Origin: Candidatus Poribacteria bacterium | GTDB lineage: Bacteria > Poribacteria > WGA-4E > PCPOR2b | Assembly (NCBI GenBank): GCA_965208675.1 | Contig: OZ242351.1 | Coordinates: forward strand, 1,376,001 to 1,440,000 | Length of the DNA stretch: 64,000 nt | Reading direction: 5' to 3' | In this document: positions 1 to 64,000 of the stretch, piece after piece | Position numbering within the stretch: the first letter of the stretch is position 1 | How the letters are laid out: every line of letters begins with the position of its first letter | The notes under the pieces: model-generated | The model's database searches: none | The model's input: only the letters and a program-made list of their open reading frames with translations | Told to the model about the DNA's origin: nothing | Made by a program: the position numbers and the translations under genes

Positions 1-655
1 CTTTGCCTTGAACGGGTTGCTTTTCTTCGTGGGCTTTGGCGATTTCGTCCCAGATAATCTTTTGGTCGGCAAATTGTTTTGACAAAACAATTTGGCCTTC
101 GGCATCTTCCCTGCGTACAATATAGACATCAATCTCATCGCCAACGGACACAGACGGCAGCCCGTCTTTACCGACCTCAAATTCTCCTGTAGGAATATAT
201 CCCTCGGATTTAAAACCGATATCAATCATGATTTCGTCGCGATTGACATCGACAACGGTGCCTTTAACAACTTCGCCTTCCGTGAAGGCTTTAAGAGAGT
301 TATCATACGCCGCTTCTAGCGATTCCATATCCGCGATATCAGCGCCGGATGACTCCCCACCCGAATCCTCGGTTGCCTCTGCATCCGCGGGTTCAGTTGA
401 AGACGTATCTTCAGTTTCTGTAGAAGGTTCGTTTAGGTCGCCTTCTCCCGAAGTGCCAACCTCAGCATGGCCTTCTACAGGTGTTTCCTCGCATGCCAGA
501 ATCGTTTCTTGCTCGGTTGTTTGATTAATAGAAGCGTCAGCGCCTAAGTCTTCTGCGCCCTCTGACTGCGCCTCCACTCCAGTTGTGCCCGCCTCATCCG
601 CTTCAACTGCGAATTCACCGGCATTCACTACCTCAGTTTTTGAATCATCATTCAT
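1..655 (-). CDS. rpsA: 30S ribosomal protein S1, 5' part (runs off the window), with an acidic N-terminal extension of about 110 aa
   Basis: Not in the ORF track; translated by hand from ATG 655: MNDDSKTEVV...MESLEAAYDNSLKAFTEGEVVKGTVVDVNRDEIMIDIGFKSEGYIP...VGDEIDVYIVRREDAEGQIVLSK, the typical first S1 domain. Start codon uncertain (see findings). Confidence 0.92.
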   Translation of the reverse strand, partial: MNDDSKTEVVNAGEFAVEADEAGTTGVEAQSEGAEDLGADASINQTTEQETILACEETPVEGHAEVGTSGEGDLNEPSTETEDTSSTEPADAEATEDSGGESSGADIADMESLEAAYDNSLKAFTEGEVVKGTVVDVNRDEIMIDIGFKSEGYIPTGEFEVGKDGLPSVSVGDEIDVYIVRREDAEGQIVLSKQFADQKIIWDEIAKAHEEKQPVQGK

Positions 656-779
656 CAGAATATTTGGTTCAATCCCAAAACGCAAAACAGCGTTCGATTT
701 GACCCACCAGTTCCTCCTTTTTCCAAGTCACCCTCCTAATTTTTAGAGGGTTAAGACATTGGTTCAAAATTACTGACAT

Positions 780-809
780 AGTATAGCACAAATTAATGCA
801 TTGACGCAA
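780..809 (-). promoter_or_regulatory. Putative sigma70 promoter for rpsA
   Basis: Minus strand reads TTGCGT-N18-TATACT with an extended -10 TG. Confidence 0.5.
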
Positions 810-1150
810 CTTCAATCCCAGATTTGTTAAAAAATTCCCCTTTTATAGTCAATTCCCTTCATAATTGCACAAGTTTCAGTAAGTGCGCACTATAATCCTG
901 TGCCGATGTAGGTGTGCGGCATTCCGCGCAGTTGGTATCAGCGTATTCAATTAGGGGCTGTTACCTCGGAAGCTGCCGGTTCTACCCGCATCTGCAAAAT
1001 GCAATACTGCCGGTTCGGTTGGGAAAACGAACCTGCTGGCGTATACCAATAATTTTTGGTCGTACATGGCACTTAATTATTGGCGAATTTTGAGAAAATC
1101 CTGGTTGGCTGCTGGACGATTTTAGGCTTGAGCCAAGCAAAGCAAATACC

Positions 1151-1179
1151 TTGACATCCTTGTAGGCCTCATGTATCAT
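1151..1179 (+). promoter_or_regulatory. Putative sigma70 promoter
   Basis: TTGACA-N17-TATCAT about 40 nt upstream of the CDS at 1217. Confidence 0.65.
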
Positions 1180-1216
1180 CGACCCGTGCAAACATAGTTT
1201 TTGAAGGGAGCGAAAG

Positions 1217-3124
1217 GTGGTACCAGACATAAAAAGCGACGCAATCTCCGCAGAGGATACACCGCGTACCCGTTTCATTATCCGTGCCCTGATTTTCGGC
1301 TCAATCCTCATTATACTCAACTGTTATTGGATTGTATCCGCGGAGAATCGGGTTGTGTGGGAATTGACAGACTTTTCAATTTTCCCCACGGTACTGTTTA
1401 CACTCTTCCTCGTGGCACTCGTAAACCTACTGTTGAAGCGCTTCTTTAAAGGCGCACCGCTGAGCGAGTCGGAATTAGCAATTGTATATGTCATGGTTTC
1501 GGTCGCGACAGCGCTTGCAGGACACGACATCGTCCGGCAGTTGGTGCCCATGATGGCAAACGCTTTTTGGTTCGCAACCCCCGAAAACGAATGGGAGGCC
1601 CTCTTTTTTCGATTCATCCCGTCATGGCTCGCGGTTGAAGATCGAAGCGTTTTACAAGGGTATTTTGAGGGTGATGATAGCTTTTGGCGGCGTGAGTATA
1701 TTGATGCGTGGCTCACACCCATGCTCGCATGGATGTTCTTCGTTGTCGTTATTCTGTTCGTCATGCTCTGCATCAACATTATAGTTAGAAAGCAGTGGAT
1801 CGACCATGAGAAGTTGAGCTATCCGCTGACCGTAATGCCGGTGGAAGTCATCGGCGGCAGCTCCAAATTATTCACCAACCGGCTCATCTGGATCGGATTC
1901 AGTATCGCTTTCTGCCTCGAAATCCTCGCCGGCATCAACTATCTTTATCCTGTTGTTCCATCACTCAAAGCAAAGTACGTAATTCGCTTCGTCGAAAAAC
2001 CGTGGAACTCGGTCGGTTGGGGAGGCAGCGGTGGGTTTCCAATGTATGTCTACCCTTTTGCCGTCGGATTTGGATTTCTGATGCCGCTCGATCTATCTTT
2101 TTCGTTATGGTTCTTCTATCTGTTTTGGACCGCACAACGAATCTTTTTCAATGCAATTGGCTGGACGACCGCAATCAGCTTGCAAGCACAGCAAAGGTCA
2201 GGTGCATGGCTCGGCGTTGGAATTCTGGCGCTGTGGACCAGCCGAAAACACATCGCCCGTATAGTAAACGGGGTCTTTTTTTCCAAAGCCGCTGATCCGC
2301 TTTATCGAACCGCTGTCTTCGGTATCATGTTCGGAATGGGATTCATCCTTTTCTTCTGGTTTCAGGCAGGGCTGTCGCTTTGGGTGGCGTTGGGATACTT
2401 CGGTATCTACCTTCTCCTCTGTATTGGAATGACCCGAATGCGGGCAGAGTTAGGTCCACCGACGCATGAATTGCACCACGCCCACCCGGACCAGATTATG
2501 ATTTGGTTAATTGGCACCCGTCCCATTGGCGCTGGAAATCTAACGAACACAACGCTCCTGTCGTGGCTGGCTTACGGTTATCGATGCCATCCCATGCCCC
2601 ATCAGTTGGAAGGATTCAAAATCGGATCGCATTTCAAAATCAACGAAAATCGACTGGTCGCGGCGTTCATCGTCGCATCGGTCGTCGGTACAATCATGGC
2701 GATTGGCGCGCATGTCGCACTATATTACAAATTCCAGTTCCATCATTGGGGCGTTGGCGAAACGCACCGACTGCATAGTTGGATCGCGTTTCCGCAAACA
2801 ACCGATATACCCGCAATTCAACACATGGGGTTTGGCTTCCTCTTCACAACGGCGCTTACTGTCCTGAAAAGACGATTCCTGTGGTGGCCCCTATACCCCG
2901 TCGGTTATGCTGTCGGAAACGGTTGGGCAATCGGTTGGATGTGGCTCTCCATCTTCTTCGGCTGGTTGTTTAAACGACTCCTATTTGCCGCGGGAGGCGT
3001 CAAATCCTACCGCCGCGCATTGCCATTCTTCCTAGGACTAATCTTTGGGCAATTTCTTGCCGGCAGCCTGTGGAGCCTTATAGGCGTTGTGTTAAACACA
3101 AATGTCTACACGTTATTCCCATGA
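1217..3124 (+). CDS. Polytopic membrane protein, DUF6785/DUF6784 type (OPT-like putative transporter)
   Basis: 635 aa with many TM segments; motifs ELAIVYVM, RKQWIDHEKLSYPL, RMRAELGPP, RFLWWPLYPVGY and PFFLGLIFG. Confidence 0.75.
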   Translation: MVPDIKSDAISAEDTPRTRFIIRALIFGSILIILNCYWIVSAENRVVWELTDFSIFPTVLFTLFLVALVNLLLKRFFKGAPLSESELAIVYVMVSVATALAGHDIVRQLVPMMANAFWFATPENEWEALFFRFIPSWLAVEDRSVLQGYFEGDDSFWRREYIDAWLTPMLAWMFFVVVILFVMLCINIIVRKQWIDHEKLSYPLTVMPVEVIGGSSKLFTNRLIWIGFSIAFCLEILAGINYLYPVVPSLKAKYVIRFVEKPWNSVGWGGSGGFPMYVYPFAVGFGFLMPLDLSFSLWFFYLFWTAQRIFFNAIGWTTAISLQAQQRSGAWLGVGILALWTSRKHIARIVNGVFFSKAADPLYRTAVFGIMFGMGFILFFWFQAGLSLWVALGYFGIYLLLCIGMTRMRAELGPPTHELHHAHPDQIMIWLIGTRPIGAGNLTNTTLLSWLAYGYRCHPMPHQLEGFKIGSHFKINENRLVAAFIVASVVGTIMAIGAHVALYYKFQFHHWGVGETHRLHSWIAFPQTTDIPAIQHMGFGFLFTTALTVLKRRFLWWPLYPVGYAVGNGWAIGWMWLSIFFGWLFKRLLFAAGGVKSYRRALPFFLGLIFGQFLAGSLWSLIGVVLNTNVYTLFP

Positions 3125-3381
3125 ACCGTGCCTACCGTTTCTACAAAAATGCCTGTTGTAAATTCTTCCGGGTTATGCCATAATAGCTTTTCGTTTCGGT
3201 TGAGATTAAACTATCAACTGAGCGGGTAGGGAGGGAACAAGCGAGCAATTAGGAAGTCCGATAGTTTTCGTCTTCTCTAGCTTTTCCCATCGAAATGGAG
3301 GTAATCTGCAATACTCAATTACAATTACTATATACTTTGTAAATTGCCAAGCCAGCCAAATTCAGGAGGTCCCGAAACGCC

Positions 3382-4836
3382 ATGCACACGAAAAATATTC
3401 TACCGAACTACATTGGTAACCAGTGGCGCCATTCTAGCGCAAGCGAGCATCTAGACGTGTACAATCCCGCCACGGCTGAAGTCATCGGCGCCGTTCCGCT
3501 CTCGCCCGCCGCAGAAGTAGATCAAGCAGCGCATATTGCCTCTAAAGCGCTCGTCGAGTGGCGCCGCACCCCGCCGACCGAACGCGTACAATACCTATTC
3601 AAACTGAAAAACCTGCTTGAAGAACACTTTGATGATATTGCGCACACTATAACCTTGGAATGCGGCAAGACGCTTGATGAATCGAGAGGGGAACTGCGCC
3701 GCGCTGTTGAGAACGTCGAAGTCGCCTGCGGCATTCCGACCCTGATGCAAGGCTATAATTTGGAAGATATCGCCGCCGGTATCGACGAGATGATGATCCG
3801 TCAACCGGTTGGGGTCAGCGCCGCAATCGCCCCGTTCAACTTCCCTGGCATGATTGTTTTCTGGTTTCTTCCGTACGCTATAGCCTGTGGCAATACCGTC
3901 ATTGTTAAACCGTCGGAGAAGGTGCCGCTGACCATGCAAAAAATCTTCGGTTTGCTGGAAGAGATTGGTCTGCCGGAAGGCGTCGTTAATCTGGTTAACG
4001 GCACGAAAGAGACGGTTGATGCCATCTTGGATCACCCGACGATTAAAGCCGTTAGTTTCGTCGGTTCGACCGCTGTCGCCAAGTCTGTCTACGGTCGAGC
4101 CACGGCGAACGGCAAGCGGGCGCAGTGCCAAGGCGGCGCCAAGAATCCCATTATCGTCCTGCCCGATGCCGATATGGAGCTCGCACAGCGCACTGTTCCT
4201 GAAAGCGCGTTTGGCTGTGCCGGACAACGCTGTTTGGCGGGTTCGCTTGCGATTACTGTTGGCGAGGCGCGAAATTGGTTCACGGACATCATGGCAGACG
4301 CAGCCGCTAGCCGAGTAGTCGGCAACGGATTACATCCCGATGTTGAAATGGGACCCGTAATCACGCCCGAAAGTAAAGCCCGCATTGAAGGATTGATTCA
4401 ACAAGGCGCTGACGAAGGCGCCAAAATCCTGGTAGACGGCCGCAATGCCGAGATTTCAGGGTACGACAACGGATATTTCGTGCGTCCAACCCTGCTCGAC
4501 AATTTGAATCCAGACAGCGAAATCGCGCAAACCGAGATTTTCGGACCAGTGTTGAGCCTGATTCACGCCAACACCATTGATGATGCAATCGCGTTGGTCA
4601 ATAGCAGAAACTACGGCAACATGGCGTGCCTCTATACCAGCAGCGGCGCAGCCGCCCGAAAATTCCGATACGAGGCGGAAATCGGCAATATCGGAATTAA
4701 CCTCGGCGTCGCGGCGCCGATGGCGTTCTTCCCTTTCAGCGGTTGGAAGGATAGCTTCTTCGGAGATTTACACGGTCAAGGCCAAGACGCTGTCGAGTTC
4801 TTCACCCAAAAGAAAGTTGTCGTCGAACGTTGGTAG
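3382..4836 (+). CDS. mmsA: CoA-acylating methylmalonate-semialdehyde dehydrogenase (MmsA/IolA family)
   Basis: ALDH fold with MMSDH-type motifs [28 protein letters not shown] and [15 protein letters not shown]; SD AGGAGG upstream. Confidence 0.9.
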
Positions 4837-4848
4837 CAAGGAATTGTT

Positions 4849-5316
4849 ATGCATAGACGTAAAACAGTTTACCTCGCGAATCCCTACGGTTTCTCGGACC
4901 AACAGCGAACAGTTCTGTTACCCGCACTCGTCCACGCACTCGAAGCGCTGGGCTTAGACGTGTGGGAGCCGTTTGCGCGGAACAATGAGGACACCTCGTC
5001 TCCCGGTTGGGCTTATCGCGTCGGGCAGGCGGACATGCAGGATGTAATGGAGGCGGACGCAATGTTCGCCATCGTGAACGGTGTACCGCCGGACGAAGGC
5101 GTCATGGTCGAACTTGGAATGGCGATAACCGCTGGCAAACCTACATTTCTATTTCGAGACGACTTTCGCCGCGCCGCCGATAGTGACGAATACCCGCTCA
5201 ATCTCATGCTATTCACCGGACTGCCGCAGCGAGGCTGGGAACGCTTCTATTACACGTCAATCGCCGAAATCTCATCACCCGACAAAGCCCTCGCACCTTG
5301 GGCAAAACCAACCTAA
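4849..5316 (+). CDS. Nucleoside 2-deoxyribosyltransferase family protein
   Basis: VYLANPYGFS, WEPF and PDEGVMVELGMA (catalytic Glu); 12 nt after mmsA. Confidence 0.85.
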   Translation: MHRRKTVYLANPYGFSDQQRTVLLPALVHALEALGLDVWEPFARNNEDTSSPGWAYRVGQADMQDVMEADAMFAIVNGVPPDEGVMVELGMAITAGKPTFLFRDDFRRAADSDEYPLNLMLFTGLPQRGWERFYYTSIAEISSPDKALAPWAKPT

Positions 5317-5431
5317 CCTCGTATCCATACGTCCTGCCTCCTTGAAAAGGGGGGCTGTAGTAAATTAGATTATCAATGATACCCTGCAGTACGATCGGTT
5401 TCCTAACCGAAGCAGTATTCTTCCAGTCCAC

Positions 5432-5454
5432 TAGTGCGGTTGGAAACTGCACTA
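5432..5454. repeat. REP-like palindrome
   Basis: TAGTGCGGTT-GGA-AACTGCACTA hairpin; near-identical core at 14798-14821. Confidence 0.65.
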
Positions 5455-5532
5455 ACCGCAACTCTAGGGTGGGCCAACTTCCACACGTACAATGTCGTAT
5501 TTTCGAGACACAGCCCGTTGAGAACTCCATAA

Positions 5533-5857
5533 ATGAAAATCGTTACGAAATCAATTTGGATACCCCAAGCCATAGTCATTGCGATGCTATTGTACACTCT
5601 TTTTTTGGGATCGATATTATCCGCATATAACCTTGCTTAAGTGGGTCTGCTGTCCGGCCTTTGCGTATCTCGCGTCCGAGGCATGGAAACGACAGAAATC
5701 TGGTAGGGTTTGGGTCTTTGGGACGATCGCCGTTTTCTTTAATCCCATATTCCAACCTCATTCAGTTTGGAATATGTGGTATATCGTAATCCCATTCGCC
5801 ATAGGAATAGCCGCCGTCTCAATCATTGTCCTAAATTCCAAAAACCCGGAAAAATAA
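5533..5857 (+). pseudogene. DUF6804-type small membrane protein, frameshifted at a T7 tract (5600-5606)
   Basis: ATG 5533 gives MKIVTKSIWIPQAIVIAMLLYTL; the +1 frame continues WDRYYPHITLLKWVCCPAFAYLA...FFNPIFQPH. Removing one T joins them. Confidence 0.65.
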
Positions 5858-5874
5858 CACTCGTACAGAATTTG

Positions 5875-5972
5875 TAGGCTGGGTTAAGCAGATTTACGAA
5901 AACGTTGATTTGAAGCTATGGGCGCAGCAGTTCCATCATGTTATAAAACCTCCGTGACATACCGCAACCCAA
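5875..5972. repeat. About 100-bp MITE/REP-like element with terminal inverted repeats
   Basis: Begins GTAGGCTGGGTT and ends AACCCAA; related ends at 35952-36074 and 7590-7600. Confidence 0.4.
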
Positions 5973-6404
5973 TGTTTTTTAAATCCGAATCGAATTTCTT
6001 CAATGATATACATCTCAGCTTTTGACTGAAAAATTAAGGGATCGAAGAGTTTTCGTAATTTGCGCTGAGGGATCAACCGACCGAATAGGGAGGGCGATAG
6101 TCTTCCTTTTAGGCTCCCTTAGTCTGCTCTAGTCTTTCCAAAACCCATAACATCGAAACGTCCTAGCGGCGAAGCAGTAAATTCTGACACCACAATTTTC
6201 AACACCATGAATATAAACGGACGGCAAGGGAGTGGTTTGGTGTTCAGTAATCTCCAATCCATAATGATGGTTTTTTGTTGGGCGGAAGACAGGGAAGACT
6301 AGAGCTCTTGCGATTCGCACGTTTGATTAGTAAATCGTTTACCAGTTGTCTATCAAAACTACAAAAATTGACTATTTCATTACGCCTAGGAAGGAAACCC
6401 AAAA

Positions 6405-7469
6405 ATGCAGAAAAATCGGCGATGTTTTGTTCAACTTCCCCCTCATGTTAGCTTAGCAATAACTGTAGCTATGTTGTTCGTTATCACCATTAGTAGCTGC
6501 GACATCATTCAGGAACTTCTAATAACGGAAGACGCTCCCGAAGCCCCCCAAACCACAACCGTTACTATTCTGGGAGGCACGCCCGGCGGCAGCTTTACGC
6601 CATTTGCAGCCGCAGTGAGCGACATCGCCACACAAAATCAATCGCAATTTGAAATAGCTGTTGAAGCCTCTCCGGGATCGGTAGAGAATACGCGCCGCGT
6701 CAATGAAGGTCAGGATTACCTCGGCATCGCCTTTTCGTCGGAAAGTTATTTGGGTTACCACGGGCAAGAAGTATTCGCTGACGATGGTGCGAAAACTAAC
6801 ATCAGAGCCGTGACGCTACTCTATATCGCGTATTCCCAGACTGCCGTGCTGGCAGATAGTGGCATTCATCAGTTTGAAGACTTGGTTGGCAAGACTATAG
6901 CCAGCGGTAGAGTCGGATCCGGCTCGGCACAAACGATAGCGCGCTTGGCAACATCGGCTGGCATCTGGGACGATTTTATGGTGGTGCATAAGGGCAGTAA
7001 TGAAGGGGCAGCAGCGCTCCGGACCGGAGAAGTCAACGCTTTTCATATGTTGGTCAGTGTGCCGAACGATGCGATGGCGCAGCTCGCTGCAATAAACGAA
7101 ATTCGAATGCTGGACATGGACGCGCCCGCGCAAGCATCTGCGTTCTACGACCAGTATCCGTTTTACATATCCGGAGCACTTCCCGAGAATGCTTACGGTG
7201 GCAAAGTGGAGGCAGTTAACACACTTTTGATGCCGACATTGCTAATCGCTCACAAAGATATCCCAGCAGAAATTGTTTATACAATCCTCCAACGGGTCTT
7301 TACTCCAGAAGGGTTGCAAGCAATGCGCGAGGCCACCGGGGGCGCAGCGGCAGATATGACGACTGAAAATGCCCCAAAAGCATTTGTAATACCGCTTCAC
7401 CAAGGTGCCTACCAGTTTTGGAGTGAACAAGGCCTTGCAATTCCTGTGCACGCGAAGCCGGTAGATTAA
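6405..7469 (+). CDS. TAXI-family TRAP transporter solute-binding lipoprotein
   Basis: Lipobox ISSC; GGTPGGSF, SPGSVEN, DLVGKTIASGRVGSG and IPLHQGAYQFW. Confidence 0.88.
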   Translation: MQKNRRCFVQLPPHVSLAITVAMLFVITISSCDIIQELLITEDAPEAPQTTTVTILGGTPGGSFTPFAAAVSDIATQNQSQFEIAVEASPGSVENTRRVNEGQDYLGIAFSSESYLGYHGQEVFADDGAKTNIRAVTLLYIAYSQTAVLADSGIHQFEDLVGKTIASGRVGSGSAQTIARLATSAGIWDDFMVVHKGSNEGAAALRTGEVNAFHMLVSVPNDAMAQLAAINEIRMLDMDAPAQASAFYDQYPFYISGALPENAYGGKVEAVNTLLMPTLLIAHKDIPAEIVYTILQRVFTPEGLQAMREATGGAAADMTTENAPKAFVIPLHQGAYQFWSEQGLAIPVHAKPVD

Positions 7470-7664
7470 GGATAGACGTCATATTTTTTTTCATCTCGCT
7501 CTAAAAGGGGTTCGTTAGTCTGTCCTAACGATTCTCAATCCAAACACACTGTCTCCGCAAGTCAGTTCTGGTAAGGTGAGTAGAGGGATCAATCAACCTA
7601 CAAAAACTGACATGATGCATCCTTATCGTATATAAGCGCATTGACCCATTTATCGGTTTATGGA

Positions 7665-7693
7665 TTGACCGTCTAGGTAGAATTTGCTATACT
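7665..7693 (+). promoter_or_regulatory. Putative sigma70 promoter
   Basis: TTGACC-N17-TATACT with an extended -10 TG. Confidence 0.6.
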
Positions 7694-7813
7694 ATTCCTG
7701 TCGGCGACTCATGATCGGCAGAGGCTGAGGAACCGCGATGCGCTGCGGCGAGGGGATATATTTCGCTGAGCTTAGCAATTATAGAAGTGGCGCCATCGTT
7801 GGAGATTAAGGAT

Positions 7814-8481
7814 ATGACACGCATATCTGAGCTAGCCAAAAGGTTACGAACAAGATTGCTACTGATAGTAATGGGGATTTTGTCATGGACTATTATTTAT
7901 TGCGTGTACGCTAGCGCAGAAGAAATTGAAAATCTCGCCCGAGGCGGAGACTTCGAGACGCCTGACGACATGGCGCAGTGGGGCTTATGGAAAGCGGCGG
8001 CGACGCAAGGTAACATGAAAATAGACAAAAAGAACGCCGTGATCGGGGAATCCAGCCTCTATGTATTTGATATCATCTTGGATCCGGTCGACAAATGGAA
8101 ACCCAACATTGTACAGGTGGATATCTTTATCCTTGAGAAAAAAAAGATCCATACCTTCTCCGCATTCCTAAAGGCCGAAAAACCACGGCAGCTTAGACTA
8201 ACCTTTATCGATCATATCAACGAACCGTGGCCTATGGGTCCGGTCAAGATTTTTGATATTGGCACTGATGGAAGGAATACTGGGTGACTAGCATACCCTC
8301 CGCGCTCGCAGGTTCGCTGCAAATTACCAACGCGCCCGAAGGGTCTAGAGTAAATTACTGGATAGACGGTGTTAGGTTCTATCGGGGCGAATTTCAGCCG
8401 ACAATCCCGCCCAGGGCGGTGTCGGCGGCGGACAAACTCACAACGAAATGGGGAACCATAAAAACCCAATACGGTCGATAG
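7814..8481 (+). pseudogene. Secreted carbohydrate-binding (CBM4/9-like) protein with C-terminal KLxxxWGxxK motif, split by a 1-nt frameshift near 8268
   Basis: Signal peptide, then ENLARGGDFE and HTFSAFLKAE. GGC ACT GA^TGG AAG GAA TAC TGG reads GT(E/D)WKEYWVT if one base is added, joining ORF 8284-8481 (YWIDGVRFYRG...DKLTTKWGTIK). Confidence 0.75.
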
Positions 8482-8650
8482 CTTGCATCGCCATTGAGTT
8501 GTTATCGTCATTGCGGTTCATGTTTACACTCGGAAGGAGTGGCCGACTAATAATCGAGGCTAGGAAGCCTCTCCCACAAGTTAATGAGCAAATGTATAAC
8601 TTTTAGTTGCAATGACCATATTTTTACATCATGACAGAAGGTGAATCATC

Positions 8651-9460
8651 ATGACCCCAGAACAAGAGAAGGTGCACTTTCACACGTTCGGCTTCATTAT
8701 CAAGCGGAGCTTGTTCAGTGCGGAAGAGATGGAGCAGTTTTCCCGCTGGTTTGATGAAGGCTGCGACGCGGTGTGCGGACCGTTCGCAGGCGTTGGGCAG
8801 ATGGGATATCCCGGACTGAGCATTCACGCGGGATTCTGCGATCATTTCCTTGATGACCTCCGTATTATGGACAGGCTGGAAAACTTGATGGGCGAAGGGT
8901 TCCAACTCATTGCCTCAGACGCGCAGCGCCACGGCGGGAATTCGAGTTGGCACCAGGACACGGTCATCCCGATGGAAGCCGGTAAGCCGACTGAATACTT
9001 GATGCTCAAGGTGATTATGTATCTGGACGATCACAGCCAGGGTCCGGGTTGTCTCTGGCTGCTCCCGGGAACACACCGCAGGGGCTACGGCGATGCGCTG
9101 CGCGGGTTGATTACGATGGGTAATCCGAGCGACGCAGACACTTTAACGCCGGCGGGCGTGCCGCCCACGGACCTCCCCGGCGCCATCGCCACGAACACGC
9201 GCCCGGGTGACATCATCTTTTTCAACCAGAAACTTGGCCACTCCTCATGGGGCGGAATGCCAGGACGCCGATTCTTGGGGCTGACCTTCGGTGCAAAGCC
9301 GATTGAGGATTGGCAGGTTGATTGGCTCGTACATCACGGTGAACAATGGAAACATAGCTGCGCCAACGAAAGGAATTCACAGTTTCCGGATCACTTGGTA
9401 AAGTCGGCGGGAGCGCGCCGCAGAGCACTAATCGAGTTTATGCACAGCCGGGGGTATTGA
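8651..9460 (+). CDS. Phytanoyl-CoA dioxygenase (PhyH) family Fe(II)/2OG dioxygenase
   Basis: FHTFGF, WHQD, LPGTH, PGDIIFF and distal His (LGHSS). Confidence 0.88.
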   Translation: MTPEQEKVHFHTFGFIIKRSLFSAEEMEQFSRWFDEGCDAVCGPFAGVGQMGYPGLSIHAGFCDHFLDDLRIMDRLENLMGEGFQLIASDAQRHGGNSSWHQDTVIPMEAGKPTEYLMLKVIMYLDDHSQGPGCLWLLPGTHRRGYGDALRGLITMGNPSDADTLTPAGVPPTDLPGAIATNTRPGDIIFFNQKLGHSSWGGMPGRRFLGLTFGAKPIEDWQVDWLVHHGEQWKHSCANERNSQFPDHLVKSAGARRRALIEFMHSRGY

Positions 9461-9488
9461 GCGCGTCACCGGGATAAAGTGTTACAAC

Positions 9489-10268
9489 ATGACAAATAAC
9501 GATATCCCCATCAGTGATTGGCAGATTGTGCAGTACCGGCAACAAGGGTACTTCACCGTTGACGGGCTATTCACGGCTGGCGAAGTCGAATCCGTGCGAA
9601 GCGAAATTACCAAAATTGTACGGCGTTATCCGAATGGCCCCGCGGGGCTGGTGGAATTTGAGCCGTCAGTTGAGAGCGGCGAAAATGCGCCTGAAGAGGT
9701 TGAATTAAGGGTTCGAAAACTCTCCAACGTGGTACGACACAACATCTTCTTCCGAAAGCTAGCCTTCCATCCAATGATGGCAGCGGTTGCGACGGCGCTG
9801 TTGGGGCCCGACGTTGTTCTACTGCAAAGCATCATGTTGCTAAAACCGCCGCACATTGGCAGCGCAAAGGTTTGGCACCAGGACAACGCATATTTTCGAC
9901 GCGATCCAAACCATATTGCCGGCTTCTGGGTTGCTTGCGATGATGCCACAGTCGAGAACGGCTGCATGCACGTTATCCCCGGTTCGCACACACGCGGAAT
10001 CCTGGAACATGGGGGTTTCAAGAATGAATACGGCACGCTAAAAGCGCCGTCGTTTGAAGAAGCCGTAGCAGTTCCGTTGAAGGCGGGCGATGCGTTGATA
10101 TTTCACGGCGAGTTGTTGCACGGGTCGCCGCCAAATAATACCGCTGCGCGTCGGCGTTCGATGCAATACCATTACGCATCAAGCAAATGCCGCAGATCCA
10201 AAGGGTGGGAATTGTACAAAGTAAAACCCGAGGCACACGTTGCCGGGCGGGATTACGGTTATGCTTGA
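9489..10268 (+). CDS. Phytanoyl-CoA dioxygenase (PhyH) family Fe(II)/2OG dioxygenase
   Basis: KPP...WHQDNAY, ENGCMHVIPGSH, LHGSPPN and RR. Confidence 0.92.
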   Translation: MTNNDIPISDWQIVQYRQQGYFTVDGLFTAGEVESVRSEITKIVRRYPNGPAGLVEFEPSVESGENAPEEVELRVRKLSNVVRHNIFFRKLAFHPMMAAVATALLGPDVVLLQSIMLLKPPHIGSAKVWHQDNAYFRRDPNHIAGFWVACDDATVENGCMHVIPGSHTRGILEHGGFKNEYGTLKAPSFEEAVAVPLKAGDALIFHGELLHGSPPNNTAARRRSMQYHYASSKCRRSKGWELYKVKPEAHVAGRDYGYA

Positions 10269-10499
10269 GCCCGGGTGGTCCCGTCCGTTGACCAACCGCG
10301 GGCAGTGAACTCCTACTATACAGATACCATTGGGAAAAGCGGGTAGGGGAACCCAACCCCAACGATTGGTCATTTGGTTGGAGTTGCTCCGATTGTGTTT
10401 ATTGCCTCCTCTAACTACACCTTGGTTAGGGGTAGGATACAGAAGGCGGCAACCTATTATGATTACCTGTCAATGCAACAGAATATTGGAGAAATGCGT

Positions 10500-10853
10500 A
10501 TGAAACGCTATGCACAGACTGTTCTGCTGAAGGATGACACGAAAATCATCAGGCAGTACGAAGAATACCATGCCAATCCGTTTCCAGAGGTAATAAGCGG
10601 CGTCCAGCACTGCGGCGTATTGCGGCTTTTTATTTACCGCTATGGGCGGCAACTCTTTATGTTCATGGAGGCTGAAGACGACTTCGACTTGGAACGAGAT
10701 ATGCCAAAATACATGGCTCACCCTAGAGCTAGAGAATGGGACACGCTGATGCGCACTTTCCAAGAGACAGTTCCGGGGGCGCCGGAAGGTTCGACTTGGG
10801 TAGAGATGAAAGAGGTTTTCGCCTATGACGGCGAACTCATTCCGATATCTTAG
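10500..10853 (+). CDS. L-rhamnose/L-fucose mutarotase family protein
   Basis: MKRYAQ...YEEYHANPFPEV...IYRYGRQLFMFME...EWDTLM...WVEMKEVF; start placed at ATG 10500 behind GGAG. Confidence 0.85.
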   Translation: MKRYAQTVLLKDDTKIIRQYEEYHANPFPEVISGVQHCGVLRLFIYRYGRQLFMFMEAEDDFDLERDMPKYMAHPRAREWDTLMRTFQETVPGAPEGSTWVEMKEVFAYDGELIPIS

Positions 10854-10926
10854 CTGAATCTCGAGGAAACCTAAGCGAGTCGGTAACGCGAAGTAATGCG
10901 ATTTCGAATCAACCGGAGGTAACGAT

Positions 10927-11790
10927 GTGGCTCCTAACGTAATGCCAATTCCGCAAGATTTTACCAAGGTGACGCTAATCACTGGCGGCAGCAAGGGTAT
11001 CGGGTCCGGCTGCGCGCGGGTCTTTGTCGAAGCTGGCGCACCGGTCGTCATCTGCGCAAGAGGCAGTGAAGTCGGCGAAGCATTGGCCGCAGATCTAAAC
11101 TCACAAGGACCTGGCGAATGCCATTTTCGGCAGTGCGATGTATCCGTACCAGAAGACATTTATCGAGTCATAGACTGGACTGTTGACAGGTATGGACGCT
11201 TGGACTGTCTGATTAATAACGCCGGTATGCATCCGCCGCATAAAGCGATAGATGAATTTTCGGTCGAAGATTTTAAGCAATTGTTGGACCTGAACTTGGT
11301 CAGCTATTTTGCTGCGTCCAAGTACGCCCTGCCGCATCTGAGAGAGGTTCGCGGCAGCATCATCAATATGGGAAGCTTGGTCGGAACTATGGGGCAGCAG
11401 TTGGCGACTATCTATTGCGCGACCAAGGGCGGCATCAGTGCGTTCACCAAAGCGCTTGCTATTGAGGAAGCGCGACACGGCGTACGTGTAAACGCGGTGC
11501 TGCCGGGTAACATCTTGTCCAACAGCCGTGTCGAGGGGGTGGCTCAATCGGAGAACCCTGAAGAACTCAATAAGCTGGTGGATAGCTGGCAGTGGTCGGG
11601 GCGCAGCGGTTCTAATGAGGAAGCCGGTTATGTCTGTCTGTTTCTGGCGAGCGATTGGGCCAGTTATGTCACCGGTATTGACCTAATTATCAGCGGCGGA
11701 TCGGAACTGGGTTACGGGGTCAAAGCGCCGTGGAATATAGGGTTGGATTTGGTAAAATCACAGTATCCCGATCCGGTTAATCCGCTGTGA
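10927..11790 (+). CDS. SDR oxidoreductase, HSD17B14/L-fucose dehydrogenase-like
   Basis: TGGSKGIG, NNAG and YCATK; the distinctive LDCLINNAGMHPP and C-terminal GGSELGYGVKA resemble HSD17B14. Confidence 0.8.
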   Translation: MAPNVMPIPQDFTKVTLITGGSKGIGSGCARVFVEAGAPVVICARGSEVGEALAADLNSQGPGECHFRQCDVSVPEDIYRVIDWTVDRYGRLDCLINNAGMHPPHKAIDEFSVEDFKQLLDLNLVSYFAASKYALPHLREVRGSIINMGSLVGTMGQQLATIYCATKGGISAFTKALAIEEARHGVRVNAVLPGNILSNSRVEGVAQSENPEELNKLVDSWQWSGRSGSNEEAGYVCLFLASDWASYVTGIDLIISGGSELGYGVKAPWNIGLDLVKSQYPDPVNPL

Positions 11791-11993
11791 ATCGGGTCAT
11801 AATTACGTTAGTAACAACCGCCACTTGACGATTGTGCACATTTCCCTCATTAAATGTGGTAAGTTTGATTTCCTAATTGAACCGGACTCATACAGTCTGT
11901 AGATACGGCTATAATCCGCACTTACCGAATCATGAGTAAAAATGAATCAAATGGACTATAATATGTGGCAAAATGAAATCAGGAGAAGTTTTT

Positions 11994-12776
11994 ATGGGTC
12001 AAGCAATTAACAAGTTTCGAGAGAAACTCAAATCGGGAACCGTCTGCCTGGGGCCGGGCATAACGCTAACAGATCCGCTCGTTACCGATGCATTGGGCGA
12101 CTCGGTAGATTTTTTTTGGGTCGACTTAGAACATAGTTTAATGAGTCCTGAAGCGCTCAACGGACACCTTTTGTCGGCGCGTGCTAGGGAAGTCGCTTCT
12201 CTAGTACGTGTGAGCGGCAGCGCAACACCGTTTATCAAGCCGGTGCTAGATGCGGGCGCGGACGGGATAGTTGTGCCGCAGGTTCAGAGTGCGGAAGAGG
12301 TGCGACAAGTTATCCGCGATTGCCACTATCCTCCGCTAGGCACCCGCGGCTTCGGTCCGCGAGTGCCGTCCAATTACGGCCGCGAGGGCGGGAGTGAATA
12401 CGTTGACCGCGCCAATGCAGACATCTTTGTTGCTGTGCAGATTGAAACTATGGGCGCGTTGGAAGCTATCGACGAGATCGTAGCCATACCGGGTATAGAT
12501 TCTTTGGTCATTGGTCCCCAGGACCTTTCGGGGGCGTTAGGACTGCTCGGCGATGTCGAACATCCCAAAGTCGTCGCCGCCATTGAAACGATAGTCAAGA
12601 AGGCGCGCGATGCCGGACTGTTTGTCGGCGCAGGGATGGGAACAGACCCAGACTACGCTTACATTATGGCGAAACGCGGCGTACAATGGCTTCAGATAGG
12701 CGGCGACTTTGGATACCTTATTGCATACATGGACGAACTCAATTTGTCAGTGCGAAGCAGGATAGAGAACGCATAA
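11994..12776 (+). CDS. HpcH/HpaI class II aldolase (2-keto-3-deoxy sugar-acid aldolase-like)
   Basis: VDLEH, LDAGADGIVVP, YPPLGTRG, QIET and IGPQDLS; start at 11994 behind AGGAG (ORF track starts at 11973). Confidence 0.88.
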   Translation: MGQAINKFREKLKSGTVCLGPGITLTDPLVTDALGDSVDFFWVDLEHSLMSPEALNGHLLSARAREVASLVRVSGSATPFIKPVLDAGADGIVVPQVQSAEEVRQVIRDCHYPPLGTRGFGPRVPSNYGREGGSEYVDRANADIFVAVQIETMGALEAIDEIVAIPGIDSLVIGPQDLSGALGLLGDVEHPKVVAAIETIVKKARDAGLFVGAGMGTDPDYAYIMAKRGVQWLQIGGDFGYLIAYMDELNLSVRSRIENA

Positions 12777-12803
12777 GATAATCGGTACGGGAGGTATAGC
12801 ACT

Positions 12804-13727
12804 ATGCTGATTGACGCACATGCGCACATTTTCCCCGAGGTGAACGGGATGAATGCGGCGGGCCCCACGCGCGGCTTAGGTTACGGGCGTGTCACAATCG
12901 GGGATCAACCGCTTCAACTATTTCCGCCCAACGGCGCGAAAACTGAAGTCACTCCCGAAATGCTTTTGGCATATATGGATTGGGGCGGAGTTGACAAGAC
13001 GATGCTGCTTCAGGGTCCGTTTTACGGTGAGTGCGACCAATACGTCCTTGACGCCATGAACAGTTATCCGGACCGCTTTATGGGCGCTGCCTACCTCGAT
13101 CCTTGGGCGTCGGATTGCCGTGAGGCATTGGACAGAATTGCCGCGTCAGCGGGTTTCCGCGCCGTAAAAATGGAGTGTTCTGAAGCTTCAGGCCTGTGCG
13201 GGATTCACCCCGAAGGAAGGCTGGATTCGCCTGATATCGAATGGATTTGGGATGACCTTGAGCGCCGCAATTGGGTACTTGTTTTCGATCTGGGCGCGGT
13301 AGGCAGCCGTTCTTATCAGACTAGCGCGGTGCGCGGAATTGCGGAATCGCACCCTAATCTTCGAATTGTAATTGCGCATTTGGGGCAGCCAAACCTAAGA
13401 GTCGAGTCCGACCCGGAACTTTGGGGGTTGTGGCAAGACCAGATAGATTTGGGAACGCTGCCCAACGTATGGTTTGACAATTCCGCAGTGCCAGCTTACC
13501 TCGCGGATGAAGGCTACCCATTCCCGAGCGCGGAGCGGTATATGCGTTTAGCAATTGACCGCTTTGGACCGTCCAAGTTGATGTGGGGTACTGATGTTCC
13601 GGGTTTACTATCTCAAGCGACCTATACGCAGCTCGTGAAGTTGGCCGAACTGCACACGCATTTTCTCTCCGCGGATGAACAAGCCATGGTACTTGGCGGT
13701 ACTGCTTTGCAGGTGTATGGGGGTTGA
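12804..13727 (+). CDS. Amidohydrolase_2 family protein (sugar lactonase-like)
   Basis: IDAHAH, VIAHLGQP and LMWGTDVP. Confidence 0.82.
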   Translation: MLIDAHAHIFPEVNGMNAAGPTRGLGYGRVTIGDQPLQLFPPNGAKTEVTPEMLLAYMDWGGVDKTMLLQGPFYGECDQYVLDAMNSYPDRFMGAAYLDPWASDCREALDRIAASAGFRAVKMECSEASGLCGIHPEGRLDSPDIEWIWDDLERRNWVLVFDLGAVGSRSYQTSAVRGIAESHPNLRIVIAHLGQPNLRVESDPELWGLWQDQIDLGTLPNVWFDNSAVPAYLADEGYPFPSAERYMRLAIDRFGPSKLMWGTDVPGLLSQATYTQLVKLAELHTHFLSADEQAMVLGGTALQVYGG

Positions 13728-14024
13728 GGTAATCTCAAAATAACCGCTTACATCAAAAGACGATCTATCTGGCATTTATACGCATTTGTGGGCTAGTTAT
13801 GATGGTAATTGCGTTGTCCAAATAATTGTGCCGCCAGGTGCAATTGGAGAATCGTTAATTGATGGACAAAACATGACGTATTAGACTAAGGTCATAGTCG
13901 TAACATTTTATACCGGTCAACAACGGTTCAAACTTGTCATTTAACCGGATAAAATTAGGTTTATTGATTGAGGCGTCGTTAGCGAGGTCGCAAAGCATCA
14001 TTGGGACGGGTATCGTCCTGTGTA

Positions 14025-14729
14025 TTAATATGAGGCCTCTTGTACGTGTTGCATGAGTAAATCCAACTTCCGCCGATCTCGCACACCCTTCGCCGATTCG
14101 ACGCCCGAACAGAGATCGATACCAAATGGGCGGACGTTTTCAATCGCGGCCTTGACATTATCAGTGCGAATTCCACCCGCCAAGAACGCTGGAATTTTTG
14201 CATCGCCGATTAGTTGCCTTGCGAGTTTCCAATCGCTAGTTTTGCCGGTACCGCCATATCGAACCCTTCCCTCGCCGAAATCGACCGTGTCGAACAACAG
14301 AGCATCTGCCCCGGCGTCAACGTAAGTTTTTGCTTTAGCATTGATGGTACCAGCATCAAATTCTCTCCCGGCATCTGACGGCAAAAACAGCGATTTCCAG
14401 ACTTCGCACGACAGCACCCGTTTCAATCGCAAGATTTCGCCGGGTGGTTCATCTCCAAGCAGTTGAACCGCAAAAGGATTTATCTTGCTCACCGCTTGTT
14501 GAATCCAATCTACCGGCCGATTATATATCAGCACAACCGTTGAAATTTGGACACAACGTGCAATTTCGGCAGCATGATCGATAGAAACAGACCGATCGGA
14601 GACAGATGCTTCAACTACTATCCCGATGTAATCCGCCTCGGCCTCGGCTGCCATCTGCGCGTCTATATTATTGGTTGTACCGCATATTTTGACCTTGCTG
14701 CGAGTTTTTGTCATACAATTCGTTCGCAC
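14025..14729 (-). CDS. trpF: Phosphoribosylanthranilate isomerase
   Basis: KVKICG, VQL, LLFD, GGTGKTSDW, LAGGI and GIDLCSGVE; likely start ATG 14714. Confidence 0.85.
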   Translation of the reverse strand: MRTNCMTKTRSKVKICGTTNNIDAQMAAEAEADYIGIVVEASVSDRSVSIDHAAEIARCVQISTVVLIYNRPVDWIQQAVSKINPFAVQLLGDEPPGEILRLKRVLSCEVWKSLFLPSDAGREFDAGTINAKAKTYVDAGADALLFDTVDFGEGRVRYGGTGKTSDWKLARQLIGDAKIPAFLAGGIRTDNVKAAIENVRPFGIDLCSGVESAKGVRDRRKLDLLMQHVQEASY

Positions 14730-14797
14730 CTAAGAACTAATCCGATAATCATTGATGCACAACCCTTCTAATCGAACCAGTATTTACTCAGTTCTTC

Positions 14798-14821
14798 GGT
14801 GCGGTTGGAAACCGCACCTAC
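14798..14821 (-). repeat. GTAG-type REP-like palindrome
   Basis: Minus strand GTAGGTGCGGTTTCCAACCGCACC: GTAG tetranucleotide plus a perfect 9-bp hairpin. Confidence 0.7.
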
Positions 14822-14922
14822 TTGGACTTGGCTTCTGCGCACACCGAATCATGAATGTCGCACCTGCCGAAACTTGTGAATACATGAATTGTAGGTTAAG
14901 GGTTAAAGCAAAGGATTTTTGA

Positions 14923-15672
14923 TTACAAATTAAGCACATCGCGCATGTATCGACAGCTCATGGTGATACTCTCATTTGGCGCTTTGTCAGTCCGATCTTG
15001 CTCGACCATCAGCCACTCAACGTCAATGTCGTCGACTGCCCGCATAATTGCCCCCCAGTCGAGAATACCGTGACCAACTTCTCCGAAAGAGCCGTCGGGG
15101 TTCATATCTTTGAAGTGAAGGTATGCAACTCTATTCGCATAACGCTTTAAAAACTCCGCAGGATCATCACCGCCGCTTTTTACCCAGTATGTGTCGACAC
15201 AGGCATGAACATATTGGGGATCGGTTGATTCATACAGCTTCACAATTCCGGTGGTGCCGCCAAAATCCTTAAATTCCCAATTGTGATTGTGGTAGCAAAG
15301 TTTTACTCCCGCGTTGTTGCAGCGGCGTCCAACCTCGTTGAAGATTTCAGCGGCACGTTCATAGTCTTCAAGCGAATCGTTTCCACCCACGCCGGAAACC
15401 ATGAGGTGGCCGCACGCCGCCGCCTCAGCGGATTTAATCATGCCGTCAAAATGCTTAAGGCTGCCGTAACCGGTGTGAACGCCGGCGGTCACTAAATTGT
15501 GGGACGTTAGCAGGTCATTCACTTCCTCAATTGACCGTCCTCCTGCAGTCGGGTCTCCAGTTTCTATACCATCGTAGCCGGCGGCGGAAATTTCGGCGAG
15601 GACGCCGGGAAGATCGTTACTTGGGCGATCGCCGTAGATAATGAAATGACAACCCACTTTGTACTTGCTCAT
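14923..15672 (-). CDS. Sugar phosphate isomerase/epimerase (xylose isomerase-like TIM barrel)
   Basis: GYDGIE, YHNHNWEF, DTYW, HFKD, EVGHGILDW and VEQD. Confidence 0.87.
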   Translation of the reverse strand: MSKYKVGCHFIIYGDRPSNDLPGVLAEISAAGYDGIETGDPTAGGRSIEEVNDLLTSHNLVTAGVHTGYGSLKHFDGMIKSAEAAACGHLMVSGVGGNDSLEDYERAAEIFNEVGRRCNNAGVKLCYHNHNWEFKDFGGTTGIVKLYESTDPQYVHACVDTYWVKSGGDDPAEFLKRYANRVAYLHFKDMNPDGSFGEVGHGILDWGAIMRAVDDIDVEWLMVEQDRTDKAPNESITMSCRYMRDVLNL

Positions 15673-15951
15673 ACCACTCCTCCTTATATTCCTCGGAAAT
15701 TCGCAGAAATTGTACTTTTTAATACTTCAATTAGATGAATGTGCTCTAAACTCAAAGTGTGAAAATTTGGGATGCCCTGCAAATTTTGCACATCAACACA
15801 CCTCCGGTTACGTCATACTTTGCCCCCGCTATTAAATGTTCAATCTTCTTGTAAAACAGTAAATTACTACGGCTGAATTATTTACTCAAGTAAGATACCA
15901 TTTCAATATGCAAATCCGCAAGAGATTTATGAGATTGCTAGTTTTTGTGGC

Positions 15952-15980
15952 TTGACAAGATTTCTTGACTGTGATAGAAT
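15952..15980 (+). promoter_or_regulatory. Sigma70 promoter of the 16098-28166 operon
   Basis: TTGACA-N17-TAGAAT with an extended -10 TG. Confidence 0.75.
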
Positions 15981-16097
15981 CTCAAAGATTTTCATAAAGT
16001 TGCGAGAAACTGCCCCAAAATTGTACCGTCCCCAAAAACATCATTCGACCTATCTTCGCCTTGTGTAAACAAGGAGACAATCAACGGAGAACAAAAC

Positions 16098-19000
16098 ATG
16101 ACTGCGAGAAACTCGTTCGTCTGTGTTATAGCATTTTTCCTGCTCACGTTGATATCCACACAGATGCTCTTGGCATCCGAAGGAGACCAATCCATCGGCC
16201 TTTCAGAAATTGCCGTTGAGATTAGGGATCGGGTGGATATCGGCAGTATGCGAAAGGACATCGCACGGCTTTCTAGCCTATCGAGCCGCGTGACGGGTTA
16301 TCCCGAAGCGGCTTCTGCCAGCAAATACATCTTCGACCGGTTTGTTGAAATTGGCTTGCAAAATGTGGAAAGCCGTGAATTCCCAATCACAGTTCCGATC
16401 GACCAAGGCGACGGTACGCTGGCGGTGCTTGATGCAGACGGAAAGGCGGTCGTGACAATCGAAATGCGATCAGTTTGGCCAAACCTCGTCCGGACCTCAC
16501 TGCTTCCCATTGGAATTAAACATGTGGTTGAAGGCGGAGAATCTTTAGAGGCAATTGCTCAATCCTACCGCGTTGACGTTCAATCCATTCTTGATGACCC
16601 ACACAATAAGTTTCTCCAAGATCAGGCGACCGATGGGCGGGACAACAACGGTGATGGAGCGGTCGATGAACCCGGGGAATTCGCGTTGATTGACGGAAAT
16701 ACAGTTTTTATACCGACCGGCGGATTAACCGCGCCGCTTTTTTACGGCGGCGGCGGCGAACTAGTTGACTTCAACGGAAAAGACATCGGCGGTTTTTGGT
16801 ACGAGGTTCAGCCCGGTGATACACTGCGAGACATTGCTCATCGCTTTCGTATCGGAGTAGGCAGCATCACCGATGATGTGCTTAACGGCCATCTTCAAAA
16901 AACCGAGGATGGTATTGATAACAACGAGGATGGCCGAATTGATGAATACGGTGAAATTCCTCTCCTCGCCGATATATTACATTGGGATACAGACGGCATT
17001 GATAACGACGCGGACGGCTTTATTGATGAGCATCCCGGCGGAGAAACGGACGGAATTGACAACAACAACGACGGCCGTGTTGACGAGGAGGGCGAGTTCA
17101 TCGCTGCTTACGAATCAAGCATATTTATACCTCGCGGCAGCGTAGTATTAATTGATTTCAACTCCAGTACCAAATGGATAAACGCAGCAATGCTCGGCGC
17201 GAAGGCTGTGGTTTTTATTGAACCGGAAACCACAATTCGCGGGGAGGCAGAGAATAAGTTCCTGACAGTCCCTGCCAACATACCGCGGTTTTGGATTTCT
17301 CGGGCAGATGCTGACACGCTGTTGGCGATGCTTGGTGAATCTTCTGACCTTACATCCTCCACCGACGAACAACAAAGGGAGGTCACGGTCCGCCTCAGCG
17401 CAACGATGACGTGGGAACGACGAATTGGGCAGAATATCCGCGGTTTCCTTGATGGCGGCGACCCAGCACTCAAGGACGAACTTGTCGTAATCACGGGGTA
17501 TTACGACTCGATGTCGGTTGTTCCTGCGATTGCGCCAGGAGCTGATCCGACTGGTGGAATTGCTGCGCTTTTCGAACTGGCGCGCATATTTAGCAAAGCA
17601 GAATTCCGGCCGGGGCGTTCGATTCTGTTCGTTGCTACAGACGCTCATTTTCAGGGGCTGGCGGGAATGCGAGCGTTCATGGAGGGGATTGGCCAAGATG
17701 TCGTGGGGCGGGAAGCTGATTCACCCGGAACGCCAACAATGCGCGGACTGCGACGAGGTTTAGCAGCAGATCTGTTTGAATTCAAAGAACTTGGCCGCAA
17801 ACTGCTGCTGTCGATTGATCGGAACGTATTGGTGGATTTGCCTCCGAATTTCTTTTACGAAGTCCATCAGCTTGACGACGCCCTCGATTCGCTCCAAATT
17901 ACATTAGGTGATCTTGAGGGGACTCGTGGCCGCGTCGAATGGCTAAGGAACGCTCAACGGGATTATAAAGAGAAACAGAAGAAGAAGCTTGAAACCACTA
18001 AAAAGCGCGAAAAGCAGGGGTTTACCCAAGAGGAGCATTCCCGCCTCGAAATTAACTTGGCTAAGTACAAAAAAGATGCTTTACAGACTACCCAATTTTT
18101 GCGATCGGTGGTCAGACGTGTGGATAATTTACGATCCCAAGCGCTGGAAGAGTCTCGAAAGGCACAGCGGGATCTGATTGAGAATATCGCGTTGCCCATG
18201 GCGCGGCTTGATGAGTGGGCGATTACGAAACTGGCGGCTGATCTGGCGGCGAAAAACATTGGCGGCAACTACGATCGAACGGCCGACAGTTCCTACCTGA
18301 AACCGAATGCGGACCAAGACGGAAACTACTACCTCCCGGTGCCATCCGACTTGATTGACACGCCATTGGCTAAAGCAGTGAATCGGCTTTCCGACCATTT
18401 AGAGGATTGGGAACTCAAAGACCGCCGAAAGTTTGCACTTCAATATGCTCAAGAACAACTCCTGGATCGGCACCTCGATTTTCACGGCTTAGAACAGATA
18501 AAAGAATCCCGGGAAATTGTACATCGCGCGACTAGAGCTTTAGGTGAATACATTGCAGAAGAGGAACAGGTCTTAAACCGCACGCTTCAAAAGATTCCTA
18601 CCGACACAGACTCCGAGTCACGCATCAAAACCGCCATTAACGGTTTACGAAGGGATGCTGCTTACGCGCCCGAGGATATTGACACGATTGTCGGCCCATT
18701 CCTTGGTGAATCCAGTCTGAACCGCTACAAGGTCATTCAAAAACAGCTTCGCCAAAAATTGGCGGAAATCGAGAGCACCGACGCCGGCGCGGTGGATCGA
18801 GAATCTCACGCCATATTCATTGAAGAACTGACTAAAGATAAACAAGCCATCTTCGAAACCGCCATGCGAAATGCCAGGCTTGAAAGGCAGCGTATCGAAT
18901 CGCTTTTGGAATTGCAACGCCACGCGTCGTTGAACCGGCCGTATCTTGAGGAAGAATTATTGGTGTTGAGCCACTACCTACCAGCCGACGAAGTTGACAC

Positions 19001-22000
19001 TGCCATAGAGGTGCGCGCCCAGATTGTCGCACAACTTGAGCAACAACGTCTGCTTCGGCTAGTTAAACAGCGTGCGAAGAATGATGTCGTTGAACTTCAG
19101 AATATGTTAAACCGCTTAGACGAACTCGACCAAGATCTTCCAGAAGAGATGAAGACGCTGCTTCGAGATAACATGCTAACGCTGCGAAACGCGAGATTCC
19201 GTAACATCCAAAAACGGGTGCAGGTGATTGCACGTATTAGCAAGTCTGAATACGACCGGAAAGTTGCCAACATTGAGCAAGCAATTGCCCTCCAAGACCT
19301 TTTCAACCGCTACTATACCTCTTTGTTTGTTTCTATCGACTTATCTACCCAAAACGACAAATTTGGCGTGTTCAACAAAGGTTGGTTCTATGACCAGCAG
19401 CCTGAATTTGTGCTGAGGCGCGAGTTTGCTTTCATCGGCAACAAACTCGCCGAGTATGCCGAGGATGTAGATTTTGGCGTCCGCATTAACAACCTTTGGA
19501 CGTTTACGGACGATCAGATTCGGCAGGCTGTGATGAACAGTCAATGGGAAATCGCATCCGGCATTGAGTCCAAACAGGCAATAGAGGGCAAGTCGTTGGA
19601 GACGCTGATTGACGAACACTACACGACGTTAGTCAAGCTTTCCGGCGTTTCGCGTTTAATGAAGATGCAGTTTGAACAGATGAGAGACCGAGGCGAGCCG
19701 TCCGAGGATATGCTCAAGGACATGGACTATATCCGCAAGGAGGTCGAGCGATTCATCCGAAACGATCAGCGCGAAGCCCGAAAAGAACGCAAAAACAGTA
19801 TTCGCCTCTTCAACCGGCTGCCTGCAATGCTTGCCCTACGGAAAGTGAAGCCGTCCGATTTGACCGAGGAGGAGATTGATGACATCAAGACCCTTATAGA
19901 CATTGTCGGCTTAGGGGGAGCTACCAACTTCGTTAACGCGATTTCAGCTTCAGGCGGCAAAACGTGGACAACTTATATTCCCGGCAAAATTGCATTTGAC
20001 AGCGAAGTTGCGACGCTCGTCGGAAAAACGGGGATTGCATTTGCCACCATTGATGATGCGCGGGTGCTTACGGACACGCCGTTGGATACGATTGATAAAA
20101 TGGATTTGAGGGAAGACGGCAATCTGCACAAACAGGCGAAAACGCTTGCGGCAATTCTTATACAGGCGATGCGCGACCCGAAGATGCCTACAGCGGCGCG
20201 CGTAGGCAACTTCTATTGCAATCTGTTTGGCGACGTTGTAGAGTATGACGCGCGCGAGAGCGCCTTGCCGAACAAACCCGTACCGCACCCAATCCTTACG
20301 CTGCGGCGCAAAAATAAAACAATGATGGGCGTTCGCGGCGATCTCTTTACTATGGGAGATAACAAAGGCGTTTTTGAAGTCGTCGGATTGGCGATGGAAG
20401 GGCGCGCCATTCAGCGGCGCGGCGGCACGCAAGAGGTAGAGGCGTATATCCTTGATTCCGATTCGGGAGATATTGTCTACGCACCAGATTTGGGCAACTT
20501 TGGTGCCGAACTACTGCCGAATAAGGTGCCTATTACCACACGCCGGCGCGGTTGCCGCATCGTGGTTTTTCCGTGCGTGTCCACCACGATTTACGACTTG
20601 GTCGACCAGCGGTATTTGCGGACACTTCGCGAATTGAACGTCTACGATGCGCTAAGCGACAGTCCTCCGGAAAAATACGGCGTGTCCAAGCCGTGGCAAC
20701 AGCCGATGGTTTCGGCGACTGAACCGATTGCATTGGTCTATTCTGAACCAAACTCCCGCATCAAAATCGGCATGGCATACGGGCAAATTGGAAAGCGGCT
20801 GCTGCTGATTAAAGCTGGCAAGAGCGGCGCCAAAAACCCGACCCTTTACACTGGGGAAGGGTTCGTCGTACAGGAAAACGGCTCTGTTCGCCTCACCCCG
20901 TACGTCGTTGTACGCGACATGTGGTGGCTTGATGAAAACCGCACCAGCCTTTACAAACGGTTCGGTATTAGCAGCGATCGCTTAGACAAACTCCACCTAT
21001 TTTCGAACGAACATCTGGAACAGGCGGAAGTTGCTTTGGATAAAAAGGACTATTCCATGGCGATGAAGCTCGCGCGCGGGGCATGGGGTTACGAATCGCG
21101 TGCGTATCCAGATGTTAAAAAGACCGGCAATGATGTGGTTAACGGTGTTATGTTCTATCTCGCACTGCTAATTCCCTTTGCCTACTTTATGGAACGCCTA
21201 ATTTTCGCATTTCCGGATGTTCACAAACAGATTCTTGGTGTATTCGCCATCTTTCTCGTAGTGTTCTTTTTCCTTTCACAAGCACATCCAGCCTTCCAGA
21301 TTACCACGACGCCGGTTATTATCCTAATTGCCTTCGTTGTGTTAGCATTAACTGTGATCGTGATTAGCATCATCGTCCGGAAGTTTGAGGAGCAGTTAGA
21401 ACAGATTAAGCAGGAACGCTCAAAGGTTTATAAAGCGGATGTTGGCCGCCTTGCCGCTTCCGCTGCTGCATTTAGCCTTGGCATCTCCAATATGCGCAAG
21501 CGGAAAGGCCGCACTCTCCTTACATGCGCCACGCTGGTAATTTTAACATTCACGGTAATCTCCTTCACATCGGTTCGAACCTTTATGCAACCCAACAGCA
21601 CCTCTTTGCCTTCTGTAACGCCCCAATACACGGGCATGTTGATTCGTGACCAATACTGGATTCCATTGGAGGAACCGGTGATTACGTCGGTAACGAACGA
21701 TATGCGAAAAACACGGATTGGCGAAAATGAACTCCGGGTGCTGTTGAAAAAGAAAGGAAAATCGCCCGATGAAATTGACTCGCTGCTTGCCTCGGCTAAA
21801 ATTGACATGGATCATGGTACTCGGGTAGAGGACATGTCCTCGACTCCTACCAGCGGGTTGAAGGATCAAGCGTATATCACGGTGCACAATGTTGTCGCGC
21901 CGCGGGCGTGGTATCAGTCTTCGGGTACCGGCGATCAGTCGTTCGTACAGTTGACGCGTATTGAAAATCCCAAGGATCCTGTGCCGCCGAAAGATCCATT

Positions 22001-23525
22001 GACCGATGAACCGCTAAGTTTTGCGGCAAACATGCTGGTGGGAATGAGCCCTCAGGAACCGGGTGTCACTGGTATTGACCGTTACCTGCAGTACGGCAAA
22101 TGGTTTACCCCTGCAGACGAAGCGGAATGGCCGACCCAATGGCCGTATGCATGCGTATTGCCAAAAGGTATGGCAGACCTCTTGGAAATCAGCGAATCTG
22201 ATATGGGGAATGCCACCATCTCAGTTTATGGCGCAAAATTCACTGTCACCGGTGTTCTGGGCATTGGGTTTAAGGATTTAACAGACAATGACGGCGAAGA
22301 ACTCACCCCTGTCGATTATCAATTGATGCATCAGCAACAATCGCGCGGGGGCGAGGGGGAAGAAACGCTTGAGGGCGAGTTGCAGAAGTATCTCCACCTT
22401 ACGCCGGATAGCATCGCTATTTTGCCATACGAGGTGATAATCAATCAAGGCGGAACACTGCGATCAGTCGCGGTCAATATGAACCCTCAAGAAGGCGATC
22501 CGCCGTTCCTAACCGGCGTTGATAAGCTAGATTTAATCATGGCGCCCCTAATGAGCCGCATTGCACTCGACTTTTTCGTCGGTCGGAACAAAGATACTTA
22601 CCTCTACAGCTCAATTGGGATGACTTCCTTCTCCGGAATGGGCAACTTATTTGTGCCAATACTTATCGCATCACTAATCGTACTGAACACAATGCTCGGC
22701 GCCGTGTATGAAAGAGTTCGGGAAATTGGTATTTACAGTTCCGTCGGGCTAGCGCCGGTGCATATAGCTTTTCTGTTTCTCGCAGAGGCGTGCGTGTACG
22801 CGATTGTGGGGGCAGTGTTGGGTTACCTACTCGGTCAAGTCGTGGCTACTCTCCTAGTGAATTTCGGCTGGCTTGCCGGATTGACCCTTAATTACTCATC
22901 AATGTCCACAGTGGTGGCAACCATTATCGTTATGCTAGTGGTCATCAGCAGCACACTCTACCCCGCTGTTAAAGCCGGACGGATGGCTGTTCCCGACATT
23001 GAACGGAAGTGGAAATTACCTGAACCGGAAGGCGACGAGTGGCACTTTGACCTTCCCTTCACAGTTCTATCCGAGGAATCACTTGGCTTGAACGTCTTTA
23101 TGCGGGACTATTTTGAAGCCCACTCCGACGAATCTGCGAGCGATTTCTATACTGACCAAATCTCTTTTAACCGGTCAACCGAGGAGATTGAAGGCAGGGA
23201 AAAAGAAACGTACGCGATTAGCATGATGGCTTGGGTAGCGCCTTACGATTTAGGGGTCGGTCAATCCATTCGATTTGTGACTTCCCCGGTTGGCGGAGAA
23301 GAGGAAGATCTCTACAACATCACCCTTGATGTGCACCGTGAAAGCGGCGAAATTGCCTCTTGGAAACGCGTCAACCGGCGTTTCTTAAACCTAATTCGTA
23401 AGCAACTGTTGGTCTGGCGAACGTTCAGCGCCGAGGTTCGCGGCGAGTTTCACGAACGCGGCCGTCACGACCGCCAATTCACTGATGCTCCTAACCTTGA
23501 ACTAGCACCACAGCCGGCTGACTGA
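16098..23525 (+). CDS. Giant fusion: signal peptide, degenerate M28 peptidase fold with PA domain, two LysM domains, Asp-rich repeats, long helical inserts, beta-sandwich, MacB/FtsX-like ABC permease
   Basis: SRVTGYPEAASASKYI (M28 N-terminus); HVVEGGESLEAIA and YEVQPGDTLRDIA (LysM); VVITGYYDS...APGAD (M28); NMRKRKGRTLLT and IVLNTMLGAVYERVREIGIYSSVG (MacB/FtsX). Confidence 0.85.
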   Translation: MTARNSFVCVIAFFLLTLISTQMLLASEGDQSIGLSEIAVEIRDRVDIGSMRKDIARLSSLSSRVTGYPEAASASKYIFDRFVEIGLQNVESREFPITVPIDQGDGTLAVLDADGKAVVTIEMRSVWPNLVRTSLLPIGIKHVVEGGESLEAIAQSYRVDVQSILDDPHNKFLQDQATDGRDNNGDGAVDEPGEFALIDGNTVFIPTGGLTAPLFYGGGGELVDFNGKDIGGFWYEVQPGDTLRDIAHRFRIGVGSITDDVLNGHLQKTEDGIDNNEDGRIDEYGEIPLLADILHWDTDGIDNDADGFIDEHPGGETDGIDNNNDGRVDEEGEFIAAYESSIFIPRGSVVLIDFNSSTKWINAAMLGAKAVVFIEPETTIRGEAENKFLTVPANIPRFWISRADADTLLAMLGESSDLTSSTDEQQREVTVRLSATMTWERRIGQNIRGFLDGGDPALKDELVVITGYYDSMSVVPAIAPGADPTGGIAALFELARIFSKAEFRPGRSILFVATDAHFQGLAGMRAFMEGIGQDVVGREADSPGTPTMRGLRRGLAADLFEFKELGRKLLLSIDRNVLVDLPPNFFYEVHQLDDALDSLQITLGDLEGTRGRVEWLRNAQRDYKEKQKKKLETTKKREKQGFTQEEHSRLEINLAKYKKDALQTTQFLRSVVRRVDNLRSQALEESRKAQRDLIENIALPMARLDEWAITKLAADLAAKNIGGNYDRTADSSYLKPNADQDGNYYLPVPSDLIDTPLAKAVNRLSDHLEDWELKDRRKFALQYAQEQLLDRHLDFHGLEQIKESREIVHRATRALGEYIAEEEQVLNRTLQKIPTDTDSESRIKTAINGLRRDAAYAPEDIDTIVGPFLGESSLNRYKVIQKQLRQKLAEIESTDAGAVDRESHAIFIEELTKDKQAIFETAMRNARLERQRIESLLELQRHASLNRPYLEEELLVLSHYLPADEVDTAIEVRAQIVAQLEQQRLLRLVKQRAKNDVVELQNMLNRLDELDQDLPEEMKTLLRDNMLTLRNARFRNIQKRVQVIARISKSEYDRKVANIEQAIALQDLFNRYYTSLFVSIDLSTQNDKFGVFNKGWFYDQQPEFVLRREFAFIGNKLAEYAEDVDFGVRINNLWTFTDDQIRQAVMNSQWEIASGIESKQAIEGKSLETLIDEHYTTLVKLSGVSRLMKMQFEQMRDRGEPSEDMLKDMDYIRKEVERFIRNDQREARKERKNSIRLFNRLPAMLALRKVKPSDLTEEEIDDIKTLIDIVGLGGATNFVNAISASGGKTWTTYIPGKIAFDSEVATLVGKTGIAFATIDDARVLTDTPLDTIDKMDLREDGNLHKQAKTLAAILIQAMRDPKMPTAARVGNFYCNLFGDVVEYDARESALPNKPVPHPILTLRRKNKTMMGVRGDLFTMGDNKGVFEVVGLAMEGRAIQRRGGTQEVEAYILDSDSGDIVYAPDLGNFGAELLPNKVPITTRRRGCRIVVFPCVSTTIYDLVDQRYLRTLRELNVYDALSDSPPEKYGVSKPWQQPMVSATEPIALVYSEPNSRIKIGMAYGQIGKRLLLIKAGKSGAKNPTLYTGEGFVVQENGSVRLTPYVVVRDMWWLDENRTSLYKRFGISSDRLDKLHLFSNEHLEQAEVALDKKDYSMAMKLARGAWGYESRAYPDVKKTGNDVVNGVMFYLALLIPFAYFMERLIFAFPDVHKQILGVFAIFLVVFFFLSQAHPAFQITTTPVIILIAFVVLALTVIVISIIVRKFEEQLEQIKQERSKVYKADVGRLAASAAAFSLGISNMRKRKGRTLLTCATLVILTFTVISFTSVRTFMQPNSTSLPSVTPQYTGMLIRDQYWIPLEEPVITSVTNDMRKTRIGENELRVLLKKKGKSPDEIDSLLASAKIDMDHGTRVEDMSSTPTSGLKDQAYITVHNVVAPRAWYQSSGTGDQSFVQLTRIENPKDPVPPKDPLTDEPLSFAANMLVGMSPQEPGVTGIDRYLQYGKWFTPADEAEWPTQWPYACVLPKGMADLLEISESDMGNATISVYGAKFTVTGVLGIGFKDLTDNDGEELTPVDYQLMHQQQSRGGEGEETLEGELQKYLHLTPDSIAILPYEVIINQGGTLRSVAVNMNPQEGDPPFLTGVDKLDLIMAPLMSRIALDFFVGRNKDTYLYSSIGMTSFSGMGNLFVPILIASLIVLNTMLGAVYERVREIGIYSSVGLAPVHIAFLFLAEACVYAIVGAVLGYLLGQVVATLLVNFGWLAGLTLNYSSMSTVVATIIVMLVVISSTLYPAVKAGRMAVPDIERKWKLPEPEGDEWHFDLPFTVLSEESLGLNVFMRDYFEAHSDESASDFYTDQISFNRSTEEIEGREKETYAISMMAWVAPYDLGVGQSIRFVTSPVGGEEEDLYNITLDVHRESGEIASWKRVNRRFLNLIRKQLLVWRTFSAEVRGEFHERGRHDRQFTDAPNLELAPQPAD
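16632..17087 (+). repeat. Four in-frame DGxDN(N/D)xDGxxDE putative metal/Ca-binding repeats
   Basis: DGRDNNGDGAVDE (16632-16670), DGIDNNEDGRIDE (16908-16946), DGIDNDADGFIDE (16992-17030) and DGIDNNNDGRVDE (17049-17087). Confidence 0.9.
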
Positions 23526-23622
23526 TGAATTGGTGAATCGGAAAAGCCCTAGTAAAATTTCGCTAATGTCTAAGCAAGAATATTAAGGCATTTTGCACAT
23601 TACGGGAAGGGAATCAATACGC

Positions 23623-23802
23623 ATGGTAAACTTTGGAGAAAAGTTAGCAAGCTTTTTTATCATCATCGGCGTAATTCTTTGGGTCACATCTATCTTCTTT
23701 TTGGGAGGGCGGTGGCAGCCCCTTGTGCTTTCGGCCGCAATTTTGGTTGTCGCCATCTTTATCGCCCACATTTGGGAAGAACTCTTTCAGCAAAAAAAAT
23801 GA
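23623..23802 (+). CDS. Small two-TM membrane protein (59 aa)
   Basis: MVNFGEKLASFFIIIGVILWVTSIFFLGG...VLSAAILVVAIFIAHIWEELFQQKK; purine-rich SD upstream; co-oriented within the operon. Confidence 0.6.
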   Translation: MVNFGEKLASFFIIIGVILWVTSIFFLGGRWQPLVLSAAILVVAIFIAHIWEELFQQKK

Positions 23803-23876
23803 CCGTGCGTTATACGAACGCGTAGCACCATAGGCTTTCACGCATTCCGTCACGTGCTACGAAAGGAGAATTTAAT

Positions 23877-25865
23877 TTGGCGAGAGAGAGAATATCGCAA
23901 GCCGAGGAGTGGCAGGCTTGGGCGCAGCGTTACGATATGGAGGGCGGGATTCGGACATTTGAATCCGGTTTAACCCTCAAAGTCGTTCTAGGGGCCCTTT
24001 TTGTGGGGCTGTTGATGATGCCGGGCTCAATCTACTTGCAGTTAGTGTCAGGCCAAACGGGTGCAGGCGCCGCACCGTGGGTAGCGGTCATTCTATTTAC
24101 GGAATTGGCGCGCCGCTCATTTACGACAGCCAGACGACAGGAGCTATTCTTACTGCTTGGACTTACTGGTGCAGCGGTCGGATCTGGACTTCAGTACCGC
24201 GGCTTCATCTGGTACGCCTATTTTGTGCAAACGCCTCAAGCGGAGTCCTATGAAATCGCCGACAAGATTCCTTTTTGGGTTGCGCCATCACCGGATTCGA
24301 TTGCAATCGCAGAAAGATCGCTCTTGCACATGGATTGGTGGACGCCTATTTGGATCTTTTTGGTCATGCGGCTGCTTGGTACAATTCGACATATCAGCGC
24401 AGGTTATTTTTTGTTCCGGCTCACTGCTGACCTAGAACGACTTCCGTATCCACTGGCGCCTATTGAAGCACAAGGCGCGACCGCTCTAGCAGAGACCACA
24501 GGCAGGGCGGAAACGTGGCGTTGGCGTGTGTTTTCTATCGGTTCCATGGCGGGGTTACTGTGGGGTTTTCTATATATCGGTATTCCTTCACTTACTGGCG
24601 TGATGATGTCAGAGCCGATTGAGATTCTAAAAATCCCATTTATTGATTTTACCCCTAGTATTGAAGGATTTGCTCCGACAGGAGTGTTTGCGCTCTCCAC
24701 CGATTTTGGACAAATTCTCTTTGGGTTTGTGCTGCCATTTCCAATCGTGATGACTGAATTCATCGCGGCAATGTTTACCCAGTTTTTCCTGAATCCGCAA
24801 CTTTACCAACATGAAATATTGTATCAATGGCGTGCAGGTTTGGATGTCCGCGGCGTAGGATTGTTCAATGGCTTGGATTTCTGGATTAGCGCCAATATGG
24901 GTAAAGCTTTCAGCTTCGCAGTCGTCGGCCTTGCTGCATCTGTTCCCATGCTTATGAAATTTCGATCTGCGAGACAGGAAACTACCGGTACGCGCGGGTC
25001 GCTCCAAACGCCGCCGGGGCGCGGAGATTTTCCGCTCTGGCTAATGGCGGGGTTGTGGCTTATCGGCATGATTGGTTTTGTGTGGATGGTGCATTGGATG
25101 GTACCGAATTTTCCGATGAAATTTTTGCTGGGCTTTGCTTTTATATACACTCCGCTAAATTCCTACGTCACTGCGCGGACATTTGGGGTATTGGGGCGCG
25201 ATCTCTTTGAAATCCCCTATATCCACGAGACAACCTTTATCTTGAGCCGTTACGAGGAAATCGACATTTGGTTCGTTGAATTACCAAATGAGGACTACGG
25301 CCGCGGCACACAAGGTTGGCGCGTGTGCGAACTGACGGGAACTACGTTTACAAGTAACATTGCAGCCCATCTATTGATTATGCCGATTCTACTAATTTCC
25401 GGAATTCTCGTATGGCATTTCATTTGGAAAATCGCGCCAATTCCTTCAGCGCAATATCCTTTCGCTCAAACTTGGTGGCCAATCTACGCAACCAACGAAT
25501 GTCTGTGGAAGACCTCGCTTCGCGATGGAAGCAGTCAGATGTTGCAGGCCATCCGAGGCGACTACGTTGCGACCGGATTTACCGGTTCGCTTGCTATCTA
25601 CGGCATCCTCTGGTTAGCGAAGATGCCTAGCATGTGGTTTTACGGCATCGTGGGTGGTATCGGCGCCGACCCAGGTATGATGATACCAAGACTAATCGGT
25701 GCAATAATAGGCCGATTTTATATGATTAAACGATTCGGCTTGAAACGGTGGTTTATGTTCAATCCAGTTTTGGCAGCCGGCTTTACATGCGGTGTTGGCC
25801 TCATCGGAATGGGAACTGTGGCTATTGCACTGGTATCCAAAGCAGTCATTGTTAAACCGTTCTGA
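23877..25865 (+). CDS. OPT-superfamily-like peptide transporter
   Basis: 662 aa with many TMs; GLTLKVVLGALF, RQEL, DLERLPYPLAP and PIPSAQYP; TTG start with SD AAGGAG. Confidence 0.75.
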   Translation: MARERISQAEEWQAWAQRYDMEGGIRTFESGLTLKVVLGALFVGLLMMPGSIYLQLVSGQTGAGAAPWVAVILFTELARRSFTTARRQELFLLLGLTGAAVGSGLQYRGFIWYAYFVQTPQAESYEIADKIPFWVAPSPDSIAIAERSLLHMDWWTPIWIFLVMRLLGTIRHISAGYFLFRLTADLERLPYPLAPIEAQGATALAETTGRAETWRWRVFSIGSMAGLLWGFLYIGIPSLTGVMMSEPIEILKIPFIDFTPSIEGFAPTGVFALSTDFGQILFGFVLPFPIVMTEFIAAMFTQFFLNPQLYQHEILYQWRAGLDVRGVGLFNGLDFWISANMGKAFSFAVVGLAASVPMLMKFRSARQETTGTRGSLQTPPGRGDFPLWLMAGLWLIGMIGFVWMVHWMVPNFPMKFLLGFAFIYTPLNSYVTARTFGVLGRDLFEIPYIHETTFILSRYEEIDIWFVELPNEDYGRGTQGWRVCELTGTTFTSNIAAHLLIMPILLISGILVWHFIWKIAPIPSAQYPFAQTWWPIYATNECLWKTSLRDGSSQMLQAIRGDYVATGFTGSLAIYGILWLAKMPSMWFYGIVGGIGADPGMMIPRLIGAIIGRFYMIKRFGLKRWFMFNPVLAAGFTCGVGLIGMGTVAIALVSKAVIVKPF

Positions 25866-25978
25866 TGGGCAACGACTGCGTGAGTCGACAGGATAGGTGT
25901 GCGGATTAACATTTCCTAACAAGTCCACGGGCAACATAGGTATGTCCGTCAGGAATTTCACGCCACGCGAATGACGGT

Positions 25979-26911
25979 ATGGAATGGACAAATTTTGGTT
26001 GGGCGGGTATCACTTTAGAAATTCCAGCGAACTGGGAGTTGAGTGGATTATCTGGTGACGAGAAAAAGGGGTATTTGCGGTTAGACGATGAGACGACACC
26101 GCGTCTAGAGTTAAAATGGTCTGAATCGAAGCAGAAAAAACCAGACCTGCATCGCGTCCTTGACGAATATTTTAAACTTATCCGTAAGAATTTTAAGCGT
26201 ACAGAGGCTAAACTTCATATTCAGCGGAATGTCAATCTCATCAAAGATGAATCCTTCCTTGACGGCAGAGACGCGGTATTCTTTAGTTGGAAGGGAAGTT
26301 ACCGAGCAAATGGTGTAATCTGCCACTGTCACACGTGCAAACGAATAACAATTGTCCAGGTGATGGGACATCTCAAGGAAAACCTCCGTACGACATCCGT
26401 GCGAATCTTGAGTTCGCTTCACGATCATCCGGCTGGGCCGACGCCCCTGTGGACCGCATACCAACTCAACGTTGAAGTGCCGCGCCGATACCGCCTTGAA
26501 AAACATCAATTCCTGTCCGGATATCTGTTAATGTCTTTCGTTGATGGCAGCCGCAAGCTTTCAATTGAACGATATGGACTAGCGGATATTACTCTCAAAG
26601 AGAGTGATTTGGAATCTTGGTTTCGAGCCAAGTATACCAAGGCTATTCGAGGATATGGCTTCAAAATGGAGTCTATCCAATCTGACGATGGAGATGAGCG
26701 GTTTACGTGTATTGGCGAACGCACACGTCTGACCGATCACGTACCGTTTGCACCTGTATTATTTATTGACAAAATTTTGCGGCGGCAGACCTTTGCCGCT
26801 CACATTCGGCATTGTTACGAGTCCAATCGCATCTATGTTTTACAAGCAGTCGCCAAGCGCGACGCAGTTAAGACTGTGGATGGGGTTGCGGCAAGCATTC
26901 GATGTCACTAG
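25979..26911 (+). CDS. Uncharacterized cytoplasmic protein with an internal duplication
   Basis: Halves begin FGWAGITLEIPANWEL and LWTAYQLNVEVPRRYRL, and end CHCHTCKRITIVQ and RHCYESNRIYVLQ. Confidence 0.75.
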   Translation: MEWTNFGWAGITLEIPANWELSGLSGDEKKGYLRLDDETTPRLELKWSESKQKKPDLHRVLDEYFKLIRKNFKRTEAKLHIQRNVNLIKDESFLDGRDAVFFSWKGSYRANGVICHCHTCKRITIVQVMGHLKENLRTTSVRILSSLHDHPAGPTPLWTAYQLNVEVPRRYRLEKHQFLSGYLLMSFVDGSRKLSIERYGLADITLKESDLESWFRAKYTKAIRGYGFKMESIQSDDGDERFTCIGERTRLTDHVPFAPVLFIDKILRRQTFAAHIRHCYESNRIYVLQAVAKRDAVKTVDGVAASIRCH

Positions 26912-26930
26912 AGAATAGTATTGAACGCAA

Positions 26931-27350
26931 ATGATTAATACCATTCTTTACAAACTCCGACTAAAAAAACGACCAGATTCGGAATTTGACCGGGAGCGTA
27001 TCTTAAACGCATTACCGCTTCGAAACCAATTAATCAAATGGGAAGTTGATGACAAAGAGGAGGTTTCACTTGTCATTCCCCAGCAGCAGAAACTATGGAT
27101 TCGGATAGCTTCCAGGATTTTTTCCTTGCCTGACAAACGCGTGATTGTTTTGGATGATGTCGGGTCTTATGTGTGGCGTCTATGCGACGGAAATAACTCG
27201 ATTAGCCAAATTGTAAAACACCTTAGTAAACAATACCGTATGACACGAAAAGAAGCTGAAACGTCGCTTTTCACCTTTATGCGGCAGTTGGGCAAACGAA
27301 ACATAATTGGATTTGCTGTTTCCAAAAAACCAAAAGGAGGGGAGAAGTAG
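26931..27350 (+). CDS. PqqD family / RiPP recognition element (RRE) protein
   Basis: VLDDVGSYVWRLCDGNNSISQIVKHL...LFTFMRQLGKRNII winged-helix pattern. Confidence 0.85.
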   Translation: MINTILYKLRLKKRPDSEFDRERILNALPLRNQLIKWEVDDKEEVSLVIPQQQKLWIRIASRIFSLPDKRVIVLDDVGSYVWRLCDGNNSISQIVKHLSKQYRMTRKEAETSLFTFMRQLGKRNIIGFAVSKKPKGGEK

Positions 27351-28166
27351 ATGGCAGAACCCGATGCGATTGATGCAAATAGTGGTGATGTTCCTGCCGA
27401 AACGACTGCCCGAGCTACGCGGCAGTTGCCGAAGGAAAACACCGTGCGCGTCAGGAATTTGATTAAAAGATATGAGATGGGTTCGAGTATCGTCGGTGCG
27501 TTGCAAGGCGTTAATTTCGAAATTCGCCGCGGCGAATACATATCGATTATTGGCCCCTCCGGAAGCGGAAAATCCACGCTTTTTAACATGATTGGGGGGT
27601 TGGATAAACCGACGGAAGGCAGGGTGTATATTGATGAGGTGGATATTGCGCAGTTAGATGCATATGAGCTTGCATGGCTTCGTTGCCGCAAAATCGGTTA
27701 CATATTTCAATCGTTTAATTTAATTCCTGTGATGACTGCCTTGGAAAATGTCTCCCTACCAATGATATTTGGAGGTATGACCGCCGATGACAGCCGCCAA
27801 AAGGGTGCGGACTTGCTTACACTGGTGGGGTTAGGCGACCGGATACAGCATAAACCGCTTGAACTCTCCGGTGGACAGCAACAGCGCGTTGCCGTTGCGC
27901 GCTCTCTTGCTAACGATCCGGCAATTGTGCTTGCGGACGAGCCGACAGGCAATCTTGATACCCATACAGGCCTGGAGATTATCGCCCTTCTAAAACAGTT
28001 GAACGAAGAAAACGGTGTGACAATCATCACTGCTACCCATGATACAAAGATGCTTGACGTATCGGACCGAATTTTCTATATGGCTGACGGCAAAGTTGAA
28101 AAGATTGAGACCCGCGACGAAATTGATCTGCAGGTCGGTCGGCTGGACGGTCAGGAAGTTGGGTAG
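27351..28166 (+). CDS. ABC transporter ATP-binding protein (MacB/LolD/FtsE type)
   Basis: GPSGSGKST, IGYIFQSFNL, LSGGQQQRV, ADEPTGNLD and ATHD; its ATG directly follows the PqqD stop (TAGATG). Confidence 0.95.
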   Translation: MAEPDAIDANSGDVPAETTARATRQLPKENTVRVRNLIKRYEMGSSIVGALQGVNFEIRRGEYISIIGPSGSGKSTLFNMIGGLDKPTEGRVYIDEVDIAQLDAYELAWLRCRKIGYIFQSFNLIPVMTALENVSLPMIFGGMTADDSRQKGADLLTLVGLGDRIQHKPLELSGGQQQRVAVARSLANDPAIVLADEPTGNLDTHTGLEIIALLKQLNEENGVTIITATHDTKMLDVSDRIFYMADGKVEKIETRDEIDLQVGRLDGQEVG

Positions 28167-28998
28167 GTTTTGCTCTATCACCAAATGTTGGAGTAAAACA
28201 ATTTGAAGAAAGGCCACACAGTGATACAGGCACAGGTATAGCACAAATTCTGACGAGAAAATAGTTTCAGGTTATACTCATAGCCAATTATTCGTCCGCG
28301 AACTATTGTCCCTTCCCTATCTCAATTTCGCAAGCCGTTAGCCGTTTTTCTTTTTCCCTCCAATTATTCGTGCTGATTTACCTTACACCGTAAATGAAGA
28401 GAAATGCCTTCAAGTTGAGTTGGACACCTGCCAGTCTCACTCAAGATGTCATTCTCTCCTTGCCGATAAATGGTGTAATGAGCAAAAATCTAGTAGCCTG
28501 ACAAATCGCATGTCCAAGAGCATGATTGAATAATAGGTGGCGAGGTGAAATTTTGCCTTTTGAATTGTAACATTCGGTGAAAATTCTATCGCGCTCCACA
28601 TTCGGTCGCTTAATCCAACTTTGGGGCTTTTGATTAAGGGGTAATTGGCGTTTCCATTTACCGTTCGCACTTCTAGGGTTTTGCTTTAACAGCTTGAATA
28701 AAAGCTGATGGCAGAATAATGTTTTTGTCATTTGTGGGACCAAATCATTGGATATTCAAGACACGTAATATCGAATATTCTCCCCCGAAGACAGTTTCGA
28801 ACTTTTCAAACAATTTGCATTAAAAGCCAGTTCATCAACCACAAATATCGGTTGCATTTCAGGCTCGAATTGTGAGATAATGTCCAATAGAACTGCATTG
28901 ATAATGTTTTTTTTGCAAGGCTTACCCGTTAACAAATTTTGAATTCAATTCTGGAATATACGGCTTATACTTAGAAAACCAAATGGAGGAAATTTACG

Positions 28999-30420
28999 AT
29001 GAGAATGCACATTGGCGGAGAGTGGGTTGATAGACCGCAGAAGATAGATGTGTTGAACCCTTTTGACAACTCGGTTGTCGACACGATTCCGAAATCAAAC
29101 CTCAACGATGTTGAAAATGCGATTGAAACCGCAGTGCGCGGTGCAAAAGCCATGGCGAAGCTGACCGGCTACGAGCGGTACGAAATTCTTCACAAAGCCT
29201 CAGAACTGATGGCGGAACGCGCGGAAGATTTAGGCCGCACGATTACATTAGAAGAAGGCAAGATTATCGCTGAAGGGCGAATGGAAGCTAGCCGTGCTGC
29301 CGAGATTATAGCGCTTTCGGCTGAAGAAGCCAAACGGCTGGGCGGCGAGGTTGTTCCGCTCGAAGGTGCACCAGGTGCTCACGGCAAGTTCGGATTTACT
29401 GTGCGCGTACCGTGCGGCGTCGTTGTAGGCATAAGTCCATTCAACTTTCCGCTTCACCTCGTCTGTCATAAGGTCGGACCTGCATTGGCAGCAGGAAACG
29501 CCATTATCGTTAAACCAGCCACTGATACACCGCTGTCGGCGCTCAAGCTCGTTGAGATTCTATTAGAGGCTGGCGCACCGCCAGAAGCGATTCAGTGTTT
29601 GACAGGCCAGGGCGGAGATATTGGAGATGCGCTATGTGCAGATCGACGCGTTCGAAAGATTACCTTCACTGGCAGCCGTGATATCGGCGAACATATTTGC
29701 CACGTTGCCGGGCTTAAACGGGTAACGATGGAGTTGGGTTCAAACTCGCCGCTCATTGTTATGCCTGATGCGGATCCGGAGAAGGTCGCCAAAGCTGCGA
29801 CGGCATCCGGATTCTCAAATGCCGGTCAGGTCTGCATCTCGACACAGCGAGTTATCGCTCACGAGAAGATTTACGGAGACTTTCTGGATGCTTTTAAAAC
29901 GACAGTTGAAGGAATCACTACTGGAGATCCGCTTGATGAGCCCACACGGATGGGACCGATGATCCGCGAGACTGATGCCATCCGAGTGGATCAATGGGTC
30001 GAGGAAGCTCTCGGTGACGGTGCTGAACTGATTGCAGGCGGGGGAAGGAACGGTCAGATTTATAATCCCACAGTTGTCGCCAACGTTAAACCGGAGATGA
30101 AAATTTCGTGCGACGAAATCTTTGGACCGGTTGTTGGAGTAACCCCCGCAGCTAGTATCGATGATGCCATTGCGTTAGCCAACGACACGAACTATGGGTT
30201 GAGTGCGGCGATATGCACCCAAAACATCGACTGGGCGATGAAGTTCGTGCGCGAGGTAGAGTCGGGTAACCTGATGGTGAATTGGGGAACCCAGTGGAGG
30301 GCCGACTTGATGCCGTATGGAGGGCTAAAAGAGAGCGGAATGGGCAAAGAAGGACCCAAGTACGCAGTGGAGGAAATGACAGAGCTGAAGATGGCAGTCT
30401 TCCATCTAAATGATACGTAG
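28999..30420 (+). CDS. NAD(P)-dependent aldehyde dehydrogenase
   Basis: SPFNFP, FTGS, MELGSN, NAGQVCIS, EIFGP and PYGGLKESG. Confidence 0.92.
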   Translation: MRMHIGGEWVDRPQKIDVLNPFDNSVVDTIPKSNLNDVENAIETAVRGAKAMAKLTGYERYEILHKASELMAERAEDLGRTITLEEGKIIAEGRMEASRAAEIIALSAEEAKRLGGEVVPLEGAPGAHGKFGFTVRVPCGVVVGISPFNFPLHLVCHKVGPALAAGNAIIVKPATDTPLSALKLVEILLEAGAPPEAIQCLTGQGGDIGDALCADRRVRKITFTGSRDIGEHICHVAGLKRVTMELGSNSPLIVMPDADPEKVAKAATASGFSNAGQVCISTQRVIAHEKIYGDFLDAFKTTVEGITTGDPLDEPTRMGPMIRETDAIRVDQWVEEALGDGAELIAGGGRNGQIYNPTVVANVKPEMKISCDEIFGPVVGVTPAASIDDAIALANDTNYGLSAAICTQNIDWAMKFVREVESGNLMVNWGTQWRADLMPYGGLKESGMGKEGPKYAVEEMTELKMAVFHLNDT

Positions 30421-30615
30421 ACGTCTCATGTACGAGCTGTTTAAACCTTTAAGGACATTCCGCTTTAACACTTTCTGCCCGCGATGTGAATGGTCCTGCG
30501 GGTTCAACCTTTAAATTTGGACCTGATCTTTTACGACGTCATTTTTGCGGTTATCCAATAGCTAGGAACAATCCCGCAATTTACTCACCTACTTCGGGGT
30601 AAGTTTATTTTTCCT

Positions 30616-32918
30616 ATGACAAGGGCGCATTTTGTCTGTACGTTATGGATTGGAATCTTATTCGCTGTTTACGGCGGGTTTGCCTATGCTCTGGTATTCG
30701 GGGATACCGCCTTACAGGGGGCCATCTTTACCGCTGCGGATAGCTCACCCGCACAACAGCCGATATTCGAAATAAGAGGTTTATTTCACACAAATCTCTC
30801 TGCGCCGCCTAATTTCGGAGCACGATCTACTGTATCCGACGAAACCCAATCTACCACTAGAACCGAAACGTTAGATGAGTTGCGCAGAGAAAAATTGTCC
30901 GGTACGGCCCCATCTCCAAATTCCAGTTCAACACTCCCTTATAATTTTATTTCAAATTCAGATGAAAAGCAGATTGCGAAGTTGGTTTCCAATGCGGCAT
31001 CCATAACCGGTATCCGGATGCCAATGCGGTCGTCCTATGGGAAGCAGAGATATTGGAAATCAGTGACGATGCAAGTTCTGTTTATTCAACACGCCGCGTT
31101 GTAAAGATTCTGAACGAGGGAGGATTCAAATTCGGCGGGATTAGTATCCCTTACACGCGCGGAAATGATAATATCACCCTTCATCATGCACGAAGCATAA
31201 CGCCCGATGGGCGGGTGACTGAACTGGATAAGCGCAAAATTGTTAAAGATATTCCTCCGCCAAGTGCAGTCGAACGTGGGTTGTTTGTTGACGCTCGACT
31301 AATGCACTTCACAATCCCCGAAATGGCCAATGGCTGCGTCATTGACTACGCTTATTCGTCCAAAAACTTGGGCAACATCATGCAAGGCGAATTCTGGCGG
31401 CAAGTCTATTACCAAACATCCGCACCGGTACAATACTTCCGCTTCACAGTGCACCTGCCCAAAAATAAACCGCTCTATTACCAGATAAGCGGCCCGTTAA
31501 TTGAACCGGTGATTACGGAAGGCAACTACACGCGCACTTACACATTTGAAGTGCGCGATGTGCCAGCGTTACATCGGGAAGAATTCATGCCAGCCATTGA
31601 AGACGTCGCATACAATATCAGCATCTCATCAATCGCATCGTGGGATGAACTGGTCATATGGTATGCGTCACTCATCCAGGATCAGGATTTAATCTCGCCA
31701 GAAATTCAGGAGACCACAAAATCGCTGCTTAGGGGGGCTTGGACCCGAAAGGAGAAGATTAAGCGGCTTTACGAATACGTAACCGCGAACATCAATTACG
31801 TTGGAATCGAACTTGGGATTTGGGCGATTAAACCCCATCCGGCGCCCTTGATTCTCAAAGAAAAATATGGCGACTGCAAAGACAAAACAACATTGTTAAG
31901 TACCATGCTGGCTGCTACAGGGATTAGGTCGTATCCTGTGTTGATTTCAGCTGGCGCCTCCCGCAGTGTTGTGCGAGAAATTCCGTCGCTCGCATACTTC
32001 AATCACATGATTCTCGCGGTGGAGAAGAAAGATGGCGCTGATTTCATCTGGTTAGATTCGACTGCGGAAACTTGTGCATTTGGTGATTTCCCTGCAAGTA
32101 ATCAAGACCGGTGGGCACTTATTCTTAATCCCGACTATCTCATGAATGACATCCCTGCACAGACGCAGCGACATTCCCGAGAAAATCAGGGCAGTGTCAA
32201 TTATGAAAATGAAAAACATGATACAAATGAGGGGATGACTAATCGTTTATTTCGTTTTGCAAAGAGTCCAACATCTCCGCCAGAGCAAAATTTAAAGCGC
32301 ACCGTTACACAATTTCACGTCGAAAGCGATCTCTCGGTAAAGTCAACACAGGAAATCACGGTTACGGGAGATTTCAACACAAAACTCCGACATAAGTTGA
32401 GACACCTTCACCCCGATGAGCGAGCGAAGTTCTTGCACGAGTACATGGAACTTGACAACCGCGCCACCTTAACCTCTTTTGAGATTTCTGAATTAGACGC
32501 GATTCATGAGCAACTAAAGATTAACCTAGAATGGCACTGTGCGGACTACCTATTTGCCATTGGGCGCCAATTTCTTCTAAAACTACCGCTTGTCAAAAAC
32601 CCTTACGAATCCCTGCTGAGCGAGGATCGCCGCATGTATCCAGTAGTCCTCGGAAGGACACTTACCTTTGAGGACGAAGTTACCGTTTATTTGGCATCAC
32701 CTTTCGTAGGGGACTCTGTTCCAGAAAATCGAGATTTCCACAACAGCATTGGATCCGTCCAAATAAACCACGAAAAGTCCAAGCGAAAACTGTCAATGAA
32801 GCAAATTCTGCGTTTGCAAAAACCTAGAGTTGAAGTCGATCAGGTGCCAGCACTGAAAGAACTCGTCAGGCTCGCCTCGAATAAGGGAACGAAACATTTG
32901 GTGTTGGTGCAACCGTAA
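30616..32918 (+). pseudogene. Secreted DUF3857 plus transglutaminase-like protein, split by a 1-nt frameshift near 31000
   Basis: Signal peptide lies in ORF 30616. The second frame is open from 30966 and reads RYPDANAVVLWEAE...RRVVKILN, then YGDCKDK / FNHMI / WLDST (Cys-His-Asp triad). Confidence 0.75.
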
Positions 32919-32957
32919 AAGCGAGAGAAAGGCATTGCTTTAAGTAGTAAATCCAGA

Positions 32958-33407
32958 ATGAATATGATTGAAGAACACGCGTGGATTCAGACGATTGTCC
33001 TCTGGGTCGCGTCCCACTTGATGGAGATTGCCATTCTGTCCGGTATTACCCTCATTGGTAGCATTGTTAGCATTGGAGCGTTAGTAATTTACCTGCCAAC
33101 AGATTATTTTACGCGTGAAAAACATGTCAGCGTTGTAGCGAACCCAATACTGCGGATCTTGCTGCGAATTTTGAAAAACATATTCGGCGTGATCGCGCTG
33201 TTCATTGGATTCATCATGTTGATTGGACCTGGTCCAGGTCCTTTGACAATCTTGGTCGGTGTCATTCTCTGCGATTTTCCAAGTAAACGGAAAGTTGAGC
33301 GCAAACTAATTGCACGCCCATTGTTACTTACCACAGCCAACAGGATTAGGGCGCGATTCAATCGCACACCGATTCTGTTATATGACAAACAGGCAGACCT
33401 AGGTTGA
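32958..33407 (+). CDS. PGPGW-domain transmembrane protein
   Basis: YLPTDYF, KNIFG, GFIMLIGPGPGPLTILVG and DFP. Confidence 0.75.
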   Translation: MNMIEEHAWIQTIVLWVASHLMEIAILSGITLIGSIVSIGALVIYLPTDYFTREKHVSVVANPILRILLRILKNIFGVIALFIGFIMLIGPGPGPLTILVGVILCDFPSKRKVERKLIARPLLLTTANRIRARFNRTPILLYDKQADLG

Positions 33408-33458
33408 AAGAAGCCGACGGATACCGCTGTATGACGCCTCGGCAATGTCAATTACCCT

Positions 33459-33510
33459 TAAAAAACAAAAGGCACCCTCGAATAGTTACCGTATTGTTCA
33501 AGGATGCCTG
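33459..33510 (-). terminator. Probable intrinsic terminator after the EF-G-like gene
   Basis: Imperfect AGGCA...TGCCT hairpin followed by TTTTGTTTTTT on the minus strand. Confidence 0.55.
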
Positions 33511-33540
33511 AAATTGATACTGTTCAGATTCGTTTACCGC

Positions 33541-35625
33541 CTACTCTTCCGCCTCCGCTTTTGCTTGATCTATAATTTTTTGTGCAATCTCGTCGGGCAC
33601 CTCTTCGTAACGTGAAAATTCCATAGTGAAGCTACCGCGTGCGCTCGTTATAGATTTCAAATCTATAGAATAGCGGAACATCTCTGCAAGCGGCACTTGC
33701 GCTTGAATGACCTGGCGTCTGCCCGACTGCTCCACGCCCATCACGCGGCCGCGCTTACTATTGAGATCGCCGATCACATCCCCCATGAATTGATCGGGAA
33801 CTGATATGGTTACGTCCATAATTGGTTCGAGCATCACCGGCCTTGCTTGGTTGGCAGCCTCCCTGAACGCGAAAGATCCAGCGATTTGGAAGGCGAGGTC
33901 TGAGGAATCAACAGGATGGTGTTTCCCGTCGTAGAGATCGACCTGGAAATCAACCACGGGATACCCCGCTAGTATTCCCTGCACCATTGATTCGCGGATG
34001 CCTTTTTCTACCGCTGGAATAAAGTTTCGCGGAATGGATCCCCCCACGATGTTGTTGACAAATTCGAATCCGGCGCCTCGATCGAGCGGTGCGAGATTTA
34101 TCCAGACATCTCCAAATTGCCCGCGTCCACCCGACTGGCGTTTGTAACGCCCCTGGACACTAGCTACGCGGTTCCGAATTGTCTCCTTATAAGGGACTAT
34201 GGGAACATCTACAGTGGTTTCAAGCCCGAATTTGTCTTTCATTCGAGCGCGTACCACACTAATATGCACCTCGCCTAATCCGGAGACTAGCAACTGTTTG
34301 GTCGTTTCATTCCGGTCAATTTGAAACGCTGGGTCTTCTTCTGACATACGGTTAAGCGTAGTTGTTAATTTCTCGTCGTCTCCTTCGCGTGCAGGGTGTA
34401 TAGCGAATGAAATTACGGGTTTGGGAAATTCAATTCCGGGGAGTTGGATTTTCTGGCCGACTTCGCAGAGCGTGTCACCTGTCTGCGTTAGCGCGAGTTT
34501 TGGCACGGCGCCGAAATCGCCTGCTCCAATTTGTGCGGTGTTAGTCAGCTCCTTCCCATTCATATAAGAAATTTTTCCGATTCGTTCGTTTTTATCTTGC
34601 CCTACGTTTAATGCTTGTGAATCGCCCTTAAGAATTCCGGAATAGACTCGAAAGAGGCTTAGCCGTCCAGCAAATGGATCAGCCAGCGTCTTGAAGACTA
34701 CTGCTGACATAGGCGTGTCGACGGAAGGCTCTCGCGCAGTCTCACCGTCTATGCTTACAACAGGTTTTGCCTCGACTGGCGAGGGGAAGCAGCTTATCAA
34801 AGTATCCATCAATGGTTGTACACCGATGTTGTTAATTGCGGAACCGCAGAGTACCGGGATAAATTGATTGGCGCGAATGCCTGTACGCAGTCCTGCGCGA
34901 ATTTCTTCTTCTGTCAGCTCACCTTCAAAAAACTTCTCGATGAGAGCATCATCGTTCTCCGCAACGGCTTCAACAAGTTGTTCGCGAGACTCTTCCGCTT
35001 GCCCTTGTAGTAGGTCTTCAGGAATGTCCACTTTGGATACAATCTTGTTTCCATCGGGTTTTGTGAACGCTCCCATTTGAACTAAATCTACTATACCTGT
35101 AAAGTTTTCTTCTTTGCCGACCGGTATCTGCAGCGGCGTCGTATTAGCTTCGAGCACCTCTCCGGTACTCGCCAAGGCGTTTTCAAAACTCGCGTTCTCC
35201 TTATCCATTTTATTGACAAAAACCAGCTTTGGCAGTTCATATTTGTCCGCAATCTCCCAAACTTTTTCTGTTCCACCTTCTACTCCGGTTGTTGCATCGA
35301 TTACCACTACCACCGCATCAACGATGCGAAGTACGCTATTAAGATCGCCGTAAAAATCCTCTGCGCCGGGCGTATCAAAGAGATTGAGTTTGTGTCCCCT
35401 CCATTCCGCAATACACACAGAACAGTTAATTGTCGTTTTGCGTGCAATTTCGTCCGGGGCGTAATCGGCAACTGTATTCCCATCATCCACTTGCCCCATT
35501 CGCTCAACTGCGCCTCCGTTATAAAGAATTGCTTCAATTAGCGAAGTCTTTCCCGCGCCGGAGTGCGAAATAACACCGATATTGCGAATCTGTTCTGTTT
35601 TGTATTCATTCATATGCTTGGACAT
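33541..35625 (-). CDS. fusA: Elongation factor G-like protein (EF-G2)
   Basis: Full EF-G architecture: SHSGAGKTS, DTPGA, NKMD, QSGGRGQ, VDSS and LEPIM. Divergent GTPase motifs and a location outside the str operon indicate a second copy. Confidence 0.9.
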   Translation of the reverse strand: MSKHMNEYKTEQIRNIGVISHSGAGKTSLIEAILYNGGAVERMGQVDDGNTVADYAPDEIARKTTINCSVCIAEWRGHKLNLFDTPGAEDFYGDLNSVLRIVDAVVVVIDATTGVEGGTEKVWEIADKYELPKLVFVNKMDKENASFENALASTGEVLEANTTPLQIPVGKEENFTGIVDLVQMGAFTKPDGNKIVSKVDIPEDLLQGQAEESREQLVEAVAENDDALIEKFFEGELTEEEIRAGLRTGIRANQFIPVLCGSAINNIGVQPLMDTLISCFPSPVEAKPVVSIDGETAREPSVDTPMSAVVFKTLADPFAGRLSLFRVYSGILKGDSQALNVGQDKNERIGKISYMNGKELTNTAQIGAGDFGAVPKLALTQTGDTLCEVGQKIQLPGIEFPKPVISFAIHPAREGDDEKLTTTLNRMSEEDPAFQIDRNETTKQLLVSGLGEVHISVVRARMKDKFGLETTVDVPIVPYKETIRNRVASVQGRYKRQSGGRGQFGDVWINLAPLDRGAGFEFVNNIVGGSIPRNFIPAVEKGIRESMVQGILAGYPVVDFQVDLYDGKHHPVDSSDLAFQIAGSFAFREAANQARPVMLEPIMDVTISVPDQFMGDVIGDLNSKRGRVMGVEQSGRRQVIQAQVPLAEMFRYSIDLKSITSARGSFTMEFSRYEEVPDEIAQKIIDQAKAEAEE

Positions 35626-35660
35626 ATCTCCTTATCAATGGATTAACCTCACAGCGAGGG

Positions 35661-35689
35661 ATTTTAGCACACGGCTATAATAATTGCAA
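35661..35689 (-). promoter_or_regulatory. Putative sigma70 promoter for the EF-G-like gene
   Basis: TTGCAA-N17-TAAAAT with an extended -10 TG on the minus strand. Confidence 0.6.
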
Positions 35690-35778
35690 GGAAAAACCTC
35701 GGCTTTAAAGTCATACCGGGGGTACCAAGTTACCTCGCGATGGTTCAGAATTTACGTAGGATATTGTGGTGCAAGCCG

Positions 35779-35840
35779 AAAAAAAAGAGCACAGCAGGAG
35801 GAGGCCATTGTTGTTAATTAGGACCAACTCCACTGTGCTC
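35779..35840 (-). terminator. Possible terminator downstream of the TonB-dependent receptor
   Basis: GAGCACAG/CTGTGCTC inverted repeat (long imperfect stem) followed by T8 on the minus strand. Confidence 0.45.
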
Positions 35841-35951
35841 CCAATGAACACGCTAGTGGTAGTCAAAGATTATGACGCATCGCACCAAGGTGGTTGCCGA
35901 TTGTCGCAGCCACCATACGGTAAATGAGTTATCACCAAGCATGTTGAAAAT

Positions 35952-36074
35952 TAGATTGGGGTTATTTCACGGGATTGGGTTGAATCGAACCGACGAAAGA
36001 TACCGCATGCCACCGTTGAATTTCGCGGTTCGATTCCGCTTGAGGCTTCACCAATAAAGTGACACCCAATCTAC
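35952..36074. repeat. MITE/REP-like element with terminal inverted repeats
   Basis: TAGATTGGG (35952) and GATTGGGT (35973) pair with ACCCAATCTAC (36064-36074). Confidence 0.45.
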
Positions 36075-36087
36075 ATTACAGACTACA

Positions 36088-38784
36088 TTAGAAACTGTAT
36101 CCGACTTTGGCATACCAATACGCACCGTTGAACCCGAACGGACTGAATTGACCGTATTGGTTACCGATATTTCCGGATTTCGGATTTTCGTCGGGATACT
36201 CGTTGAGGATGTTCTGGACGCCGATAGTCATGATTAAGCCGGAAGCTGCCATGTAACTTGATTCCACATCGAAAAGCACTTTGCCGGTGTACGTCTCATC
36301 ATCTTCAGAATCATACCAGTCTCCAAAATAACTGCCCCGACCAAGCACGCTCCATTGGCTGGTTACGGATTGTGTTAAAGTAAGACTTGCGCGTTGTTTG
36401 GGGAGGTTCTCTTCCAGTTCTTTTATCCGATGCTCATCAAGCGTCTTCGGGTTGAATTTGGTAACTTCCGTCACAGTGCGGTTATAAACGGCAGTGACAT
36501 CACCTTTTGCTACTGGCACTGTGAGAACAACATCTACACCGTTGGTCGTTGTATCGAAGTCATTGGTAAAGAACCGAAACTCCTGTAGCCCGGCTGCACT
36601 AGTTACACCTTCCGCGAGCAACTGTGCCCTTTGTTCGTCAGTTAGTAGGTTATCTTTGGACAATGCCAAGCGATCAGTCATCCGAATATCAAACAGGTCT
36701 ACGGTGAGATTTATGTCCCTAACCTCAAACGTGAAGCCACCGGTGAAATTCTTTGACTTTTCCGGATCAAGCGAGTTATCTTCCTCCCCCGTCACAACTG
36801 CAACAGCAGGATTGGTTGAAGGGATAGTGCCGTTATTGACCAAATCATTCTTTTCAAAATTAAATTCTGTCGTAATGTTGAAGGCGTTCTGTTGCCCAGG
36901 CGTCGGCGCCCTAAAACCGGTGCTATAACTGCCGCGGAATTTCAGGACCATCTCATCATTGGCGAGCATACCGGCGTCTTCAAGGAAATCCGTAATACCG
37001 ACATTGGTCGCAACTTTATAGTTGAGCGTCTGTCCAAAATCTTCAAAATCCTCACCGCGCACTGCAAGACCGACCAGCCAGTGCTTATGCGGCCTGACTT
37101 CGCTTTCCAGATACGCTGCGACGTTTGCGCGGTTCCATTCGCCGGCAGCAATTTGGCTGAATCCGGAAAATCCGTTAGTTGCCGGCTGGTAACCCTGACC
37201 CGTCAAAGGACCGATTTGATACGATTCTCTTTGACCTTCTACAATCTCAAAGCCTTCGTTTCGATATTCTAAACCGGAGGCGAGGAACAGCCGCTCACTG
37301 AGTTCGTGCGTCACATCGAAGTTGAGGTTATAATCGGTCTGGATGTAGTCACCCGGATCAAATTCCGTGGGTGTAGCCGGCCCGAGAGAGGCGTTCACGG
37401 TATTGAAGATAAAGAAATCGGCATGATGCCGTCCAAAGTAGCCACTCAAATCCCAACCCAGTCCCGAGTTTAACACAGACTCCAGCGCGGTGCCTTGAAC
37501 CCCGACGAGCACGGAACTATCCACTGTATTTGCCCCGAATCTCGGTGTGAATCCTCCCGGAAACCACTCTCTGTACGAGAACAAATTCGGGTCATCAACG
37601 ACTTCTTGCCACTGCGCTGGATCAGCCGGGACACCATTTGCAATTGCTGTACGCTCTTCTGCGTTGGTAGCAACGGTTTTACCGGTCTCAGGGTGAGCTA
37701 ACAGTATGTCGTCATCCTCTTTCGCCGTTCCTTCCGGCAAACCTTCCAAATTCGCAACGAGTAAGTAAAATTCGTCCGGATCTCCGTCCTCGTTTGTATC
37801 GACGTTGCGGCCAAACACACCACTGCGTGTGTTAGGATTTCGGAAATAGAACCCGCCTTCCACGCTTTTGCTGGCGTAGTTTGCGTGCCCGTAGAACTTG
37901 ATGTTATCCGTGAGAGTGCTTCCATAGTTGGCGAAGAATTTGATATCATCCTCTACTATGGGTTGGCCCCAAATTTGGGCGGGATCCCTCACGCTGAAAT
38001 TACCAGCAGAAACAAGTGCATTGGCATCATCGCGTTGTACCGAGCGGATAGTCGGGTCTGAACCACCATATTCTAAGCTGAGGTTTGCCCAAGTATCCTC
38101 GCTCCCCAGACCGATATTGCCGGCCACTGCGTATTGGCGGCCATCTCCATACCGATAAATGCCCGGCTTGAATTCAAAAGAACCGCCCTGATGGCTGTCC
38201 TTGAGTTGGAAATTCATCACACCTGCAATGGCATCGGATCCGTATTGCGCGGAGGCGCCATCTCGAAGTACTTCTACCTGTCTCAGCGCAATCGCCGGGA
38301 TAGCAGACAAGTCAGGTCCTTGCGCGCCATCGGCCAACCCGTTTCCTAACCAGTGAATCACAGCCGCGCGATGACGACGTTTATTGTTGACCAACACCAA
38401 GGTGTGGTCGGGCGCCAATCCTCTTAAATTCGCAGGCCGAACGACCGTTCCTGCGTCGCTAATCGGTTGAATGTTGACGTTGAATGAAGGCACCAAGTTT
38501 CTAAACATGTCTTGTAAATCAGTGATGCCTTGCTTAGCGAGATCATCGCCACGAATGGTGTCAATCGGTACAGCAGATTCAATGACGGAACGGGGACGCG
38601 CCCTTGACCCGACGACTACCTGTTCTTCGAGCTCAATGACCGCTGCGCCTGATTCCATATCTGATGCCATGTCATCTTCAGTTGAGTCTTCCTGTGCTAG
38701 GGACACCGGTAATCCGCTCACCAAAAGCAGTGCCGCAATCCCTAAGGCTATGGTAAAAGTTCTAAAACTCAGCTCTTGTTTCAT
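36088..38784 (-). CDS. TonB-dependent outer-membrane receptor
   Basis: Signal peptide; TonB-box-like EQVVVGSR; plug motifs LRGLAPDHTLVLVN and VEVLRDGASAQYGSDAIAGVMN; FRAPT; C-terminal YSF. Confidence 0.95.
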   Translation of the reverse strand: MKQELSFRTFTIALGIAALLLVSGLPVSLAQEDSTEDDMASDMESGAAVIELEEQVVVGSRARPRSVIESAVPIDTIRGDDLAKQGITDLQDMFRNLVPSFNVNIQPISDAGTVVRPANLRGLAPDHTLVLVNNKRRHRAAVIHWLGNGLADGAQGPDLSAIPAIALRQVEVLRDGASAQYGSDAIAGVMNFQLKDSHQGGSFEFKPGIYRYGDGRQYAVAGNIGLGSEDTWANLSLEYGGSDPTIRSVQRDDANALVSAGNFSVRDPAQIWGQPIVEDDIKFFANYGSTLTDNIKFYGHANYASKSVEGGFYFRNPNTRSGVFGRNVDTNEDGDPDEFYLLVANLEGLPEGTAKEDDDILLAHPETGKTVATNAEERTAIANGVPADPAQWQEVVDDPNLFSYREWFPGGFTPRFGANTVDSSVLVGVQGTALESVLNSGLGWDLSGYFGRHHADFFIFNTVNASLGPATPTEFDPGDYIQTDYNLNFDVTHELSERLFLASGLEYRNEGFEIVEGQRESYQIGPLTGQGYQPATNGFSGFSQIAAGEWNRANVAAYLESEVRPHKHWLVGLAVRGEDFEDFGQTLNYKVATNVGITDFLEDAGMLANDEMVLKFRGSYSTGFRAPTPGQQNAFNITTEFNFEKNDLVNNGTIPSTNPAVAVVTGEEDNSLDPEKSKNFTGGFTFEVRDINLTVDLFDIRMTDRLALSKDNLLTDEQRAQLLAEGVTSAAGLQEFRFFTNDFDTTTNGVDVVLTVPVAKGDVTAVYNRTVTEVTKFNPKTLDEHRIKELEENLPKQRASLTLTQSVTSQWSVLGRGSYFGDWYDSEDDETYTGKVLFDVESSYMAASGLIMTIGVQNILNEYPDENPKSGNIGNQYGQFSPFGFNGAYWYAKVGYSF

Positions 38785-38898
38785 GATAAGGGAAATCCTC
38801 CTTACGTTTAGAAGCGTGTTTCCGTTTAAGTGAAAATGCGGCCGCCACCTCGGCGACCTTGAGTTATCCGTATCAGTGTTGACGTGCCTCTCCTGCGG

Positions 38899-38927
38899 AT
38901 TATAAGAAAACTATGCCATATGGTCAA
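38899..38927 (-). promoter_or_regulatory. Sigma70 promoter for the TonB-dependent receptor
   Basis: TTGACC-N17-TATAAT on the minus strand. Confidence 0.7.
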
Positions 38928-39082
38928 TTGTATTCATCCAAGAGTCGAATCAAAAACTTTTGGACTTTTCTCATTGGAATCACCAACAATTGTAGCATAT
39001 AAATAAACGACATTTAACAAAAAAGTAAACCGTAAATTAGGTATATGGAAAAAAGACGTGGGCAAACGCCCTAGCTGTCGGT

Positions 39083-39901
39083 TCATTTTGCTTTGAGCAT
39101 GCCCCATGTTACGGCGAGTTTACCATTCGGAGAAACGGCAAGCACATCGCCTAATCCGCTCTCAAAAATAGTCTCGATTTCATCGGCAGTTAAGGCGACA
39201 CTAAAAACTACAAGTTGGTCAATGTCGCCGTTGAAGAATTCAGTCGGACCGTTATCTATTCTTGCACCGATTCCTAATGTGTCAACCGTTGTGTTCTCAT
39301 TATGCAATCTAGACCAATACTTGAAGGGACCGTCAATCTTTGAACTCGCTTTTTCTTCACCGTTCGCGTAAAGACTTACCTTATCCTTCCAGTCGACGGA
39401 GAACGCTACATGAATCCAGGCGCCCAACGGCACATCCTCGACAGGGATTAACAGACACCCTGCGGGATTGACATCGCAGTTGGGGACGTTACGCTCCATC
39501 CTCAATTCAAGTCCTCCGTTACCTGCGAGTTCGCCGAGAAAGTATCCGCCCCAACGCCAGCAATTGTAGATTCGCTGCCATCCCGACCGCACTTTAACCT
39601 TAACCCACATTGAGACGGAAAAATTTTGCGGATCATTGAATTTGAACGGTTCGGGATCGACTTTCATAAAACTTTTGCCGTCAAAACTCATGGCTTTTTT
39701 TAATTTGCCGTCTACCAATTTCGGGTCGCCATTAAGTTCACCGTTATGCCCGCCCACGGAGTCTTGCGTGCCGTCGCCCTGATCGAAATCCCACCGAGAA
39801 ACAACGTCATCTAATGCAATCTGTGAATACGAGAGACCGCTGAACATCAGTCCCATGAAGATTATGCTAGATACGCAGAATCCTTTCGAGGTTGTTTTCA
39901 T
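39083..39901 (-). CDS. Secreted LamG/concanavalin A-like domain protein with C-terminal KLxxxWGxxK motif
   Basis: Signal peptide, WDFDQG, FSVSMWVK, WIHVAF, LYANG, FFNGDIDQL and AVSPNGKLAVTWGMLKAK; start at 39901 fits the promoter at 39956-39985. Confidence 0.88.
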   Translation of the reverse strand: MKTTSKGFCVSSIIFMGLMFSGLSYSQIALDDVVSRWDFDQGDGTQDSVGGHNGELNGDPKLVDGKLKKAMSFDGKSFMKVDPEPFKFNDPQNFSVSMWVKVKVRSGWQRIYNCWRWGGYFLGELAGNGGLELRMERNVPNCDVNPAGCLLIPVEDVPLGAWIHVAFSVDWKDKVSLYANGEEKASSKIDGPFKYWSRLHNENTTVDTLGIGARIDNGPTEFFNGDIDQLVVFSVALTADEIETIFESGLGDVLAVSPNGKLAVTWGMLKAK

Positions 39902-39955
39902 TTCGATATGTCCCCACATTTGCCCGTAGACCGTGAGATTTGAATGCACAATTTC

Positions 39956-39985
39956 AGTATAGACCAGTCTTGATGGATTTGTCAA
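39956..39985 (-). promoter_or_regulatory. Putative sigma70 promoter for the LamG gene
   Basis: TTGACA-N18-TATACT on the minus strand. Confidence 0.6.
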
Positions 39986-40248
39986 TCATTATAACACATA
40001 TTGAAAAAAAAGCAAATATAAGGTATCGGGTTTCCAATTTAAATGTGCCTAGCGGGCAGTCACATATAATTAGAAAACCTGACAGCCCATTTTCACCGCC
40101 GTCTGATGTGTTACTTCTAACGGATGCGGGTAGCCACACCAAGGTAACTCCCGCGAACCAACTTTCTCTTGCAATTTCACTGTAAATTGTATCAAAGTCT
40201 TACATAAAGATCTCCCATTGCAATTCAGCAACATTTTCCACAAATGAA

Positions 40249-40277
40249 TTGCCTTAATGCTCCGTTTTGGTTATAAT
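40249..40277 (+). promoter_or_regulatory. Putative sigma70 promoter for radC
   Basis: TTGCCT-N17-TATAAT. Confidence 0.55.
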
Positions 40278-40352
40278 CTGATAAATCCATTATTATAAAG
40301 TGGACTCATCGCAGAATACAATACAACTTCTTACTTAATTTGGAGCCGAAAA

Positions 40353-41051
40353 ATGGAATCTACAAACGATGGGGGTCGCAATACAGACTTCGCCGATGAT
40401 GAACGCCCGCTGGAAGAACTCTATAGGTATGACCCGCACGTATTGAAAACATCACAACTTATCGCGCTTATCATTCGTACGGGAACAAATGACGATTCGG
40501 CAGTTCAACTTGCTGAACAGTTGCTGGAGAAGTACAACGGCAACCTGAAGGACATGGCTATGGCTAACGTGGAAGAAATCAAAAAGGGTATCATAGGTTT
40601 AGGAAAAACCAAAGCCGCTCATATCGTCGCTGCACTCGAACTAGGTAGGCGTTTGGCTAAATATCTGGAAGAAAAGCCGCAAATTTCCGCTCCCGCAGAC
40701 GTTGCACGAATCTTAATGCCGTCTCTACGTGATCTCAAGCAAGAAGTGTTGCACGTGCTCTGTCTTGATACGAAAAACAACGTGACCAACCAACGTCAAA
40801 TTTTTGAAGGCAGCTTAAACGTAAACATCATTCACCCTCGCGAAGTGTTTCGCTTCGCAATTGAGGAGGCATCCGCATCAATAATCCTTGTTCACAATCA
40901 TCCATCGGGCGATCCATCGCCAAGCAAAGAAGACATTCGAGCGACAAAACAGCTAATCGAAGCCGGGAATTGCATTCAGATCCCTGTGCTGGATCATATA
41001 ATCATAGGGGATGGCAGCTACGTTAGCCTAAAGGAGGAAGGATTGATTTGA
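40353..41051 (+). CDS. radC: RadC family (UPF0758) JAB-domain protein
   Basis: ERP, LIIRTG, HPREVF, HNHPSGDPSPSKED and VLDHIIIG. Confidence 0.93.
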   Translation: MESTNDGGRNTDFADDERPLEELYRYDPHVLKTSQLIALIIRTGTNDDSAVQLAEQLLEKYNGNLKDMAMANVEEIKKGIIGLGKTKAAHIVAALELGRRLAKYLEEKPQISAPADVARILMPSLRDLKQEVLHVLCLDTKNNVTNQRQIFEGSLNVNIIHPREVFRFAIEEASASIILVHNHPSGDPSPSKEDIRATKQLIEAGNCIQIPVLDHIIIGDGSYVSLKEEGLI

Positions 41052-41172
41052 ACTATCCAACGCAATGCGGTTTTTGACACGCCTATCTATGCTGCACGCT
41101 TTCGCGCGACATCGACAAATGGCAATGTGATTTACCTCTGTACATCGCGTAAAACCGTAATAGTCCTAACCC

Positions 41173-42852
41173 TTATCCGGTCACCGCTCCTTTTGATGCC
41201 GAAGATACGAGTTTCGCGTATTTTGCCATAACGCCGCGGTTATAGCGCGATGTTGGTAAGTTCCAGGAGCTAAGCCGTTCTCGGATTTCGTCATCTGAGA
41301 GTAAGACTTCGAGACCACGGCTCTCTACATCAATAGAAACGACATCGCCGTCGCAAAGCACCGCAATGGGTCCTCCGCGCGCAGCTTCTGGGGCAACGTG
41401 TCCTATCATTAGACCGTGCGTAGCTCCTGAAAACCTTCCATCTGTCAAAAGCGCAACCGAATCGCCAAGTCCGGCGCCAACGATTGCCGCAGTCACACCG
41501 AGCATTTCCCGCATGCCAGGACCGCCTGCGGGGCCTTCGTAGCGGATGACTATTACATCTCCGGGGTTGATTTCGCCGCCCTTAATCTTTGCAAACGCAG
41601 CTTCTTCGCAGTCAAAAACTCGCACGGGTCCTGTGTGCGTCAGCCGCTCATTTCCCGCAACTTTGAGGACACTCCCGTCCGGTGCTAAATTTCCCTTGAG
41701 CACGACAAGCCCTCCCGTTGCCTTAATGGGCTCTGAAATAGGACGCACAACTTCCTGTCCTGCAGCTTCAACTGCGGTAGACGCCTCTTCGCCGATGGTT
41801 TTTCCAGTCACGGTCAATTCGTCCGCATGAAGGAGTCCTGCATCGAGCAGCCGTTTGGCTACGAGCTGGATACCTCCGGCGAAATGGAGATCCGCCGCGA
41901 CAAAACGCCCACCCGGCTGAAGATCTGCATAGAGCGGGGTGCGTAGATTTATCTCTTGAAAATCATCAAGCGATAATGGAATATTGGCTTCGTGCGCGAT
42001 AGCGAGTAAGTGAAGAACACCATTGGTGGATCCGCCCGTCGTCGCGATTGAGGCAATGGCATTTTCAATTGACCGCCGCGTGATGATTTGGTTAGGCCGT
42101 GTATCGTTGGCTAACATTTCCATCACCAACTGACCTGCTTGAAAGGCGACCTCATCTTTGTTAGCATCTACCGCCGGGACACTCCCGCTTCCCATCGGCG
42201 CCAAACCTAAAATCTCAATAGCTGTTGCCATGGTATTTGCGGTGTATTGCCCCCCGCATGCACCAGGCCCGGGGCATCCTTTACTCGAAAGTTCATCGAG
42301 TTCGTCAATCGTAATCTTGCCGACTGCATAAGTACCAACTGCCTCGAAGACATCCTTGATGGTCACATCTCGGTCCTGAAACCGACCCGGCATGATTGAA
42401 CCGCCGTAAAGCATCAGCGACGGAATATCGAGACGTGCGAGCGCCATGGTCGTTCCGGGAACAGTTTTGTCGCAACCCGAAAGGGCAACCACCGCGTCGA
42501 ACATGTTCCCCCGAGCGACGAGTTCAATTGAGTCAGCAATAATTTCGCGGCTGATGAGCGAAGTTTTCATACCCTCAGTGCCCATCGTAATTCCGTCAGA
42601 AATACTTACGGTGTTGAACTCAAGCGGTGTTCCACCGGCAGCTCGAATCCCTGCTTTGACTTTTGCCGCGAGCCTGCGGAGGTGATAGTTGCACGGCCCG
42701 ATTTCAATCCATGTATTGGCAACACCGATGAGCGGCCGGTCCAAATCCCCAAGCGATAGTCCGCCTTCACTAAACATGAGCATCGCTCGAGCCGCGGCAC
42801 GATCTGGACCATCTGTGATGGCGTAGCTTCGGGGTTTAAGCTTGTTTGCCAT
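41173..42852 (-). CDS. ilvD: Dihydroxy-acid dehydratase
   Basis: PCNYHL, SDGITMG, GCDKT, GACGGQYTANTM, GGSTN, YEGPAGGPGMREM and TDGRFSG; start at 42852 behind GGAGG. Confidence 0.95.
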   Translation of the reverse strand: MANKLKPRSYAITDGPDRAAARAMLMFSEGGLSLGDLDRPLIGVANTWIEIGPCNYHLRRLAAKVKAGIRAAGGTPLEFNTVSISDGITMGTEGMKTSLISREIIADSIELVARGNMFDAVVALSGCDKTVPGTTMALARLDIPSLMLYGGSIMPGRFQDRDVTIKDVFEAVGTYAVGKITIDELDELSSKGCPGPGACGGQYTANTMATAIEILGLAPMGSGSVPAVDANKDEVAFQAGQLVMEMLANDTRPNQIITRRSIENAIASIATTGGSTNGVLHLLAIAHEANIPLSLDDFQEINLRTPLYADLQPGGRFVAADLHFAGGIQLVAKRLLDAGLLHADELTVTGKTIGEEASTAVEAAGQEVVRPISEPIKATGGLVVLKGNLAPDGSVLKVAGNERLTHTGPVRVFDCEEAAFAKIKGGEINPGDVIVIRYEGPAGGPGMREMLGVTAAIVGAGLGDSVALLTDGRFSGATHGLMIGHVAPEAARGGPIAVLCDGDVVSIDVESRGLEVLLSDDEIRERLSSWNLPTSRYNRGVMAKYAKLVSSASKGAVTG

Positions 42853-43182
42853 GCCTAAAATTTCCTCCATACTGTCTGTAAAAGTCGATCAATCATAACA
42901 AATCTTTACGAATTTGCCTGTATCGACAATAACCAACGGACCAGCCGATTTTCCTAGACCCATTGACCGTTCCTGTCCGTTGACATCGTATCTGAACTGC
43001 AATGAATCTTAAGCGCACGGGCGCCAGTGGTATGCGTCTCTAGTAGCGTGAGACTGACAGGCAACACGGCGTGTTGCGGCGAATCTTGAGCCAATGGCTA
43101 CAAGTCCATGTCACTCTGCAAATTCCACACTTAAGCGCTATGAAATGCCGCACGCCCGGATATTGAATGAACACCACACGGT

Positions 43183-45534
43183 TTACTTCATCCCAATCCA
43201 CGAGCCGATAACATGTCCGTATTTCGCAATTAACCCTGCGAACACCACTGATACCATCGACATCAACTTAATGAGAATGTTGAGTGACGGGCCCGAGGTG
43301 TCTTTGAACGGATCTCCGACCGTATCGCCCACGACCGTCGCTTTGTGCGGCTCGGAACCCTTGCCCCCGTGTGCGCCCTGCTCAATGTACTTTTTAGCGT
43401 TGTCCCAAGCACCGCCGGCATTCGCCATCATAACGGCAAGCACGAAGCCGGTTGCCAATCCGCCAGCAAGCAAGCCAAGCACGCCCGCGACACCGAAGAC
43501 TAATCCAACAGCCACCGGAACGATAATGGCTATCATTGAAGGAAGCACCATTTCTCTCTGTGCGCCGACGGTTGATATTCCAACGCACCGGGCGTAATCC
43601 GGTTTTTCTTCACGTTTCATGATACCGGGCCGTTCTTGGAATTGTCGGCGAACCTCTTGCACCATCGCCCCCGCAGCGCGTCCGACAGCTTTCATCGTCA
43701 AGGCGCAGAAAAAGAACGCCATCACAGCGCCGATGAACAATCCAATTAAGACCTGTGGATTCATTAGCGTAACGTCATAATAAGACATGAACTGGGATAT
43801 AGAGACCTTGGCTGTATCAACCATACCAACTCCAGGGATATCTAGCTGATGCTTGTCCGCAAGATGGATCAATCCATACCGAATCTCTTCAAGATAAGCG
43901 GCGAGCAGCGCGAGGGCGGTCAAAGCGGCGGACCCAATCGCGAATCCCTTGCCAGTTGCCGCGGTCGTGTTGCCGAGGGAATCAAGCTGATCTGTACGCT
44001 GCCGAACGATCGGATCGAGCTCCGACATCTCCGCATTACCGCCAGCGTTGTCTGCAATCGGTCCGTAAGCATCCGTCGCCAGCGTGATGCCGAGCGTTGC
44101 GAGCATTCCCACGGCTGCAATACCAACGCCATAGAGTCCCATCAGCGTATCGGTTGCCCCTCCCGGCAGATAGAAACTGACGGCGACAGCCGCGATAATT
44201 GTGACTACAGGAATGGCGGTTGATTGCATGCCAACAGCGATACCCTCAATGATAACGGTAGCCGGACCGGTCTGGGCTTGATCTGCGATGCCTCGCGTCG
44301 GTTTATAATCGTGAGACGTGAAGACCTCTGTCACTTTTCCGATAATTAGGCCAGCCAACAGCCCCGCCACAATTGCGCCCCAAATCTGCCACTTGTTCGG
44401 AAAGTCAAGGTATAACAGCACCGGAATCGAAAAAATTGCGATGCCAATTGCGCTCCCGTTGATACCGAGATTGAGCGAACCCATCAACTGCTTCATTGTT
44501 GCGCCCTCTCGGGTGCGCACCATGTAAATCCCTAAAATTGAGAGAATCACACCAATTCCCGCAATTATCATTGGTGCAGAGAGGTATTTCAGTTGCAACG
44601 CAATGTTGCTATGGTCCTTCGCGGCAACAGCAGCAACGCCGAGCGCAGCAGTCGCTAGAATCGATCCAGCGTAAGATTCATAGAGATCGGCGCCCATGCC
44701 CGCAACGTCACCCACGTTGTCTCCCACGCTGTCAGCGATAGCTGCTGGGTTACGAGCATCGTCTTCGGGAATCCCGGCTTCAACTTTCCCTACCAGATCG
44801 GCGCCAACATCTGCCGCTTTTGTGTAAATACCGCCGCCCACGCGCGCAAAGAGCGCCTGTGTGGATGCGCCCATACCGAAACTTAACATGATTACGGTGA
44901 TTTCGGGGAGCGGGTTTTCAGCCAAAAATCCCGGAAAAATCTTTGGAAAGAGATAGTATAGAATCAGGAACCAGCCGGCAATATCCAGCAGTGCGAAGCC
45001 AACTACCACTAGCCCCATTACTGCACCCGCGCGAAAAGATATCCGCAGCCCCGCATTTAACCCTTCCATTGCGGCGCTCGTTGTGCGAGCCGATGCATTG
45101 GTTGCGGTCTTCATTCCCAAAAATCCGCAGAGTCCCGAGAAAAAACCACCTGTCAGAAAAGCAAAGGGAATGACCTGGTTCTGAGCCTTCAAGACAAACG
45201 CCATCACCAGAAAAATTGCGCACAGTACCGCAAAAACAATACCGACAACCTTGTATTGCTGTCTCAAATAAGCCATTGCACCGTCGCGAACAGCCTGTGC
45301 GATTTCACGCATCACGGGTGTACCCTCGTTCTGCCGCATGACGGATTTGTAGAAAAAATACGCGAACCCCAAAGCGAACAGTGAGCCAACGGGGGCGATC
45401 CACCATGCGGAAGGCACCGTTGGCAGCGATTCAGTTTGGGCAAGAGCAGAATTTGTAATTCCAAACAGCAGACCCATTATTATCAGATAGCCGCGACTCC
45501 GATTACGGAGCCGATTATCAATTGTTTCAGTCAT
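43183..45534 (-). CDS. hppA: Membrane-bound K+-dependent Na+(/H+)-translocating pyrophosphatase
   Basis: GGGIYTKAADVGADLVGKVE, DNVGD, DAYGPIADNAGG, GNTTAA and GDTVGDPFKDTSGP. Confidence 0.95.
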   Translation of the reverse strand: MTETIDNRLRNRSRGYLIIMGLLFGITNSALAQTESLPTVPSAWWIAPVGSLFALGFAYFFYKSVMRQNEGTPVMREIAQAVRDGAMAYLRQQYKVVGIVFAVLCAIFLVMAFVLKAQNQVIPFAFLTGGFFSGLCGFLGMKTATNASARTTSAAMEGLNAGLRISFRAGAVMGLVVVGFALLDIAGWFLILYYLFPKIFPGFLAENPLPEITVIMLSFGMGASTQALFARVGGGIYTKAADVGADLVGKVEAGIPEDDARNPAAIADSVGDNVGDVAGMGADLYESYAGSILATAALGVAAVAAKDHSNIALQLKYLSAPMIIAGIGVILSILGIYMVRTREGATMKQLMGSLNLGINGSAIGIAIFSIPVLLYLDFPNKWQIWGAIVAGLLAGLIIGKVTEVFTSHDYKPTRGIADQAQTGPATVIIEGIAVGMQSTAIPVVTIIAAVAVSFYLPGGATDTLMGLYGVGIAAVGMLATLGITLATDAYGPIADNAGGNAEMSELDPIVRQRTDQLDSLGNTTAATGKGFAIGSAALTALALLAAYLEEIRYGLIHLADKHQLDIPGVGMVDTAKVSISQFMSYYDVTLMNPQVLIGLFIGAVMAFFFCALTMKAVGRAAGAMVQEVRRQFQERPGIMKREEKPDYARCVGISTVGAQREMVLPSMIAIIVPVAVGLVFGVAGVLGLLAGGLATGFVLAVMMANAGGAWDNAKKYIEQGAHGGKGSEPHKATVVGDTVGDPFKDTSGPSLNILIKLMSMVSVVFAGLIAKYGHVIGSWIGMK

Positions 45535-45661
45535 AAAATTCCTCCTAATGAGAGTTGAAAGTATACATCAGTCACTTGCAAAAAGCCGCGCTGTTCAACG
45601 ACATTATTCTCTTTTTTTTGACCTACTTCGGAAAACTTTTTCAGCCATTGCATCAAAATCA

Positions 45662-47044
45662 TTACACCAATTTGGTTCTCATTTCATGAATATCAATCCC
45701 AAGTTCCGAGAGTGCTGCACCCACGAGATAAATCGAACCCGTGATACAAATTAAATCGGACGGGGTTGCAACGGATAGAGCAAAATCAATGGCTTCGCCC
45801 ACACAATTTTCAGACCGAATCTCCGGATTAAAATCCGACCAGGCATTAACCACTTCCCCAGCAGGCATTACGCGCGGGTTATCAATTGCCTGCGTGGCGA
45901 TGATGATGTCCGCAATTGGGCATAAGATTCTTCCGATTGCGCGGATATCCTTATCTTTCATCAAACCGGCGATAAGGATAATACGTTCATATCGAATTAC
46001 CTCCTGAATCGTCTCGCAAAGCGCCGCGGTTGAAGTTGGCGAATGGGCACCGTCCAGCAAAATTAACGGCGCCTCGTCAGTGGATGCGTTTTGTGTGATT
46101 GAAACAACTTGCATTCGCCCGGGCAGTCTAACGGCTTCCAATCCATCGTAGACACAACCTTTAGGAATAAAATGCCCTTCACTCTTGATTCGTTCAATGC
46201 AGGCTAGCGCGGTGGCAGCGTTAACCGCTTGGTGCTGACCGAGGAGCGGCAGAAACAATTTTGGATAATACTCAGTTAGCGTATTTACTTCTAGCGTCTG
46301 ACCACGTATGTTCCAAGTCTTACGCTTAAAACTAATGTCATATCCGACCCTATCAATTCCAGCGAGCCGTGCCGCAGCAACGGATTCAAAGACATTTTCG
46401 GATTCAGGCTCTTGGGGCGCCAACACAAGCGGGCAACCGTGCTTAATAATCTCGGCTTTTTCTTTAGCGATAGCTTCGAGCGTATCGCCCAGTATTGCAG
46501 TATGTTCAAGACTCACCGGCGTGATTACGGTAACGAACGGCTGCACAACATTTGTCGCATCTAGCCGCCCACCGAGTCCCACTTCCACAACCGCGAAATC
46601 AACCGCATTGTCGGCAAAATAGCAGAAGGCAAGCGCTGTATAGATTTCAAAAAATGAAACCGCCCCCACTGCGTTCATCCCTGCGACAGCTTCAATTGCG
46701 GGTTTCATTTTATTGAGGTATTCAGCGAACTCGTCCTCTGAAATCAGCTTGGCGTCTACACAACAACGCTCGCGGGGAGTTATAAAGTGGGGTGATGTAA
46801 ATGCCCCGGTTTTGTATCCCGCATGGGTGAGAATTGACGCAATGATTGCGGCTGTAGACCCCTTCCCTTTACTGCCGCCGATATGGATAACCTTTAGATT
46901 GCGATGGGGGTTTCCGAGCAGATGCAACAGGTGGGAAATGCGATTGAGGTTATAAAACCGCGCTTGCCTTGAGAAATCGGGACTCTTCTCATAGTTGATG
47001 AAGCTGTCAATATAAGCAAGAGCCGATTCATAATTTAGCATCAA
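45662..47044 (-). CDS. folC: Folylpolyglutamate synthase/dihydrofolate synthase
   Basis: GSKGKGST, TSPH, EVGLGGRLDATN, DGAH and TGSIYLVG. Confidence 0.95.
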   Translation of the reverse strand: MMLNYESALAYIDSFINYEKSPDFSRQARFYNLNRISHLLHLLGNPHRNLKVIHIGGSKGKGSTAAIIASILTHAGYKTGAFTSPHFITPRERCCVDAKLISEDEFAEYLNKMKPAIEAVAGMNAVGAVSFFEIYTALAFCYFADNAVDFAVVEVGLGGRLDATNVVQPFVTVITPVSLEHTAILGDTLEAIAKEKAEIIKHGCPLVLAPQEPESENVFESVAAARLAGIDRVGYDISFKRKTWNIRGQTLEVNTLTEYYPKLFLPLLGQHQAVNAATALACIERIKSEGHFIPKGCVYDGLEAVRLPGRMQVVSITQNASTDEAPLILLDGAHSPTSTAALCETIQEVIRYERIILIAGLMKDKDIRAIGRILCPIADIIIATQAIDNPRVMPAGEVVNAWSDFNPEIRSENCVGEAIDFALSVATPSDLICITGSIYLVGAALSELGIDIHEMRTKLV

Positions 47045-47202
47045 ATTTAAAAGACTTAATAAGGAGCGCGATGCTCCTCAATGGCGGGTAAAACTACCGA
47101 TCCATCAACCGACTAGGGAACACGAAAACTTTTTCCATAGGGTTAAAACTAACGCCCGCGTTATGTAGCCGGTTGATCGTTCTGTTGATGGTTGCACAAG
47201 AT

Positions 47203-48465
47203 TCATGACCATAAATTGAGGTCTTCATAGATGGGAAACTGCTCACACAATTCCCGGACTTTTTCTCTGATACGGCTTTTGACCGTGGTGCTCTTCCGCT
47301 CTCGAAGTGCTTCACCAATGAAATCGCCTATCAATTGCATTTCCGTCTCTTTCATTCCGCGTACCGTCACCATCGGGGTACCAAGGCGAATACCGCTTGT
47401 GGTGACCGGTGAGCGTTTATCGAACGGAATTGTATTTTTGTTGACGACAATTCCCGCCTCCTCAAGGTGATTTGCGGTTTGACGACCGCTCAGTTTTTCA
47501 AAGGTGGCTGTTAGATCGACTATCATTAAATGATTATCAGTACCGCCGCTCACTAAGCGAAACTCATTCTCAATGAGGCGTTGAGCTAACGCTTTAGCGT
47601 TTTTTACAACTTGCTTTTGATACGCCTTGAATGCGGGTTCCATAGCCTCCTTGAAGCCGACTGCTTTCGCAGCGATTGCATGCATGAAGGGACCGCCCTG
47701 CAAACCGGGCATTACGGCCCGATCAATGGCTTCGGCAAACTCATTGCGGCACATGATGATTGCGCCGCGCGGGCCGCGCAAGGTTTTGTGAGTGGTTGTT
47801 GTAATGAAGTCGGAATATGGGACTGGATCCGGATGGAGATCTGCTGCGATTAGCCCAGCAATATGCGCAATATCTGCCAAAAGATAGGCATCAACGGAGT
47901 CAGCGATTTCTTGCCATTGAGCGAAATCAAACCATCGCGGATAGGCGCTCGCACCGACTATTATGAGTTTTGGACGATGTTTTTCTGCTAACGCTGCAAT
48001 GCCGTTCATGTTGATTCGCTCGGACTCTTTATCCACACCATAAGGAACAACATTATAATACCTACCGGAGAAATTCTGCGGGAGTCCATGACTGAGATGT
48101 CCGCCGTGATCGAGTTTCATTGCCAGGATGGTATCTCCCGGCTCAAGCAGCGCATGGTATACTGCCATGTTCGCTTGCGTACCGGCGTGCGCTTGGACAT
48201 TTACATGCGCCGCGCCAAATAGCCGCTTGGCACGTTCAATCGCGAGCGTCTCAATCTGATCTATAAACTCGCAGCCGTTGTAATATCGGTCGCCAGGGTA
48301 GCCTTCGGCATACTTATTGGCAAGGATACTACTCTGCATCTGCATAACCGCTTGGCTGGCGTAATTTTCCGAAGGAATCAGCGTTAAGCAGTTTTGCTGA
48401 CGATGCAAATCCCGGCGCATGATATCAACAATCTGGGGATCGAAATCAATCAGTGATTTGTTCAT
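47203..48465 (-). CDS. glyA: Serine hydroxymethyltransferase
   Basis: [32 protein letters not shown] and GGTDNH. Confidence 0.97.
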
Positions 48466-48558
48466 TGTAATAGCATTCTCACCGCAATGATTGGGATTTC
48501 AACCTCGTGTGCGGATGGTAAGGTAGGCGCTGGAATGTTGGTTGGCAATCTGTGTGGC

Positions 48559-49815
48559 CTAATCGATTAGTTTGAGCGCTTTTTCTATTGTGGCTTTGAG
48601 GCTTTCATCGCCGGACTTTTCTACCAGCTCCAACGCAGTGTTCAAATCTTGCTTAGCCGCCCAAGTGCGGCCGACTATGACCTTTACGGCTCCCCGATTG
48701 TTGTATGCCTCGGCATAATCGGGTTTCAGCCGGATTGCCTCGTCATAATCGGAAATAGCCGCGAAATGTTTGCCTAATTTATATTTTGCAATTCCCCTGC
48801 TGTTGAATGCCTCGGCATATTCTGGTTTCAGCCGGATTGCCATATCGTAATCTACAATGGCGGAGGCGTGATCCCCCGATCTACCCTTGGTAACGCCTCG
48901 ATTATGGTATGCCTCGGTGTAATCAGGTTTTAGTAAGATTGCTGTGTTATAATCGGCGATGCCAGCGAAGAATTTTCCCAATCTACCCTTAGCCATTCCC
49001 CGATTGTTATACGCCTCGGCATAACCGGCATTCAGTCGAATTGCCTCCGTATAAGCAGCGATGGCTTCACTATAGTTGCCAAGCGTATGGCATACATCGC
49101 CTCGGATAAAATACGTTTTGGCAGAAATGGATCCGCGCGGCAAAGGTTTCGCGGGCTCAGACTGTTCAAGCAGCGCTTTGAGATAGTTTGAAGGAATGGC
49201 AATATTCAGATTTTGCCCGCCTTCTATAGTCATGAAAGAGACCCCGATAACTTCACCCTTTGCGTTTAAGACGGGGCCGCCGCTGCTACCCGGGGAAACG
49301 GGCGCGGTCATCTGAATTCGTTTTTGGGTGTGCCGTTCATTGAAATTACTGATGATACCATTTGAGAACGTCCCCTCCGGGCCACTCGGATTGCCGGCAA
49401 CATAAACCGTTTCGCCAATTTTGACCGAATCGCTGTCACCGAGTTGAAGCGGATCGACGCCAAACGCGGTGACCTTTAGGAGCGCGAGGTCGTTGTTTTT
49501 GTCGGCGGCAAATACGCCTTCGATGGTATATCTCGTGTATGTGCCGGCCTGTTTTGCGCTGCCTCTTGCCACTCCCTCAATAACGTGGAAGTTGGTAGCG
49601 ATGCGGTTCTGCCCAACGAAAAACCCGCTGCCGGTTGTGAGGGTTCTGCCATTCCTATCATCCATCTTTAAATGCACCGTAGCAGCTACGGCTTTTTTGG
49701 CAATCTCCTCCTCGGTTTGCGCATTTGACGCAGCTAATAGACAGAAGGGAAGAAACCCCAAAGCTGTGAAACGAAAGCACGCTAATCTTGGAATTCTCAT
49801 AACCGTGTCCATCAT
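48559..49815 (-). CDS. Secreted trypsin-like serine protease with C-terminal TPR repeats
   Basis: GSGF, TNFHV, NDLAL and PGSSGGP triad; about five 34-aa repeats of the type AIRLKPDYAEAYNNRG. Confidence 0.9.
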   Translation of the reverse strand: MMDTVMRIPRLACFRFTALGFLPFCLLAASNAQTEEEIAKKAVAATVHLKMDDRNGRTLTTGSGFFVGQNRIATNFHVIEGVARGSAKQAGTYTRYTIEGVFAADKNNDLALLKVTAFGVDPLQLGDSDSVKIGETVYVAGNPSGPEGTFSNGIISNFNERHTQKRIQMTAPVSPGSSGGPVLNAKGEVIGVSFMTIEGGQNLNIAIPSNYLKALLEQSEPAKPLPRGSISAKTYFIRGDVCHTLGNYSEAIAAYTEAIRLNAGYAEAYNNRGMAKGRLGKFFAGIADYNTAILLKPDYTEAYHNRGVTKGRSGDHASAIVDYDMAIRLKPEYAEAFNSRGIAKYKLGKHFAAISDYDEAIRLKPDYAEAYNNRGAVKVIVGRTWAAKQDLNTALELVEKSGDESLKATIEKALKLID

Positions 49816-49932
49816 CGTCAGTTAGTTGATAGCTATGACTCAAGGAATTCGCATGGCCGGTAATGTTAGGTATGTCAGATTGTAACACAGATACCAGCTA
49901 GTTTCAAGAGAAATATCTATTCAGAGCAGCGG

Positions 49933-51603
49933 TTATCGGCGTCGCGCGATCGCGCTTATCAGTTGACTTAACTCTCCAATTTTGAGGAATTTTGCGAGAC
50001 AAACTAAAACAGCAACTCCTATCCCAATCGGGACAAACACGCCGAATGCCCTTGCGAAGAGATTGGCGATCCCGATCCATTCCTCAATCCATACGTTCGT
50101 CCGCCAGCAAATGAAGCCCATCGCTGTAGATACCGCCACGGTTTTTACAAGCATTCTCCATATCCCGCGCAGTCCCAATCCGCCGGTTCTGTGACGCAAA
50201 ACAATGAGAAGAATTATACAGTTTAGAGTGATTGTACAGGATGTGGATAGCGCCAAGGAGCGGTGTCCGAAATTGAACTGGAAAATAAGAAGATAGTTCA
50301 GCACAATATTTAGTGCGACTGCACAAAGACTTACCACGGCGGGCGTGCGCGTGTCTTTGAAGGCAAAAAAGCCATCCGACGCAATCTTGACTATTGAGAA
50401 GCCGCACAATCCAAAGGCATAGCAAAACAGAGCACCCGCCGTTTCGCTTGTGTCAATCGCACCAGTTTTTCCCCACTCAAAAACAAGCCGGCATACCGGC
50501 TCACCCAACACCATCAAGCCAACCGAGGCCGGCAGCGTCAACAACAAGATTAGCCGCAGGGCGTAAGAAAACGAACGACGGAAGTTATCAACTTCACCGC
50601 GCGCAACTAATTTAGAAAGGTTCGGGAGTGCAGCGGTAGAAATCGCTACGCCAAAAATCCCGATTGGCAGGTGCATCAGTCGAAATGCCCGAATTATCCA
50701 CGTCATCCAGCCTTTGCCTTCCGATGCAAAAATTGAGTTTACGAACAGATTCACCTGTAGTGCGGCGACGCCCAGAATCATAGGCAAAATCAGGCGGATT
50801 ACCTGTTTCACCCGATCGTCGCGGAAGCTGATCGCCAGCCGATAGCGAAATCCACACCGCCGCATTAACGGAATTTGAATTATGAATTGCAGCGCGCCGC
50901 CTACGAGTACACCGAACGCCATACCTGTTACAGGGTGAAGTCCCATGCGAGGGAGGGTGTAATACCCCCAAACACCTATAACAATCGATCCGAGATTAAA
51001 GAACAGTGAAGCGCAGGCGGGAACGCCGAATTTCCCTTTACTGTTAAGTAACCCCATGGCAACTGCCGCGAGTGAAACCAAGATGAGGAAGGGGAACATA
51101 ATTCGCGCGAGATAAACCGTCAAATCTCGTTTGCTGCTAATTCCGGCGTGTTCTGAAGGGTCTAGGGCAACATCTTGAAACCCTTTGCCAACAAACAGTA
51201 TATCCACGATAAGCGGTGCGGCGAGCACACAAATCAGCGTAAGCGCCATGAGGACTACCGCTGTTATATTGAAAACTCGGCTCGCTAGCCGCCATGCGGC
51301 GTCTTGCCCATCTTCTACGTCGGTCGCCGTAAACGCTGCAATAAATGCCTTGCTCAATACGCCTTCGCCGAAAAGATCCCGCATTAGGTTCGGGATACGG
51401 AAAGCGGCGTAGAACGCGTCGGCACTGGTTGCTGAAACAAAAAAATAGGCAATCACCTGCTCTCGGACAAGCCCTAGCAGGCGCGACGCCATTACGGCGA
51501 TGCTAACAATTCCCGCCGATCGGGTAATGCTTTTTTCATCTTCGCCGGTAAGTGAAGACACATGATGGTTTTCGTTTGTCATTTCGCCAAATGTGGGGTA
51601 CAC
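49933..51603 (-). CDS. murJ: Lipid II flippase MurJ
   Basis: SRLLGLVRE, DAFYAAFRIPNLMRDLFGEG, RLMHLPIG and DTRTP. Confidence 0.95.
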   Translation of the reverse strand: MYPTFGEMTNENHHVSSLTGEDEKSITRSAGIVSIAVMASRLLGLVREQVIAYFFVSATSADAFYAAFRIPNLMRDLFGEGVLSKAFIAAFTATDVEDGQDAAWRLASRVFNITAVVLMALTLICVLAAPLIVDILFVGKGFQDVALDPSEHAGISSKRDLTVYLARIMFPFLILVSLAAVAMGLLNSKGKFGVPACASLFFNLGSIVIGVWGYYTLPRMGLHPVTGMAFGVLVGGALQFIIQIPLMRRCGFRYRLAISFRDDRVKQVIRLILPMILGVAALQVNLFVNSIFASEGKGWMTWIIRAFRLMHLPIGIFGVAISTAALPNLSKLVARGEVDNFRRSFSYALRLILLLTLPASVGLMVLGEPVCRLVFEWGKTGAIDTSETAGALFCYAFGLCGFSIVKIASDGFFAFKDTRTPAVVSLCAVALNIVLNYLLIFQFNFGHRSLALSTSCTITLNCIILLIVLRHRTGGLGLRGIWRMLVKTVAVSTAMGFICWRTNVWIEEWIGIANLFARAFGVFVPIGIGVAVLVCLAKFLKIGELSQLISAIARRR

Positions 51604-51684
51604 TCTATGAGATCAGAATCATACTTCTTAATATATGACAACGCCTCTATTGTCGTAATGGTTCATTTTTTGGAAAAGAGAGAA

Positions 51685-52071
51685 ATGACGATGCCGCGCA
51701 AGCGATTTTTTACCGTGGAAGAAGCTAACCAACTTATTCCGACGTTGGAACAATACATTGGAGCGTTAAAGTCGCTTCGCCTGGAGCTTGAGGCGGTGGG
51801 GGCAATATTGACTCCCTTGTTTGAGATAGTCCACCACAACGGCGGACATCCCAAAACACCCCAGTTTATCCAAGCCGTCGTTCAATTCCACGAAATTGTC
51901 GAACGCATCCATTCGCACGGCTGCCTGTTGAAGGGTGTAGATGAAGGATTAATTGACTTTCCGCACTTGCGGAAGGGCAGGGAAGTCTACCTCTGCTGGA
52001 AGTCAGGGGAGAAAGAAATTGGCTACTGGCACGATCTTGAGGCAGGTGCGGCAGGAAGGCAACCGCTTTAG
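51685..52071 (+). CDS. DUF2203 family protein
   Basis: FTVEEANQLIP...LKGVDEGLIDFP...VYLCWKSGE...WHDLEAGAAGRQPL. Confidence 0.85.
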   Translation: MTMPRKRFFTVEEANQLIPTLEQYIGALKSLRLELEAVGAILTPLFEIVHHNGGHPKTPQFIQAVVQFHEIVERIHSHGCLLKGVDEGLIDFPHLRKGREVYLCWKSGEKEIGYWHDLEAGAAGRQPL

Positions 52072-52246
52072 CATGACACATGCAAAGTTTAACAGAATAC
52101 CAATTGGCAGGTATCTTCTTAGCTCAACGGATACAGGATACAGCTGATATTTAGAACGACGCTTGGGGTTACGTTCGGACGCGAGTGTTCCTCCTAAAAT
52201 GTCTTACCTATTTTAACACTGAGGACATTTCTTTAGAGGCCGCTTT

Positions 52247-52885
52247 TTACGGCGATATTCGTTCAATCCGCCAATCACCATTCGGTTGGCGGGTGTATCG
52301 AATGCGGTCGTGCAGCCGGTTCGGGCGGCCGCTCCAGAACTCAATCATGTTGGGTGACAAGCAGTAGCCACCCCAATTTGACGGCAGCGGGATTTCCTCG
52401 CCCTGATATTGTGCGGCTAACTGTTTGAATCGCTCTTCCAGTACGTTGCGGCTGGGGACGACGTGGCTCTGTCTTGAGGCTAACGCAGCCAACCGGCTTC
52501 CGACAGGCCGGTTCCGAAAATAATGGTTGGAGGTTTCACGAGAAACCTTGCTAACCCGTCCAGTGATACGCACCTGCCGATCCAGTCCACGCCAATGAAA
52601 AACGAGCGCTGCAGTCGGGTTTTCCGCGAGTTCCCTCCCTTTTTGGCTTCCGTAGTCCGTATAAAATACAAAGCCCCGCTCATCGCGGCCCCGAAGCAGC
52701 ACAGTCCTCGCTGAAGGTACACCGTCCTTCGTTGCCGTCGCAAGCGTCATCGCGTCTGGCAAATCAATTTTTGCGTCAATTGCCTCTTGAAACCACACCT
52801 CAAACTGATAAAAAGGATTCGCATCAATGTGTCGCTCGTCCAATCCGGCATCGGTATATTCCCTGCGAAGTTCAGACATGTTCAA
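52247..52885 (-). CDS. pdxH: Pyridoxamine 5'-phosphate oxidase
   Basis: LRREY, PSARTVLL, RQVR, ASRQS, WGGY and EFWSGRPNRLHDR. Confidence 0.95.
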   Translation of the reverse strand: MNMSELRREYTDAGLDERHIDANPFYQFEVWFQEAIDAKIDLPDAMTLATATKDGVPSARTVLLRGRDERGFVFYTDYGSQKGRELAENPTAALVFHWRGLDRQVRITGRVSKVSRETSNHYFRNRPVGSRLAALASRQSHVVPSRNVLEERFKQLAAQYQGEEIPLPSNWGGYCLSPNMIEFWSGRPNRLHDRIRYTRQPNGDWRIERISP

Positions 52886-52901
52886 GGAGATTTCCCTGCG
52901 G

Positions 52902-53681
52902 CTAACACTTTATGAAAACTAACAGATCAAACGCTTCGACCACCGGCGATGGCTCTATTTCATTTTCCGCAGCCGCTTTCATCTCAAGCAACCCCGCTTG
53001 AAACTCCTCATCGGAAATGAACTCAAACGTTGACATTGATTTCGACTTGATACGTTGGTAGTACGCTTTAAGACTGCCGTTCATTTGCTGCTCGATGCGT
53101 ACCAGATCAACCTTCTCAAAACCGTTGGCGGCGAAAGCCGCTTCAACCCAGTCAACACTCGGCAAATTGCGGTTATCTACTGCCCAAGCGCTAGGGAAGA
53201 ATTCGTGGTATTTAGCTCTAGCCATCCTACCCGTGAACCCATTTCGGATAAACACGAGACCGTCCGGTTTTAGCGCACGATGTAACTCCCCGCAGGCTAG
53301 AGCAATGTCATCAAAGTGGTGGATTGCCATTGACAGGAAAGCAAAATCGCACTGCTGTTCGTCTACGGGTATGCGTTCAGCCTTTCCCTTAATATACGAA
53401 ACCCTTTGGTCTGTATTACTTTCCTCCGCGATTGCCCGCATCTTGTCCGACGGTTCGACTCCAATGACGCATGCATGAAAGTACTTCGCCAAATGGGGTG
53501 CAAATCGGCCGGTTCCAGATCCAAGATCGAGAATGGTACCACCTTTCGGTTTAGGAAGATACTTCGCGATTGCCTCCATCCAGCGGCGGATTGTTTCATC
53601 TGAAAGCACACGCCCCCGCTGATAGTTCTTGTAAAGCTCCCGATCATAATCTACTTTTTCCATGCAGTTACCAAGGTTCAC
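52902..53681 (-). CDS. Class I SAM-dependent methyltransferase
   Basis: ILDLGSGTG, GVEPS, IHHF and LKPDG; overlaps the leuB stop codon. Confidence 0.88.
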   Translation of the reverse strand: MNLGNCMEKVDYDRELYKNYQRGRVLSDETIRRWMEAIAKYLPKPKGGTILDLGSGTGRFAPHLAKYFHACVIGVEPSDKMRAIAEESNTDQRVSYIKGKAERIPVDEQQCDFAFLSMAIHHFDDIALACGELHRALKPDGLVFIRNGFTGRMARAKYHEFFPSAWAVDNRNLPSVDWVEAAFAANGFEKVDLVRIEQQMNGSLKAYYQRIKSKSMSTFEFISDEEFQAGLLEMKAAAENEIEPSPVVEAFDLLVFIKC

Positions 53682-54763
53682 GAGTCCTGTTGAATTTCCG
53701 CAATAATTGCATCTGTCATTTCGACAGTGCCAACCGTCTGCAACCCCGGCTGTTGGATATCGACAGTGCGGAATCCCTTGTCAATGGCACGGTCAACGGC
53801 GTTTTCAACCTCCACTGCCTCATTGTTGAGATTGAAAGTGTGACGAAGCAGCAGCGCCGCGCTTAGGATGGCGGCGATTGGATTGGCGATGCCATTTCCT
53901 GCGATGTCCGGCGCCGTGCCGTGGATTGGTTCATATAATCCCTGAATTGAATGGCCGTAGCTTGCCGAAGGACACATTCCCAGGGAACCCACCAAGGCGC
54001 CGGCTTCATCAGAGAGAATATCTCCGAAGATATTGCCAGTTACTATAACGTCAAATTGGCTCGGATTCTGAATGATGAAATATGCGCACGCATCAATTAG
54101 AATATGCTCCATTTCCACGTCAGGAAAATCCAGACTGACTTTAGCTGCGACCTCACGCCACAGCCTTGAACTTTCAAGCATGTTCTCTTTCGTCACGGAT
54201 GTCAGCTTTTTAGATCGCTTTCTCGCCAGCTCAAAACTTGCACGAACCACACGATCGACTTCTCTGGTCGTGTAAGACATGGTATTGAACCCGCGTTCGC
54301 CGTCAGCTTCCTTCACGAATCCTCTGGGTTCGCCGTAGTAGATGCCGCCAGCCAACTCGCGGATGACGACAAAATCTAGACCTTCACCGATAAGGTCTGC
54401 CTTAACAGGCAAAACGGGAGCAAGCGCTTTCCTACCCCGAATCGGGCGGAGGTTCACAAAGAGATCCAACTCCTTGCGAATGGCTGCAACCGCTCGTTCC
54501 GGGCGTTCTTCACTGGGCACATCATCCCAACTAGGCCCACCCGCGGCGCCAAACAAAATTGCATCGGACAACTTGCAAAGATCTATCGTTTCGGGCGGCA
54601 GAGCCGTCCCCACCTGATCAATAGCACAGCCGCCGATTAGGGCGTGTTCGTATTCAAAGCGATGTCCATATTTTTCTTGAATTGCGTTTAACACTCGAAC
54701 TGCTTCGGTGGTTACCTCTTGTCCGATTCCGTCTCCGGGCAACACACTAATTTTTGCGTCCAT
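53678..54763 (-). CDS. leuB: 3-isopropylmalate dehydrogenase
   Basis: [30 protein letters not shown] and [12 protein letters not shown]. Confidence 0.93.
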
Positions 54764-54859
54764 TCATTTCTCCATCATCTATTGTTGATAAATTTTCAAT
54801 TGCTTGGATTTTTGGGTGGGTCTATTTATAAAATAGCTTTCGATTAGCACAAGCACTCA

Positions 54860-55975
54860 TTACATTTTAAGATAACTCAAGGCGGTCACAAGAATATAGG
54901 CAGCGATAAGGATAACGCCGAAGGGCCGCTTCAACCTGTCTCCCGATGCAAATATCCCAACCCGAAAAACGACCAAGATGAATAACATTAGCGGGAAAAG
55001 GAGTTTGAAAAAGTGCGGCGGTGCTTCCAATCCGCCGCTTGTCACTGCGGCAGCCGCGCCAGCGACAAAAAGAACGTTGAGGATATCGGCGCCGATGACG
55101 TTTCCAACGGCGAGTCCCCCGTGTCCCTTTCGCGCAGCGGTGACGGCGGTAACGAACTCGGGAAGCGAGGTGCCGAACGCCACCAATGTGGCGGCAATGA
55201 TGCTTTCGGGTACATTTACTCTTTCGGCGACAATCTTGACAGACGGTATCAGCACCGATGACGCGCAAACCACCAATATTATGCCGAACAATAATCTAAT
55301 GACGACCAGAAAGGTATTGGCAGGACTATCCTCGTGATGTTCTTCCGCTGCGCCGCCAGCATCGCGTGACCAGCGAATAGACTGCCACATGTACACAACG
55401 AGCAATACAAGAAAGACAAATCCCATGAACCGGGGAAGCCGACCGCCGGTGTCAAAAGTTTCATTCAATGAACCAAAAGGGAGACAGGCAATTACCAGCA
55501 GAAACCCTGCTCCTAATTGGATCCAACCTTGACGATTGACAATTTTTCTATTGAGAGGCAGCGGTGCAATCAGTGCCGCGGTGCCTAGAATGAGGCCGGT
55601 ATCGCAAATGATTGAACCAACGGCGTTGCCGAGCGCAATATCCGGATCGCCCTGAATAGCGGCGAATACGGAAACAGCAGCTTCAGGCGTTGTTGTTCCA
55701 AGGCTGACAATTGTCGCACCGATAAGCGTTTGCGGGACACCCCACCGCGTTGAAAGGGTGACGGCTTGCGCCACCAGCATATCTGCCCCTTTCCCAAGGA
55801 GATAAAGCGTGACTGCGATAATGACAAACAGCCAGACTGTGTGGAGATTTCCAATCTTGGATTCAATCCAACCGTCGATTCCGTGAGCCTCATGAGTTTC
55901 CGCAGGGTCCCCATGTGCGATTAGACTGAAGAAGAGGAGTACAAAGATTAAAGCACCGAATGATTTTCGTGTCAT
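54860..55975 (-). CDS. Ca2+/Na+ (CaCA, YrbG-like) antiporter
   Basis: Alpha repeats GTTTPE and GTSLPE; GNAVGS and GNVIG. Confidence 0.9.
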   Translation of the reverse strand: MTRKSFGALIFVLLFFSLIAHGDPAETHEAHGIDGWIESKIGNLHTVWLFVIIAVTLYLLGKGADMLVAQAVTLSTRWGVPQTLIGATIVSLGTTTPEAAVSVFAAIQGDPDIALGNAVGSIICDTGLILGTAALIAPLPLNRKIVNRQGWIQLGAGFLLVIACLPFGSLNETFDTGGRLPRFMGFVFLVLLVVYMWQSIRWSRDAGGAAEEHHEDSPANTFLVVIRLLFGIILVVCASSVLIPSVKIVAERVNVPESIIAATLVAFGTSLPEFVTAVTAARKGHGGLAVGNVIGADILNVLFVAGAAAAVTSGGLEAPPHFFKLLFPLMLFILVVFRVGIFASGDRLKRPFGVILIAAYILVTALSYLKM

Positions 55976-55981
55976 ATTATG

Positions 55982-57460
55982 TCAGTTGGCAGTCTGAATA
56001 TAGTTAATTGCCCGATCCAACCTTTCAACCACTTTCTCCCTGCCGAGCAGGGCGATAATGTCAAACAATCCCGGACCGCCGGAAACGCCGGTGAGGGCGA
56101 TTCTTAACGGCTGCATCCCGCGAATTCGTTTGATTTCCTTTTCGTCAAGAAAATTCCACATTGCAGTTTCGATTTTTTCCATTTCAAACACTTCGATTGA
56201 CTTTAAGACCTCACGCAAACCCTGCAAAATTGCGGCAGGGTCGCCTTTCCACCACTTTTTGATTGCCCGCGGGTCATAGTCAAAGTTGTCCGTGAAGAAA
56301 TAGGCGTAATCGGCAATATCCGCCAAAGTTGTCATTCGATCCCCAACTGCCTCGACAATCTTCTCTAACCAAGACTGGCAATCTTTCGTTACGTCGGTTT
56401 CCAGCAACCCGCGCTTCCGCAGAAAAGGGTGAACCGCTTCAGTCCGCTCAACCAAGTCAAGCTTCATAATGTATGTTTTGTTCAGCCATTGGAGTTTGTT
56501 AATGTCGAAGACTCCCTCACTTCTCCCGATTCGCTCGATGTTGAATTTCTCAACGAGTTCGTCCAGAGAGAATATTTCCGATTTGTCGTCGTAAGACCAG
56601 CCCAATCGAACTAGGAAGTTTATCATTGCCTCCGGCAAATAACCATCCTCGCGGTATTTTCCCACAGCAACTAAATCTCCGTGGCGCCGTTTGCTGAGTT
56701 TTTCACCCTTGCTGCTACCGAGCACCAGCGGCAGGTGCGCAAAAACCGGTAATTCAAATCCGAGGGCGCGACAGATTAAGATTTGTTTCGGGGTATTGGA
56801 TAGGTGATCTTTACCGCGAATAACATGAGAAATCCCCATCTCGTGGTCATCAATTGCCGACGTGAAATTATACAGAGGATTACCGTTGGATTTGACAATA
56901 ATGAAGTCATCGAGAGTATCGGCTTCAAATGTAACATCGCCCTGAACTAAATCGCGCACGATTATTGCGCTGTCCGATATTTTTAGCCTAACTGTCGGTT
57001 TTCGACCACCTGCGTTTAGCCTGTTTCGCTCCTGCTCTGTCAAGTGTTTACATTTTCCAGCATAGTGAGGCTGCCGTCCATCAGCGAAGGCGTTTTCTCG
57101 CATCTGCTTCAACTCATCCGCGGTGCAGTAGCAATAATAAGCATCACCACTGTCAAGCAACTTATGTACGTATTCTTGATAGAGGTTGTGCCTTTCGGAT
57201 TGGATATACGGCCCACAAGCCCCGCCCGCAATGGGACCTTCGTCCCACGTGAGTCCCAGCCATTCTAACAACTCATAGATTGACCGCGTGGATTCGTCCG
57301 TGAATCTAGATTCGTCTGTATCGTCAATTCGGAGGATGAATTGTCCATCAAAATGCCTTGCAAAAAGCCAGTTAAATAGCGCAGTGCGCGCTCCCCCGAT
57401 GTGGAGGAATCCGGTTGGAGACGGCGCGAAGCGGACTCTAACTGTTTTATCCGATACCAT
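55982..57460 (-). CDS. gltX: Glutamate--tRNA ligase
   Basis: RFAPSPTG, HIGG, LRIDDTD, HVIRG, KLSKR and the anticodon-binding domain. Confidence 0.96.
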   Translation of the reverse strand: MVSDKTVRVRFAPSPTGFLHIGGARTALFNWLFARHFDGQFILRIDDTDESRFTDESTRSIYELLEWLGLTWDEGPIAGGACGPYIQSERHNLYQEYVHKLLDSGDAYYCYCTADELKQMRENAFADGRQPHYAGKCKHLTEQERNRLNAGGRKPTVRLKISDSAIIVRDLVQGDVTFEADTLDDFIIVKSNGNPLYNFTSAIDDHEMGISHVIRGKDHLSNTPKQILICRALGFELPVFAHLPLVLGSSKGEKLSKRRHGDLVAVGKYREDGYLPEAMINFLVRLGWSYDDKSEIFSLDELVEKFNIERIGRSEGVFDINKLQWLNKTYIMKLDLVERTEAVHPFLRKRGLLETDVTKDCQSWLEKIVEAVGDRMTTLADIADYAYFFTDNFDYDPRAIKKWWKGDPAAILQGLREVLKSIEVFEMEKIETAMWNFLDEKEIKRIRGMQPLRIALTGVSGGPGLFDIIALLGREKVVERLDRAINYIQTAN

Positions 57461-57542
57461 TCTAAATTTATCTCCGGTTTGAAATAAATCTTCGCATGAA
57501 GTACATGGAAGTTTGATACACTTTCGTGATGTGTGGTTATGT

Positions 57543-58385
57543 TTAGCTGAAAGCCATTTCGAGCGGATTAAGCGTCAACTCAGGTGTCAGGTAGCCTGCT
57601 GTAATCTCCGCTGAATGTTCAAAGATAAGCAACCAGTTTTCCTGCCACGCCTGCTTGAGCATCCGTTCCTTAGTCTCCATCGTAGTCATCGGAAACAGAT
57701 CGTATCCCATGACATAGTGAGTTTTTAGGTGCGACAGCGTGGGAACTAGATCGGCAAGAAAACAGGCAATTTTACCTTCAGACCGCACGACCACGACCTG
57801 ATGATTTTCCGTGTGGCCTGGCGCGGACTGCACTGACACGCCGGGCGCAATCTCTTGGTCATGTGACGTAAGCACCACCTGCCCGCGCTTCATGAGTGGC
57901 TCCCAAGTGTACGGGAGATAACTGGGTTTGCTACGCGGGTCCGGCTGCTCGGCGTATGCAAGTTCGTCCCGATTGATGTAATACACAGCGCTGGAGAATG
58001 TCGGTTTTAGTTCTCCGCTGCTATCCTTGAAACAGTTCCCGCCGGAGTGGTCGAAATGCATGTGTGTGAGAATGACTTTAGTAACATCCGCCGCTTTTAC
58101 ATCCACGCCTTCAAGGCATTTTACCAGATTGGTCTGTGACCTGTCCAATCCGTAAAGAGAGGCGAATTTATCGTTGTAAATGGACCCCATGCCAGTATCG
58201 ACCAAGATGGTGTCCGCCGCATCTCGGATTAGCAGGCAATTTAGCCCAAGTAGAATTCGATTTCGCGCGTCCGCCGGATTGTCTTTTTCCCATATCACTT
58301 TCGGGATGATGCCGAACATGGCGCCGCCATCCAAACGAAATGTGCCGGCGTTAATAACAGACAACTCAAATTCACCAAACTTCAT
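57543..58385 (-). CDS. MBL-fold metallo-hydrolase (YtnP-like)
   Basis: LDGGAMFG, THMHFDH, PGHT, ADL, MGYD and FEH. Confidence 0.9.
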   Translation of the reverse strand: MKFGEFELSVINAGTFRLDGGAMFGIIPKVIWEKDNPADARNRILLGLNCLLIRDAADTILVDTGMGSIYNDKFASLYGLDRSQTNLVKCLEGVDVKAADVTKVILTHMHFDHSGGNCFKDSSGELKPTFSSAVYYINRDELAYAEQPDPRSKPSYLPYTWEPLMKRGQVVLTSHDQEIAPGVSVQSAPGHTENHQVVVVRSEGKIACFLADLVPTLSHLKTHYVMGYDLFPMTTMETKERMLKQAWQENWLLIFEHSAEITAGYLTPELTLNPLEMAFS

Positions 58386-58469
58386 AACAAATTCTCAGAG
58401 GACAATTTCCAGTGCCAAATACGCCGGATACTTATCCATTTCCGACTAGTAACTCACGAATGTCTCGAC

Positions 58470-59669
58470 CTAAATCTGATGGATATCCAATTCCGTCAAG
58501 GGTACATAATATGGTTTCGGAAGATCACCGAAAATTGGGCGGAAATATCCGATGCCCGCGCGTGAAATCTGGAGGTTTTCCGTATCGTAAAACCGGAGAT
58601 CAATATTACGGGGGATGACCTTGCCGGCATCGTCAAATTTGATGATCTCATCTAAAGGAAATAACTTTGGTTGAAGCCCGACTTCGGTGCGGGTAATGGC
58701 CGCGACATGGTTGGCTTGGCCTTTGGCAAATGCATCTACCGCTAACCATCCCGCTCTGACGGCGGAATCCCGATCTATCTGTATCGGTGCCCCGCACCGC
58801 TGCAGATGTGCGAGGATGAGATGACGAAAGCTTGAAAACGGAATTGCGGGTGCAAGGCGCCTTTTCATGGCGGCTGCAATAAGTTCTGAACAGCCGCCCG
58901 GTGTGGTATGGCCAAATGCGTCAATTTCTTCCTGAGAACTAATCATCAATTCGCCCTTCCGGTTCCTAATCCCTTCGGCAATTACTACGATAACGCTGCC
59001 TTTCTCCGCATACTTTTTTTCGATTGCCGCGGCAAGCCGATCAGCGTCGTAACGCACTTCAGGAACAACAATCAGATCTGCGTTTCCATAAGCGGCTGAA
59101 AGCGTGAGCCAACCCGCGTCGCGCCCCATGGTTTCAACAAAGAAAATTCTGTCATGCGAATATGCAGTTGTGCGTAGATCGCGAACACAATTTATTAGGC
59201 GGCTGGCGGCTGTCGGGAAACCGAGGCAGAAGTAGTTGACAATCTGCGAATAATCGATAGAGTCGCCGTTGGGTGCATTAAGGCCGACATCGTTATCTAT
59301 GGTTTTTGCGACGAATGTCGTCGTGAAAATCTCCGACAGTGCGGCGCCAATGCTTAACGTATCATCGCCGCCTATTGGGATAAGTCCATCAATGCGAAAT
59401 TTTCGGAGATTGTCGATAGCCTCATCCATTTTGTTTTCGGCGATGAGGTTGGTACGCGAACTTTTGAGCAGCGTGCCGCCTTGATTTTCGTCAATTAAAT
59501 CGGGAGTGAGCGTAAAGTAAGAGCCGCCATTGAGAACACCGCGCCATCCCTTCATAAACCCGATTAATTCGAAACCGAGTTCTTCTGCCTTGAGCGCCAC
59601 GCCTTCAAGTGTAGCATTCAGCGCACTCGTATCTCCACCGCCAGTTAAAACACCAATGCGCTTAGCCAT
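58470..59669 (-). CDS. 6-phosphofructokinase family, probably PPi-dependent
   Basis: TGGGD, GGDDT, KTIDND and ETMGRDAGW. Confidence 0.85.
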   Translation of the reverse strand: MAKRIGVLTGGGDTSALNATLEGVALKAEELGFELIGFMKGWRGVLNGGSYFTLTPDLIDENQGGTLLKSSRTNLIAENKMDEAIDNLRKFRIDGLIPIGGDDTLSIGAALSEIFTTTFVAKTIDNDVGLNAPNGDSIDYSQIVNYFCLGFPTAASRLINCVRDLRTTAYSHDRIFFVETMGRDAGWLTLSAAYGNADLIVVPEVRYDADRLAAAIEKKYAEKGSVIVVIAEGIRNRKGELMISSQEEIDAFGHTTPGGCSELIAAAMKRRLAPAIPFSSFRHLILAHLQRCGAPIQIDRDSAVRAGWLAVDAFAKGQANHVAAITRTEVGLQPKLFPLDEIIKFDDAGKVIPRNIDLRFYDTENLQISRAGIGYFRPIFGDLPKPYYVPLTELDIHQI

Positions 59670-59712
59670 TTTAACTCCTTTACATGGTATATCCCAAACA
59701 CACGATACCCGC

Positions 59713-60207
59713 TTACCAGAAATACTGCTCTGCTTCCTCTCGTTTTACGTGGTAAACGCGGCTAATCTCGGCAATGCCGCCGAGACGGTACTTTTCGGGA
59801 GCGCTCGGATGGTTTGCCGGGATACAAACTTTGTAGGAATCGGCGAGTAGTTGATAATCGCCGCCCCAAGGCGTCTCGGGGAGGGATTCAAGCAAACTCG
59901 CCCGCCAACCCTCAATCCCCGGATCAGCGATAAGGTCGTCCAATGCCTTGGGGTATTCATTGGTATATCTGTGGTACTTTTGGATGGCGATCGAAATTTC
60001 TTCGACATGCCCGTCCGCTTGGCTGACTTTGCGGTATTGCAGCCACGGGGGCAGGGCGAGCGCCGCGATGAGCACTGTTATCCCGATTAAGATGAGCAAC
60101 TGAACGCGCGTCATTCCCGTTGCGTCAAATTTGTGAAAAGATTTAAAGGGATAGGAGTTGGCATTTTTGGCCGGATTCGGGATTTTAGCGTAGGTTTTTT
60201 TGGACAT
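59713..60207 (-). CDS. GspG-like pseudopilin (type II secretion protein G domain)
   Basis: G|MTRVQLLILIGITVLIAALALP prepilin-like helix; YP..LDDL, GW and TPWGGDY. Confidence 0.7.
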   Translation of the reverse strand: MSKKTYAKIPNPAKNANSYPFKSFHKFDATGMTRVQLLILIGITVLIAALALPPWLQYRKVSQADGHVEEISIAIQKYHRYTNEYPKALDDLIADPGIEGWRASLLESLPETPWGGDYQLLADSYKVCIPANHPSAPEKYRLGGIAEISRVYHVKREEAEQYFW

Positions 60208-60290
60208 ATGAACTTCTAGCGATTTACGACGGTATTACTTGCGCATCACGATTTGAAAAACTGTTTCTGAGAAATCCATTAAATTGATGC

Positions 60291-60716
60291 CTATCTCGAG
60301 ATGATTAGATAAACACCGCTACAAACGAGAATCATGCCGATGACGTATCGGAGTGTGAGCGGTTCACCAAGCAGCACTAAACCGGCTAAACTCGCCAACA
60401 CCAACCCTCCAAGCCGAATAACCGGCGCCCCCACGGAAATGGGCGCTCCTGCGCCGAACGTGGCGTATAACCCCAAGGTAACGGCGCTAAATGCCACGCC
60501 CACGCCCAAAGCCGCCAAGACACCTGATGTTTGAGCGTGTTGCGGCACACCGCGAGCCCACTGCCACGCAACCCAGACTATGCCTGTGAGGAATGTACAA
60601 CTCCCGTACAACAGCAACCCCAAGCTATTCGAAAGTCTGCCTGCTGCGAGTTTCACGAAAAAGTCAGCGCTCGCCAGCGCGAGAGCGGTGATGAGCGCAT
60701 AGTGGATCCAGCCCAT
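60291..60716 (-). CDS. EamA/DMT family transporter
   Basis: About five TMs; PISVGAPV and LGEPLT...GMIL; start MGWIHY. Confidence 0.8.
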   Translation of the reverse strand: MGWIHYALITALALASADFFVKLAAGRLSNSLGLLLYGSCTFLTGIVWVAWQWARGVPQHAQTSGVLAALGVGVAFSAVTLGLYATFGAGAPISVGAPVIRLGGLVLASLAGLVLLGEPLTLRYVIGMILVCSGVYLIISR

Positions 60717-60800
60717 GATTTGAGCGTATCTCCAGTTTTCTCGGTCTGCTCTAGTTTGGGTGCCGCATTGATTGAAAATTAGGTACCATAGCACCCAAAT

Positions 60801-61580
60801 TTACCATGCTCCGATACCGCCGAGCAGCAGCTTGCGTACTGCCGAACCTTCATCCCGCAATCGCGCCACACGAGGGCCGCCAAAGGGTTCGCGTGACTTC
60901 ATCCAAGCGTTTTGATAGCACATGAGACAGACGCGGCGTCTTTCCGATGATTTGTTCTCCGCACCCCGGTGCCAAGTCCATCCGTCAAACATCACCGCTT
61001 GACCGGGTTTGGCAAGCACATATTTCTCGTCAGGCAACTGCACACTTCCACCTGGCGGCCGAAAAGGCGCCCTGTTGCTCCCGGGCACGATAACGATTGG
61101 ACCGTTATCCATGGTGATTTCGTCAAGATAGTATCCGCAGTTGATATGGCCCGGCGGCTGGCTACCATACGGTGATAAAGCGGGCTCCATGGGCCACGGA
61201 TTGTCACGATGCCAATTCTGGTCGGGCGCACCGGGATCGGTCACTCTTCCGGTTGCACTGTGAAGTTGAACGCAACTCCCCAATAGCGCGCGCATGCGGT
61301 TGAAAACGGGCGGGTTATCAAGCAGAAAACTAAAACAATCGTCCTCTTCCAGAAGCTCGCCAATGAACTGATCTTGGCGGCGTTCAAAGCTTTCGTCCAG
61401 GGCTAGGCGCAACGACTCGACTTGTTCCATGGAGATTGCGTTTTCCACGATGAGGTAGCCCCAGTTCAGGAAAAAAGCAACATCGCGTTCCAGACTAGGA
61501 TCCGCGTCACGGTGGCTCTCGTGAATTTCCCACTGATCCGGGATAATTGAGCGATTATCTGCCAAAACACCATCCTCCAA
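60801..61580 (-). CDS. Phytanoyl-CoA dioxygenase (PhyH) family dioxygenase
   Basis: WGYL, WHRD, NGPIVIVPGSN, WHRG and RR. Confidence 0.9.
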   Translation of the reverse strand: MEDGVLADNRSIIPDQWEIHESHRDADPSLERDVAFFLNWGYLIVENAISMEQVESLRLALDESFERRQDQFIGELLEEDDCFSFLLDNPPVFNRMRALLGSCVQLHSATGRVTDPGAPDQNWHRDNPWPMEPALSPYGSQPPGHINCGYYLDEITMDNGPIVIVPGSNRAPFRPPGGSVQLPDEKYVLAKPGQAVMFDGWTWHRGAENKSSERRRVCLMCYQNAWMKSREPFGGPRVARLRDEGSAVRKLLLGGIGAW

Positions 61581-61693
61581 ATATTATGATTGAAGCGCTG
61601 AACCGCCGGTTCAAATGGCAACAAGGACTACTGGTTTCCGACGGGGCAACTGGGAAACTATTAGCGGATAGCCGTTCGATAAAATTGAACACC

Positions 61694-62647
61694 TCAACTC
61701 TGCCTGACCAGTTTCTGGAGCGAACGCAATTCTCTCGGAGGATTCATGCGGCTGCCGTAGTCGCTCCAGGACACCTCAGCGACGTAGATGTCTCCTTTAG
61801 AGTCGGCAGCAATGCCGTGGGGCGAATAAAACCTGCCCGGTTCGTCGCCGTAGGAGAGGTCGCCCACCCTTGCCAGAACGTTCCCTTTGAGGTCTAGGAC
61901 AGAGACTCGAGGTCCAAGGCGCTTTCCGGCAACGTTTGTCTGGATACCCCCATAGTATTCGCCGACGTAGACTAACTGGTCGCTCCGATGGTCTACATGA
62001 ATGCAGGCTGCCCTCGACAAGTTGACCCACTGCGCCTCATACTTCCCGTTGGAATCAAACACTTGGATTCGGTGGTTTTCGCGATCAGCAACGTACACCC
62101 AGCCCTCTTTGTCCGTCACGATGTTATGCACAATATTGAACTGACCCGGATCGGTACCGGACTCGCCCCAAGAAAACAATAGGCGTCCGTCGGGCGAAAA
62201 TTTGTGAACGCGCGCATTTGCGTAGCCGTCGGCTACATACAGTTCGCCGGTTTGGGAATCCACAGCGAGGTGCGTCGGTTCGTTGAAGGGGATGCCGCTC
62301 ATCGCCGGGGAGTGCTGGTTTTCAGCGCCGAGGGTCATCAGGAGTCTTCCGTCGGGTGTAAATTTTCGGACGGTATGATCGAAGTTGTCCACGCAATAAA
62401 CCGAATCGTCGGGCCCTATGGTGACACCGTGCGGATTAGTGAATATGCCATTGCCCCAGGTTCGCACCACATTTCCTTGGGAATCGAAGACTATCATCGG
62501 GTGCGTCCCCCGGTTAAACACATAGACGTTGTCCTTCGAGTCCACAGCGACAGCCGTGGCTTCTTTGTAGGTCCAATCCTCCGGCATATTACCCCAGTTT
62601 TTGCCTGAGACTTCGTACGTAAAACTCCCGCTACCCAAACTGACCAT
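61694..62647 (-). CDS. NHL-repeat protein, peptidyl-alpha-hydroxyglycine alpha-amidating lyase (PAL) family
   Basis: NPHG, ADGYANARV, FNIVH, ADRENHRIQ and SPHG. Confidence 0.85.
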   Translation of the reverse strand: MVSLGSGSFTYEVSGKNWGNMPEDWTYKEATAVAVDSKDNVYVFNRGTHPMIVFDSQGNVVRTWGNGIFTNPHGVTIGPDDSVYCVDNFDHTVRKFTPDGRLLMTLGAENQHSPAMSGIPFNEPTHLAVDSQTGELYVADGYANARVHKFSPDGRLLFSWGESGTDPGQFNIVHNIVTDKEGWVYVADRENHRIQVFDSNGKYEAQWVNLSRAACIHVDHRSDQLVYVGEYYGGIQTNVAGKRLGPRVSVLDLKGNVLARVGDLSYGDEPGRFYSPHGIAADSKGDIYVAEVSWSDYGSRMNPPRELRSLQKLVRQS

Positions 62648-62733
62648 ATGTTACCTCCGCGATGAAGAATGCTTCGATAATTTTACAGCGTGCCATCTAT
62701 TGTAATTCGTAAATTTGTGCGAGTCTAATAACC

Positions 62734-64000
62734 TTAACCGACCAGCCATATATACCGCGCTACAAAAAGCACTGCGAACAGATAAATCAGCCAGTGCACC
62801 TGCCGACCACGGCCGCTGACGAGTTTTAACAACACATACGATATAAAGCCGAAGGCGATGCCTTCCGTAATGCTTATGGTTAGCGGCATCATCAACAGTG
62901 TCAGAAAGGCGGGGATAGATTCGGTGAAATCGTCCCAATCTATAGACACCACATTCTTTAGCATCAGACATCCGATGATAATTAGCGCCGGCGCAACCAC
63001 CGGATACAGAATTGTATTTTCTCCAATTGCGTGTCCAGCCCCAACCATCTTTATTAACGGACTAAAGAACAACGCAAGCAACATCAGAATTGCAGTAACG
63101 ATGTTGGTTATGCCGGTACGTCCGCCCGCGGATATTCCCGACGCGCTCTCAATGTAACTGGTGACGGTTGATGTGCCGAGCAGCGCGCCGGTGCTGGTGG
63201 CAACCGCATCGGAAAACAGGGCACGCCGCGCTCTCGGCAGCTTTCCATCAACCATTAAGCCGGCTTGCTCGCCGACGCCGACCAGCGTTCCGACGGTATC
63301 GAAGAGATCCAGAAAGATAAAGATGAATATTATAGCTATAAGCTCAGGATTCACGAAAATGTTGGGAATCTGGAGCTTGAAGAAGGTCGGCGCCATTGAA
63401 GGCGGTGCCGAAACAACACCCTCGAACTTCACCTGCCCCGCAATGAGCCCGACAACAGACGTAGCCAGAATACCTATCAAGATAGCGCCGCCGACATTAC
63501 GAGCGAATAGAATTGCAATCACGACTAGTCCGAACAGCGACAGCATCACCGGCGCGGATTTCAGATTTCCGAGCGTGACATAGGTCGCCGGGTGGTCGAC
63601 GATAAGCCCTCCCCACTCCAAGCCTACAAGCGCTATTAGCAATCCAATTCCAGCGGGAATTGCGTTCCTTAACGAAACCGGCAGAACCCCCATCACCTTT
63701 TCGCGCAACCCGACAAAGGAGAGCAGGACAAAAAACGCTCCCGCAATGAAAACTGCGCCGAGCGCTTGTTGCCACGCTACACCGAGCGTAAGACAAACCG
63801 TGTAGGTGAAATAGAAGTTATGTCCCATGCCCGGCGCAAGCGCAATCGGATAGTTGGCGAGGAATGCCATCAATAGCATCGCGAATGCGCTCGTAATGCA
63901 CGTTGCCGCCATCACTGCGCCGGAATCCATTCCCGCGGCTGAAAGCACCGCGGGTTGGACGAAAATAATGTACGATAGTGTCATGAACGTCGTACAGCCC
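62734..64000 (-). CDS. NCS2/AzgA family purine permease (5' end beyond the window)
   Basis: TTFMTLSYII, APGMG, DLFDTVGT, TSYIESASG and GGRTG; the frame is open to the window edge. Confidence 0.92.
   Translation of the reverse strand, partial: GCTTFMTLSYIIFVQPAVLSAAGMDSGAVMAATCITSAFAMLLMAFLANYPIALAPGMGHNFYFTYTVCLTLGVAWQQALGAVFIAGAFFVLLSFVGLREKVMGVLPVSLRNAIPAGIGLLIALVGLEWGGLIVDHPATYVTLGNLKSAPVMLSLFGLVVIAILFARNVGGAILIGILATSVVGLIAGQVKFEGVVSAPPSMAPTFFKLQIPNIFVNPELIAIIFIFIFLDLFDTVGTLVGVGEQAGLMVDGKLPRARRALFSDAVATSTGALLGTSTVTSYIESASGISAGGRTGITNIVTAILMLLALFFSPLIKMVGAGHAIGENTILYPVVAPALIIIGCLMLKNVVSIDWDDFTESIPAFLTLLMMPLTISITEGIAFGFISYVLLKLVSGRGRQVHWLIYLFAVLFVARYIWLVG

Follow-up and report, generated by a model that had tools for sequence, protein, structure and literature searches.

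A non-canonical M28-fold ectodomain, possibly a ligand-binding head, on a type VII ABC permease of Candidatus Poribacteria

The locus analysed here raises the question of what an aminopeptidase-like domain does once its zinc ligands have been altered: whether it is a binding receptor, an enzyme with rewired chemistry, or a prokaryotic relative of nicastrin and nicalin, as a preliminary description of the DNA had variously proposed. This domain is part of a giant membrane protein made by a sponge-associated bacterium and encoded in the window, i.e. the whole stretch of 64,000 nucleotides analysed (contig OZ242351.1 of assembly GCA_965208675.1, positions 1,376,001 to 1,440,000). The protein, P0001, is specified by a single 2475-aa ORF (16098-23525) which, like every feature below, lies on the plus strand, and it comprises a signal-anchor TM helix and a PA (protease-associated) plus M28-like ectodomain with inserts, followed by three TM helices, a 4-TM module of the MacB/FtsX type that includes a periplasmic core domain, and a presumably cytoplasmic tail. 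A promoter-like site upstream of the ORF (TTGACA-17 nt-TAGAAT with TG, 15952-15980) scored 11 of 12 matches and was the best among 24 sites, although this is a consensus match only.

The M28 assignment of the ectodomain exceeds chance, as Pfam Peptidase_M28 matches P0001 at an E value of 3.1e-7 and 30.8 bits (cut-off 21.3), over profile positions 2-78 of 193 only, and a phmmer search of P0001 against the PDB retrieved AAP, the Aeromonas/Vibrio aminopeptidase, at 7.7e-8 to 1e-6. In a structure model covering residues 330-1420 the pieces flanking the inserts make one M28 fold, to which AAP aligns with Z 16.2 and an rmsd of 3.0 over 209 residues (model residues 112-1033); confidence in this model is low (pLDDT <50) in loops bearing conserved residues (model 142-154, 189-191 and 992-1001), and Foldseek ranked TfR top with it. 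A model built for an insert-free homologue reached pTM 0.83; it aligns to AAP with Z 27.8 and an rmsd of 2.7 over 270 of 291 residues, and to 2ek8 with Z 27.7 (Foldseek 2.3e-25), with AAP, 2ek8, BSAP, TfR and GCPII all at Z 27-28 (TfR 27.2, GCPII 27.0). By sequence and by these models, residues 35 to about 1400 form a PA plus M28 (aminopeptidase-fold) ectodomain.

Within this ectodomain the M28-like sequence is divided into four segments. Segment 1 (residues ~35-136; 16200-16505), which supplies the fold's N-terminal helix and strands, aligns to the N-termini of compact homologues, and the family profile pairs it with 2ek8 residues 7-99. It is followed by insert a (residues 137-205; 16506-16712), consisting of a first LysM (Pfam LysM) and one acidic DGxDNNxDGxxDE repeat, which is lineage-specific and missing in 10/10 compact homologues aligned, and by the likewise lineage-specific insert b (residues 231-345; 16788-17132) with a second LysM and three acidic repeats. 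The PA core (residues 346-440; 17133-17417; Pfam PA E 5.3e-4, below cut-off) is where the family is most conserved, with 22 columns of at least 95% identity between G347 and R397 across 46 sequences drawn from several phyla. Segment 2 (residues 441-537; 17418-17708) bears Tyr468 (17499-17501), Asp470, Asp483/Pro484 (17544-17549) and His517-Phe518 (17646-17651), and is separated by insert 1 (residues 538-1071; 17709-19310) from segment 3 (residues 1072-1125; 19311-19472), which bears Asp1081 (19338-19340) and the invariant Tyr1098. Insert 1, predicted as long helices (pLDDT mostly 82-94 in the P0001 model), is Poribacteria-specific, with more than 80% gaps over 538-562, 577-698, 703-879 and 888-1071 for the 19 rows from outside Poribacteria in A2, an alignment across phyla; insert 2 (residues 1126-1267; 19473-19898) is helical and Poribacteria-specific by model and A2 alignment, the helical inserts of this lineage amounting to ~680 aa. 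Segment 4 (residues 1268-~1400; 19899-20297) contributes Glu1303, Asp1320, Arg1322, Asp1326 (20073-20075) and Asp1330. Beyond it lie a membrane-adjoining strand-rich and helical domain (residues ~1401-1679; 20298-21134), for which Pfam gave no match and no family was assigned, and whose counterpart in the homologue model has strands at 528-724 and helices at 761-842, and then three hydrophobic helices detected by hydropathy scan (residues ~1680-1759; 21135-21374).

The altered motifs named in the preliminary description were located exactly, all of them within the ORF: GYYD at 17496-17507 (residues 467-470), GADPT from 17538, DAHFQGLAGM from 17640, FDS from 19995 and TDTPLD from 20070. FDS was there read as an altered SDH; SDH/FDS is not known as a metal-ligand motif. 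Substitutions were read off HMMER alignments to AAP, 2ek8 and BSAP; in the numbering of active M28 enzymes, His97 is replaced by Tyr468, the catalytic Glu151 by His517, Glu152 by Phe518 and His256 by Asp1326, Asp99 is kept as Asp470, and the ligand Asp179 is kept as Asp1081 within 'FVSIDLS' (19326-19346). Which residue matches the bridging Asp varies with the alignment register, one alignment giving Pro484 and others Asp483, and its loop in P0001 has one residue less than the canonical one; as a control, H, D, D, E and E occupied the same columns in 8/8 canonical M20/M28 proteins. Of the five ligands, three or four are replaced by these alignments, as is the general base, so that the proposed loss of zinc ligands is upheld in part, yet it is incomplete, the retained Asp1081 having been missed. 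The P0001 ectodomain is unable to form a canonical di-zinc site, although one or two metals could still be held by the conserved Tyr/His, Asp/Glu, His, Asp and Asp.

Conservation of the substituted residues in orthologues, suggested as a check in the preliminary description, was examined, and among 118 full-length Poribacteria homologues Y468, D470, P484, H517, F518 and D1081 are invariant, with D483 kept in 116 and D1326 in 117. In the wider family, represented by 98 sequences of at least 1300 aa each, the Glu151 position is His in 93, while neither Glu at the 517 position nor the canonical Glu-Glu pair occurs in any; the His97 position is Y in 69, H in 17 and another residue in 12, and at the His256 position 60 of the 77 representatives that align have Asp, the others G, N, K, S or further residues. 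The Glu152 position varies freely (F37, H13, Y12, G10, N8, C7, W6, others), which speaks against a conserved second metal site. A subfamily (17/98) keeps 'AHYDS', with an acidic residue at the canonical ligand register in 14/17, and so some members retain a portion of the metal site. In A2, His517 is present in 46/46 sequences, and Asp470, Asp1081, Tyr1098, Glu1303, Asp1320, Arg1322 and Asp1326 are invariant across phyla. The altered residues are thus maintained, not decayed, a strictness which fits catalysis as well as binding.

The MacB/FtsX-type ABC permease context of the domain was overlooked in the preliminary description. The module (21519-22985) consists of TM1 (1808-1826), a MacB-like periplasmic core domain and an FtsX C-terminal domain (2186-2296), matching Pfam FtsX at 5.6e-12 and MacB_PCD at 1.6e-3 (under cut-off here, over cut-off in homologues), with partial NCBIfam matches to MacB/LolC/ADOP; a family search with the C-terminal tail of ~175 aa (22986-23525) gave none. 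FtsX was present in 16/18 family representatives scanned. Downstream are p662 (23877-25865), a 662-aa polytopic membrane protein and distant OPT/DUF6785-like putative transporter; p310 (25979-26911), a 310-aa soluble protein of no known family that is conserved in the cluster; a PqqD-like protein with a peptide-chaperone fold (26931-27350; Pfam PqqD 4e-12, every NCBIfam PqqD-type model under its own cut-off); and an ABC ATPase of the LolD/MacB/FtsE/DevA type (27351-28166; Pfam ABC_tran 3.2e-34; NCBIfam LolD 1.1e-69, MacB NBD 5.8e-64, FtsE 9.9e-62). The p662 of the window has no match in Pfam or NCBIfam, its atlas features match 'peptide transporter' clusters at 0.97-0.98 (OPT in 15-33% of members), and one of eight homologues matches OPT at 1.2e-5, just under cut-off. 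The cluster of large gene, p662, p310, PqqD-like and ATPase genes is complete in 24/80 loci, 15 of them outside Poribacteria; a p662 match is absent within ~4 kb downstream in 10/42 Poribacteria loci, apparently paralogues. No HlyD or TolC-type family was found among 16 neighbours scanned in the window or 23 neighbouring ORFs scanned at three loci. The M28-like domain thus serves a MacB/FtsX-type (type VII ABC) permease as its periplasmic head: it is fused to the FtsX/MacB module, and a LolD/FtsE-type ATPase is encoded in the same cluster, which is conserved across phyla. The large gene was found in 174/176 Poribacteria and 123/151 sampled Armatimonadota genomes, and an aminopeptidase-like head on a force-transmitting ABC module is an unstudied design that is common to much of two bacterial phyla.

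P0001 does resemble nicastrin and nicalin, but in a generic way, and their architecture, an M28-like ectodomain on a membrane machine, is analogous. Weak matches centre on YDS...PGA(D/E), with nicalin at 9.4e-4 from the single sequence; profile A1, searched against the PDB, gave nicalin at 2.3e-7 and nicastrin at 0.011, next to BSAP/YwaD at 9.7e-12 and AAP at 7e-10; and a structural search with the truncated P0001 model (residues 330-1420) nominally put nicalin at the top (Z 18.4, rmsd 5.5, 309 aligned), with nicastrin at Z 14.3. However, nicalin is there tied within 1 Z with 3iib (17.6) and BSAP (17.5) at higher rmsd, the common motif is the general M28 motif, only the general fold is common, and the membrane partner is a bacterial FtsX module. 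Profile A3, covering the whole compact ectodomain, gave 2ek8 at 1e-22 and BSAP at 8.8e-17 as against TfR at 4e-9, nicalin at 6e-9 and no nicastrin match at E<=1, and with the insert-free model neither protein is in the best 50 structural matches listed (rank 50 = Z 25.3), the 48 Foldseek matches listed or the best 50 of a non-redundant search (rank 50 = Z 16.7). By sequence and fold the nearest relatives are active bacterial PA-domain aminopeptidases (2ek8, BSAP, AAP), and we regard specific common ancestry with nicastrin or nicalin, as relative or forerunner, as very improbable.

Since the ectodomain sits on a membrane machine, a binding head and rewired chemistry through the new His are the right alternatives, and this pair, already put forward in the preliminary description, is still apt, catalysis included. 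We judge it about an even chance that the domain is a non-canonical, probably ligand-binding M28-fold head of an ATP-driven type VII ABC envelope machine. As the cytoplasmic ATPase binds and hydrolyses ATP, it would move the TM helices and the periplasmic core domain, by the kind of mechanotransmission known from MacB, LolCDE and FtsEX (PMC5985334, on MacB relatives), and this movement would reposition or open the head. The former active site and the very conserved PA domain may then hold a ligand in place of the classical di-zinc reaction, with Tyr468, Asp470, Asp483, His517, Asp1081, Glu1303, Asp1320, Arg1322 and Asp1326 as putative ligand-site residues. The OPT-like and PqqD-like partners suggest that the ligand would most likely be a peptide or a peptide-bearing envelope component; in Poribacteria the LysM and acidic-repeat inserts may anchor the head on peptidoglycan, while the long stretches of inserted helix may lengthen it. 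Appreciably less probable is a domain that is still an enzyme, with His517 as general base, one or two harder metals (Mn, Fe, Ca) or a single Zn on Asp483, Asp1081 and Asp1326 plus Tyr468, and activity gated by the ABC motor, for instance in trimming peptides then carried by the OPT-like partner. The near-invariant His517, the polar residues invariant across phyla, the 'AHYDS' subfamily and the active nearest relatives all favour such an enzyme, as does an AAP variant made in the laboratory in which His in place of Glu151 supports catalysis, PDB 2anp being titled 'Functional Glutamate 151 to Histidine mutant' (Bzymek 2005, cited in PMC3426542); the hypervariable Glu152 position, the His97 and 483 positions unfixed across the family, the inconstant His256 equivalent and the total absence of Glu at 517 or of the Glu-Glu pair count against it. 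That the fold is an inert spacer, lacking a ligand site and acting only in scaffolding or dimerisation, would agree with the scaffold role of TfR-type M28 domains (TfR Z 27.2) and with the tolerance of large lineage-specific inserts, but is unlikely given former active-site and family-specific polar residues that are invariant across phyla against a mean column identity of ~40%.

Compared with known systems, 2ek8 of Aneurinibacillus and BSAP/YwaD (6hc6) of Bacillus subtilis have the same fold and PA-in-M28 arrangement as P0001, and AAP (1amp/1rtq), the PA-less prototype, has the same fold. These enzymes have Asp99 and Asp179 in common with P0001, whereas in P0001 His97, Glu151, Glu152 and His256 are replaced and the bridging Asp is uncertain; they are free and secreted, whereas the P0001 domain is fused to a membrane permease and has four large inserts in its lineage. 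TfR, a non-catalytic receptor on the PA-M28 fold, and GCPII are eukaryotic proteins in which, as in P0001, a membrane-anchored PA plus M28 ectodomain is followed by a further domain, but TfR1 and GCPII have a single-pass anchor in place of the ABC permease fusion, and sequence similarity is lower (4e-9). Nicalin (BOS complex) and nicastrin (gamma-secretase) have a general M28-like ectodomain, altered ligands and a membrane complex in common with P0001, but differ in partners and membrane topology, and neither the profile nor the better model places them closer than the active enzymes. With the type VII systems MacB, LolCDE, FtsEX-EnvC and YbbAP, P0001 and its cluster share an FtsX-type 4-TM module whose periplasmic core domain sits between TM1 and TM2, as well as a separate LolD/FtsE-type ATPase. 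The peptidase fold of EnvC is degenerate, and its module is LytM, whereas that of P0001 is M28, lies N-terminal to the permease in one covalent chain and is set behind four additional TM helices. FtsEX acts on EnvC, a peptidase-fold, coiled-coil partner, as summarised in PMC7668044, and mechanotransmission is expected of type VII systems, on the account outlined in PMC5985334, to proceed without a substrate channel. Among the neighbours scanned at P0001-type loci, genes for an adaptor or an outer-membrane duct were not found, and to the type VII plan the P0001 cluster adds OPT-like, PqqD-like and unknown proteins.

The M28-like region of P0001, a 2475-aa protein encoded by a single ORF at 16098-23525 (+) which holds all of the reported motifs, is, judged by its Pfam domains and hydropathy layout, the predicted outer (periplasmic) head of a MacB/FtsX-type permease. 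A near-consensus promoter-like site lies upstream of the gene at 15952-15980. Pfam analysis identified a weak match to the PA domain at residues 345-408, a Peptidase_M28 match above the cut-off (E 3.1e-7) at residues 447-529, limited to positions 2-78 of the 193 in the profile, and, at residues 2186-2296, an FtsX C-terminal domain (5.6e-12), while the MacB periplasmic core domain (MacB_PCD), weak in P0001 at 1.6e-3, was matched in homologues at up to 6.2e-10. A hydropathy scan placed an N-terminal signal-anchor helix at residues 7-25, followed by a span of approximately 1650 residues without hydrophobic helices, three hydrophobic helices within residues 1680-1759, a single helix at residues 1808-1826 representing TM1 of a four-TM unit, approximately 360 helix-free residues, and three further helices at residues ~2185-2287 that precede a tail of approximately 175 aa. 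The total of eight predicted TM helices constitutes a topology unlike the single-pass anchor of nicastrin and nicalin, and an FtsX C-terminal domain, plus a large periplasmic domain that separates TM1 from TM2, is the arrangement of a type VII ABC permease. By its predicted domain content, P0001 as a whole accordingly falls within the MacB/FtsX type VII ABC group.

Compact homologues possess an ordinary, uninterrupted PA-M28 domain in which approximately 100 residues separate the N-half motifs from those of the C-half, and as compared to these P0001 carries four lineage-specific inserts, at residues 137-205, 231-345, 538-1071 and 1126-1267. The former two (window 16506-17132) each comprise a LysM domain and acidic DGxDNNxDGxxDE repeats, four repeats in all; both LysM domains are partial, with just the first 24-25 of 43 Pfam profile positions being matched, and the acidic repeats look like calcium-binding loops set into or after the LysM fold. 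This LysM/acidic-repeat block (residues 137-345) is missing from compact homologues. The latter two (window 17709-19310 and 19473-19898), amounting to approximately 680 residues, are Poribacteria-specific, split the M28 fold and appear in the AlphaFold model as very long helices with pLDDT mostly of 82-94; these predicted helices call to mind the coiled coils found in partners of FtsEX.

HMMER alignment to solved enzymes established the equivalences of the former zinc site, for which the numbering of the Aeromonas/Vibrio aminopeptidase (AAP) is used here. His97 corresponds to Tyr468, Asp99 is retained as Asp470, the general base Glu151 is His517, leaving P0001 without the catalytic Glu of M28, ligand Glu152 is Phe518, and, in a low-scoring second stretch of the alignment, His256 is Asp1326, where the family sequence 'lvDtPfD' stands opposite 'wyHTPeD' of the Bacillus subtilis aminopeptidase (BSAP/YwaD). 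Asp1081, in 'FVSIDLS' (19326-19346), is the equivalent of ligand Asp179 and is invariant. The register of the bridging Asp is ambiguous owing to the stretch from 'GA' to the next helix being one residue short of canonical; alignment to AAP places it at Pro484, and alignments to the Aneurinibacillus aminopeptidase 2ek8 and to control proteins place it at Asp483. The Pro484 register is favoured because 14 of the 17 members of a subfamily which keeps 'AHYDS' have an acidic residue at the 484 position. The five ligands (His, bridging Asp, Glu, Asp, His) are thus represented by Tyr468, Asp483 or Pro484, Phe518, Asp1081 and Asp1326; as a control, ordinary M20/M28 proteins showed H, D, D, E and E in exactly the same columns in eight of eight cases. 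Since ligand and general-base residues are replaced, the alignment predicts that a canonical two-zinc site cannot form in P0001, one or two of the five ligands remaining, and the domain is, as far as it can be classified by these residues, an M28-fold protein outside the catalytic definition of the family. The preliminary description, in which every motif position was exact, had proposed that the Zn ligands were lost. This stands for the ligand positions now occupied by Tyr468, Phe518 and Asp1326, as it does for the general base, now His517, but the retained Asp1081 had been missed, and the FDS that had been counted among the altered motifs corresponds to SDH, which is not known to be a metal-ligand motif.

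Conservation of the substituted residues was examined among 118 aligned full-length Poribacteria homologues (>2200 aa), where Y468, D470, P484, H517, F518 and D1081 are invariant (118/118), position 483 is D in 116 and E in two, and position 1326 is D in 117 with a gap in one. When residues 30-620 were searched exhaustively with HMMER against 1.84 billion representatives, 3311 matches were obtained at E<=1e-3, and 377 passed E<=1e-30; most of the best 150 were 1450-1800 aa in length, and among 18 of these that were scanned with Pfam, FtsX was found in 16 and Peptidase_M28 in 15. From the best 150, shorter proteins (mostly fragments) and five without a match were dropped, leaving 98 representatives of at least 1300 aa which match the N-half profile, P0001 included. 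In this set the His97 position is Y in 69, H in 17 and another residue in 12, the Asp99 position is D in all 98, the 483 column is E in 55, D in 17 and another residue in 26, and the Glu151 position is H in 93, Y in two, T in two and K in one, with Glu in none. The Glu152 position is far more varied (F 37, H 13, Y 12, G 10, N 8, C 7, W 6, others), while the Asp179 position is D in 52 of 53 aligned representatives and the His256 position is D in 60 of 77. In a 46-sequence alignment of Poribacteria, Armatimonadota, Firestonebacteria and Desantisbacteria the residues D470, H517, D1081, Y1098, W1290, E1303, D1320, R1322, D1326, P1328 and Q1346 are invariant, and the PA domain contains 22 columns at >=95% identity. 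As key residues are invariant or nearly so both in Poribacteria and across phyla, the altered site is, by this pattern of conservation, evidently old and under selection; the Glu152 position alone looks free.

The M28-like domain probably descends from, or is sister to, the bacterial PA-domain aminopeptidases. It has the M28 alpha/beta fold, as indicated by the Pfam match (3.1e-7) and by its likeness to AAP in two structure models. An AlphaFold model of residues 330-1420 of P0001, built from the 46-row alignment (mean pLDDT 76.5, pTM 0.53), has the loops with the former ligands at pLDDT <50. Foldseek matched it to the transferrin receptor-type ectodomain TfR1 at 3.6e-4, followed by BSAP, 2ek8 and GCPII, with nicalin at rank 15 (3.4e-3), and VIA-align gave nicalin Z 18.4 (rmsd 5.5, 309 aligned), 3iib 17.6 and BSAP 17.5, tied by the rule of that tool, and then 2ek8 16.5, AAP 16.2 (rmsd 3.0, 209 aligned), TfR 15.5, GCPII 14.6 and nicastrin 14.3. 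A second model, covering all 849 aa of the ectodomain of a compact homologue from Armatimonadota (mean pLDDT 78.5, pTM 0.83), gave by VIA-align AAP Z 27.8 (rmsd 2.7, 270/291 residues), 2ek8 27.7, BSAP and TfR 27.2 each and GCPII 27.0, and by Foldseek 2ek8 2.3e-25, BSAP 9e-24, 3iib 4.4e-22 and TfR 1.3e-21. In a Foldseek-independent search of 48,161 representatives the same model matched 2ek8 (27.7), AAP (27.6), TfR (27.2), fungal and Legionella leucine aminopeptidases (~26.5), GCPII (24.4), glutaminyl cyclases (23-24) and M20 enzymes (17-21), and neither nicalin nor nicastrin was among the matches listed in three structure searches with it. Family profiles searched against PDB gave a similar picture: one gave BSAP 9.7e-12, AAP 7e-10, nicalin 2.3e-7 and nicastrin 0.011, and that of the whole compact ectodomain gave 2ek8 1e-22, BSAP 8.8e-17, AAP ~1e-9, TfR 4e-9 and nicalin 6e-9, with no match to nicastrin at E<=1. 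The specific kinship to nicastrin and nicalin that had been proposed was therefore set aside, as bacterial aminopeptidases are ahead by profile and with the second model, and the nominal first rank of nicalin with the P0001 model is a tie; in sequence the domain is not closer to these subunits than to other M28-fold proteins (2ek8 1e-22 versus nicalin 6e-9). The Foldseek comparison that had been suggested has active aminopeptidases leading with the compact homologue, where nicalin and nicastrin are unlisted, and nicalin appearing at rank 15 with P0001 itself.

Four genes follow the P0001 gene on the same strand, encoding a 662-aa polytopic membrane protein without a family match of its own, a 310-aa soluble protein without a family, a PqqD-like protein (4e-12), and an ABC ATPase (27351-28166). 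The best models for this neighbouring ATPase are LolD (1.1e-69), MacB NBD (5.8e-64), YbbA, DevA and FtsE (9.9e-62), those with values all being below equivalog cut-offs, and it is of the LolD/MacB/FtsE type. The protein-language-model neighbours of the 662-aa protein are 'peptide transporter' clusters with OPT in a minority of members, and OPT was matched at 1.2e-5, just under the cut-off, in one of eight homologues. Among GTDB species genomes, a pattern scan detected 414 loci with relatives; of the 80 retained, 42 came from Poribacteria or close relatives and 38 from elsewhere, mostly from Armatimonadota and also from Firestonebacteria, Desantisbacteria and further bacteria. The cluster is conserved: 24 of these loci have the complete downstream set of four genes, including 15 outside Poribacteria, and many other loci end before the cluster would. 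Poribacteria paralogues of P0001 are of approximately 2470 aa and approximately 2560 aa; no match to the 662-aa protein was found within ~4 kb downstream of the longer type, and the 10 Poribacteria loci without such a match in that interval (L064, L065, L069, L071, L072, L076, L077, L079, L080 and L082) are apparently paralogues. All three non-Poribacteria loci scanned, from Armatimonadota (L110:18597-19319), Firestonebacteria (L104:11823-12428) and Desantisbacteria (L122:2832-3503), contain a second small FtsX-type gene (201-240 aa) between the PqqD-like and ATPase genes; its position inside the cluster suggests a hetero-dimeric permease in these phyla. In the window no such gene separates 27350 from 27351, nor does one occur in 28166-28999. 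Two of the three loci also have a clear-cut DUF6785+DUF6784 (OPT-related) gene directly upstream of the large gene (L104:2132-4120, L122:4571-6592), so the Firestonebacteria and Desantisbacteria clusters hold two OPT-like proteins. In Firestonebacteria the cluster is directly followed by genes for a PilZ-domain protein and a GAF-GGDEF diguanylate cyclase (L104:13173-14795), and it may be linked to c-di-GMP control. Elsewhere in the window, a gene for DUF3857 with a transglutaminase-like core (31053-32918) is located a few kb downstream, outside the cluster, and two adjacent PhyH-type dioxygenase genes (8651-10268) are followed by rhamnose mutarotase, short-chain dehydrogenase, HpcH/HpaI aldolase and amidohydrolase genes, a block which looks like one for sugar-acid or deoxy-sugar catabolism.

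Poribacteria are a major group of sponge symbionts, and both they and Armatimonadota are poorly studied. The large gene was detected in 174 of 176 Poribacteria genomes (132 of 133 of high quality), often in two or three copies, as in G018-G028, and in 123 of 151 sampled Armatimonadota genomes at E<=1e-30; given this distribution it probably serves a core envelope function in both phyla. Near-identical DNA is present in sponge metagenomes from 11 studies, the matching runs all being DNA with no RNA run listed for the gene.

In type VII ABC systems the ATPase is described as driving long-range movement of TM helices and the periplasmic core, and not transmembrane transport (PMC5985334; see also PMC7668044 and PMC12646458). 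By analogy with this family, the ATPase would move the TM helices and periplasmic core domain of P0001, and these movements would act on the M28-like head. The head may hold a ligand in the former active site and the PA domain, with no classical di-zinc hydrolysis, a reading which we consider the most likely of those weighed, at about even odds. Given the LysM inserts and the presence of OPT-like and PqqD-like partners, a peptide, or an envelope component that carries one, would be the probable ligand.

Several other explanations were weighed against ligand holding. A tripartite efflux pump of the MacAB-TolC kind was rejected, as neither a HlyD-type adaptor nor an outer-membrane duct family was found by Pfam among 16 neighbours in the window and 23 ORFs of L110, L104 and L122. 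The PqqD-like gene raised the possibility of a RiPP biosynthetic cluster, which was set aside because no modifying enzyme, such as a radical SAM protein, is present among the scanned neighbours and because the gene set occurs almost throughout the phylum. The zinc ligands of glutaminyl cyclases correspond to the Asp117/Glu152/His256 set, and these enzymes were matched by the compact homologue model; a single-zinc site of this type was nonetheless discarded, as Glu152 and His256 are both replaced in P0001. The main rival is a rewired enzyme in which His517 acts with metals held by the Asp/Tyr set, a possibility already raised in the preliminary description alongside a binding receptor. A His at the Glu151 position fits catalysis, a laboratory E151H mutant of AAP being called functional in the title of PDB entry 2anp, and we regard such an enzyme as possible but less likely than ligand holding. 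We further hold it improbable, though conceivable, that the system is an ATP-powered envelope machine of an undescribed class, in which a type VII motor with a re-wired head (His for Glu, and an Asp/Tyr-rich site) would cleave peptides or pass them, in an ATP-gated manner, to OPT-like partners, with a cytoplasmic PqqD-like binder. If true, this would be a bacterial functional counterpart, independently arrived at, of the nicastrin/nicalin principle of a pseudo-aminopeptidase substrate receptor.

Full-text literature searches returned no description of an FtsX/M28 fusion, nor of a prokaryotic nicastrin/nicalin-type M28 protein, and within that literature an M28-like head has not previously been described for the type VII ABC group. 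The observation of the preliminary description was largely right; its nicastrin/nicalin angle is weak and is outweighed in interest by a near-universal, uncharacterised, putatively ABC-driven machine, the FtsX/MacB permease context of which goes beyond what had been claimed. In addition, the family lends itself as a natural series to the study of di-zinc-site remodelling: His97 and the canonical Asp persist in some members, and nearly all have His for Glu151. The type VII ABC systems MacB, LolCDE, FtsEX and YbbAP each serve a distinct envelope process, and the P0001 family would add a system with a peptidase-fold head bearing a conserved non-canonical site. The likeness of this head to TfR, nicastrin and nicalin is only a broad one, that of a peptidase-fold ectodomain which serves a membrane complex.
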